This document shows positions 1 to 39,786 of a stretch of DNA of 39,786 bases, piece by piece. The DNA lies in the NCBI GenBank assembly GCA_035640005.1, contig DASQWY010000639.1, forward strand, positions 1-39,786, in the 5' to 3' direction. A program made the position numbers and the translations under genes. Each line of letters starts with the position of its first letter. Within the stretch, counting starts at the first letter, position 1. The DNA is from Actinomycetes bacterium (lineage in GTDB: Bacteria; Actinomycetota; CALGFH01). The notes under the pieces were generated by a model. It ran no database searches. It saw only the letters and a program-made list of their open reading frames with translations, and was not told where the DNA came from.

Positions 1-1269
1 GCGGAACTGTTCGCGGCCCTTGACGTCGTTCAGGCGGGCCAGGTTCTCGGCCCTGGTGGCGTTGGCGAGCAGGCTGCGGTGGCCGAGCGCGCGCGGCCCG
101 TACTCGCTGCGCCCCTGGAACCAGGCGACCACGCCGTCGGCTGCCAGCACCTCGGCGACCGCGCCGGCCAGGTCCACGGGTCGCTCGAAGGCGACCCGCG
201 CGGTGGCGAGGGACGCCTCCAGCTCCTGGTCGGTCCAGCCGCGGCCGAGCGCCGCCGACCGCATCGGCGCCACCCGGTCGCCGAGCGCGTGGGCCACATG
301 CAGCGCCGCGCCCAGCGCCGTGCCGGCGTCGCCGGCGGCCGGCTGCACCCAGACCCGCTCGAACGGGCCGTGCTCGGCCAGGTAGGAGTTGGCCACGCAG
401 TTGAGCGCCACCCCGCCGGCCATGGTCAGGTCGCGGTCGCCGGTCTGGGCGTGCAGCCAGCCGGCCAGCTCCAGCAGCACCTCCTGCAGGCGCAGCTGCA
501 GGCTGCACGCCAGGTCGGCCTGCTCGCTGGTCCACTGCTCGCCGGGCCGGCGCGGCTTGGCGAGGCTGCCCAGCTCGATCGGGTCGACGGTGAAGCCGCC
601 GTCGCCGATGGTGCGGACCGCCTCGCGCAGCTCCGGCAGGCAGGCCGGCCGGCCGTAGGCGGCCAGCGCCATCACCTTGTACTCGTCGCTGGAGCGGCGG
701 AAGCCGAGGTGGGCGGTGACCTCCTCGTAGAGCAGGCCGAGGGAGTGCGGCAGGCCCTGGGCGGCCAGCACCTCCAGCTCGCCGTCGACCGCCCGGCCGG
801 CCAGGTGGGAGGCCCGCTCGCCGCGGCCGTCCAGCACCAGCACGCTGGAGGAGCGGTACGGGGCGGCCAGGTGCGCCGAGGCGGCGTGCGCGACGTGGTG
901 GGGCACGTAGCGCACGCAGGCGGGGTCCAGGCCGGGCAGGGCGCTGCGCAGGAACACGGGCGCCCGCAGGGCGAACAGGGTGCGCAGGCCCTCCCAGCCG
1001 TCGGCGGTCAGGTCCGGGCCGGGCGCCGGGGCCAGCGCCGGGTCGTAGGAGTAGGCGACCGCGTCCAGGTCTTCGGCGGCCAGGCCGGCCTCGGCCAGGC
1101 ACCACGCGGCCGAACGCTCGGGCAGCTCCCAGGTCGCGAACGGCACCGGCGGCTTGCCGTGCTTGCGGCGGGTGAAGCGCTCCTCCTCGGCGGCGGCCAC
1201 GATCTGGCCGTCCACCACCAGGGCCGCGGCCGGGTCGTGGAACACCGCGTTGACGCCGAGCACGCGCAT
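1..1269 (-). CDS. Carbamoyltransferase (NodU/CmcH family); N-terminal 423 codons, 3' end runs off the window
   Basis: Absent from the supplied ORF track because it has no stop inside the window. Reverse complement from ATG (1269-1267) reads [39 protein letters not shown]...[13 protein letters not shown]...[13 protein letters not shown]...[16 protein letters not shown]...[13 protein letters not shown]...DVKGREQFR. It stays open and in frame to nt 1 (1269 = 3 x 423). These blocks are characteristic of NodU/CmcH carbamoyltransferases. Confidence 0.85.
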
Positions 1270-1424
1270 GCTAGGCGCCCCCGGACCGGCCGGTATCAGG
1301 GCGTGCTGTACCCACGTGCACCCTTTCTGTCTGTAATTGCCGCTACCGCTGGCGCTGGGCGCCATTCCCGATAGCGCGGGATAACCGCGCGGGGGAGGAA
1401 GAAACAACCGCCGGGTGAATGGCG

Positions 1425-2810
1425 TCAGCCGGCGTCGACGAACAGCGGCGTGAGCGACACCCGCAGCCGCACCCGGCCGTCGCGCACCTCGACCGGCTGC
1501 GCCTGGCCCAGCGCGTCGACGGCCGCCGCCCGCGCGGCCGGCCACGGCCAGTCCAAGCCCACCGGCGGCTCGTCCTCCCCGTCGAAGGGGTCGCGCCGCG
1601 CCCACACCACCAGCAGCGGCCCGCGCCCGCGGCGCCGCACCTCGAACAGGTACAGGTCCGGCCGCTCCGGCACCTCGACGCGGGCCACGCCCTCCACGCC
1701 GGCGAGCTGGCGGGCCAGCAGGGCGAACGCCTCGGCGGACGGGTGGCGGTGGGCCAGCTCGGCGCCCTCGTAGCCCAGCAGCGCCAGCTTGCCGAACAGC
1801 AGGTCCATCACTGACAGCGGGTTCTCGTAGCCGGGGATCTCCGGCGCGAGGTTCCAGCAGACCGTGCGGCGCACCCCGGCCGACAGCGCCAGCAGGTTGC
1901 GCATGACGAGCTCGCGGCGGTTGATCCGGTGCCGCTTGTCCTCCAGCTCGCTCGGGCAGCCGCGCATGAACATCTGCAGCTGCGGCGGCAGGCTGGCCAT
2001 GCGCTCGTACAGGCCGGCCATAGCAGCCTCGTCCGGCGCCGGTTGCATGGCCTGCTGCATCGCCGCGGTCGCCTCGGGGAACTGGTTCGGCCACGGGGCG
2101 TTGTATTCGCCGACCAGCAGCGGCTTCTCGTAGCCGAACGCGCGCATCATCGAACGGGCGGTGTCGATGTCGTCCAGGATCCGGTCGGCGGGCCCGTACA
2201 GGTGCAGGTCGAACACGTCAAATGCATCGCGGCCGTCGCGCAGCAGCAGGTGGAAAAACTGCCGCTCCGGGCTGTCGGGCGCGCTCGCCGGCAGCGCGTA
2301 CGGCGCGCCGCCGAGCACCACCGCCGCGGCCGGGTCGGCTTCCCTGACCGCCCGGTGCATCACCCGCAGCTGGGCGAGGTACTCCTGCGCGCTGCCCGCC
2401 CAGGTCAGCCCGACGTTGCAGGGCTCGTTGTCGCACTGCCACCAGCGCACCCGCCCGCCGCAGTGGCGCACCAGGCGGTGCACGAACCGGTGGTAGGCGT
2501 CCAGGTCCCTGGCCGGCGAGGGCGGTAGGAAGTCGGTCGGCTGCCGGGTCGCCCAGCGCGAGCTGGAGCAGACCGTGACCCAGACCTCCTCGGAGCCGTC
2601 GAGCTGGTCCAGGAACGCGTCGACGACCTCGAAGGTGTAGCGGCCGGGCTCGGGTTCGACCTGCGACCAGTAGACGTAGACCCGCACCAGGGTCGCGCCC
2701 AGCTCCCGGAGCTGCGGCACGAACGTGTCGGGCTTGCCGAACAGCCCGTAGCTGATGCCGCGGACGATCCCCAGCCGGATACCCTCAGGAACCATGTCAC
2801 CCGTTGCCAT
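1425..2810 (-). CDS. Glycoside hydrolase, clan GH-A TIM-barrel type (GH5/GH39/GH42-like; exact family not assignable by eye)
   Basis: 461-aa ORF with high GC3. GGGGAGG (rc of 2816-2822) lies 5 nt upstream of ATG 2810. WQCDNEPC (NEP acid/base) and LLVGEYN (nucleophile Glu) motifs fit clan GH-A. No signal peptide. Confidence 0.65.
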
Positions 2811-2946
2811 CGACGCCTCCCCGGTTGCCCGCCTGGTCGCGTCGCAGTTTCCCCAGTGGGCCGGCCTCCCGACTCGCCGAGCATCGGCGGTCGATCTGGC
2901 ATAGTCCAGGGGCAGGCCACCACCATCGCAGCAGCCAGGAGCCAGC

Positions 2947-4326
2947 TTGCCCGAGCGCTACCAGTCCCTTTCGCTGTGGCACGCGACCGCGGCGGACCCG
3001 CTGGAGCCCCGCGCCGCGCTCGACGGCGACCTGGACGTCGACGTGGCGGTCGTCGGCGCCGGCTACACCGGCCTGTGGACCGCCTACTACCTGGCCGGCG
3101 CCGACCCCGCGCCGCGGGTCGCGGTGCTGGAGCGTGACATCGCCGGGTTCGGCGCGTCGGGACGCAACGGCGGCTGGTGCTCGGCCTACTTCCCCGCCAG
3201 CACCACCAAGCTGGCGCGCATGGCCGGGCGCGACGCGGCGGTCGCCATGCGGCGGGCGATGCAGGCCACCGTCGACGAGGTCGGCACGGTGGTGGTGGCC
3301 GAGGGCATCGACTGCCACTGGTCCAAGGGCGGCACGGTGCTGCTGGCCCGCACGCAGCCGCAGCTGCGGCGGGCCGAGGAGGAGGTGGCCGAGGCGCGCA
3401 CGTTCGGGTTCGGCGAGCAGGACCTGCGGCTGCTGTCGGCCGCGGAGGCGCGGGCGCGGCTGGACGCCAGCGGCGTGCTGGGGGGCACCTGGACGCCGCA
3501 CTGCGCCGCGGTCCACCCGCTGCGGCTGGCGCGCGGCCTGGCTGTGGCGGCCGAGCGGCGCGGGGTCCGGATCTTCGAGCGCACGCCGGTCGGGTCGATC
3601 TCCCCGGGCCGTGCCAGCACCCCGCATGGCACCGTCCGCGCCCGCCACGTGGTCCGTGCCACCGAGGGTTACACGCCGCGGCTTCCCGGGCTGGGCCGCG
3701 CGATCGCCCCGCTCTACTCGCTGATGATCGCGACCGAGCCGCTGCCCGAGGAGCTGTGGCGGCGGATCGGCCTGGCCGGCCGGGAGACCTTCGGGGACTA
3801 CCGGCACCTGCTGGTGTACGGGCAGCGGACCGCCGACGGCCGGCTGGCCTTCGGCGGCCGCGGCGCCCCCTACCACTATGGTTCGAGGATCGCCGCCGGC
3901 TTCGACCGCGACCCCGCGATCTTCGCCGCGCTGCGGCGCGCCCTGGCCGAGCTGCTGCCCGCCCTCGGCGAGGTGCCGGTGGCGCACGCCTGGGGCGGCC
4001 CGCTGGGCGTGCCGCGCGACTGGTGCGCGTCGGTCGGGCTGGACCGCGCCACCGGGCTGGCCTGGGCCGGCGGCTACGTCGGCGACGGGGTGGCGACCTC
4101 GAACCTGGCGGGCCGGACCCTGGCCGACCTGCTGCTCGGCCGGGACAGCGAGCTGGTCCGCCTGCCGTGGACCGGGCACCGCTCGCCCCGCTGGGAGCCG
4201 GAGCCGCTGCGGTGGCTGGGCGTCAACGCCGGGCTGCGGGCGATGGGCCTGGCGGACAGGGCGGAGGCCCGCACCGGGCGGCCCTCCCGCGCCGCCATCG
4301 CGGTCGGCCGCCTGCTCGGGCGCTGA
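2947..4326 (+). CDS. FAD-dependent oxidoreductase (DAO family, gamma-glutamylputrescine-oxidase-like)
   Basis: 459 aa. TTG start with AGGAG (2937-2941) 5 nt upstream. N-terminal VAVVGAGYTGLWTAYYLA dinucleotide-binding fold followed by GASGRNGG. Divergent from the glycosidase gene. Confidence 0.85.
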   Translation: MPERYQSLSLWHATAADPLEPRAALDGDLDVDVAVVGAGYTGLWTAYYLAGADPAPRVAVLERDIAGFGASGRNGGWCSAYFPASTTKLARMAGRDAAVAMRRAMQATVDEVGTVVVAEGIDCHWSKGGTVLLARTQPQLRRAEEEVAEARTFGFGEQDLRLLSAAEARARLDASGVLGGTWTPHCAAVHPLRLARGLAVAAERRGVRIFERTPVGSISPGRASTPHGTVRARHVVRATEGYTPRLPGLGRAIAPLYSLMIATEPLPEELWRRIGLAGRETFGDYRHLLVYGQRTADGRLAFGGRGAPYHYGSRIAAGFDRDPAIFAALRRALAELLPALGEVPVAHAWGGPLGVPRDWCASVGLDRATGLAWAGGYVGDGVATSNLAGRTLADLLLGRDSELVRLPWTGHRSPRWEPEPLRWLGVNAGLRAMGLADRAEARTGRPSRAAIAVGRLLGR

Positions 4327-4361
4327 CCGTGCCGTTTGCGCCCGTGGCCCGGCGGGTAGGT

Positions 4362-4379
4362 CCAAACTTCGTAGTTTGG
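4362..4379. promoter_or_regulatory. AT-rich 18-bp near-palindrome CCAAACT-TCGT-AGTTTGG (7-bp arms)
   Basis: Read directly. It lies 36 nt after the oxidase stop (4324-4326) and about 110 nt upstream of the MFS start. Its local AT-richness stands out from the GC-rich background. It could be a terminator hairpin or a dimeric regulator site. Confidence 0.3.
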
Positions 4380-4487
4380 GCGGCCTGACAGGCACGGCCG
4401 GAGGTGCGCGGCCCCGTCGACCCGCCCCGGATCCTCCTGCCGTGCTCGATGGCTGCCGCGAGCGTCACCGAGCAGGAGGTGCGGGAC

Positions 4488-5843
4488 ATGGCCGACGAGA
4501 CCACAGCCGGCTTGCGTATCGACGAGGCGGAGCACCGCAGGCAGGTCCGCCGTGCCGTCGTCGCGAGCACGATCGGCACGTCGATCGAGTGGTACGACTT
4601 CTTCCTCTACGGGACGGCCGCCGCGCTGGTCTTCCCGAAGCTGTTCTTCCCCCACTCCAGCCCCTACGCCGGCACGCTGGCGTCGTTCGCCACCTTCTTC
4701 GTCGGCTTCCTGGCGCGGCCGCTGGGCGCGTGGGTCTTCGGCCACTTCGGCGACCGCATCGGCCGCAAGGCGACGCTGATCATCACGCTGCTGCTGATGG
4801 GCATCGCGACCTTCCTGATCGGCGTGATGCCAACCTACAGCGCCATCGGCCTGTGGGCCGCCGTGCTGCTGATCGTCCTGCGCATCTGCCAGGGTCTCGG
4901 CGTCGGCGGGGAGTGGGGCGGCTCGGTGCTGATGTCGATGGAATGGCACCGCGGCAACCGGCGAGGGTTCATCGCCAGCTGGCCCCAGGCCGGCGTCCCG
5001 ATCGGGCTGGCGCTGTCGATCGGCGCGACGCGCCTGGCGTCCCAATGGACCGGCGACAAGTACACCACCTGGGGCTGGCGGCTCCCGTTCCTGCTGAGCA
5101 TCCTGCTGGTCCTGGTGGGGCTGTTCATCCGGCTGCGGGTGCTGGAGACCCCGCTGTTCGCCAGGGTGGTGGAGCAGAAGCAGGTCGCCAAGACGCCCGT
5201 CCCAGAGGCCATCCAGCACCACTGGCCCGAGATCGCCCTGTCGGCGCTGGCGCGCATGGCCGAGCAGGCGCCCTTCTACATCTTCACCACCTACGTGCTG
5301 ACCTACGGCACCGAGGAGCTGGGGCTCAAGCGCAACTTCCTGCTCAACGCGGTGCTGCTGGCCGCGATCGTGTCGCTGTTCACCACGCCGTTCTTCGGCT
5401 ACCTGTCCGACCTCATCGGCCGGCGGCGCATGTACCTGATCGGCGCGTCGGCGGTGCTGGTGTTCGCGTTCCCGTACATCGGGCTGCTGAACTCCAAGAC
5501 GGCCGGCCTGGTGGTGCTCGCGGTGGTGGTGTCGGTGGTGGTGCACGACATGATGTACGGGCCGCAGGCGGCGTTCATCGCCGAGAGCTTCCCGACCCGC
5601 CTGCGCTACAGCGGCGCCTCCCTCGGCTACCAGCTCGCCTCGATCATCGCCGGCGGGCCGGCGCCGCTGCTGGCCGCGTGGCTGCTGCACACCTTCAACA
5701 GCGGCTACGCGATCTCCACCTACATCGCGCTCACGGCCGTGATCACCGCGGTCGCCGCGGCCGCGCTCGGCGCCCGGGTCAGCCCCATGCTGGAGCGCGA
5801 ACGCGAGCAGCCCGCGCGCTGGAGGGGGGCGGTGCAGGCCTAG
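4488..5843 (+). CDS. MFS transporter, metabolite:H+ symporter (MHS, ProP/KgtP-like) family
   Basis: The ORF track frame opens at 4404, but ATG 4488 (MADETTAGL) has GGAGG (4475-4479) 8 nt upstream. IEWYDFFLYGTAAALVFPKLFF and GDRIGRK motifs with 12 predicted TM segments are typical of the MHS family. Confidence 0.85.
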   Translation: MADETTAGLRIDEAEHRRQVRRAVVASTIGTSIEWYDFFLYGTAAALVFPKLFFPHSSPYAGTLASFATFFVGFLARPLGAWVFGHFGDRIGRKATLIITLLLMGIATFLIGVMPTYSAIGLWAAVLLIVLRICQGLGVGGEWGGSVLMSMEWHRGNRRGFIASWPQAGVPIGLALSIGATRLASQWTGDKYTTWGWRLPFLLSILLVLVGLFIRLRVLETPLFARVVEQKQVAKTPVPEAIQHHWPEIALSALARMAEQAPFYIFTTYVLTYGTEELGLKRNFLLNAVLLAAIVSLFTTPFFGYLSDLIGRRRMYLIGASAVLVFAFPYIGLLNSKTAGLVVLAVVVSVVVHDMMYGPQAAFIAESFPTRLRYSGASLGYQLASIIAGGPAPLLAAWLLHTFNSGYAISTYIALTAVITAVAAAALGARVSPMLEREREQPARWRGAVQA

Positions 5844-5846
5844 CAC

Positions 5847-6803
5847 CTAGCCGTCGCGGCCCTCGCGGACGCGGCCGAGCTCGGCGTTCAGCTCGTTGCC
5901 GAGCAGGATGGCGATGCTGGAGAAGTAGGTCCACAGAACGGTGGCGACCACGGCGCCGACCGCGCGGCCGATGATGACGACGTTGGTGTCGTTGACCACC
6001 ACGCCGGTCGGCGTCCCGCGCCCGAAGGCGAGGTAGACGCGGAACGCGGCCGCGGCCACGATCCACAGCAGCACGCCGCCCACCGCCCCGGGCAGGCAGT
6101 CGTGCCAGGGCCGTTTCATGCTCCCGGCGAAGCGGTACAGGCACAGCAGGAAGACGACCAGCAGCGTCAGCAGCGTCGGCCAGCGGATGATCTCCCAGGC
6201 GATCGCGACGTCACGGCCGAGCCCGAAGTGCGTGCCGAGGAACGGCGCGTCGACCATCATCCCGAGGCTCAGCACGACCAGCACCACCGACGCCAGCGCG
6301 AAGGCCAGGGCGACGAACCGCTGCACGATCGTGGGACCGTGGTAGGTCTGGCCGTAGGCGGAGTCGAGCGCGTGGCTGGTGGCGGTGAACAGGCGGCTGG
6401 CCAGCCACCAGGTCAGCAGCAGGCCGCCGATGGCCACGCCGCCCTGCCGCTGGGTGAGCTGGGCGCGGACGAACGGGTCGACGACGCCGTTGGCCAGCTT
6501 GGGGCTCAGCAGGGTCCTGACCGCGGCGAGGGCGGCGTCCTGCCCGCGGGCGATCTTGGCCGGCCCGACGATCCGCTCGACGAAGCCGAGCGCCGCGCCC
6601 ACGGCCACCGTCGACGGCACCAGGGTGAGCAGCGCGAAGAACGACATCTCGGCCGCCGGCCCGCTGATGCGGTGGCGGCTGGCGGAATGGACCACGCGCA
6701 GGGAGAGCTGCCACGGGTTGTACCCGCGGATGCGCTCGGGGCGTCGCTCCGCCCAACCCAGCGCGCGGTCCAAAGGCGTCGCCGTCGCCACCACCCCCGG
6801 CAC
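5847..6803 (-). CDS. YihY/BrkB family inner-membrane protein
   Basis: 318 aa with a GTG start. PAAEMSFFALLTLVPS resembles the family's AAALAFYALLSLFP block. Multiple TM helices; the ending GNELNAELGR is also typical of the family. Confidence 0.8.
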   Translation of the reverse strand: MPGVVATATPLDRALGWAERRPERIRGYNPWQLSLRVVHSASRHRISGPAAEMSFFALLTLVPSTVAVGAALGFVERIVGPAKIARGQDAALAAVRTLLSPKLANGVVDPFVRAQLTQRQGGVAIGGLLLTWWLASRLFTATSHALDSAYGQTYHGPTIVQRFVALAFALASVVLVVLSLGMMVDAPFLGTHFGLGRDVAIAWEIIRWPTLLTLLVVFLLCLYRFAGSMKRPWHDCLPGAVGGVLLWIVAAAAFRVYLAFGRGTPTGVVVNDTNVVIIGRAVGAVVATVLWTYFSSIAILLGNELNAELGRVREGRDG

Positions 6804-7244
6804 GGCAGCTCACCAGGGTAGTTCGGTCATGGTAGCAGCCGCGGGATCCCGGATCAGGCGGCGATCCGCCTGTCCTGCCCGCTGGCGGCGCTCAGCAGGC
6901 CGTTGAGGTGGGCGCTCCACCGGCGGCAGTCGGCCCGGGCCGCCGCGTCCGGGCCGGGGCGGTTTCCAGGAAGGGTCGGTACGGCCACAGAATGGTTGTG
7001 GCCACGGCGCCACCGGGGTGACAGCCGTGCTGCCCCGAGCGCCGGCCTTCCATCCCCATGGCATGGGCCAGCGCCCGAGGCGGACACACGACCGGGTGGC
7101 GCCGAGGCTCGGGGGAGGCACCTCGGTCCGCCACCACACTCAGTGAGAACGACCCGCGCAGCGCGAACGTTACGGTGCGCTCGGGCCGGCGTACGATCGC
7201 CGGGATGGCCGGAGCGGCCGGCCCGGCTTGCCGAGGGGGCCGAG

Positions 7245-8879
7245 GTGACCCAGGCGACGAACCACCCCGCCGAGCGCGCAGCCGAGGTGGGCCGAACCCC
7301 GCTGACGCCCCTGGCCTTCCTGGGCCGCTCGGCGGAGGCCTTCGGTGACAAGGTCGCGATCGTCCACGGCGACCGCCGCGCCAGCTACCGCCAGTTCGCC
7401 GCCGAGGCGACCCGCCTGGCCCACGCCCTGCGCGCCTCCGGGGTCGGGCCGGGCGACCGGGTCGCCTACCTGTGCCCGAACGTCCCCGAGCTGCTGGTCG
7501 CGCACTTCGGCGTGCCGCTGGCCGGGGCGGTCCTGGTCGCCATCAACACCCGGCTGGCCCCTGACGAGGTGCGCTACATCCTCGACCACTCCGGGGCCAG
7601 GCTGGTGGTGGCCGACACCGCGCTGCACCCCACGCTGCAGCCGGTGGCCGCCTCGCTGCGGACCGTCCGCGAGGTCGTCGCCGTCGACGACGCGGGCGTC
7701 GCGCCGGCGGTGCCCGGCCCGTCCTACGCCGAGCTGCTCGCCCGCGGCTCGGACGAGCCGCTGCCCTGGGAGGTCGCCGACGAGCAGGCCACGATCTCGA
7801 TCAACTACACCTCGGGCACGACCGGGCGGCCCAAGGGCGTGATGTACAGCCACCGGGGCGCCTACCTGAACGCGCTCGGCGAGGTCTTCCACTCGCGCCA
7901 CAGCCCGGCCAGCGTCTACCTGTGGACGCTGCCGATGTTCCACTGCAACGGCTGGTGCACGACCTGGGCGGTGACCGCCGCCGGCGGCACCCACGTGTGC
8001 CTGCGGGCGGTCCGGGCCGACGAGCTGTGGCGGCTGCTGCGGGCCGAGGGCGTCACCCACCTGAACGGCGCGCCCACCGTGCTGGTCACCATGGCCAACG
8101 CCGCCGAGGCGGGGCCGCTGGAGCGCGGGCTGGTGGTGACCACCGCCGGCGCCCCGCCCAGCCCGACGATCATCGGCCAGCTCGAGGAGCTCGGCGCCAG
8201 GGTCGTCCACGTCTACGGCCTGACCGAGACCTACGGTCCCTACACGGTGTGCGAGTGGCAGGCCGGCTGGGAGGGCGAGGAGCGCGCGGCGCGGGCGCGG
8301 CTGCTGGCCCGCCAGGGCGTGGCGATGGTGATCTCCGACCCGGTCCGCGTGGTCGACCAGGACCTGCGCGACGTGCCGCGCGACGGCGCCGCCATGGGCG
8401 AGATCGTGATGCGCGGCAACAACGTCATGAAGGGCTATTTCGACGACCCGGTGGCGACCGAGGAAGCGTTCCGGGGCGGCTGGTTCCACTCCGGCGACCT
8501 CGGCGTGTGGCACCCGGACGGCTACGTCGAGGTGCGCGACCGGGCCAAGGACGTGATCGTCTCCGGCGGCGAGAACATCTCCACCATCGAGGTCGAGCAG
8601 GCCGTGGTCAGCCACCCCGCGGTGCTGGAGGCCGCCGTGGTCGGCGTGCCGGACGACCGCTGGGGCGAGCGGCCCAAGGCGTTCGTGGTCCTCAAGCAGG
8701 GCGCCGATGTCGCCCAGGACGAGCTGATCGGGCACGTCCGCGGCCTCATCGCCCACTACAAGGCGCCCGACCGGGTCGAGTTCATGGAGGAGCTGCCCAA
8801 GACCTCCACCGGCAAGATCCAGAAGTTCGCCCTGCGGGACAAGGAGTGGGCCGGCCGCGACCGCAGGGTCCAGGGCTGA
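7245..8879 (+). CDS. AMP-dependent acyl-CoA synthetase/ligase
   Basis: The track frame opens at 6903, but its first 114 codons are Arg/Pro-rich with no homology feel. GTG 7245 (VTQATNHP) is in frame and preceded by GAGGGGG. It carries the AMP-binding signature YTSGTTGRPKGV, YGLTETYG, and the C-terminal PKTSTGKIQK. Confidence 0.85.
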   Translation: MTQATNHPAERAAEVGRTPLTPLAFLGRSAEAFGDKVAIVHGDRRASYRQFAAEATRLAHALRASGVGPGDRVAYLCPNVPELLVAHFGVPLAGAVLVAINTRLAPDEVRYILDHSGARLVVADTALHPTLQPVAASLRTVREVVAVDDAGVAPAVPGPSYAELLARGSDEPLPWEVADEQATISINYTSGTTGRPKGVMYSHRGAYLNALGEVFHSRHSPASVYLWTLPMFHCNGWCTTWAVTAAGGTHVCLRAVRADELWRLLRAEGVTHLNGAPTVLVTMANAAEAGPLERGLVVTTAGAPPSPTIIGQLEELGARVVHVYGLTETYGPYTVCEWQAGWEGEERAARARLLARQGVAMVISDPVRVVDQDLRDVPRDGAAMGEIVMRGNNVMKGYFDDPVATEEAFRGGWFHSGDLGVWHPDGYVEVRDRAKDVIVSGGENISTIEVEQAVVSHPAVLEAAVVGVPDDRWGERPKAFVVLKQGADVAQDELIGHVRGLIAHYKAPDRVEFMEELPKTSTGKIQKFALRDKEWAGRDRRVQG

Positions 8880-8911
8880 GCGCACCCCAGGCCGGGTCGG
8901 CGTCGCCGCGC

Positions 8912-9394
8912 CTACGCGAGCAGCACGGCGGCCAGCCAGACGGCGGCGATCAGCAGCCCGGCGCCGAGCTCGATCAGGATCGACAGCCCCACCGCGCGCA
9001 GCGCCTGCACCGTCGACGGCCACGCGGCCGCGTGGCTGCCGAGCCGCAGCCGCTCGGCGCCGTACACCCCGCCGACGAAGCCGGCCAGCGCCCCCAGCAC
9101 TGGGACCACGAAGAAGCCGACGATGGCCAGGCCGCCGCCGGCGGCCAGGCTCGACCAGGGCACCCCGGCCGCCCGCATGCGCCTGCCCGGCACCAGGTAC
9201 TTCACGACCTGGCTGGCGACCACCAGCGCGGTCGCGACCGCCAGCACCGTCCAGGCGACCGCGGTCCGCTCCACCAGCGCCCAGACCAGCACGGCCGCCC
9301 AGCACAGCAGCAGCCCCGGCAGCACCGGCACGAGCACGCCGACCAGGCCCACCAGGATCGCGATCCCGACGAGCACCAGGCCGGTGGTGTCCAT
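8912..9394 (-). CDS. DUF456 family membrane protein
   Basis: 160 aa with four hydrophobic helices. The VPVLPGLLL motif is typical of DUF456. It starts 8 nt after the aldo/keto reductase stop, so it is probably co-transcribed. Confidence 0.7.
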   Translation of the reverse strand: MDTTGLVLVGIAILVGLVGVLVPVLPGLLLCWAAVLVWALVERTAVAWTVLAVATALVVASQVVKYLVPGRRMRAAGVPWSSLAAGGGLAIVGFFVVPVLGALAGFVGGVYGAERLRLGSHAAAWPSTVQALRAVGLSILIELGAGLLIAAVWLAAVLLA

Positions 9395-9402
9395 GGCGGC
9401 GC

Positions 9403-10275
9403 TCAGAACGGCATGTCGATGAACGGCGAGCTGTAGTCGCCGGCGGCGGCCAGCACCCCCTCGGCGTCGCCCGGGCCGGCCCGCGCCAGGCGGCGTTCGG
9501 CCTCGACCACCAGCGGCAGCAGCCGCACGTCGCCGGGCGTGGCGATGCCGGTCACCTCCTCGTGCGACAGCACCCAGGCGACCGCGGCGGCGATCCGCTC
9601 CTGGTCGTCGAACGGCTCGTACCAGGTGGTGTAGGCGTGCGCGGCCGCCCTCGGCCAGTTGCGCCGGGCGGCGGCCTTGATGACCATCAGCCCCACGTCC
9701 CGCGCCCGCACCTCGTCAACCAGGCTCCGGTAGTCGGCCAGGTAGGCCGGGTCGCGCCCCAGCACGTAGTTCAGCGGCGTCAGCACCGTGTCGAACCCGA
9801 AGCGCCGCAGGGCCTCCCGGTGGGTCGCGGGCGCCTGGTGGCCGTGGCCGGTGATCCCGATCGCCGCGGCGAGGCCCTCGTCCCTGGCCCTGACCACGGC
9901 CTCCAGCGACCCGCCTGGCCGGGTGACCCGGTCCAGGTCGGCCAGGTCGCCGACCGCGTGGACCTGGATCAGGTCGAGGCGGTCGGTCCGCAGCCGCTCC
10001 AGGCTCCGGTTGATCTGCGCCCAGGCGCCGTCGCGGTCGCGCCGGTCGGTCTTGGTGGCCAGGAAGATGCGCTCGCGGATGCGGGGCATCCAGGGGCCGA
10101 GCCGCAGCTCGGCGTCGCCGTAGCCGGCCGCCACGTCGAAGTGGTTGATGCCCGCGTCCAGGGCCAGCTGGATGGAGCGGTCGGCGGTCTCCTGGTCGAC
10201 CGCGGAGAGCGCGGCCGCGCCGTAGATGATCACGGAGCTCATGTGGTCGAGGCGGCCGAGGCGGCGCTGCTGCAC
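9403..10275 (-). CDS. Aldo/keto reductase
   Basis: The track frame extends to 11049, but only the distal part looks real. GTG 10275 is preceded by AAGGAG (rc of 10285-10290); the alternative ATG is at 10242. The N-terminal pattern QQRRLGRLDHMSSVIIYGAAAL, GINHFDVAAGYGDAELRLG and LDLIQVH are AKR-like. Confidence 0.8.
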   Translation of the reverse strand: MQQRRLGRLDHMSSVIIYGAAALSAVDQETADRSIQLALDAGINHFDVAAGYGDAELRLGPWMPRIRERIFLATKTDRRDRDGAWAQINRSLERLRTDRLDLIQVHAVGDLADLDRVTRPGGSLEAVVRARDEGLAAAIGITGHGHQAPATHREALRRFGFDTVLTPLNYVLGRDPAYLADYRSLVDEVRARDVGLMVIKAAARRNWPRAAAHAYTTWYEPFDDQERIAAAVAWVLSHEEVTGIATPGDVRLLPLVVEAERRLARAGPGDAEGVLAAAGDYSSPFIDMPF

Positions 10276-10329
10276 GGTGCCTGCTCCTTCGTCGCGTTGT
10301 CCGTCCCCCAGAGCGTAGCGTTGGCGACC

Positions 10330-10833
10330 ATGACCGTGGCGACCTACGCGTGGCGCCGCCTCGACCTGGAGGGTGTCAGCTTCGTCCGCGTCGAGGCCGA
10401 CGACGCCGTCCGGATCGAGGGCCACGAGGTCTGCGTGGACGGTGCCGAGCGCTGGTCGACGCGGTTCACCATCGAGCTGGACGGCCGCTGGCGGCACCGC
10501 GTCACCACGGTCGAGGCCACCGAGGCGGCCGGCACCAGGCGGCTGCGGCTCGACGACCTGCGGGGCTGCGACGTGGTGGACATCGCCGGCAACCCGTTCA
10601 CCAACGCGCTGGTCATCCGGGCCCGCGAGGTCCCGGTCGGCGGGCTGGTCGAGGTCCGGGCGGCCTTCGTGGAGCCGCCGGCGCTCACCGTGCGGCCGCT
10701 GGCGCAGCGCTACCGCCGCCTGGCCGCCGACCGCTGGGAGTACGCCGACGACCAGTTCGGCGTCTTCGAGATCACCGTCGACGCCGACGGCGTCACCGTC
10801 GACTACCAGCGCCTGGCCCGCCGGCTCGGCTAG
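10330..10833 (+). CDS. Putative glycolipid-binding domain protein (DUF1089)
   Basis: This is the last 167 codons of track ORF 9562..10833. ATG 10330 is in frame. GCDVVDIAGNPFTNALVIRA...QRYRRL...VDADGVTVDYQRLARRL matches the conserved blocks I recall for this family. Confidence 0.6.
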   Translation: MTVATYAWRRLDLEGVSFVRVEADDAVRIEGHEVCVDGAERWSTRFTIELDGRWRHRVTTVEATEAAGTRRLRLDDLRGCDVVDIAGNPFTNALVIRAREVPVGGLVEVRAAFVEPPALTVRPLAQRYRRLAADRWEYADDQFGVFEITVDADGVTVDYQRLARRLG

Positions 10834-11240
10834 CCGGAGCGGGTGGGGCCGACCCGGTCGATCGCGATCCGCAGCAGCACGCGCCGCTGTTGCCGCATGG
10901 CGCGGCGGTAGTCGTCCCAGTCGGGATGCTCGCCGCTGATGCCCCGGTAGTAGTCCACCAGCCCGTCCATCGCCTCCGGCAGCGAGACCACCTGCGCCGT
11001 GCCCTCGACCTGCAGCCAGCTTCCGAAGAAGCCGTCGTTGAGGACGCACAGCACCGCGGTCGGGTCGCGCCGCAGGTTGCGGGTCTTGTAGGCGCCTTCC
11101 CTGGTCGAGATGACCAGCATCCCCTCGCCGTCGACCCCGACAAGCACCGGCGAGGTCTGCAGGCCGCCGCCCGACCTGCGGGTGATGAGCACCGCCCGGT
11201 GGTTGCCGGCGACGAACTCCCGTGCGTCGTCCGGCCCCAT
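10830..11240 (-). CDS. PPOX-class (pyridoxamine 5'-phosphate oxidase-like) probable F420-dependent oxidoreductase
   Basis: 136 aa. GGAGGAGGG lies upstream of ATG 11240. The split-barrel family pattern is AVLITRRSGGGLQTSPVLVGVD...ISTREGAYKTRNLRRDP. It sits 24 nt downstream of the MFS gene on the same strand. Confidence 0.75.
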   Translation of the reverse strand: MGPDDAREFVAGNHRAVLITRRSGGGLQTSPVLVGVDGEGMLVISTREGAYKTRNLRRDPTAVLCVLNDGFFGSWLQVEGTAQVVSLPEAMDGLVDYYRGISGEHPDWDDYRRAMRQQRRVLLRIAIDRVGPTRSG

Positions 11241-11264
11241 GCGCCCTCCTCCGTCGTGCTCAGG

Positions 11265-13046
11265 TCATGGTTGCACACGCCGGCTCGCCGGCTCGCGGGC
11301 GTCGCCGGCCACGGATGGGGCGTGCCCGTTGCGCTCGGCCAGCGGCCTCGCCCCCAGGTGCGCGCGCGCCTCCTCGTGCACGAACCGGCCGCCGCGCATC
11401 CACGAGGCGACCGCGGCGACCAGGCACATGCAGGCGGCGAAGGCCAGTACCACCACCAGCCCGTGCCGGAACGGGCCGGCGATCAGCTGCGGGAAGAACG
11501 TGCGCCCGGTGAGGGTGGCGGTCTGCTGCGGCGGCAGCGCGCCCAGGACCTTGGGCCCGAGCAGCGTCTGCAGCGGGTTGTAGCCGAGGAAGGCGGCGAA
11601 CAGGTAGCCGAGCGGCGGCAGCTGCGCCAGGGCGGTGGCGGTCGGGGCCGGGACCCCGTGGCCGGTGAGGCCGGCGAACATCGTGTGGGGGACGCTGGCC
11701 TGCAGGCTCGCCACCATCAGCGAGAAGAACACCCCGATCGACAGGGGGAAGCCGGCGTTCTGGAAGGTGGCCAGCATGCCGGACGCGGCGCCCCGTTCCC
11801 GCGCCGGGACGCTGTTCATCACGCTGGCCGCGTTCGGGGACGCGAACAGGCCGAAGGCGATGCCGTTGACCAGCAGCACCACGGCGAAGACCGGGTAGGC
11901 GAAGTTCGCCGGGATGGCCATCATGGCGAGCAGGCTGACCACCGAGAGCGCCATCCCCCCGGTGGCGAAGGGCCTGGCCCCGAAGTGGTCGGACAGCCAT
12001 CCGGAGACCGGGCCGGCCACCAGGAACCCAGCCGTCAGGGGGACCAGGTAGATCCCCGCCCACAGCGGCGTGCGCTCGAAGTCGTAGCCGTGCAGCGGCA
12101 GCCAGATGCCCTGCAGCCAGATGATCAGCATGAACTGCAGCCCGCCCCGCCCCATCGCCGCCAGCAGCGCCGCCACGTTGCCCATGGCGAACGGCCGGAT
12201 CCCGAACAGGTGCGTGTTCAGCATCGGCTGGCGCACCCGCCGCTCGATCACCACGAACAGGCCGAGCACGGCCACGCCGCCGACCAGCATGGTGACCACG
12301 AAGGGGTTGCCCCAGCCCATGGTGGAGCCGCCGTAGGGCTTGATGCCGTAGACGATGCCGGTGAGCACCATGGCCAGGCCGGCGGCGAAGGCGACGTTGC
12401 CCGTCCAGTCGATCCGGGCCACGGTGCGCTGGCCGACCTCGCGGAGCTTCCAGTAGGCCCACACCGTGCCCGCCACCCCGACGGGGACGTTGACCAGGAA
12501 CACCCAGCGCCAGTCGATCGCGGCCATCGCCCCGCCCAGCACCAGGCCGGCGAACGACCCGGCCAGGCCGGCGATCTGGTTGACCCCCAGGGCCATGCCC
12601 CGCTGGTTGGCCGGGAAGGCGTCGGTGAGGATGGCGGCGGCGTTGGCCATCAGCATGGCCCCGCCCACCGCCTGGACCATGCGGAAGCCGATCAGCTCGA
12701 TCGCCCCGGCCGACCCGGTGCTCCAGATCAGCGACAGGGCGACCGACGCGGCGGTGAACACCACGAAGCCCAGCCGGAACATGCGGACCCGGCCGTAGAT
12801 GTCGCCGACCCGCCCGAGGGTCACCACCAGCACGGCGCTGACCAGCAGGTAGCCCATCAGCACCCACAGCAGGTAGCTGAAGTTGGCCGGGTCCAGGGGG
12901 TCCAGGTGGATGCCGCGGAAGATCACCGGCAGGGCGATGATCAGGCTGGAGGCGTTGAGGGTCGCCAGCAGCATGCCCAGGGTGGTGTTCGACAGGGCGA
13001 TCCACTTGTAGTGGAGGCCCCCGCCGGTGGCCGTGCGCTCCGTCAC
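11265..13046 (-). CDS. MFS transporter, DHA2 (EmrB/QacA-like, 14-TMS) drug:H+ antiporter
   Basis: 593 aa and about 14 hydrophobic segments. GRVGDIYGR is the MFS motif A. Its GTG start overlaps the MarR stop (GTGA, 13043-13046). Confidence 0.85.
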   Translation of the reverse strand: MTERTATGGGLHYKWIALSNTTLGMLLATLNASSLIIALPVIFRGIHLDPLDPANFSYLLWVLMGYLLVSAVLVVTLGRVGDIYGRVRMFRLGFVVFTAASVALSLIWSTGSAGAIELIGFRMVQAVGGAMLMANAAAILTDAFPANQRGMALGVNQIAGLAGSFAGLVLGGAMAAIDWRWVFLVNVPVGVAGTVWAYWKLREVGQRTVARIDWTGNVAFAAGLAMVLTGIVYGIKPYGGSTMGWGNPFVVTMLVGGVAVLGLFVVIERRVRQPMLNTHLFGIRPFAMGNVAALLAAMGRGGLQFMLIIWLQGIWLPLHGYDFERTPLWAGIYLVPLTAGFLVAGPVSGWLSDHFGARPFATGGMALSVVSLLAMMAIPANFAYPVFAVVLLVNGIAFGLFASPNAASVMNSVPARERGAASGMLATFQNAGFPLSIGVFFSLMVASLQASVPHTMFAGLTGHGVPAPTATALAQLPPLGYLFAAFLGYNPLQTLLGPKVLGALPPQQTATLTGRTFFPQLIAGPFRHGLVVVLAFAACMCLVAAVASWMRGGRFVHEEARAHLGARPLAERNGHAPSVAGDAREPASRRVQP

Positions 13047-13513
13047 GGCTCCGCGTCGGCGGCCGGCGCGCCGTCGGCGAGCTCCTCGATCAGCGCGATG
13101 GCCCAGGCGAGCCGCTCCAGCTGCTCGCGGTCCAGGCCCGCGAGGCCGTCGGCCAGGTAGTGGTCGACCTTGGTGCGGGTGCCGCCGAGCAGGCGCGAGC
13201 CCCGCTCGCTGACCTGGATCCGCGCCACCCGCCGGTCGCGCGCGTCGGCCAGCCGGGTCACCAGCCCGTCACGCTCCAGGCAGTCGACGATCCGCGTCAT
13301 CGTTGGCGCGGCGACCCGCTCGGCCCTGGCCAGCTGGCCCATGCTGAGCGGGCCGGTCCGGTCCACGGTGGCCAGCGCCGCCAGCCGCGTGGGCGTCAGG
13401 TCGGTCGGCGCCAGCTGGCGGAAGCGCCGGTGCAGGCGGCTCACGGCCCAGCGGAGGCGGGAGGCGAGCTCGGGGACGGGCACGCGCTCGTCCGTCACGG
13501 TCATCTTTGCCAT
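13043..13513 (-). CDS. MarR family transcriptional regulator
   Basis: The track frame runs to 14044, but only the last 156 codons (MAKMTVTDERVP...) look real. The winged-helix region LTPTRLAALATVDRTGPLSMGQLARAERVAAPTMTRIVDCLERDGLVTRLADARDRRV is classic MarR. Confidence 0.85.
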   Translation of the reverse strand: MAKMTVTDERVPVPELASRLRWAVSRLHRRFRQLAPTDLTPTRLAALATVDRTGPLSMGQLARAERVAAPTMTRIVDCLERDGLVTRLADARDRRVARIQVSERGSRLLGGTRTKVDHYLADGLAGLDREQLERLAWAIALIEELADGAPAADAEP

Positions 13514-13557
13514 AGCTAAAAGATAGCATAGCTGAACAGGCGCTCCGGACCGCCAGG

Positions 13558-13818
13558 TCAGCCGTCGGGTCCGGAGCCGGTTCCAGAGCCTGGCCCGGCG
13601 TCGGGTCCGGAGCCGGGCGGCGACGGGCCGCGCCAGCTCGGCCGCAGCAGGGCCAGCAGCAGCAGCGCCAGCAGCAGCTGCACCCCGCCGAAGACGCGGC
13701 CGGCGGGGTCGTCGGCGCCGAACAGCAGCGCCAGCCCGGTCACCGCCAGCAGCAGCACGAACGCGGTGACCAGGCCGAGCGCTCCGCGACGGTGGGGCGC
13801 CGGGTCGGCAGGCGGCAC
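13558..13818 (-). CDS. Small hypothetical membrane protein (two hydrophobic helices, Gly/Pro/Ser-rich tail)
   Basis: 86-aa ORF with a GTG start and AAAGGA 6 nt upstream. GC3 is near-saturated in this frame. I recognise no family. Confidence 0.45.
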   Translation of the reverse strand: MPPADPAPHRRGALGLVTAFVLLLAVTGLALLFGADDPAGRVFGGVQLLLALLLLALLRPSWRGPSPPGSGPDAGPGSGTGSGPDG

Positions 13819-13926
13819 GGGTCATCCTTTCGTGGCGGTGCACGGCGCCCCCATGATCGACCATCCCGGGCCGCGCGGGCAGCCCTCGCGCGGCTGCCCG
13901 ACGGCGCCGGGTGGCATGCTGGTGGC

Positions 13927-14664
13927 ATGACCGGCGCAGAGAACCGGCGCGGCCGGCAGGCCTGGATCGCGCTGCTGCTGGCCGCGCTGCTGCTGAGCGG
14001 CTGCGCCGGCCGCCGGCCGGCCCGCGCGGGCGTGGCGGCGCCAACCACCACCGCCACCATCGACGGCTGCGTGCGCGCCAGCCAGGCCGGGCCGGTCGAC
14101 CTCGGCGGCGCCCGGGCCGTCACGCTCGGCGGCGGACCGGTCGGGGTGGTGCTGTCCAACCAGAGCGACCAGAACCTCTGCGGCTGGCTGCCGTTTGCCA
14201 GGGTCCTGGCCGCCCGTGGCTTCCGCGTGCTGCTCCACGACTACTACGGGCCGACCCCGGCCGGCGACGCCGCCCAGGGCGCCGCCAAGCTGCGATCGCT
14301 CGGCGCGCGCACGGTCCTGCTGGTCGGCGCCTCACAGGGCGCCAAGGCGTCGCTGCTGGCCGGCGTCCAGGTGCGGCCGCCGGTGGCCGGGGTCGTCGCC
14401 GTCTCACCAGAGCGGTACCTGCAGGGGGCCGACATGGTCCCGGTCGCCGCCCGCCTGCGTGTGCCAGTCCTGTACCTGGCCGCCCGTGCGGATCCCTACA
14501 CCGACGACGCCCCCGCGAAGCTGTATCGGGCCAGCGCCCATGCGCCTTGGCGGCGGCTGGTCGTCCTGCCCGGCCTCGCTCACGGCACCGCCCTGCTCAC
14601 CGGCCCGGGCGCTGCGCGCGCCCGCGACCCGATCGTCGAGTTCCTGCGACGGTACGGGCGCTGA
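13927..14664 (+). CDS. Lipoprotein alpha/beta hydrolase (dienelactone-hydrolase-like)
   Basis: ATG 13927 is in frame with track ORF 13792..14664. Lipobox LLLSGC after a positively charged N-terminus. GASQGA (GxSxG) nucleophile elbow and a late LAHG histidine. Confidence 0.7.
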   Translation: MTGAENRRGRQAWIALLLAALLLSGCAGRRPARAGVAAPTTTATIDGCVRASQAGPVDLGGARAVTLGGGPVGVVLSNQSDQNLCGWLPFARVLAARGFRVLLHDYYGPTPAGDAAQGAAKLRSLGARTVLLVGASQGAKASLLAGVQVRPPVAGVVAVSPERYLQGADMVPVAARLRVPVLYLAARADPYTDDAPAKLYRASAHAPWRRLVVLPGLAHGTALLTGPGAARARDPIVEFLRRYGR

Positions 14665-14703
14665 TCGGTCACGGCGCGGATGGCGACGGCGGCGGTCTCG
14701 CGT

Positions 14704-14725
14704 GCTCCTGCTCAGCAGCAGGAGC
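14704..14725. terminator. GC-rich hairpin (9-bp stem GCTCCTGCT / AGCAGGAGC, loop CAGC) between convergent genes
   Basis: Read directly. It lies 40 nt after the hydrolase stop (+) and 100 nt after the GH25 stop (-). There is no U-tract, as is common in actinomycete terminators. Confidence 0.4.
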
Positions 14726-14824
14726 GCGAACACGATGACGGCCAGCGGCACCAGGATTACGTGGATGCCGCGGGCGGCCCCTTGCACCCGGGCGGGGCGC
14801 AGGCGCTCGCGCCGGGGTCCTGGG

Positions 14825-15772
14825 CTAGGGGGTCGGCGGGGGAGCGAGGGCGTCGAGGATGGCCTCCTTGGCGCCGCGCACCGAGTCGGCGTAGTGGATC
14901 GACGCCGGGTCGATGGTGCCGTCGGCGTACTCGCCCCTGGCGGCCAGCCGGTACACCTCGTCCATCTTGTCGCGGACCCCCTGCACGGAGGTCTGGTAGT
15001 GGACGCTCGCCCTGTCCACCGTGCCGTTCTCGTACTCGCCGCGGGCGAGCAGCCGGTAGATCGGCTCGACGACCTTGTTGCTGATGTCGTTCAGCAGGGC
15101 GTCCTTGTCGGCCTGGGGCCACTCACGGTAGGGCACGTCGGCCTCCTTCTCCTCTCCTTGGAACAGCTTGGCGAACGCGGCGTCGGTCATGCGGTTGTGG
15201 TCGCAGGTGCCGATCCCGGCGACCCGGGCGGCGTCGGTGTGCTGCCAGCAGTGCGGCGGGTCCGGCCAGCCGCGCGGGCGGCCGTAGCGGGTGGTGTAGG
15301 GGTGGGCGTCGTACTCGGCCCACCAGCCGAGGCAGCCGCCGGGGATGCGCCCGGGGTCGCCGAGGGTGTGGATGACGAAGTACGGGAACGAGTAGAACAG
15401 CCCTGCGCCCCCCAGGGCGGCCCGCACCCGCCGGCACCAGGCGTCCGCCCAGGCGAGGATGTGGCTGCCGCTGGTGCCGTCGGTGACCTCCACGTCCAGC
15501 GCCCAGGCGCAGCCCCGCCGCCAGCCGGCGCGCCGCACCACCCCGACGAAGTGGTCGGCCTGCGCGGTCGAGGAGCCGCCCGGGTAGCCGAAGTGGTAGG
15601 CCACCCGCGGCAGCCCGGCGCCCGCCGCGGCGCGCCAGCGGCCGGTGAACACGGGATCGGTGAACGTGCGGCCCTCGGTCGCCTTGAGCGCGATGAAGTC
15701 CTCGCCCGCGGCCATGTAGGTGGCGACGTGGAAGCTCGCCTGGTAGTGCGAGATGTCCGCGCCGGTTTTCAT
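14825..15772 (-). CDS. GH25 muramidase (lysozyme) with a C-terminal tandem-repeat domain; no signal peptide
   Basis: ATG 15772 (MKTGADISHYQ) is preceded by GGAGAG; the track start at 15856 adds 28 acidic residues with no SD. GH25 signatures are DISHYQ, FIALKATEG, AYHFGY and ALDVE. Confidence 0.85.
   Translation of the reverse strand: MKTGADISHYQASFHVATYMAAGEDFIALKATEGRTFTDPVFTGRWRAAAGAGLPRVAYHFGYPGGSSTAQADHFVGVVRRAGWRRGCAWALDVEVTDGTSGSHILAWADAWCRRVRAALGGAGLFYSFPYFVIHTLGDPGRIPGGCLGWWAEYDAHPYTTRYGRPRGWPDPPHCWQHTDAARVAGIGTCDHNRMTDAAFAKLFQGEEKEADVPYREWPQADKDALLNDISNKVVEPIYRLLARGEYENGTVDRASVHYQTSVQGVRDKMDEVYRLAARGEYADGTIDPASIHYADSVRGAKEAILDALAPPPTP
14855..15067 (-). repeat. Two tandem ~36-aa coding repeats in the GH25 C-terminus
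   Basis: R1 is EPIYRLLARGEYENGTVDRASVHYQTSVQGVRDKMD (14960-15067). R2 is EVYRLAARGEYADGTIDPASIHYADSVRGAKEAIL (14855-14959). More than half the positions are identical (YRL.ARGEY..GT.D.AS.HY..SV.G). Confidence 0.8.
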
Positions 15773-15920
15773 GGGAAGCTCTCCACCTGGCCCACCCTCC
15801 GAACCGTCGGTCGGCATGTCGCCCCAAACGGAATCATCGTCGAGGGACCGTTTCAAACCGGCGCACGCGGTACATGAGGGACGCCAGGACCGTCCCCGCT
15901 CCCCCGCAAGGAGGTTGATC

Positions 15921-16397
15921 GTGTCGGACAGCCCCGTGGCCAGCCTCTACGACTGGCTGATGTTCCTGCACATCCTCGCCGCGATGGTCTGGGTCGGCGG
16001 GCTGGTCGCGCTGGCCGTGTTCGGCAGGTACGTGCTCCGCGGCGGCCAGCACGAGGCGGTCGCGCGCTTCATCGGCAGCCTTCGCGTGCTCGGGCCGATC
16101 ATGCTGGCGCCGGCCGCCGTGCTGGTGCTGGTGTTCGGGATCTGGATGGTCCTCGACGAGCCGGCCTGGTCGTTCGAGCAGGCCTGGGTGTGGCTGGCGC
16201 TGCTGCTGGTGGTGGTGGCCGTGCTGGTCGGCGCGGTGTTCCTGAGCCGGGTGGCGCTGGCCGCCGAACGGGCGGTCGCGGCCGGCGACCACGACGGCGC
16301 CGCCCGCCAGCTGGCGCGCTGGACCTGGGGCATCTGGCTGATCCTGCTGCTGCTGGTGGTCGCCACCTGGGACATGGTGTTCAAGCCTGGCGCCTAG
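15921..16397 (+). CDS. DUF2269 family membrane protein
   Basis: GTG 15921 has AAGGAGG (15908-15914) 6 nt upstream. 158 aa with four TM helices. The LHILAAMVWVGG block is typical of the family. Confidence 0.65.
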   Translation: MSDSPVASLYDWLMFLHILAAMVWVGGLVALAVFGRYVLRGGQHEAVARFIGSLRVLGPIMLAPAAVLVLVFGIWMVLDEPAWSFEQAWVWLALLLVVVAVLVGAVFLSRVALAAERAVAAGDHDGAARQLARWTWGIWLILLLLVVATWDMVFKPGA

Positions 16398-17670
16398 AGC
16401 GACCCGCCGGCACGCGCACCCGCAGGGCGCCCGGCAGGCAGCGGAAGCGCAGCGGCGCGTCGAAGACCAGCGCCTCGCCGTCGACGCCCGCCGGCACCGG
16501 GCCGCCGGAGCGCACCTCGAACGCCGGCGCCTCCCACTGCAGCCAGCCCCGCGACGGGTCGGGCCGCCCCGCCCACCACGCCTCCGCGAAGCGGGCGAAC
16601 TCCTCGCCCTCCCCGGCCCTGGCCGCCACGATTCCCAGCATGCCGCCGTCCAGCCTGCTCCGCGCCCCGAAGCGGCGGTCGGCGGTGAGGCCGTAGCGGC
16701 CATTGGAGACCAGCACCAGCTGGAAGCTCGCGTGCTCCTGCCCGTCGGGCCCGGTGAACCGCAGGTCGAACGGCTGCGCCTGCGGCCCGAACGCGGTGGG
16801 CAGGACCCTCCAGGCGGTCTCGGCCTTGCGCTCGCGGTAGCCCTCGGTGCCGACCAGCCTGGCGTAGAGGCCGAGCGACACGTTGTTCACGAACAGGCGG
16901 TCGGCCACCATGCCGACGTCGACCAGCCGCTCCTCGGCGGCGCCGAACGCCTCCAGGGCCGCGACCGCGTCGTCCGGGTCGAGGCCCAGGTCGCGGGCGA
17001 AGTGGTTGCGGGTGCCCACCGGCACGCAGGCGAACGCCAGGCCCCGCTCCATGGCCACCTGGGCGACCAGCGCCTGCGAGCCGTCGCCGCCGGCCATGCC
17101 GAGCACGTCGGCCCCCTGGTCGGCCTCCCGCTGGGCGAGCTGCCGCAGGTCGTCGCCGGGGCCGAGGACCACCAGCTTGATCCCCCGCCGCCGTGCCTGC
17201 TCGGCCAGGTCGACCCGGGTGGCCTTGCCCCCGCCGGACCTGGGGTTGGCGAACAGCACCGCCCTGCTCGCCGCGGCGACCGGGGTGCCCTGGATGTGCA
17301 GCAGCGGCGGGCGCCGCCCGGCGGCCCGCAGGGCCTCGCCCGCGCCCCGGCCGGCGCCGACCAGCAGGGCCGCCACCAGCACGAACGCCACCGGCTGCCC
17401 GGCCAGCAGCAGCACCGAGCAGCACGCCACCGCGACCACCGCGGCGGCCAGGCGGACCGGTCCCGCGCCCCAGACCGCCACCGTCGCCGCCGGGACGGCG
17501 AGCAGCAGGGCGAGCAGGCCGGGGACCAGCAGCAGGGGGTGCCGGAACAGCGCCACCAGGATCGCGACGATCGCCACCAGCAGGGCCAGCACCGCCACCG
17601 CCACGCCCGGCACCGCTGGCCGCAGCGTGGTCCAGAGCTCGCGGACGCGCGCTTCCGGGACCGGCGCCAT
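16381..17670 (-). CDS. Diacylglycerol/lipid kinase family protein (DAGK catalytic domain) with an N-terminal ~4-TM region
   Basis: The catalytic-domain pattern is VLFANPRSGGGK...VLGMAGGDGSQALVAQVA...ACVPVGTRNHFARDLG. ATG 17670 is chosen over TTG 17706; neither has a clear SD. Confidence 0.8.
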   Translation of the reverse strand: MAPVPEARVRELWTTLRPAVPGVAVAVLALLVAIVAILVALFRHPLLLVPGLLALLLAVPAATVAVWGAGPVRLAAAVVAVACCSVLLLAGQPVAFVLVAALLVGAGRGAGEALRAAGRRPPLLHIQGTPVAAASRAVLFANPRSGGGKATRVDLAEQARRRGIKLVVLGPGDDLRQLAQREADQGADVLGMAGGDGSQALVAQVAMERGLAFACVPVGTRNHFARDLGLDPDDAVAALEAFGAAEERLVDVGMVADRLFVNNVSLGLYARLVGTEGYRERKAETAWRVLPTAFGPQAQPFDLRFTGPDGQEHASFQLVLVSNGRYGLTADRRFGARSRLDGGMLGIVAARAGEGEEFARFAEAWWAGRPDPSRGWLQWEAPAFEVRSGGPVPAGVDGEALVFDAPLRFRCLPGALRVRVPAGRSRRQA

Positions 17671-17722
17671 CGCCGAATGGTCGCAGAGGCCCGCCGGCGG
17701 CGGCAACGTGCTCAGGCGAACC

Positions 17723-18256
17723 TCAGGCGAACGGCAGGAACTGGTGGCTGGGCCGGTTGGTCACCTCGGCGGGGATGACCTGGCTGGCGAGCTCGCCGGT
17801 GGCCAGCTGGACCAGGAAGCCGGTCACCGGCAGGTGGTGGTCCTCCTGCATGGTGGTGCGCGACTCCAGCAGGGTCACCCACCAGGCGTCCGGGTCGCCC
17901 TCGGTGACCCAGAACAGCTCGTCGCCGTTGTCGGTGCGCCCCAGCGGCAGCACCCCGCCGGGCTCGGGGAACGGCGGCAGCGGCAGCCGCCGCGGGAACC
18001 TGGCCCTGGTCTGGGCGTAGGCCTCCAGCACCCGGTCCTTCTCGAACAGCAGGTTGCCGTCCTGCCCGGCGGCGAACGGGTTGAACAGGTACAGGAACTC
18101 GTCGACCTGCCCCGAGCCGTACAGCTCGGTGAAGGCCTTGAAGTCCCCGGGCAGCCCGGTGCCGAGCCGCGCCTCGATGCCCGCCCAGCCGTCGGGCCGG
18201 CCCGGCTCCACCGGGTCGACGGGGGGTGGCAGCAGCAGGCGGAGTCGTTCCAGCAT
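17723..18256 (-). CDS. SMI1/KNR4 (SUKH-1) family protein, immunity-type
   Basis: 177 aa with AGGAGG upstream of ATG 18256. The pattern W.GIEARLGTGLPGDFKAFTELYGSG...PLGRTDNGDELFW is typical of SMI1/KNR4. No signal peptide or TM. Confidence 0.8.
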   Translation of the reverse strand: MLERLRLLLPPPVDPVEPGRPDGWAGIEARLGTGLPGDFKAFTELYGSGQVDEFLYLFNPFAAGQDGNLLFEKDRVLEAYAQTRARFPRRLPLPPFPEPGGVLPLGRTDNGDELFWVTEGDPDAWWVTLLESRTTMQEDHHLPVTGFLVQLATGELASQVIPAEVTNRPSHQFLPFA

Positions 18257-18274
18257 GCGGCCTCCTGGTGGCGG

Positions 18275-18949
18275 CTACGGGGCGGCCGCCGGGGCGACGG
18301 CCTGCTTCACGGCGGCCTGCGGGGTGTTGGCGATGGTGACGTCCAGGTGGAAGCCGTGGTTGCCGATGGCGGTGATGCGGACGGCGCTGGGCGGGCCGCG
18401 GGAGCCGCGGCTGGGGTACAGCGGCCGCACGCTGTAGCGGATCGTCTCGCCGGCCTGGACCGCCTCGGCCACGGCGGTCTCGTAGTCGCGCATCACCGGC
18501 GTGTTCGCCCGCGACTGGTACAGGGCGACCAGGTTGGCCGCCACCTCCCCGGAGCCGCCGAGCTGGCGGCCGAACAGGTGGCCGCGGGCGCGGTTGCGGG
18601 CCGGCAGCTGGTCCCAGCCGGGCGGGTGGACGTCCGGGTCGGCCGCCGAGCCGAGCTGGTGGCGGCCGGCGGCGGCGACCATCGCCGGGGTGATGGTGGC
18701 GCGGATGCCGCTGCGCTGCCCGGTGCCCGGGTCGACGTGGCCGTAGTCGACGTTGCCGCCGAGCCGGTCGATCGCCTTGGTGTTGTCGGCCTGGCCGCCG
18801 CCCGAGGAGGGCGGCCGGGTCGGCCCGGTCGGCGCGGGCAGCACCCCGCGCTGGATCAGCAGGTAGCCGACCACGGCCACCACGACGGTGACCAGCAGGT
18901 AGCCGAACGAGCTGGTCCGGCGGCGGGACCTGCGGCGACGGCGCGGCAC
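18275..18949 (-). CDS. Membrane-anchored DNA/RNA non-specific endonuclease (Endonuclease_NS_2 / His-Me finger type)
   Basis: 224 aa. GTG start with GGAG 7 nt upstream. Arg-rich N-terminus (MPRRRRRSRRR), one TM (FGYLLVTVVVAVVGYLLI), then a Pro/Gly linker. The nuclease domain reads DPDVHPPGW...ARGHLFGRQLGGSGEVAANLVALYQSRANTPVMRDYETAVAEAVQAGETIRYSVRPLY. Confidence 0.75.
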   Translation of the reverse strand: MPRRRRRSRRRTSSFGYLLVTVVVAVVGYLLIQRGVLPAPTGPTRPPSSGGGQADNTKAIDRLGGNVDYGHVDPGTGQRSGIRATITPAMVAAAGRHQLGSAADPDVHPPGWDQLPARNRARGHLFGRQLGGSGEVAANLVALYQSRANTPVMRDYETAVAEAVQAGETIRYSVRPLYPSRGSRGPPSAVRITAIGNHGFHLDVTIANTPQAAVKQAVAPAAAP

Positions 18950-19018
18950 GCGCGGGCTCCGGATGGTCGGGACATGACGTGGACGTGCACGGGTGGACTA
19001 CCCGCCCGGGAAGGAAAG

Positions 19019-20062
19019 CTACCGTGCCCGCCGGTCGCTGTCGCTCGAGTCGCGGACCACCAGCTGCGGCTCGAACACCAGCTGGCGGTGGCCGTGCCTG
19101 GGCCCCTCGGCGGCCTCCTCGATGAGCAGCTCCGCGGCCGAGCGGCCGAGCTGGGCGCGGGGCTGGCGGACCGACGACAGCGGCACCGCCGCGGCGGCGG
19201 CGAAGTCGATGTCGTCGTAGCCGACGATCGCCAGGTCGCCGGGGACGTGCAGGCGCCGGCGGGTCATCTCCTGCAGCAGCCCGAGGGCGAGCAGGTCGTT
19301 GGCGCAGAAGGCGGCGGTCGGCCGCGCCCGCGCCGGCAGCTCGGCGATGCGCGCCCCCGCCGCCAGGCCTGACGAGAAGTTCAGCGCGGGCGTCTCCACC
19401 GTGGTCAGCGCCGAGGCCGGCAGGCCGGCCGCGGCCAGCGCGCGCCCCGCCCCCTCGTGGCGGTCGCGGACCTGCTTGATGCTGAACGGGCCGCCCACGA
19501 AGGCGATCCGCCGGTGGCCGTGCTCCACCAGGTGGCCGGCGGCCAGCTCGCCGCCGTAGACGTCGTCGACCGACACCGAGCAGTGGTTGCGGGTGGAGGC
19601 CCAGCGGTCCAGCAGCACCACCGGCGTGCCGCGCCGCTGCAGCTGCCGCAGCCGCTCGCTCACGCCCCGCACCGGGGTGATCAGGATGCCGTGGACCCGG
19701 TGCTCCTCGAGCAGGTCGAGGTAGCGGCGCTCGCGCTCGGCCTTCTCGTCGCTGTTGCAGAGGATCACCGCCAGCCCGGCCGCGGCGGCGGCGTCCTCGA
19801 CCCCGCGGGCGACGTCGGTGAAGAACGGGTTGGAGACGTCCAGCACCACCAGGCCGAGGGTGCGGCTGCGGCCGGCGCGCAGCTGGCGGGCGGACTCGTT
19901 GCGGACGAACCCGAGCGCGGCGATCGCCTGCTCCACGCGGGCGCGGGTGGCGGGGGCGACCAGCTGCGGCCGGTTGAGGACGTTGGACACCGTCCCGACC
20001 GACACGCCGGCCCTCGCCGCCACGTCGCGGATGCTCTTGGTGCCCTCCGGCGCCCTCACCAC
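19019..20062 (-). CDS. LacI family transcriptional regulator (probable rhamnose regulon repressor, RhaR-type)
   Basis: GTG 20062 (or 20059) is preceded by GAGGAAGGGGG; the track start at 20119 is less likely. The HTH is SIRDVAARAGVSVGTVSNVLNRP, followed by a periplasmic-binding-protein-like sugar domain. It is divergent from the rhamnose operon. Confidence 0.85.
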   Translation of the reverse strand: MVRAPEGTKSIRDVAARAGVSVGTVSNVLNRPQLVAPATRARVEQAIAALGFVRNESARQLRAGRSRTLGLVVLDVSNPFFTDVARGVEDAAAAAGLAVILCNSDEKAERERRYLDLLEEHRVHGILITPVRGVSERLRQLQRRGTPVVLLDRWASTRNHCSVSVDDVYGGELAAGHLVEHGHRRIAFVGGPFSIKQVRDRHEGAGRALAAAGLPASALTTVETPALNFSSGLAAGARIAELPARARPTAAFCANDLLALGLLQEMTRRRLHVPGDLAIVGYDDIDFAAAAAVPLSSVRQPRAQLGRSAAELLIEEAAEGPRHGHRQLVFEPQLVVRDSSDSDRRAR

Positions 20063-20125
20063 CGACCCCCTTCCTCGCTCTGCTGATCTTGAACCGTATC
20101 GAGCAGATGTGGGAGCCACCGCCCC

Positions 20126-20154
20126 TTGACAACGCGTAGGGCTGAGGTTAGCGT
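20126..20154 (+). promoter_or_regulatory. Candidate sigma-70-type promoter of the rhamnose operon: TTGACA, 17 nt, TAGCGT
   Basis: A perfect -35 hexamer lies at 20126-20131. After a 17-nt spacer there is a TAnnnT-type -10 at 20149-20154. It sits about 55 nt upstream of the first operon start codon. Confidence 0.4.
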
Positions 20155-20168
20155 CCTCGGAACGGGAA

Positions 20169-20180
20169 TGAAACGATTCA
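20169..20180. promoter_or_regulatory. Candidate LacI-family operator TGAAA-CG-ATTCA
   Basis: A CG-centred inverted repeat of the TGnAAnCGnTTnCA class sits in an AT-rich patch. It starts 15 nt downstream of the predicted -10 and ends 8 nt before GTG 20188 (29 nt before the preferred GTG 20209). I saw only one copy in the intergenic region. Confidence 0.5.
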
Positions 20181-20208
20181 GTATCGGGTGAAGCACGGGA
20201 GGCTCGCG

Positions 20209-21726
20209 GTGGCGCAGGCCGGCCCGCCGCTGCTGGCGCTGGAGCACGCCGCCAAGTCGTTCGGCTCGGTGCGGGCCCTGGAGGACGGCTCGGTCGAGCT
20301 GCGCGCGGGTGAGGCGCACGGCCTGGTCGGCGAGAACGGCGCCGGCAAGTCGACGCTGGTGAAGGTCCTCGCCGGGGTGTACGCGCCCGACGCCGGCCGG
20401 CTGCTGCTCGACGGGCGGGAGGTCCGCCTCGGCGGCCCGGCGGACGCGCGCGCCGCCGGCATCGCGGTGATCTACCAGGAGCCGACCCTGTTCCCCGACC
20501 TGTCGGTGGCGGAGAACATCTTCATGGGGCGCCAGCCGCTGGCGGCCGGCAGGCGCATCGACGGCCGCGAGCTGCGCCGCCGGGTCGAGGCGCTGATGGG
20601 GCGGCTCGGCGTCCCGCTGGACCCCTCCCGGCCCGCCCGCGGCCTGTCAATCGCCGACCAGCAGATCGTCGAGATCGCCAAGGCGCTGTCGTTCGAGGCG
20701 CGCGTGATCGTGATGGACGAGCCGACCGCGGCGCTGTCGGGCGCGGAGGTCGCGCGGCTGTTCGCGGTGGCGCGGGCGCTGCGCGCGCACGGCGCGGCGG
20801 TCCTGTTCATCTCCCACCGGCTCGACGAGGTCTTCGCCCTCTGCCAGCGGGTGACCGTGATGCGCGACGGCCGCCAGGTGTTCACCGGCCCGCTCGACGG
20901 GCTCACCAGGGACGACCTGGTGCGCCGGATGGTCGGCCGCGAGCTGGCGGCGATGTACCCCAAGCAGGCCGCCGGCCGCGGCGAGGTGGCGCTGTCGGTG
21001 CGCCGGCTCACCCGCGAGGGGGTGTTCGCCGACGTCAGCTTCGACGTGCGCCACGGCGAGATCGTGGGCCTGGCCGGCCTGGTCGGCGCCGGGCGCAGCG
21101 AGGTCGCCAGGGCCGTGTTCGGCATCGACCGGCGCGACGCGGGCGAGGTGATGGTGGAGGGCCGGCGGCTGCCCGCCGGGTCGCCGACGGCCGCGATGGC
21201 CGCCGGGGTCGGCTACGTCCCCGAGGACCGCCGCGAGCAGGGCCTGGTGATGGACCTGTCGATCGCCCGCAACGCCAGCCTGGCGTCGCTGGGGCGGCTG
21301 CGCCGCGGCCTGCTGATCCGCGCCGCCGACGAGCGCCGGCTCGCCGCCGACTGGGCCGCGCGGCTGCGGCTGCGCTACGCCCGCTTCAGCGACCCGGTCG
21401 CCGCCCTGTCCGGCGGCAACCAGCAGAAGGTGGTGCTCGCCAAGTGGCTGGCCCGCCACCCCAGCGTGCTGATCGTCGACGAGCCGACCCGCGGCATCGA
21501 CGTCGCCACCAAGGCCGAGGTCCACCGGCTGCTGTCCGACCTGGCCGGCGACGGCGTGGCGGTGCTGATGATCTCCTCGGAGCTGCCCGAGATCCTCGGC
21601 ATGGCCGACCGGGTGCTGGTGATGCACGAGGGCCGCCTCACCGCGGAGCTGTCGCGGGAGGAGGCCACCGAGGAGCGGGTCATGTTCGCCGCCACCGGCG
21701 ACGCGGCGACCGGGGCGCGCGGATGA
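20209..21726 (+). CDS. Sugar (rhamnose) ABC transporter ATP-binding protein, duplicated ABC domains (RbsA-like)
   Basis: GTG 20209 has GGGAGG (20197-20202) 6 nt upstream; the track start 20188 is the alternative. Walker [10 protein letters not shown] is present. Signature-containing blocks occur in both halves (LSGGNQQK). Confidence 0.85.
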
Positions 21727-22775
21727 GCGTCGGCGTGCGGCGCGCGGAGCAGGCCGCCGCCGAGGAGCGCTCCCGCCGCGCCGGGCGCCTGGTCGACGCC
21801 GCGCTGCGCCTGCGCGAGCTGGGCATCCTGCTGGTCCTCGCCCTGGTCGTGGCCGTGACCGCCGCCTACAACCCGCGCTTCCTCGACGCCCAGAGCATCC
21901 GCGACCTGCTGCTCAACGCCTCGATCGTGGCGCTGCTCACGGTCGGGCAGACGCTGGTGGTCATCACCCGCAACGTCGACCTGTCGGTCGGCTCGGTGCT
22001 GGGGCTGGCCGCGTTCATGACCGGCGACCTGCTGAGCGGCCGTCCCGGCCTGCCGGTGGCCGCGGCGCTGCTCGCCGGCGTGCTGCTCGGCGCGGTCTGC
22101 GGCGCCGCCAACGGCGCGGTGACCGCGGCGGCGCGCGTGCCGAGCCTGGTGGTCACCCTCGGCACCCTGTACGTGTTCCGCGGCGTCGACTACGCCTGGG
22201 CGGGCGGCCGCCAGATCAACGCCGCCAACCTGCCGGACAGCCTACTCAACCTCGGCAGCGGCCAGCTGCTCGGGGTCCCCTACCTGGCCGCCGTCACCGC
22301 CGTGCTGGTGGCAACCGCGGCGTTCTCGCTGCGCTCCTACCGGTCGGGCCGGGAGCTGTACGCGATCGGCTCCAACCCCGACGCGGCGCTGCTGGCCGGC
22401 ATCCCGGTCGGCCGGCGGGTGTTCGCCGCCTTCGTCGCCAGCGGCGCCGTCGCCGGGCTGGCCGGGGCGCTGTGGACGGCCCGCAACGGCACCGTCGACG
22501 CCACCGCCGGCACCGGCCTGGAGCTGCAGGTGATCTCCGCGGTGGTGGTCGGCGGCGTGGCCATCTTCGGCGGCAGCGGCTCGGTGGTCGGGGCGGCGCT
22601 GGGCGCGCTGCTGCTGTCCACCATCGGCAGCGCGCTGGTGGTGCTCAAGGTCCCCTCGTTCTGGCTGCAGGCGGTGGCCGGCGCGCTGCTGATCGGCGCC
22701 ATCGCCCTGGACCGTCTGGTGGGCCTGCGCATCGCCGCCGCGCTCAGGCAGAGGAGCGTGCGCCGTGGCGGCTGA
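21723..22775 (+). CDS. Sugar ABC transporter permease (RbsC-like), first of two
   Basis: ATG 21723 overlaps the upstream stop (ATGA). 350 aa with about 9-10 TM segments. [15 protein letters not shown] is typical of the family. Confidence 0.85.
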
Positions 22776-23778
22776 GGCCGGCCAGGGAGGCCGCGCCGGG
22801 CTGCGGCGCCTGCTGCGCTGGGACACCACCCTGGTGCTGCTGCTGGTGGTGGTGGCGGTCGCCGGCCAGCGCGCCTCCCCGGACTTCCTCACCGGCACCA
22901 ACCTGTTCTACCTCGGCCTCGACATCGGCGAGATCGCCCTGCTGGCGCTGCCGCTGACCCTGGTGATCGTCGCCGGCGAGATCGACCTGTCGGTCGCCTC
23001 GGTGCTGGGCCTGTCCAGCGCCCTGATCGGCTACCTGTGGGACGCGGGCTGGGCGCTGGAGACGATCTTCCCGGCGGTGGTGGTCGCCGGCGCGCTCGCC
23101 GGCGCGCTCAACGGCTTCCTGGTCACCCGGCTGGGCCTGCCATCGCTGGCGGTCACCATCGGCACGCTGGCGCTGTACCGCGGGCTGGCGTTCGTGGTCC
23201 TCGGCGACCGGGCGGTGGCCGACCTCCCGGCCATGTACACCAGGTACGGCACCACGCCGCTGCCCGGCACCCACGTCCCCTACCCGACCGCGCTGTTCGC
23301 CGTGCTGGCGGTGCTGTTCGCGGTGCTGCTGCACGCCACCCCGTTCGGCCGTTCGGTGTTCGCCATCGGCGCCAACCGGGAGGCCGCGTTCTTCTCCGGG
23401 ATTCGCGTCAAGCGCACCAAGCTCGTGCTGTTCGTGCTCAGCGGCGCGGTGGCCGGCCTGGCCGGGATCGTCTACACGCTGCGGTTCGCCAGCGCCCGCG
23501 CGGACAACGGCACCGGCCTGGAGCTGGCGGTGGTCGCCGCGGTGCTGCTCGGCGGGGTGTCGATCTTCGGCGGCAGGGGCACCCTCGGCGGCGTCGTCGC
23601 CGCGGTCTTCCTGCTCGGCGGCGTCCGCAACGCGCTGATCCTCAACGACGTCTCCAACGACACCCTGAACGTGGTGACCGGGCTGCTGCTGATCGGCAGC
23701 GTGGTCGCGCCCAGCGCCGTCAGGGCGCTCGCGCGGGCGCGCCCGCGCCGCGCCGCCGCGCCCACCTCGGTTCCCTGA
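22765..23778 (+). CDS. Sugar ABC transporter permease (RbsC-like), second of two
   Basis: 337 aa. The GTG start overlaps the upstream gene by 11 nt. The LVIVAGEIDLSVAS block is present. Confidence 0.85.
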   Translation: MAAEAGQGGRAGLRRLLRWDTTLVLLLVVVAVAGQRASPDFLTGTNLFYLGLDIGEIALLALPLTLVIVAGEIDLSVASVLGLSSALIGYLWDAGWALETIFPAVVVAGALAGALNGFLVTRLGLPSLAVTIGTLALYRGLAFVVLGDRAVADLPAMYTRYGTTPLPGTHVPYPTALFAVLAVLFAVLLHATPFGRSVFAIGANREAAFFSGIRVKRTKLVLFVLSGAVAGLAGIVYTLRFASARADNGTGLELAVVAAVLLGGVSIFGGRGTLGGVVAAVFLLGGVRNALILNDVSNDTLNVVTGLLLIGSVVAPSAVRALARARPRRAAAPTSVP

Positions 23779-23832
23779 CCCTCTGTCCGGTCGCGCCGCG
23801 CCGCGCGGCGCCGAGAGAAAGGACATCGCACC

Positions 23833-24921
23833 ATGCACCGAGCAGCTCTGCCGAGGCGCCCCCGCTGGGTGGGGCTCCTCGCCCTGGCCGCGGCCTGCGC
23901 GGTCGTGCTGGCGGCCTGCGGCGGGACGACCAAGAACAGCTCCTCCGGCGCGGCCGCCACCACCGCCGCCGGCGGCCAGGCCAACCCCAACGCCCCGCTC
24001 AAGCAGGGCCTCAAGATCGCCTTCCTGCCCAAGCAGGTGAACAACCCCTACTTCACCGTCTCCGACAATGGCGGCAAGAAGGCGATCGGCGAGTTCAGCG
24101 GCCAGTACAAGGAGGTCGGCCCCTCCGAGGCCACCGCCTCCTCGCAGGTCTCCTACATCAACACCCTCGCGCAGCAGCGTCAGGACGCGATCGTGGTGTC
24201 CGCCAACGACGCCAACGCCATCGCGCCGGCGCTCAAGGCGGCCAAGGCGCAGGGTGTCAAGGTGGTGACCTACGACTCCGACGCCGCGCCGGACGCGCGC
24301 ACGGTGTTCGTCAACCAGGCCACCTCCGAGGACGTCGGCCGCAGCGAGGTCCAGGTGCTCGGCAAGCAGCTCAACTACAGCGGCGACATCGCCATCCTGT
24401 CGGCGACGGCGAACGCCACCAACCAGAACACCTGGATCCGGTTCATGAAGAACGAGCTGGCCAAACCGCAGTACAAGAACATGAAGCTGGTCAAGGTCGC
24501 CTACGGTAACGACGACGACCAGACCTCGTTCCAGCAGACGCAGGGGCTGCTGCAGGCCTACCCGAACCTGAAGGGGATCATCTCGCCGACCACGGTCGGG
24601 ATCGCCGCCGCCGCCCGCTACCTCAGCAAGTCGTCCTACAAGGGGAAGGTCGCGCTGACCGGCCTGGGCACGCCCAACCAGATGCGCAAGTTCGTCAAGG
24701 ACGGCACCGTGCAGTCGTTCGAGCTGTGGGATCCCGCCAAGCTCGGCTACCTGGCCGCGTACGCGGCGGCGGCGCTGTGCTCCGGTCAGATCACCGGCAA
24801 GCAGGGCGAGACCTTCAAGGCCGGCGAGCTCGGCACCAAGAAGATCGGAGCGAACGGGGAGGTCCTGCTGGGCCCGCCGCAGGTGTTCGACAAGTCCAAC
24901 ATCGACCAGTTCAACTTCTGA
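23833..24921 (+). CDS. rhaS: Rhamnose ABC transporter substrate-binding lipoprotein
   Basis: 362 aa. Lipobox LAACGG follows the signal peptide. KIAFLPKQVNNPYF and the periplasmic-binding fold fit a sugar-binding protein. Its position is immediately upstream of rhaM-rhaI. Confidence 0.8.
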   Translation: MHRAALPRRPRWVGLLALAAACAVVLAACGGTTKNSSSGAAATTAAGGQANPNAPLKQGLKIAFLPKQVNNPYFTVSDNGGKKAIGEFSGQYKEVGPSEATASSQVSYINTLAQQRQDAIVVSANDANAIAPALKAAKAQGVKVVTYDSDAAPDARTVFVNQATSEDVGRSEVQVLGKQLNYSGDIAILSATANATNQNTWIRFMKNELAKPQYKNMKLVKVAYGNDDDQTSFQQTQGLLQAYPNLKGIISPTTVGIAAAARYLSKSSYKGKVALTGLGTPNQMRKFVKDGTVQSFELWDPAKLGYLAAYAAAALCSGQITGKQGETFKAGELGTKKIGANGEVLLGPPQVFDKSNIDQFNF

Positions 24922-24923
24922 GC

Positions 24924-25247
24924 ATGACGCAACGCGTGTGCTTCCTGCTGCAGGTCCGCCCGGACCGGGTCGCCGAGTACCGCGAGCGGCACCGCGCGGT
25001 GTGGCCGGAGATGCGGGAGGCGCTCCGGGCGGCCGGCTGGCGCAACTACTCGCTGTTCCTGCGCGAGGACGGGCTGCTGGTCGGCTACCTCGAGTGCGAG
25101 GACTTCGCCGCGGCCCGCGCGGCGATGGAGGCCACGGCGGTGAACGGGCGCTGGCAGGCGGAGATGCAGGAGCTGTTCACTGAGCTGGCCGGCCAGCGCC
25201 CGGACGAGCGCATGCGGCCGCTGGAGGAGGTCTTCCACCTGCCATGA
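24924..25247 (+). CDS. rhaM: L-rhamnose mutarotase
   Basis: 107 aa: MTQRVCFLLQVRPDRVAEYRERHRAVWPEMREALRAAGWRNYSLFLREDGLLVGYLE. Confidence 0.85.
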   Translation: MTQRVCFLLQVRPDRVAEYRERHRAVWPEMREALRAAGWRNYSLFLREDGLLVGYLECEDFAAARAAMEATAVNGRWQAEMQELFTELAGQRPDERMRPLEEVFHLP

Positions 25248-26413
25248 GCACCGACCGTTCCACCGTCAAGGCCGCCCTCGGGCAGCAGCGCATCGAGCTG
25301 CCATCGTGGGCGTTCGGCAACACCGGCACGCGCTTCAAGGTGTTCGCCCAGCCGGGCGTGCCGCGCAACGCCTACGAAAAGGTCGACGACGCCGCCCAGG
25401 TCCACGCGGTCACTGGGGTGGCGCCCAGCGTGGCGCTGCACATCCCCTGGGACCGGGTCGACGACTACGGCCACCTGGCCAAGCACGCCGCCGACCGGGG
25501 GGTGCGGCTGGGCACCATCAACGCCAACGTCTTCCAGGACGACGACTACAAGCTCGGCAGCGTCTGCCACCCGGACCCGCGGGTGCGCCGCAAGGCGCTG
25601 GACCACCTGCTGGCGTGCGTGGAGGTGATGGACGCCGCCGGCTCGCGGGACCTGAAGCTGTGGTTCGCCGACGGCACCAACTACCCCGGGCAGGACTCGA
25701 TCCGGGCGCGGCAGGAGCGGCTGGCCGAGGTGCTGACCGAGGTGTACGAGCGGCTCGGGTCACAGCAGCGGCTGCTGCTGGAGTACAAGCTGTTCGAGCC
25801 GGCCTTCTACCACACCGACGTGCCCGACTGGGGCACCGCGCTGGTCCACTGCCTGGCGCTGGGGGAGCGCGCCCTGGTGGTGGTCGACACCGGCCACCAC
25901 GCGCCGGGCACCAACATCGAGATGATCGTGGCGCTGCTGCTGCGGGCCGGCAGGCTCGGCGGCTTCGACTTCAACTCCCGCTTCTACGCCGACGACGACC
26001 TGATGGTCGGCGCCGCCGACCCGTTCCAGCTGTTCCGGATCATGCACGAGGTGGTGGCCGGCGGCGGCTACGCCCCCGAGGCGGGGATCGCCTTCATGCT
26101 CGACCAGTGCCACAACATCGAGCCGAAGGTCCCCGGCCAGATCCGCTCGGTGATGAACGCCCAGGAGGCGACGGCCAAGGCGCTGCTGGTCGACGCCGGC
26201 GCCCTGCGGGCGGCGCAGCAGGCCGGCGACGTGCTTGGCGCCAACGCGGTGCTGATGGACGCCTACGACACCGACGTGCGCCCGCTGCTGGCCGAGCTGC
26301 GCGCCGACATGGGCCTGGACCCCGACCCGCTGGGTGCCTACGCCCGCTCCGGCCACGCAGAGCGGATCGTGGCCGAGCGGGTCGGCGGCACCCAGGCCGG
26401 CTGGGGAGCCTGA
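25244..26413 (+). CDS. rhaI: L-rhamnose isomerase (xylose-isomerase-like TIM-barrel, Pseudomonas stutzeri/actinobacterial type)
   Basis: 389 aa. ATGA overlap with rhaM. The N-terminal region reads IELPSWAFGNTGTRFKVF...HIPWD. Confidence 0.85.
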   Translation: MSTDRSTVKAALGQQRIELPSWAFGNTGTRFKVFAQPGVPRNAYEKVDDAAQVHAVTGVAPSVALHIPWDRVDDYGHLAKHAADRGVRLGTINANVFQDDDYKLGSVCHPDPRVRRKALDHLLACVEVMDAAGSRDLKLWFADGTNYPGQDSIRARQERLAEVLTEVYERLGSQQRLLLEYKLFEPAFYHTDVPDWGTALVHCLALGERALVVVDTGHHAPGTNIEMIVALLLRAGRLGGFDFNSRFYADDDLMVGAADPFQLFRIMHEVVAGGGYAPEAGIAFMLDQCHNIEPKVPGQIRSVMNAQEATAKALLVDAGALRAAQQAGDVLGANAVLMDAYDTDVRPLLAELRADMGLDPDPLGAYARSGHAERIVAERVGGTQAGWGA

Positions 26414-26419
26414 CCGCCG

Positions 26420-28456
26420 ATGACCGCGCCGCACGTGCGGGCGCTGCTGGACCGGTCCCACCGGCTCGGCGCCGACCCGCGCAACACCAACTGGGCCGGC
26501 GGCAACGCCTCCTGCAAGGGGCGCGCCGACGACCCGGTCACCGGCGGGCCGGTGGAGCTGCTGTGGGTCAAGGGCTCCGGCGGGGACCTCGGCACCCTCA
26601 CCGAGGCCGGGCTGGCGGTGCTGCGGCTGGACCGGCTGCGCGCCCTGGCCGGCGTCTACCCCGGGGTCGAGCGGGAGGACGAGATGCAGGCGGCGTTCGA
26701 CTTCTGCCTGCACGGCAAGGGCGGCGCGGCCCCCTCGATCGACACCGCCATGCACGGCCTGGTGGAGGCGCCGCACGTCGACCACCTGCACCCCGACGCC
26801 GCCATCGCGCTGGCGACCGCGGCCGACGGGGAGGCGCTGACCAAGCAGTGCTTCGGCGACCGGGTCGCCTGGGTGCCGTGGCGGCGGCCCGGCTTCCAGC
26901 TCGGCCTGGACGTCGCCGCCATCCAGCGGGCCGACCCCAGGGCGGTCGGGGTGGTGCTGGGCGGCCACGGGATCACCGCCTGGGGCGCCACCTCCGGGGA
27001 GTGCGAGGCCCGCTCGCTGGAGATCATCCGCGGCGCCGAGCGGTTCATCCTGCAGCGCGGCCGGCCCGAGCCGTTCGGGCCGGTGCTGGACGGCTACCAG
27101 CCCCTGCCGGAGGGCGAGCGGCACGCCCGCGCCGCTGCCCTGTTCCCGCTGCTGCGCGGCCTGTGCTCGACCGACCGCCGTCAGGTCGGCCACTACACCG
27201 ACGCGGGCGTGGTGCTCGACTTCCTCGCCAGGGAGAAGCACCAGGCCCTGGCCGCGCTCGGCAGCTCCTGCCCCGACCACTTCCTGCGCACCAAGGTGCG
27301 CCCGCTGGTGCTGGACCTGCCCCCGGCCGCGCCGCCGGAGCGGGTCGCCGCGCGTCTGCGCGAGCTGCACGCCGCCTACCGGGAGGACTACCAGGCCTAC
27401 TACCGGCGGCACGCGCAGCCCGGGTCGCCGCCGCTGCGCGGCGCCGACCCGGCGATCGTGCTGGTGCCCGGGGTGGGGATGTTCTCCTTCGGCGCGGACA
27501 AGCAGACCGCCAGGGTCGCCGGGGAGTTCTTCGTCAACGCCGTCAACGCCATGCGCGGCGCCGAGGCGCTGTCGAGCTACGCCCCCATCCCCGAAGCCGA
27601 GAAGTTCCGCATCGAGTACTGGGAGCTGGAAGAGGCCAAGCTGCGGCGCCGGCCCGCGCCCAGGCCGCTGGCGACCCGGGTCGCCCTGGTGACCGGTGCC
27701 GGCTCCGGCATCGGCAAGGCGGTCGCCGAGCGGCTGGCCGCCGAGGGCGCCTGCGTGGCAGTCGCCGACCTGGACGCCGACGCGGCGGCCGCGACCGCCG
27801 GCGGGCTGGGCGGCGCCGACGTGGCCATGGCGGCCAAGGTCGACGTCGCCGACGAGCGGCAGGTCGCCGCCGCGGTCCGCGCGACCGTGCTGGCCTTCGG
27901 CGGGGTCGACCTGGTGGTGAACAACGCCGGCCTGTCGATCTCCAAGCCGCTGCTGGACACCACCCTCCACGACTGGGACCTGCAGCACGAGGTGATGGCC
28001 AAGGGCTCGTTCCTGGTCTCCCGGGAGGCGGTCCGGGTGATGCTCGACCAGGGCCTCGGCGGCGACCTGGTCTACGTGGTCAGCAAGAACGCGGTGGTGG
28101 CGGGGCCGAGCAACCTCGCCTACGGGGCGGCAAAGGCCGACCAGGCCCACCAGGTGCGGCTGCTGGCGGCCGAGCTCGGCGAGCACGGCATCCGCGTCAA
28201 CGGCGTCAACCCCGACGCGGTGGTGCGCGGCTCGGGGATCTTCGCCAAGGGCTGGGGCGCGCAGCGGGCGGCCGTCCACGGCGTGCCAGAGGAGCGGCTC
28301 GGCGAGTTCTACGCGCAGCGCACCCTGCTCAAGCGCGAGGTGCTGCCCGCCCACGTGGCCGCCGCGGTGTTCGCCCTGGTGGGCGGGGACCTGTCGCTCA
28401 CCACCGGCCTGCACGTGCCGGTGGACGCCGGCGTCGCCGCCGCCTTCCCGCGATGA
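26420..28456 (+). CDS. Bifunctional rhamnulose-1-phosphate aldolase / short-chain dehydrogenase (RhaEW-type fusion)
   Basis: 678 aa. The N-terminal class II aldolase/adducin-like half reads GGNASCKG...HGLVEAPHVDHLHPDA. The C-terminal SDR half has VTGAGSGIGKA, NNAG and YGAAK. Confidence 0.85.
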   Translation: MTAPHVRALLDRSHRLGADPRNTNWAGGNASCKGRADDPVTGGPVELLWVKGSGGDLGTLTEAGLAVLRLDRLRALAGVYPGVEREDEMQAAFDFCLHGKGGAAPSIDTAMHGLVEAPHVDHLHPDAAIALATAADGEALTKQCFGDRVAWVPWRRPGFQLGLDVAAIQRADPRAVGVVLGGHGITAWGATSGECEARSLEIIRGAERFILQRGRPEPFGPVLDGYQPLPEGERHARAAALFPLLRGLCSTDRRQVGHYTDAGVVLDFLAREKHQALAALGSSCPDHFLRTKVRPLVLDLPPAAPPERVAARLRELHAAYREDYQAYYRRHAQPGSPPLRGADPAIVLVPGVGMFSFGADKQTARVAGEFFVNAVNAMRGAEALSSYAPIPEAEKFRIEYWELEEAKLRRRPAPRPLATRVALVTGAGSGIGKAVAERLAAEGACVAVADLDADAAAATAGGLGGADVAMAAKVDVADERQVAAAVRATVLAFGGVDLVVNNAGLSISKPLLDTTLHDWDLQHEVMAKGSFLVSREAVRVMLDQGLGGDLVYVVSKNAVVAGPSNLAYGAAKADQAHQVRLLAAELGEHGIRVNGVNPDAVVRGSGIFAKGWGAQRAAVHGVPEERLGEFYAQRTLLKREVLPAHVAAAVFALVGGDLSLTTGLHVPVDAGVAAAFPR

Positions 28457-29886
28457 GCGGGCCGGGGGCCTACGCCGCCGTCGACCTCGGCGCCTCCAGC
28501 GGGCGGGTGATGGTCGCCCGGGTCGGCCGGTCGCGGCTGGAGCTCGAGGAGGTACACCGCTTCGGCAACCAGCCGGTGCGGCTGCCGGACGGGCTGCACT
28601 GGGACGTGCTGCGGCTGTACCGGGAGGTCCTCCACGGCCTGCGGGCGGCGGCCGGCCGCGCCGAGGGGATCAGCAGCGTCGGCGTGGACGGCTGGGGCGT
28701 CGACTACGGGCTGCTGGACGCCTCCGGCGCGCTGCTCGGCAACCCCTACCACTACCGCGACGCCCGCACCGACGGGGTCGCCGGCAAGGTCCACGCGGCC
28801 ATCCCGTTCGAGAAGCTGTACGAGCTCACCGGCCTGCAGTTCCTGCCGTTCAACACCGTCTACCAGCTGGCCGCCGCCGCCGGCACGCCGCAGCTGGAGG
28901 CGGCGCGGACGCTGCTGCTGCTGCCCGACCTGTTCGGCTACTGGCTGAGCGGCCAGCTCGGCGCGGAGCGGACCAACGCCTCCACCACCGGGCTGCTGGA
29001 CGTCCGCGCCGGCGCCTGGTCGCCGCGGGTGCTGCGCGCGGCCGGGATCCGGGAGGGGCTGCTGCCGCCGCTGCGCCCGCCGGGCGAGGTGGTCGGCCCG
29101 CTCCGCGCCGAGGTCGCCGCCGAGACCGGCCTGCCGCCGTCGGTGGTGCTCACCGCGGTCGGCACCCACGACACCGCCTCGGCGGTGGTGGGCGTCCCCG
29201 CCGACGGCGACCGCTTCGCCTACGTCAGCTGCGGCACCTGGTCGCTGGTCGGGGTGGAGCTGGACCGCCCGGTGCTGACCGCCGCCAGCCGGGAGGCGAA
29301 CTTCACCAACGAGGGCGGCGTCGACGGCCGCGTCCGCTACCTGCGCAACGTCGGCGGCCTGTGGCTGCTGCAGGAGTCGCTGCGGGTCTGGGAGCGGGCA
29401 GGGCTGCCGTCGGACCTGCCGGCGCTGCTGGGCGCCGCCGGCGAGCAGCCGGCCGGCGGGCCGCTGGTCGACCCCGACGACGAGGCGTTCCTGCGGCCGG
29501 CCGACATGCCCGCGGCGATCCGGGAGGCCTGCCGGCGGGGCGGCCAGCCGCAGCCGGCCGGCCAGGCCGGGCTGGTGCGCTGCGTCCTCGACAGCCTCGC
29601 CGCCGCCTACGCGCGGGCGGTCGGCGACGCGGTGCGCCTGTCGGGCCGGCCGGTCGAGGTCGTGCACCTGGTCGGCGGCGGCGCCCGCAACGGGCTGCTG
29701 TGCCAGCTCACCGCGGACGCCTGCGGGCTGCCGGTGCTGGCCGGGCCGGTGGAGTCGACCGCGCTCGGCAACGTGCTGGTGCAGGCGCGCGCCCACGGCT
29801 CCATCGGCGGCGACCTGCAGGCGCTGCGGGCGCTGCTGCGGGCCACCCAGCAGATCCGCCGCTTCGAGCCCGCCGCCGCGGCCTGA
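28453..29886 (+). CDS. rhaB: Rhamnulokinase (FGGY family)
   Basis: This is the last 477 codons of track ORF 25306..29886. ATG 28453 overlaps the upstream stop (ATGA). Family blocks are AAVDLGASSGRV, GVDGWGVDYGLLD and HLVGGGARN. Confidence 0.85.
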   Translation: MSGPGAYAAVDLGASSGRVMVARVGRSRLELEEVHRFGNQPVRLPDGLHWDVLRLYREVLHGLRAAAGRAEGISSVGVDGWGVDYGLLDASGALLGNPYHYRDARTDGVAGKVHAAIPFEKLYELTGLQFLPFNTVYQLAAAAGTPQLEAARTLLLLPDLFGYWLSGQLGAERTNASTTGLLDVRAGAWSPRVLRAAGIREGLLPPLRPPGEVVGPLRAEVAAETGLPPSVVLTAVGTHDTASAVVGVPADGDRFAYVSCGTWSLVGVELDRPVLTAASREANFTNEGGVDGRVRYLRNVGGLWLLQESLRVWERAGLPSDLPALLGAAGEQPAGGPLVDPDDEAFLRPADMPAAIREACRRGGQPQPAGQAGLVRCVLDSLAAAYARAVGDAVRLSGRPVEVVHLVGGGARNGLLCQLTADACGLPVLAGPVESTALGNVLVQARAHGSIGGDLQALRALLRATQQIRRFEPAAAA

Positions 29887-29910
29887 CCCGGCCCGGTTCG
29901 CTCTGCCGCG

Positions 29911-30453
29911 TCAACTGTGGGACGGTCCGGCCGGACCGAGGAGGCGATCGGTGAGCGCGACGACCGCGGCGTGCTCGCCCGCCCACGCCCGCCACACGCT
30001 GGCCGCCCACTCCCGCACCGCCTGGGCGTGCCCGGCGCCGGAGCCGGCCATGGCGCCGGCGGCGGCGACGTCGAACACCGTCAGCGCGCCCCTGCGCTCC
30101 GGCGCGGGCAGGCGCGGCCAGGACGCGTCGGGCCGGCCCATCCGCTGGTGCACGGCGCGGACCTGCACCCCGGGCACGCCGCGGTCGAGCGCCAGGTGCA
30201 GCCCGACCAGGGCGTAGGCGACCGCGATGGGCGGGGCGTCCCCGGCCGCCCCGCGCGGCGCGTGCTGCGCGGCATAGGCGTCCACGGCCAGCTGGTGGAG
30301 GTCGCGCACCAGCCGCGGGTGCTCCAGCTCGAAGCCCTGCACCTCGCCGTACAGCTGCCAGCACTCCGGCGAGGCGTTCCTGCGCGGGTCGGGCGGCAGG
30401 CCGGAGGCCGGCAGCTCCAGTCCGCAGCCCGGGCAGGTGGTCGAGCCGCTCAT
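29911..30453 (-). CDS. Hypothetical protein with an N-terminal CxxC...C motif (resembles DUF5946)
   Basis: ATG 30453 is in frame with track ORF 29911..31044. 180 aa starting MSGSTTCPGCGLELP...SPECWQLYGEV. It lies 5 nt downstream of the crotonase gene. Confidence 0.55.
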   Translation of the reverse strand: MSGSTTCPGCGLELPASGLPPDPRRNASPECWQLYGEVQGFELEHPRLVRDLHQLAVDAYAAQHAPRGAAGDAPPIAVAYALVGLHLALDRGVPGVQVRAVHQRMGRPDASWPRLPAPERRGALTVFDVAAAGAMAGSGAGHAQAVREWAASVWRAWAGEHAAVVALTDRLLGPAGPSHS

Positions 30454-30458
30454 GGGCC

Positions 30459-31247
30459 TCAGCCGGCCGGGTAGCGCGGCGGGCGCTTCCCGGCGAACGC
30501 TCGCAGGCCCTCCTGGCCGTCGTGGTGCGCGGCGCAGGCGCTGATCGCCGCCCGCTCGCGTTCCAGCTGCGCCTCCAGCGGCGTCTCGAACGATTCGCCC
30601 AGCAGCCGCTTGCAGTGCGCGAACGCGTGCACCGACCCGCCGGCCAGCGCCGCCGCCATCGCGGTCGCCTCGGGCAGGGTCCGGTCGTCGTCGGCGACCG
30701 CCGTGACCAGCCCCCACGCCAGCGCCTGCCCGGAGGGGATCGGCCGGTCGAAGGCCGCGATCTCCAGCGCCCGGGCCAGGCCCACCAGGCGCGGCAGCGA
30801 GAAGGTGCCGCCACCGTCGATGCTGAGGCCGCTGGCGGTGTACGCCTGCCGCAGGACGGCCGACCGGGCCATCACCCGGAAGTCGCAGGCCAGCGCGAGC
30901 GACAGGCCGCCGCCGGCGGCCACCCCGTTGACCGCGGCGACCACCGGCTTCGGCATCCGGCGGATCTCCAGGATCGCCTGGTGGAAGCGGCCGGCCAGCT
31001 GGTGGAAGGCGGCCGGCGCGCCCCCGGGGTGCGCCAGCGCCCACTTGAGGTCGCCGCCGGCGCAGAAGGCCGCGCCGGCGGCGCCGATCACCACCGCGCG
31101 CACCGCCTCGTCGGCCGCCAGGTCCGCCAGCTGGCCGGCGAGGCGGTCGGCCATGTCGAGGTCGAAGGCGTTGAGGGACGACGGCCGGTCCAGCAGCACC
31201 GCGGCGACCGGACCGTCGCGCCGCGCCAGGACGCCCGGCGCGCTCAC
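30459..31247 (-). CDS. Enoyl-CoA hydratase/isomerase (crotonase) family protein
   Basis: 262 aa with a GTG start. FCAGGDLK and VAAVNGVAAGGGLSLALACDFRV are the crotonase oxyanion-hole blocks. Confidence 0.85.
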   Translation of the reverse strand: MSAPGVLARRDGPVAAVLLDRPSSLNAFDLDMADRLAGQLADLAADEAVRAVVIGAAGAAFCAGGDLKWALAHPGGAPAAFHQLAGRFHQAILEIRRMPKPVVAAVNGVAAGGGLSLALACDFRVMARSAVLRQAYTASGLSIDGGGTFSLPRLVGLARALEIAAFDRPIPSGQALAWGLVTAVADDDRTLPEATAMAAALAGGSVHAFAHCKRLLGESFETPLEAQLERERAAISACAAHHDGQEGLRAFAGKRPPRYPAG

Positions 31248-31960
31248 CCCGTCTGGATCTTGACGTAGTCGATGTCGCCGGCGAAGTAGTCGCAGGTGAC
31301 GTTGACCTGGTCGCAGTTGAGCTTGCCGGCGATGGTCATGGGCCTGGTGTTGGAGATCGTGCCGGTGGGGTTGGAGTTGCGGCTGGTGACCTTACCGTCC
31401 ACGGTCATGACCACGCTGGAGGAGGTGCGCTCGCAACGGACCGTGTGCCACAGCCCGTCGTTGACCCGGACGGTGCCCGAGGTGCCCGTGCTGCTCCCCG
31501 CCGAGCCGCGGAACAGGCAGGTGATCTTGCCGTTGGGCTGCTGGAACTTCCAGTAGCCGCCGGCCGCGCCGGCCTGCCCCTTCTGGATCACGTTGCCGAA
31601 CGAGTGGGTGGTGCGCATGCGCAGCTCCACGGCGAAGGTCCCGCTGCCAGGGTTCAGCCGCGCGTTGTTCTTCACCACCACCACGTGGTCGGGATCGGCG
31701 GGCGGCGTGTTCGGCTGCACGAACAGGAACCGGTAGCCGGTGCCCCCGCCCGACAGCGCCACCCCGATCTGCACGTGGGCGCCGATGGTGCCGTTGATGC
31801 CGTTCCCCGAGCTGTCCAGCATGGTGGTGGCGCCGGCCGGCTCGTTCATCTGCCAGGTCGCCACCGGCTGGTCGATGGCGGCGTGGGCGGGCACCGCCAG
31901 CACCACGAGCCCGGCCAGCACCGCCGCGACCGCCGCGACCGTTGCCAACCTCCGATGCAT
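31244..31960 (-). CDS. Secreted LamG (concanavalin A-like lectin/glucanase) domain protein
   Basis: ATG 31960 has GGAAGGAG upstream. The signal peptide ends AHA-A. LDSSGNGINGT and DGLWHTV...DG are LamG-like. Its stop overlaps the crotonase GTG (GTGA, 31244-31247). Confidence 0.7.
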   Translation of the reverse strand: MHRRLATVAAVAAVLAGLVVLAVPAHAAIDQPVATWQMNEPAGATTMLDSSGNGINGTIGAHVQIGVALSGGGTGYRFLFVQPNTPPADPDHVVVVKNNARLNPGSGTFAVELRMRTTHSFGNVIQKGQAGAAGGYWKFQQPNGKITCLFRGSAGSSTGTSGTVRVNDGLWHTVRCERTSSSVVMTVDGKVTSRNSNPTGTISNTRPMTIAGKLNCDQVNVTCDYFAGDIDYVKIQTG

Positions 31961-32101
31961 GTTCGCGCTCCTTCCGCCCCACGCCTGCGCGGGCGACGCC
32001 GACTCGTCCGTGGCGGACACTCTCACAACCGGGAAGACGGGCAACGGTGCAGTCGCGGGATCGCGCTACGCAGCATCGCGTACTCACCCAAGGAGCGTGA
32101 C

Positions 32102-32545
32102 ATGGACGAACAGGTGCGGGCCTACCTGGAGCCGAACCATTCGGCGGCGATGGTGACGCTGCGGCCGGACGGCCGGCCGCACGTGGCCCGGGTAGGGGTG
32201 GCGCTGGTCGACGGCAGGCTCTTGAGCTCCGGCATCCCCGGCCGGGTCCGCACCGGCCACCTGCGCCGCGATCCGCGCGCGACGCTGTTCGTCTTCGACC
32301 CCGCCAACCCGCTGTCCTGGCTGGGGCTGGAGGCGGACGTGACCATCCTGGAGGGTCCCGACGCGCCCGAGCTGAGCCTGCGCCTGTTCCAGGAGATGCA
32401 GCGGGGGATGTCGCCGGCCCCCACCCCGGGGAACCTGTGGTGGAACGGGGAGGAGAAGAACCCCGAGGAGTTCCTCCGCGTCATGGCCGAGGAGCGGCGG
32501 CTGGTGTACGAGTTCGAGATCCTCAGGAGCTACGGCCGCTTCTGA
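32102..32545 (+). CDS. PPOX-class (pyridoxamine 5'-phosphate oxidase-like) probable F420-dependent oxidoreductase
   Basis: ATG 32102 has AAGGAG 7 nt upstream. 147 aa with the pattern AAMVTLRPDGRPHVARVGVALVDG...RTGHLRRDPRATL. Confidence 0.7.
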   Translation: MDEQVRAYLEPNHSAAMVTLRPDGRPHVARVGVALVDGRLLSSGIPGRVRTGHLRRDPRATLFVFDPANPLSWLGLEADVTILEGPDAPELSLRLFQEMQRGMSPAPTPGNLWWNGEEKNPEEFLRVMAEERRLVYEFEILRSYGRF

Positions 32546-34493
32546 TCGCGGCGGCGGTGCGGCGGGCCAGCGCCTGGCAGGTGACCATCGGGTTCACGCC
32601 GGCCGCGGTCGGGAAGGCGCTGCTGTCGCCGATCCAGACCCCAGGGGTGTCGTGCAGCTCGCCCCGCGGGTCGGCGACGCTGCTGGCGGGGTTAGTGCCC
32701 ATCCGCGCGCTGCCCATCTGGTGCGCGCTGAAGACTGGCTGGCCGGACGCGCCGGGCGGCACCGCGGCGAGCCGCTCGATCCACGCCTCCGGGTCGTCGC
32801 CGCGGTGCCAGGGTGGGACGCCGGCGGCCAGGCCGATGATCTCGGACGCCTCGGCCGCCTCGTGGATGCGCGCGACCTCGGCCAGGCCGCGGCGGAAGTG
32901 GCGCCGGTCCAGCGGGTCGTCCAGCGGGTACCAGACGAGCGCCTGGCCGCGCCCGTCGATCGTGACCCGGCCGTGGCCGCGGTCGCGCAGCAGCAGGATC
33001 AGGCTGGCGACCTTGCCGCCGCGCCGCCACAGCGCCTTGTGGTCGGCGCCCGAGCGCCAGGGCGTGGCGGCGGCGGCCAGCCCGGTGGTGAAGTGGGTGC
33101 CCTCCACCAGGAAGCCGAAGCCGTCCTGGAGGTCGGCGAACTCCTCGACCATCGCCGCCTGCGCAGGGCCCCACCAGGGGTGCTGGTCCTGCTCGTAGAC
33201 GCCGCTGACCGCGCCGGCCGGGTGCAGGCGCAGGTAGCGGCCGGTCGCCGGCCCGCCGATGCCGGAGCGCAGCAGCAGCGCCGGGGTCTCGATCGCGCCG
33301 CAGGCCGCCACCACCACCGGGGCGCGGACGGTGACGGTGGCGACCCGGCCGGCGCCGTCGGTATGGCGGGCCACGACCCCGGCGGCGCGGCCCCGCTCGA
33401 CCAGGATCCGCTCGGCGGCGCAGCGGACCAGGATGCGCGCGCCGCCGTCGAAGGCGTCCTGCAGGAAGGTCTTCATGGTTCCCTGCTTGGCGCCGCTGGC
33501 GTCGCCGAAGCCGGTATGGCCGGCGCAGGCGGGGTCGTAGCGGTCCGGGTCGATGTTCAGCAGCGCGCGGCGCAGGGCGTAGCCGAGCTTGGCGGCGCCC
33601 GCGGCCATCCGCTGGTGCGGGCCGTTGTAGTCGCTGCAGATCTCGTTGGCCTTGATGCGGGCGAGCACCGCGTCCAGGTGGCGGTCGAAGGAGGCGGTGG
33701 CCACGTCGGTGAGGCCGTGCTCCTCGGCCCAGGCCCGGCGCACCTGCTCGCGGGGACGCACGCTGTTGGACCAGTTGACGGTGGTGCCGCCGCCGAGGGC
33801 GCGCCCGGCCAGCAGCGTCACGTTGCGGTCGGCGCTGGGGAAGGGGCCGCCGCGCAGGTACAGGTTCTGGTAGGCCCACAGCTCCGACTGGACGAAGTCG
33901 GCCCCGTCGAAGTAGCCGCCCGCCTCCAGCACCACCACGTCCAGGCCGCCGGCGACCAGCTCGGCAGCGGCCACGCCGCCGCCGGCGCCGGAGCCGACCA
34001 CCACCGCGTCCGCACGCAGCTCGGTGTCGCCGGTGGCGGTGAGGGTGGCGATCGTCTTGGGCGCGGGCGGCGGGAAGCTGAGCGGCCCGGCGTAGCCGAT
34101 GTCCTTCCAGAACGGGTTCGGCCCCTCCGGCCCCGGCATCGCGTAGGCCAGCAGCAGCGCGCCCTGGCGCAGGCCGTCGACGCCGGCAGCGGCCTCCGGC
34201 GAGCTGGCGGCCACGCCGGCCACGATCGCCTCGCGTGCGGCCTGCGGCGCGATCACCAGGCCGAGCCGGTCCATCGCGTCCAGCAGCTCCCCGACCGCGT
34301 CGACCTGCTCGGCGGGCAGGCGCGCCTGCAGCAGCAGCTCCAGCGCGAACGGCACGTTCAGGTCCGAGGCGCGGCGCGCCCACGAGCCGTTGGGGTCCGG
34401 GACGGCGTCGACCGCCGGGACGAAGGTGTCGCAGAGCGCCGCCAGCACGGCGCACTGCCGGTCGGTGAGCCCGCCGGTCACCGGCGGCGCCAC
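32523..34493 (-). CDS. GMC family FAD oxidoreductase with an N-terminal extension (long-chain alcohol-oxidase-like)
   Basis: 656 aa with a GTG start. ADAVVVGSGAGGGVAAAELV is the Rossmann motif, followed by GRALGGGTTVNW. The C-terminal GMC block is MGTNPASSVADPRGELHD. Confidence 0.85.
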   Translation of the reverse strand: MAPPVTGGLTDRQCAVLAALCDTFVPAVDAVPDPNGSWARRASDLNVPFALELLLQARLPAEQVDAVGELLDAMDRLGLVIAPQAAREAIVAGVAASSPEAAAGVDGLRQGALLLAYAMPGPEGPNPFWKDIGYAGPLSFPPPAPKTIATLTATGDTELRADAVVVGSGAGGGVAAAELVAGGLDVVVLEAGGYFDGADFVQSELWAYQNLYLRGGPFPSADRNVTLLAGRALGGGTTVNWSNSVRPREQVRRAWAEEHGLTDVATASFDRHLDAVLARIKANEICSDYNGPHQRMAAGAAKLGYALRRALLNIDPDRYDPACAGHTGFGDASGAKQGTMKTFLQDAFDGGARILVRCAAERILVERGRAAGVVARHTDGAGRVATVTVRAPVVVAACGAIETPALLLRSGIGGPATGRYLRLHPAGAVSGVYEQDQHPWWGPAQAAMVEEFADLQDGFGFLVEGTHFTTGLAAAATPWRSGADHKALWRRGGKVASLILLLRDRGHGRVTIDGRGQALVWYPLDDPLDRRHFRRGLAEVARIHEAAEASEIIGLAAGVPPWHRGDDPEAWIERLAAVPPGASGQPVFSAHQMGSARMGTNPASSVADPRGELHDTPGVWIGDSSAFPTAAGVNPMVTCQALARRTAAAIRSGRSS

Positions 34494-34531
34494 CGCGGCC
34501 GCCGGGCCGGCGCGGGCCGGATGTGTAGGCT

Positions 34532-35224
34532 ATGCGGATGGAGCCGCCCGTCGTCGAGGTGTGGCCGGGGCCGCGGGAGCCGCTGCCCCGTGGCCCACAC
34601 GGCCTCCCCCGCGACGTCGTGGTGAAGTCGCAGCGTTCGCGCATGCTCGGCGCGCTGGTCGAGGTCGTGGCCGAGAAGGGCTACGCGGCCACCACCGTCG
34701 CCGACATCATCGGCCGGGCCGGGGTCTCCCGCACGACCTTCTACCAGCAGTTCAAGGACAAGGAGGACTGCTTCCTGGTCGCCCACCAGCGGGGCGGGGA
34801 GGCGCAGCTCCGCAAGGTGATCGAGGCGGTCGAGTCGGTCTCCGACCCGTTCGAGCAGCTCCGCCGCAACCTCCGCGCCTACCTGGGCGAGCTGGTCGCC
34901 TACCCGGCGGCCGCGCGCGCGTTCCTGCTGGAGGTCGCGCCCGCGGGGCCCCGGGCCATCGCCATCCGGGACCGGCTGCACCTGCGCTACGTCGGGCTGC
35001 TGCAGCAGCTCTACGGCAACTTCCGCCAGCGGGACGAGCGCCTGCCGGAGCTGCCGGTGGAGGTGTTCCGCGCGGCCGTCGCCGCCGTCGACGACCTGGT
35101 CGTCCGCCGGATCCGCGAGGGCCGGCTGCAGGAGCTGGCCAAGCTCGAACCGATCGCCGTGTACGTGGAGCTGGCCCTGTTCGGGGTGCCCGGCGCCGCC
35201 AGGGAGCTTGCCGCACCGGAATGA
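34532..35224 (+). CDS. TetR/AcrR family transcriptional regulator
   Basis: The HTH is GYAATTVADIIGRAGVSRTTFYQQFKDKEDCF. A TAGGCT (TAnnnT) hexamer at 34526-34531 abuts ATG 34532. The true start may therefore be the leaderless ATG at 34538. Confidence 0.85.
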   Translation: MRMEPPVVEVWPGPREPLPRGPHGLPRDVVVKSQRSRMLGALVEVVAEKGYAATTVADIIGRAGVSRTTFYQQFKDKEDCFLVAHQRGGEAQLRKVIEAVESVSDPFEQLRRNLRAYLGELVAYPAAARAFLLEVAPAGPRAIAIRDRLHLRYVGLLQQLYGNFRQRDERLPELPVEVFRAAVAAVDDLVVRRIREGRLQELAKLEPIAVYVELALFGVPGAARELAAPE

Positions 35225-35295
35225 GGCCCCCCAAGTCATAAACATTCGCGTACTCTAGCCAGTCGCCAATGCCTTGTAAACACTGGCGGTACGCC

Positions 35296-35309
35296 ACCCC
35301 GAGTGGGGT
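35296..35309. terminator. Short hairpin ACCCC-GAGT-GGGGT at the convergent junction
   Basis: It sits in the only clearly AT-richer stretch (35225-35295) between the TetR stop and the hydrolase stop. The stem is only 5 bp, so support is weak. Confidence 0.25.
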
Positions 35310-36748
35310 CAGGCGGTGGGGCAGGCGACCCCGGCGAACTCCGGGTGCCGGCCGTCGGTGAACTGGCAGCCGAAGGTCGGCTCGGCGACCGCGTCCCGGT
35401 CGAGGATGGCGTCGCCGGCCGGCCGGTGGCCGCCGCGCACCCAATTGACCAGGTCGGTGAAGCCCCGCTCCAGCTCGGCCGCGGTGAAGCCGCAGTGGGC
35501 GTTCTCGCGGATGGCGCGGGAGACGAACAGCTTCGACTCCTTGTGCTGCTTGGCGCGCTGCGCGTACGCCTGCTCCATCGAGAACGGCACGAACAGGTCG
35601 CCGATGCCGTGCAGCGACAGCACCGGGATGCGCGGGTCGCCGAGCACCGCCGGGATGCCGGTCAGGTCGGTGGTCGCGCTCGCCGTGGCCGCCACCCGCA
35701 GCACCTGCTGGTTGAGCGTGCGCTCGGCTCGGCTCAGCGCCGGGTCGCCGTCGAGCTGGTAGACGGTGTCCACGTTGCTGGTCACGTTGCCGGCGGCGAT
35801 ACCGATGGTGCCGCCCGACAGGCCCGGGTACAGGCCGAACAGGAACGGCAGGTCGGTGAGCGGGGCGAAGCCGAAGGCGTTCCAGTAGCCGAAGGCGCTG
35901 TCGAAGCCGGGCCGGGTCCCGCCGCTGCGCTGCTCGACGGCCGCCTCCCACTCGCGGCCGAGGTCGGTGAACTGGACCCTCGGGGTGTTGAAGCCGGTGC
36001 CGAGCTGGCCCAGCTCGCCGTGGACGAGCTGGTCGTAGGTTGGCGCGTAGGCCTGGCCGGCGGCGAGGCTGTCCGGGAACTGGATCTGGGTGCCGGTCAG
36101 CGCGGCGGCGGTCACGTTGGCGTCCAGGTAGTGGTCGAACAGCTTGGTGTCGCCCAGCACGCCGCAGTAGGGCATGGCGCCGGCGAAGGTGTCCCGGTAG
36201 TGCTCGACCTCGACCGCGGTGATGTGCCCGCCCATCGACGGGCCGGTCATGTACAGCGCCCGCGGCTGCTGGCCGACCACCGAGTCGAACAGGCCGATGA
36301 GCGCGTGCGTGTCGGTGACGCCGTGGCCGACGTCGTAGCCGTTGGTCTGGTAGCTGGACGCCGCCCAGGCGAAGCCCTGCTGGACGTAGAAGGCGCGCAG
36401 GTCCGCGTTGCCGACGAACACGGTGGTCCCGTTGCCGCGGAAGCCGTGCGCGTACAGCACCAGGTCGCCGTTCCAGTCGTTGGGGACCTCGATGCGCCAG
36501 GCCGACCCGTCGGTGATGCCGGTGTGGACCGTCGAGATCGCGTTGCCCTGCGCGTCGGTCAGTGGCACGAACGGCGTGCCCGTGCCGAAGTCGCAGTTGG
36601 GGTCGGCGACGGTGTAGCCCGGCTGCGTCGTGCTCGGCACCGGCGCCGCGCAGGCCGGCTCCTGGCCGCCGGCGTGGCCGGCGAGCAGGGAGCCCGCCAG
36701 CATCAACCCGGCCGCCAGCAACGCCAGCAGCACCCGCACCCGACTCAT
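35309..36748 (-). CDS. Secreted alpha/beta hydrolase family protein
   Basis: ATG 36748 (MSRVRVLLALLAAGLMLAGSLLAGHAGG signal peptide) is in frame with the track ORF. GPSMGGH (GxSxG) is the nucleophile elbow, followed by a late HGIGDLFVP and NAHCG. Confidence 0.7.
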   Translation of the reverse strand: MSRVRVLLALLAAGLMLAGSLLAGHAGGQEPACAAPVPSTTQPGYTVADPNCDFGTGTPFVPLTDAQGNAISTVHTGITDGSAWRIEVPNDWNGDLVLYAHGFRGNGTTVFVGNADLRAFYVQQGFAWAASSYQTNGYDVGHGVTDTHALIGLFDSVVGQQPRALYMTGPSMGGHITAVEVEHYRDTFAGAMPYCGVLGDTKLFDHYLDANVTAAALTGTQIQFPDSLAAGQAYAPTYDQLVHGELGQLGTGFNTPRVQFTDLGREWEAAVEQRSGGTRPGFDSAFGYWNAFGFAPLTDLPFLFGLYPGLSGGTIGIAAGNVTSNVDTVYQLDGDPALSRAERTLNQQVLRVAATASATTDLTGIPAVLGDPRIPVLSLHGIGDLFVPFSMEQAYAQRAKQHKESKLFVSRAIRENAHCGFTAAELERGFTDLVNWVRGGHRPAGDAILDRDAVAEPTFGCQFTDGRHPEFAGVACPTA

Positions 36749-36911
36749 GGCTGCACCACCCACCCTCCCGCGGGGCGCCGAACCGCTCGCCGCCCGATGC
36801 GCCGGTTTTTATCACTCCGGCCCATGGCGGCGAAACCGGGCGGCCGCCTGTCGGCGTCCTGGCCTATCGTTCGCTTGGACGGCGGACGCGGCGGAAGGAG
36901 AGGAGACCGCG

Positions 36912-37634
36912 ATGGGCAACCGGGTTGCGTACTTCGAGGTCGGCTCCTCGGACTTCGAGGAGCTGAAGCGCTTCTATGCCGAGCTGTTCGGCTGGCGGAT
37001 GCAGGACCTCGCCGAGACCTACGCGATGATCGACACCCGCGCCGGCGGCGGCGTCGGCGGCGGCGTCGGGCGGTCGGGCACCGGCGACCCGTGGGTGTCG
37101 TTCTACGTCGCCGTCGACGACCCGCAGGAGGCCCTGGACCGGGCGGTGGCCGCCGGCGGCACCACCGTGGTGCCGGTGACCGAGATCCCCGGCATCACCT
37201 TCGCGATGTTCGACGACCCCGACGGCAACCTGGTCGGCCTGGTCAAGACCGGCGGAGCGATGGGCGGGCCGAGCGCCGGCGACGGCGTGGCGGTGGACTG
37301 GTTCGAGGTGCTCGGCAGCGACGCCGAGCGCACCCAGCGGTTCTACTGCGACCTGTTCGGCTGGACGGTGGACGAGTCCGGCTTCCCCGGCTACCGGCTG
37401 GTGGCCACCAACGCGGGCGAGGGCGCGATCGGCGGCGGCCTCGGCGCCGGGGACGGCCCCACCTGGGCAACGGTGTACGCCAACGTCCCCGACGTGGAGG
37501 CGGCGCTGGCCCGGGCCGAGCAGCTCGGCGGCGGTCGCGTCTACGGCCCCAACAAGGTCGACGACCACATGCGGACCGGAGCGCTGCGCGACCCGGCCGG
37601 CAACGTCTTCGGGGTGTACGAGCACCGGCACTGA
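36912..37634 (+). CDS. VOC (glyoxalase/bleomycin-resistance) family protein, two tandem VOC modules
   Basis: ATG 36912 has GGAAGGAGAGGAG upstream. The pattern VAYFEVGSSDFEELKRFYAELFGW...DPDGNLVGL is repeated as VDWFEVLGSDAERTQRFYCDLFGW...DPAGNVFGV. Confidence 0.8.
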   Translation: MGNRVAYFEVGSSDFEELKRFYAELFGWRMQDLAETYAMIDTRAGGGVGGGVGRSGTGDPWVSFYVAVDDPQEALDRAVAAGGTTVVPVTEIPGITFAMFDDPDGNLVGLVKTGGAMGGPSAGDGVAVDWFEVLGSDAERTQRFYCDLFGWTVDESGFPGYRLVATNAGEGAIGGGLGAGDGPTWATVYANVPDVEAALARAEQLGGGRVYGPNKVDDHMRTGALRDPAGNVFGVYEHRH

Positions 37635-37650
37635 GCCGGCGCCGGGGCGG

Positions 37651-38043
37651 TCACTCCCCGAAGCCCTCGCCGTACTCCTGGTCGGTCACCGGCTCGCCCC
37701 AGCGCGGTGGGCCGCCGACGTTGGTGGAGACGTGCGCCATCGGGCTGTCGGGGCCGGCGCCGTGCCAGTGCCACTCCCCCGGCGGGACGAAGACGACGTC
37801 CCCGGGAACCAGCACGTGGCCGGCCCCGCCGCGCGAGCGGACCCGCCCGCGCCCGCTGACCCCGTACAGCAGCTGGCCGCCGGCGTGCGCGTGCCAGTGG
37901 GTGCGGGCGCCGGCGCCGAAGTGCACCACCTGCATGGAGGTGCCGTCGGGCGCCGACAGCCCCGGGCTGAGCCACACCCGCCCGTTGAACCTGCCGGCGT
38001 CGCCCTCCTGGTAGGACCCTTCGGTTCCCCTCGCGACCTCCAT
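37651..38043 (-). CDS. Cupin domain protein
   Basis: ATG 38043 has AAGGAGGAG upstream. 130 aa. The cupin metal motifs are GAGARTHWHAHAGGQ and VFVPPGEWHWHGA. Confidence 0.8.
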   Translation of the reverse strand: MEVARGTEGSYQEGDAGRFNGRVWLSPGLSAPDGTSMQVVHFGAGARTHWHAHAGGQLLYGVSGRGRVRSRGGAGHVLVPGDVVFVPPGEWHWHGAGPDSPMAHVSTNVGGPPRWGEPVTDQEYGEGFGE

Positions 38044-38069
38044 CGGTGCTCCTCCTTGGCCGGGCGGGC

Positions 38070-38210
38070 TCACCCCCGCCGGTGGCGCCGCCCGAACCGC
38101 CGCCAGCCTCGCACGGCCTCGCCGAGCAGGATCACCGTCAGGACGAACAGCGCCGAAGCGACGAGGATGACCAACGTCGTGATTAACACGACGTTGAGAA
38201 AATGGCGCAT
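38070..38210 (-). CDS. Candidate 46-aa single-pass membrane micro-protein (not in the ORF track)
   Basis: My own translation is MRHFLNVVLITTLVILVASALFVLTVILLGEAVRGWRRFGRRHRRG. By my count 41 of 45 third positions after the ATG are G or C. A G-run lies 4 nt upstream of the ATG. The stop is 26 nt before the cupin start. It contains one TTA codon. A caveat is that a perfect inverted repeat lies inside it. Confidence 0.4.
   Translation of the reverse strand: MRHFLNVVLITTLVILVASALFVLTVILLGEAVRGWRRFGRRHRRG
38172..38196. repeat. Perfect 10-bp inverted repeat CAACGTCGTG-ATTAA-CACGACGTTG
   Basis: Read directly. It lies in an AT-richer pocket between the nitrilase and cupin genes. It may be an operator or an RNA hairpin. 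Confidence 0.6.
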
Positions 38211-38214
38211 GTTG

Positions 38215-38267
38215 CCCCCCGAGCCGGCGAAAGCATGAGAAGTTTCGCACGGTCGGCGTTCGGGGGG
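38215..38267 (-). terminator. Composite stem-loop just downstream of the nitrilase stop
   Basis: The outer 8-bp stem pairs CCCCCCGA (38215-38222) with TCGGGGGG (38260-38267). The inner 6-bp stem pairs GCGAAA (38227-38232) with TTTCGC (38243-38248). On the minus-strand RNA the 3' arm contains the G-run that would act as the SD for the micro-ORF. Confidence 0.35.
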
Positions 38268-38285
38268 ACGGCCGGGTCGCGCGCC

Positions 38286-39269
38286 TCAGGGGGTGGGCTC
38301 GGCGGGACCGGCCGCCTCGGCCTGATCGGCCTCGGCGGGCGCGCGGAACGACACCGCCGCCCTCGGCTCGGTGTCGACGACCAGGCGCAGCACGTCGGCG
38401 CGGGCGTAGTGGCCGACCGGGTCGAACTGCTGGTGCGCGGCGCGGGCGCGGGCGGTGTCGAGCTCGGCGTAGAGGATCCCCTCCCGCTCCACCAGCGGCC
38501 CGGCCAGCACGCTGCCGTCGGGGCCGACGATGGCGGTGTTGCCGCGCGACAGCCAGTCGTCGTCGCCGCCGTACAGGCGCTCGCGCCCGGGCACGCCGGC
38601 GGGCACGTCCGAGCCGCGCAGGCAGAAGTTGACGCCGACGACGTAGACGCGGCCCTCCTTGGCGATGTGGCGCAGGGTCGGCACCCACACCTCGGAGTTG
38701 TCCCAGGTGGGCGCCAGGTAGATCTCGACGCCCCTGGCGTACAGCGCGGCGCGCGCCAGCGGCATGTAGTTCTCCCAGCAGGTCAGCCCGCCCAGGCGCC
38801 CGAACGGCGTGTCCAGCACCGTCAGGGTGGAGCCGTCGCCCATCCCCCAGACCAGCCGCTCGCCACCGGTCGGCACCAGCTTGCGGTGCCTGGCCCGCAG
38901 CGTCCCGTCGGGCCCGAAGTACAGCTGGGTGTTGTACAGCGTGCTGCCCAGCGGGTCGCGCTCGTTCACCCCCACCGACAGCCAGGCGCGGCCACGGCGG
39001 GCGGCCTCGCCGAGCACCTCGGTCACCGGGCCGGGCACGGTCACCGACTGGTCGAGCAGGCGGGCGAACAGCGCGGTCGCGTCGGCGTCCCACGGCCTGG
39101 TCCGCCACACCCAGTCGGGGTAGGTCGGCACGAAGGTCTCGGGGAACACCACCAGCCCGGCGCCTTGCGAGACGGCCTCGTCCACCAGCTTGCAGACCTT
39201 GTCGACCGTGGCGTCGCGGTCGAGGAACACCGGCGCTGCCTGCACCGCCGCCACCGTCACCGTGGCCAT
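38286..39269 (-). CDS. Nitrilase / carbon-nitrogen hydrolase family protein
   Basis: 327 aa with GGAGGTGAGG upstream of the ATG. The Glu-Lys-Cys triad context is VVFPETF, HRKLVPT and LTCWENYMP. Confidence 0.85.
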   Translation of the reverse strand: MATVTVAAVQAAPVFLDRDATVDKVCKLVDEAVSQGAGLVVFPETFVPTYPDWVWRTRPWDADATALFARLLDQSVTVPGPVTEVLGEAARRGRAWLSVGVNERDPLGSTLYNTQLYFGPDGTLRARHRKLVPTGGERLVWGMGDGSTLTVLDTPFGRLGGLTCWENYMPLARAALYARGVEIYLAPTWDNSEVWVPTLRHIAKEGRVYVVGVNFCLRGSDVPAGVPGRERLYGGDDDWLSRGNTAIVGPDGSVLAGPLVEREGILYAELDTARARAAHQQFDPVGHYARADVLRLVVDTEPRAAVSFRAPAEADQAEAAGPAEPTP

Positions 39270-39352
39270 CGCCTCACCTCCACCGCCGCCGCGGTGGCGG
39301 CGTGCCAGCAGTGTAGGCGCCGGGCCCGCGGTCGAGGCAGGATGTGCATGCC

Positions 39353-39786
39353 ATGACCAGCCGCTCGCTCGGCTCCGGCGGGCGCCTGCGGCGGCCGCTG
39401 CGGGCGCGCGACCGCGACCAGCCCCACCGCGCCTCCACCCCGCTGGAGCTGCTGTTCGACCTGTGCTTCGTGGTGGCGGTGGCGCAGGCCGCCGCCCGCC
39501 TCGGCCACGCGCTCGCCGGGGGCAGGCGGCCGGCGCCGTCCTCGGCTACCTGCTGGTGTTCTTCGCCATCTGGTGGGCGTGGATGAACTTCACCTGGTTC
39601 GCCTCGGCCTACGACACCGACGACGTCGCCTACCGGGTCACCACCCTGGTCCAGATCGCCGGGGCGCTGATCCTGGCCGCCGGGGTGCCGGCGGCCATGA
39701 CCGCCGGCGACCTGACCGTGGTCACCGCCGGGTACGTGGTCATGCGCCTGGCCATGGTCGCCCAGTGGCTGCGGGCGGCCGGCGGC
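39353..39786 (+). pseudogene. LtrA (low temperature requirement A) family membrane protein; frameshifted at a G5 run; 3' end off the window
   Basis: Frame A (ATG 39353 or GTG 39344) gives ...TPLELLFDLCFVVAVAQAAARLGHALAGG and then hits a stop at 39584-39586. The -1-shifted frame from about 39523 gives QAAGAVLGYLLVFFAIWWAWMNFTWFASAYDTDDVAYR..., the conserved LtrA core, and stays open to 39786. Adding one nucleotide at GGGGG (39518-39522) would join the two frames. Confidence 0.6.

Follow-up and report, generated by a model that had tools for sequence, protein, structure and literature searches.

Within the 39,786-nt stretch of actinomycete DNA analysed here (hereafter the window), two adjacent genes on the reverse strand very probably form a cognate pair made of an exported nuclease and its inhibitor, as judged from their sequences and those of their relatives. 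The first gene codes for a nuclease of the Endonuclea_NS_2 (Tox-NucA) family and the second for a SUKH-superfamily protein; the two are strictly paired among related loci, they co-diverge, and both are homologous to the partners of true toxin/immunity pairs. The explanation put forward is that of an operon for an exported nuclease and a cytoplasmic inhibitor, serving mainly as a self-protected surface or released nuclease, and as a whole we give it even chances.

Gene organization and coding status

The coordinates of the pair, of its parts and of its flanks are collected in Table 1. All the features of the nuclease gene given in the initial annotation (coordinates, length of 224 aa, eight Arg, helix, linker and motifs) are present in the sequence, as is the 177-aa SUKH gene lying 18 nt downstream with its AGGAGG. 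The nuclease ORF starts with GTG and ends with the TAG at 18275-18277, and the SUKH ORF starts with the ATG at 18254-18256. GC3 amounts to 1.00 and 0.98 for the nuclease and SUKH ORFs respectively, in a window of 74.3% GC, and each protein has hundreds of close homologues. Given this host-like codon usage and these numerous homologues, both ORFs are real genes rather than chance ORFs.

The pair is flanked by the gene of a LacI-family regulator upstream and by that of a multi-TM lipid kinase downstream, in line with the sugar regulator and the membrane lipid kinase described initially, the gap to the latter being 16 nt if counted to its TTG or 52 nt if counted to its ATG. Most relatives carry a conserved promoter-like element, TTGCAT-N18-GAACGT, upstream of the cassette, and searches for it in the window were negative; by eye, no convincing match to an SOS (Cheo/LexA) box or to a PHO box was seen in this element of the relatives. 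Four related loci were searched against Rfam without a match to any known RNA family. Promoter and terminator scans, which are uninformative at 74% GC, detected nothing in the real sequence nor in its shuffles.

Table 1. Coordinates of the nuclease-SUKH pair and its flanks in the window
Feature	Positions	Strand	Basis or details
Membrane lipid kinase gene (DAGK_cat)	16381..17706	(-)	
Acidic cytoplasmic SUKH/SMI1-KNR4-type immunity protein gene (predicted)	17723..18256	(-)	Family-wide and transitive homology
Nuclease-SUKH spacer	18257..18274	(-)	18 nt; Shine-Dalgarno AGGAGG at 18261-18266, 4 nt before the SUKH ATG
Membrane-anchored non-specific nuclease gene (predicted)	18275..18949	(-)	ORF, translation, Pfam, homologues
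Tox-NucA / Endonuclea_NS_2 domain	18320..18763	(-)	Residues ~63-210; aligns to C-terminal tips of long toxins
R122-G123-H124 codons, His-Me finger catalytic His (predicted)	18578..18586	(-)	CGC GGC CAC
Pro/Gly/Ser-rich linker	18764..18853	(-)	Residues ~33-62, between anchor and nuclease domain
Export/anchor segment (predicted)	18854..18949	(-)	Arg-rich n-region (residues 1-13) and hydrophobic helix (~14-32)
Region upstream of the nuclease gene	18950..19018	(-)	69 nt; GGAG at 18957-18960, 7 nt before the GTG
LacI-family regulator gene	19019..20119	(-)	

Sequence features and family assignments

The nuclease begins with MPRRRRRSRRRTSS, where eight Arg are found within residues 3-11, followed by the hydrophobic stretch FGYLLVTVVVAVVGYLLI (best 19-residue Kyte-Doolittle mean of 2.35) and then by the linker PAPTGPTRPPSSGGG. 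Of 83 orthologues, 80 keep the anchor layout; before the helix the medians are nine R/K and zero D/E, a strong positive-inside bias. Neither a lipobox Cys nor a convincing AxA site was seen by eye in this N-terminus; in a relative of 56-58% identity (P0243), the signal peptide is of the classical cleavable type. The Arg run raised the question of Tat export, which was rejected by eye since the residues after the RR (T-S-S; S-G-S in orthologues) are off the S/T-R-R-x-F-L-K consensus, and the strongly hydrophobic h-region was also counted against it. The linker is of variable length and rich in indels in the alignments A1 and A3, the latter spanning 34-79% nuclease identity, and shows the highest dN (0.30 versus 0.145 for the nuclease domain).

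The membership of the nuclease in the Endonuclea_NS_2 family (PF13930), initially proposed from its motifs, was confirmed by the HMM search, in which residues 104-182 scored 53.9 bits against a gathering score of 27. At E<=1e-3, 447 homologues were obtained, and PF13930 is present in all the 120 that were listed. The motifs ARGHLFGRQLGGSG, NLVALYQSRANTPVMRDYE and GETIRYSVRPLY quoted earlier were all found in the translation. No variation is seen at H124, N139, N149 or E157 in either A1 or A3, and G123 is invariant in A3 and replaced by Ala in some A1 orthologues. The catalytic signature GH ... N ... N ... E reported for Tox-NucA (Zhang et al. 2012, Table 2) is intact in the window nuclease, and H124 aligns with the H160A position of the EndA structure 3OWV. 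The only solved structures matched by sequence are those of EndA, GBS NucA, Sda1 and Spd1. An AF2 model of the nuclease reached a pLDDT of 58.6 with low confidence over the catalytic region, its top 12 Foldseek matches being all NucA, EndA, Sda1 or Spd1 at TM scores of only 0.24-0.37, a result taken as no more than consistent with the beta-beta-alpha-metal fold of the family; the poor quality of this model and of that of the partner (pLDDT 48.0) is attributed to shallow alignments of sequences ~70-78% identical.

The partner contains WAGIEARLGTGLPGDFKAFTELYG, is acidic (25 D/E versus 14 K/R) and has no strongly hydrophobic segment. The earlier SUKH assignment stands for the superfamily, through orthologues and relatives, and does not stand on the scores of the protein itself, which stay below every Pfam cut-off (SMI1_KNR4, 21.0 bits for 25.4; SUKH_6, 16.8 for 27; SUKH_5, 14.7 for 27); the Pfam scan of this protein gave no family besides the SUKH models, and NCBIfam gave no match. 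SMI1_KNR4 is matched by 20 of 20 SUKH orthologues at E<=0.01 (best 1.6e-6), the orthologue paired with P0241 obtains 31.3 bits, and SUKH_6 is matched by Streptomyces SMI1/KNR4 immunity proteins with 37.5 and 30.1 bits. The window protein shows 30% identity over its full length (~170 aa, E 1e-17) to the SMI1/KNR4 proteins of Streptomyces RHS toxins, and the family profile matches YobK (2PRV) with E 0.007; matches to Lin2918 and FBXO3 are weak. By way of its relatives and of transitive homology, the window partner is assigned to the SUKH superfamily. Its AF2 model, with helices and then four strands, is compatible with a SUKH fold and is not evidence for it.

Pairing, genomic context and known systems

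The toxin-then-immunity pairing noted at the outset was borne out by a survey of related loci. The SUKH gene lies directly downstream of the nuclease gene in 82 of 87 loci, and in the remaining five the contig ends 115 nt or less from the nuclease match; the pair is contiguous in all 82 informative loci, with the same gene order and a comparably short spacing. Each related locus has one nuclease gene and one SUKH gene, and the window likewise holds a single copy of each, with no orphan immunity gene. The pairing is kept down to an A3 relative in which the nuclease is 34% and the partner 41% identical to their window counterparts. Furthermore, the dN values of the two genes co-diverge (r=0.92 over 1770 locus pairs), an indirect hint that the SUKH protein may bind and neutralise the nuclease. 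The dN/dS values of 0.37-0.54, below 1 for both genes, are inflated by a GC3 of ~98%, which compresses dS, and say little; a reading as relaxed selection was consequently discarded and only the co-divergence correlation is used. Nuclease and SUKH protein are each ~70-78% identical across hundreds of relatives.

The genomic surroundings keep changing, no other neighbour being common to more than 9 of 88 loci. A DAGK homologue is absent from all 87 related loci as well as from a 79-80% identical locus, and the kinase junction of the window was seen elsewhere only in a contig of 98% identity; the suggestion that the kinase gene is part of the module did not survive this comparison. The absence of mobile-element hallmarks reported initially was upheld: the window genes that were scanned lack integrase and transposase domains, the window has no tRNA and no composition shift, and the locus shows no flanking repeat beyond an 11-nt local duplication; a mobile-element origin in the window was rejected on these grounds. 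Close copies of the cassette were found neither on plasmids, where all matches are toxin tips of less than 60% identity, nor in phages, where a single weak match came from an Enterococcus phage and viral contigs gave none. In a Streptomyces plasmid, a copy lies between IS elements. The pair is abundant in soil metagenomes, where it comes from an uncultured actinomycete lineage. An anti-phage defence role was also set aside, since nuclease, SUKH protein and kinase all went unmatched by the PADLOC models.

The nuclease domain shares 38-50% identity with the C-terminal tips of RHS, PT-HINT, eCIS and T7SS toxins. It is found at the extreme C-terminus in 134 of 138 representative relatives, it is preceded by more than 150 aa in 70, and the upstream regions of relatives include PT-HINT, eCIS_core, DUF4781, FN3 and RHS. 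Two Streptomyces RHS toxins end in a PF13930 domain and are followed by an SMI1/KNR4 gene homologous to the window SUKH gene (S. virginiae plasmid NZ_CP108335, WP_331730121/WP_331730119; S. aurantiacus NZ_CP114282, WP_269246398/WP_269246397). These pairs resemble that of the window in their PF13930 domain (38-42% identical), their homologous immunity protein, the toxin-then-immunity order and the short gap. On the other hand, the Streptomyces toxins are annotated as ~1,560-1,630 aa proteins with DUF6531, RHS repeats and RHS core before the tip, whereas the window tip is preceded only by the signal anchor and linker (~55 aa), and the window cassette is chromosomal, single-copy and non-polymorphic. 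As all 120 listed homologues have the same domain, no polymorphism is apparent; alternative tips on the same N-terminus, orphan cassettes and immunity arrays were found neither among these homologues nor in the window or the related loci. In agreement with the initial annotation, which had recognised no delivery module, the signal-anchor-like segment is the only trafficking determinant of polymorphic toxins predicted in the window nuclease, and it would fit the 'T2SS/Sec-dependent, signal peptide' toxin class. Taken together, the tip homology of the nuclease and the SUKH homologues following Streptomyces toxins point to a toxin-tip/immunity cassette with a plain Sec-type signal anchor.

The same PF13930 family and the same toxin/immunity logic are found in EsaD-EsaG (S. 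aureus T7SS), YeeF-YezG (B. subtilis LXG) and RhsA (Dickeya dadantii), EsaG and YezG being DUF600 proteins. Unlike the window nuclease, the characterised DNase toxins EsaD, YeeF and RhsA are delivered by a T7SS or a T6SS through LXG or Rhs regions; no solved chain of EsaD or YeeF could be matched by sequence in the PDB searches. The window nuclease has in common with EndA (S. pneumoniae), NucA (S. agalactiae) and Sda1/Spd1 (S. pyogenes) the PF13930 domain and the layout of a lone nuclease domain behind an export signal, the signal being an anchor in EndA. EndA, NucA and Sda1/Spd1 act on extracellular DNA; their similarity to the window nuclease is marginal (E 0.004-0.5), and they are host-associated virulence or competence factors of Firmicutes for which no dedicated immunity gene is known. 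In principle the window pair also recalls Anabaena NucA-NuiA and barnase-barstar, in which an exported non-specific nuclease is neutralised by a small acidic inhibitor in the cytoplasm of the producer, although NuiA and barstar are not homologous to the SUKH inhibitor and Anabaena NucA belongs to PF01223, not to PF13930. PDB searches with either protein or profile found no complex between a SUKH protein and a PF13930 nuclease.

Tox-NucA with Imm-SUKH, its presence in actinobacteria and its Sec (T2SS) export were already catalogued by comparative genomics (Zhang et al. 2011, 2012), the primary immunity family of Tox-NucA being Imm36 (DUF600) and not SUKH (Zhang et al. 2012). The architecture is less novel than the initial annotation implied, and the locus, therefore, adds a member to a known kind of system rather than a new one. 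It nonetheless offers a clean natural case in which a polymorphic-toxin tip and the matching immunity gene are pared down to the bare minimum (signal anchor, tip, SUKH), and thereby a compact experimental system both for SUKH inhibition of PF13930 nucleases and for asking if a toxin tip can become domesticated as an ordinary surface nuclease.

Proposed role and alternative explanations

The following account of membrane orientation, catalysis, inhibition by the partner and ecological role is inferred from these observations. The two-gene operon would encode an exported nuclease and a cytoplasmic inhibitor. The nuclease would be a type-II (N-in, C-out) membrane protein, inserted via the Sec/SRP route by its Arg-rich tail and single helix, which would present a metal-dependent, sugar-non-specific His-Me-finger domain on the outer face of the membrane at the end of a linker of ~30 residues; cleavage and release of this domain from the anchor is possible. 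A strong ribosome-binding site of its own precedes the SUKH gene, which is presumably co-transcribed with the nuclease gene. The acidic SUKH protein would bind and block nuclease molecules that fold or linger in the cytoplasm or re-enter from siblings, most likely shielding the producer. Such a cassette may have arisen from an RHS/T7SS/eCIS toxin tip and its immunity gene, the large delivery region having been swapped for a plain signal anchor. Of the two roles envisaged in the initial annotation, surface weapon or self-protected nutritional or biofilm nuclease, the second is preferred: the enzyme, displayed at the cell surface or released, would mainly degrade extracellular DNA/RNA in nutrient scavenging or matrix turnover while its producer is protected, and would not mainly be a cell-penetrating weapon. 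The surface-nuclease role agrees with the lack of a translocation or receptor domain, the short tether, the absence of polymorphism and of orphan immunity genes, the single copies and the dN/dS below 1. We hold this specific role tentatively, at slightly less than an even chance, as EndA-type surface nucleases are not known to need an immunity gene and as the strict immunity retention, the toxin-tip ancestry and the ever-changing context would suit a conflict system at least as well.

A three-gene unit in which the lipid kinase would couple the pair functionally to membrane lipid metabolism was rejected and is given next to no credence: strand, gap (16-52 nt), lack of a recognisable terminator and the junction shared with the 98%-identical contig would favour it, but the terminator and promoter scans carry no information at this GC content and the non-conservation of the kinase gene (0 of 87 related loci, none in the 79-80% identical relative) had already largely refuted it. 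The Pfam family and the membrane-anchored layout are those of EndA, which would be consistent with a competence-type DNA-entry nuclease processing incoming DNA for uptake. Such a function appears highly implausible given that ComEA/ComEC-like genes are lacking among the conserved neighbours, that the similarity to EndA is marginal (E 0.04-0.5) and that to toxin tips strong, and that EndA is not known to have an immunity partner. The strict two-gene unit in unrelated neighbourhoods could also be that of a selfish addiction-type cassette, in which a labile inhibitor and a stable nuclease would ensure toxin-antitoxin-like maintenance and which would move between sites as a unit. The promoter-like element that most relatives carry along with the cassette and the Streptomyces plasmid copy between IS elements point in the same direction. 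However, an exported, membrane-anchored toxin would be poorly placed for killing a cell that has lost the cassette, and neither the features of the window locus (no integrase, transposase or flanking repeats) nor the plasmid and phage searches, with no close copy, speak for mobility, making this reading very unlikely.

A possible, if rather unlikely, reading is that of a Sec-exported antibacterial toxin, a minimal bacteriocin-like or contact weapon which, released from the producer or presented on its surface, would enter related actinomycetes by an unrecognised route and degrade their nucleic acids, with the SUKH protein protecting kin. This would be in line with the toxin-tip identity and C-terminal position of the domain, with a SUKH partner homologous to the immunity genes of such toxins and kept in 82 of 82 loci, with a genomic context varying as for accessory conflict genes, and with the general secretory pathway being the commonest export route among polymorphic toxins (Zhang et al. 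2012). Against it, the nuclease lacks domains for receptor binding, translocation or processing (HINT, protease), its hydrophobic segment is long (~18-19 residues) and without a clear cleavage site, its linker counts only ~30 residues, tip alternation, orphan cassettes and immunity arrays are absent, and both partners are ~70-78% identical over hundreds of relatives. Distinctly improbable is that the tethered nuclease is a true interbacterial weapon without any dedicated delivery region, acting by contact killing between hyphae or cells or by release and import into Gram-positive targets, with a SUKH protein that, in a parallel with the SUKH protein Syd, might also act as a Sec-targeting or holding chaperone. 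Should this be the case, a minimal tip of 150 residues would suffice for entry, which would bear on how T7SS and RHS tips cross the target membrane.

Gene layout and neighbourhood

The two ORFs, the Arg run, the helix, the linker, the nuclease motifs, the AGGAGG-bearing spacer and the SUKH pattern described in the initial annotation were all found in the window. The nuclease N-terminus reads MPRRRRRSRRRTSS, eight of its residues 3-11 being Arg, and is followed by the hydrophobic helix FGYLLVTVVVAVVGYLLI and a Pro/Gly/Ser linker; the motifs found are ARGHLFGRQLGGSG, NLVALYQSRANTPVMRDYE and GETIRYSVRPLY, and the SUKH protein includes WAGIEARLGTGLPGDFKAFTELYG. Since each ORF has hundreds of close homologues, both are real genes, and their GC3 values are the same as in the flanking genes (window G+C, 74.3%). 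Read from the sequence, they form a unit of two genes, the second of which has a strong ribosome-binding site of its own inside the unit.

Coordinates of the cassette, its neighbours and examples of the upstream element
Feature	Position	Strand	Remarks
Nuclease ORF, 224 aa	18275-18949	(-)	GC3 1.00
SUKH-protein ORF, 177 aa	17723-18256	(-)	GC3 0.98
Intergenic spacer, 18 nt, with AGGAGG	AGGAGG at 18261-18266	(-)	4 nt ahead of SUKH-gene ATG; from sequence
LacI-family regulator gene	19019-20119	(-)	upstream of nuclease gene
Multi-TM DAGK_cat lipid kinase gene	16381-17706	(-)	downstream of SUKH gene
Upstream element, related locus L014	2790-2887		alignment A4 of related loci
Upstream element, related locus L001	5906-6003		alignment A4
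Upstream element, related locus L060	2853-2950		alignment A4

The neighbours were also as claimed, a LacI-family regulator upstream and a membrane lipid kinase downstream, and so was the absence of mobile-element hallmarks, the window showing neither a tRNA nor flanking repeats nor an anomaly of composition. A likely rhamnose-utilisation cluster (20188-29886, (+)), comprising a sugar ABC transporter (ATPase, two permeases and binding protein), a xylose-isomerase-like TIM-barrel protein, an aldolase-SDR fusion and an FGGY-type kinase, is divergent from the LacI gene; the regulator therefore probably controls this cluster rather than the nuclease gene. An 11-nt tandem duplication (17713-17738; minus strand ...GTTCGCCTGAG GTTCGCCTGAG...) lies across the SUKH stop codon, exactly where the SUKH gene meets the lipid-kinase gene, and may be a scar left by slippage or by formation of the junction; the opposite end of the cassette showed no matching repeat.

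Elsewhere in the window, the product of a gene at 14825-15856 (-) has a GH25 muramidase domain (PF01183, 94 bits), lacks an obvious signal peptide and carries two copies of an ARGEYxxGTxDxASxHY motif (~35 residues) in the C-terminal region; it resembles an endolysin, with no phage genes nearby. Two large ORFs, 1425-2810 (-) and 35309-36763 (-) (461 and 484 aa), gave no Pfam match at E<=1e-4 and have host-like codon usage.

Identity of the nuclease and of its SUKH partner

The proposed nuclease family was confirmed by the HMM search against Pfam Endonuclea_NS_2 (PF13930), which gave 53.9 bits for a cut-off of 27. Residues H124, N139, N149 and E157 never vary across nuclease alignments spanning 34-92% identity and, together with G123, fit the 'GH, N, N, E' signature of Tox-NucA, the PF13930-type toxin nuclease class (Zhang et al. 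2012), H124 being aligned to the catalytic His that is mutated (H160A) in the crystal structure 3OWV of EndA. The catalytic signature is intact, behind a predicted positive-inside signal anchor whose layout is kept in 80 of the 83 orthologues of the query's clade (medians ahead of the helix, nine R/K and 0 D/E). In nuclease alignment A1, RAH replaces RGH at window residue G123 in the related proteins P0005, P0013, P0030, P0092, P0102 and P0109, so that in this clade the 'GH' signature does not strictly depend on its Gly. The only solved structures matched, by sequence profile or Foldseek, were GBS NucA, EndA, Sda1 and Spd1; this fold is supported but not demonstrated, given a poor AF2 model (pLDDT 58.6) and low Foldseek TM-scores.

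The SUKH assignment did not hold for the window protein's own SMI1_KNR4 score (21.0 bits, under the cut-off of 25.4) but did hold through its relatives, so that the nuclease passes its family test and the SUKH protein does so transitively. All 20 orthologues tested matched SMI1_KNR4, and the orthologue adjoining the related nuclease P0241 scored 31.3 bits; the family profile reached the B. subtilis SUKH protein YobK (2PRV, E 0.007), and two annotated SMI1/KNR4 proteins that pass Pfam thresholds share 30% identity with the window protein along its entire length (E 1e-17). On these grounds its predicted membership of SUKH is secure at the superfamily level despite the sub-threshold score. The protein is acidic (25 D/E vs 14 K/R) and lacks any strongly hydrophobic stretch, which fits a putative cytoplasmic nuclease inhibitor; its AF2 model was unusable (pLDDT 48).

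Conservation of the pair and its upstream element

The two genes form a pair, as the initial annotation had supposed, and a strict one. Among 87 related loci, gathered through exact-protein look-ups and from metagenome contigs and species-representative genomes, the SUKH gene lies directly 3' of the nuclease gene in 82, and the other five contigs break off less than 115 nt or so beyond the nuclease match. The pair is maintained at P0241 (nuclease 65% identical) and in a signal-peptide-bearing relative whose nuclease is 34% identical (alignment A3) and whose partner is 41% identical to the window SUKH protein, and the two genes are tightly correlated in their non-synonymous divergence (r = 0.92, 1770 locus pairs). 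The named relatives are all MAGs of uncultured 'Actinomycetes/Actinomycetota bacterium', the others being metagenome contigs. No other neighbour is conserved, every other gene family being common to at most 9 of 88 neighbourhoods. The downstream DAG-kinase-like gene, previously suggested as possibly co-transcribed with the pair, was rejected as a module member, since it occurs in 0/87 related loci, is missing from a 79-80% identical relative and was found again only in one 98%-identical contig.

A conserved upstream element of ~85 nt travels with the cassette in most relatives; ~38 distinct relatives have it, even with differing upstream genes. It consists of an invariant TTGC(A/T) -35-like box (TTGCAT), an 18-nt spacer, a near-invariant GCGGCGAACGT (GAACGT) and a leader of ~55 nt ending CTGGAGCCGATG / ACCGGACCAnCTGGAGCCGATG; it has no Rfam match and resembles a promoter with its 5'UTR, carried by the cassette itself. 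In the window the element is missing at 18950-19018, the nuclease gene beginning 69 nt past the LacI stop codon, and expression of the window cassette may depend on another promoter or on read-through.

Toxin ancestry and possible role

When 1.84 billion cluster representatives were searched exhaustively, 687 nuclease relatives were obtained. Where most of the domain was aligned (138 representatives), it stands at the extreme C-terminus in 134 and has more than 150 residues ahead of it in 70, the preceding regions in relatives including PT-HINT, eCIS_core, DUF4781, FN3 arrays and an RHS core tail. RHS-repeat proteins with annotated lengths of ~1,560-1,630 aa, encoded on linear plasmids of Streptomyces, end in this domain (38-42% identical), and one of them is labelled a 'putative T7SS-secreted protein'. 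Behind each of these toxin genes comes an SMI1/KNR4 gene with homology to the SUKH gene of the window. The two partners are thus descendants of a tip-plus-immunity cassette belonging to true polymorphic toxins. A hydrophobic N-terminus is present in only 7 of 68 short representatives; proteins of the compact form, with an export signal only, are in the minority and occur mainly in the query's own clade.

In the mechanism proposed here, Sec/SRP insertion would place the nuclease outside the membrane, held by the ~30-residue linker, and the acidic, presumably cytoplasmic SUKH protein, strictly co-inherited with the nuclease, would neutralise nuclease molecules found in the cytoplasm. With at best an even chance of being correct, the pair may be a self-protected nuclease, surface-bound or released, that is directed at extracellular nucleic acid and would be a domesticated toxin working like NucA-NuiA or barnase-barstar. 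This is favoured because the tether is short, with no receptor, translocation or processing domain, and because both partners are stably conserved, with neither polymorphism nor orphan cassettes. These same features speak against a weapon of competition, a rather unlikely role to which the toxin ancestry of both partners, the universally kept immunity gene, the genomic context shifting between loci and the general secretory pathway being the route by which polymorphic toxins are most often exported (Zhang et al. 2012) nevertheless lend support. A weapon that works with no delivery domain, the SUKH protein possibly acting as a Sec-linked chaperone, seems more improbable still, and an addiction cassette, a competence nuclease and a kinase-coupled unit are minor alternatives.

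The characterised PF13930 toxins EsaD, YeeF and Dickeya RhsA differ from the window nuclease in their delivery routes, and their immunity family is different from SUKH. The locus also departs from polymorphic toxin systems in lacking 'polymorphism', and is best filed as a fixed toxin-immunity pair of Tox-NucA and Imm-SUKH (the SUKH immunity class), of the Sec-exported kind. SUKH genes linked to NucA-family nuclease genes, one case in a Streptomyces, and some actinobacterial nuclease toxins having conventional signal peptides only were described by Zhang, Iyer and Aravind (2011), and the 2012 catalogue (Zhang et al.) has Tox-NucA with Imm-SUKH in actinobacteria, with T2SS/Sec export. The locus is real and its first reading as a toxin-immunity-like module right in outline, though it is ordinary in kind, a further member of a kind known from this earlier work. 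PADLOC gave no match to defence systems, and no close copies were found on phages, viral contigs or plasmids.

In Streptomyces sp. NBC_00826, plasmid NZ_CP108874 (648516-649822; related locus L089:2818-4124) encodes a compact 209-aa Endonuclea_NS_2 protein directly downstream of genes for IS6 and ISAzo13 transposases. The nuclease gene overlaps by 4 nt the next gene, whose 226-aa product fuses SMI1_KNR4 to an Lsr2 DNA-binding domain, a predicted joining of an immunity domain to a nucleoid-binding module.
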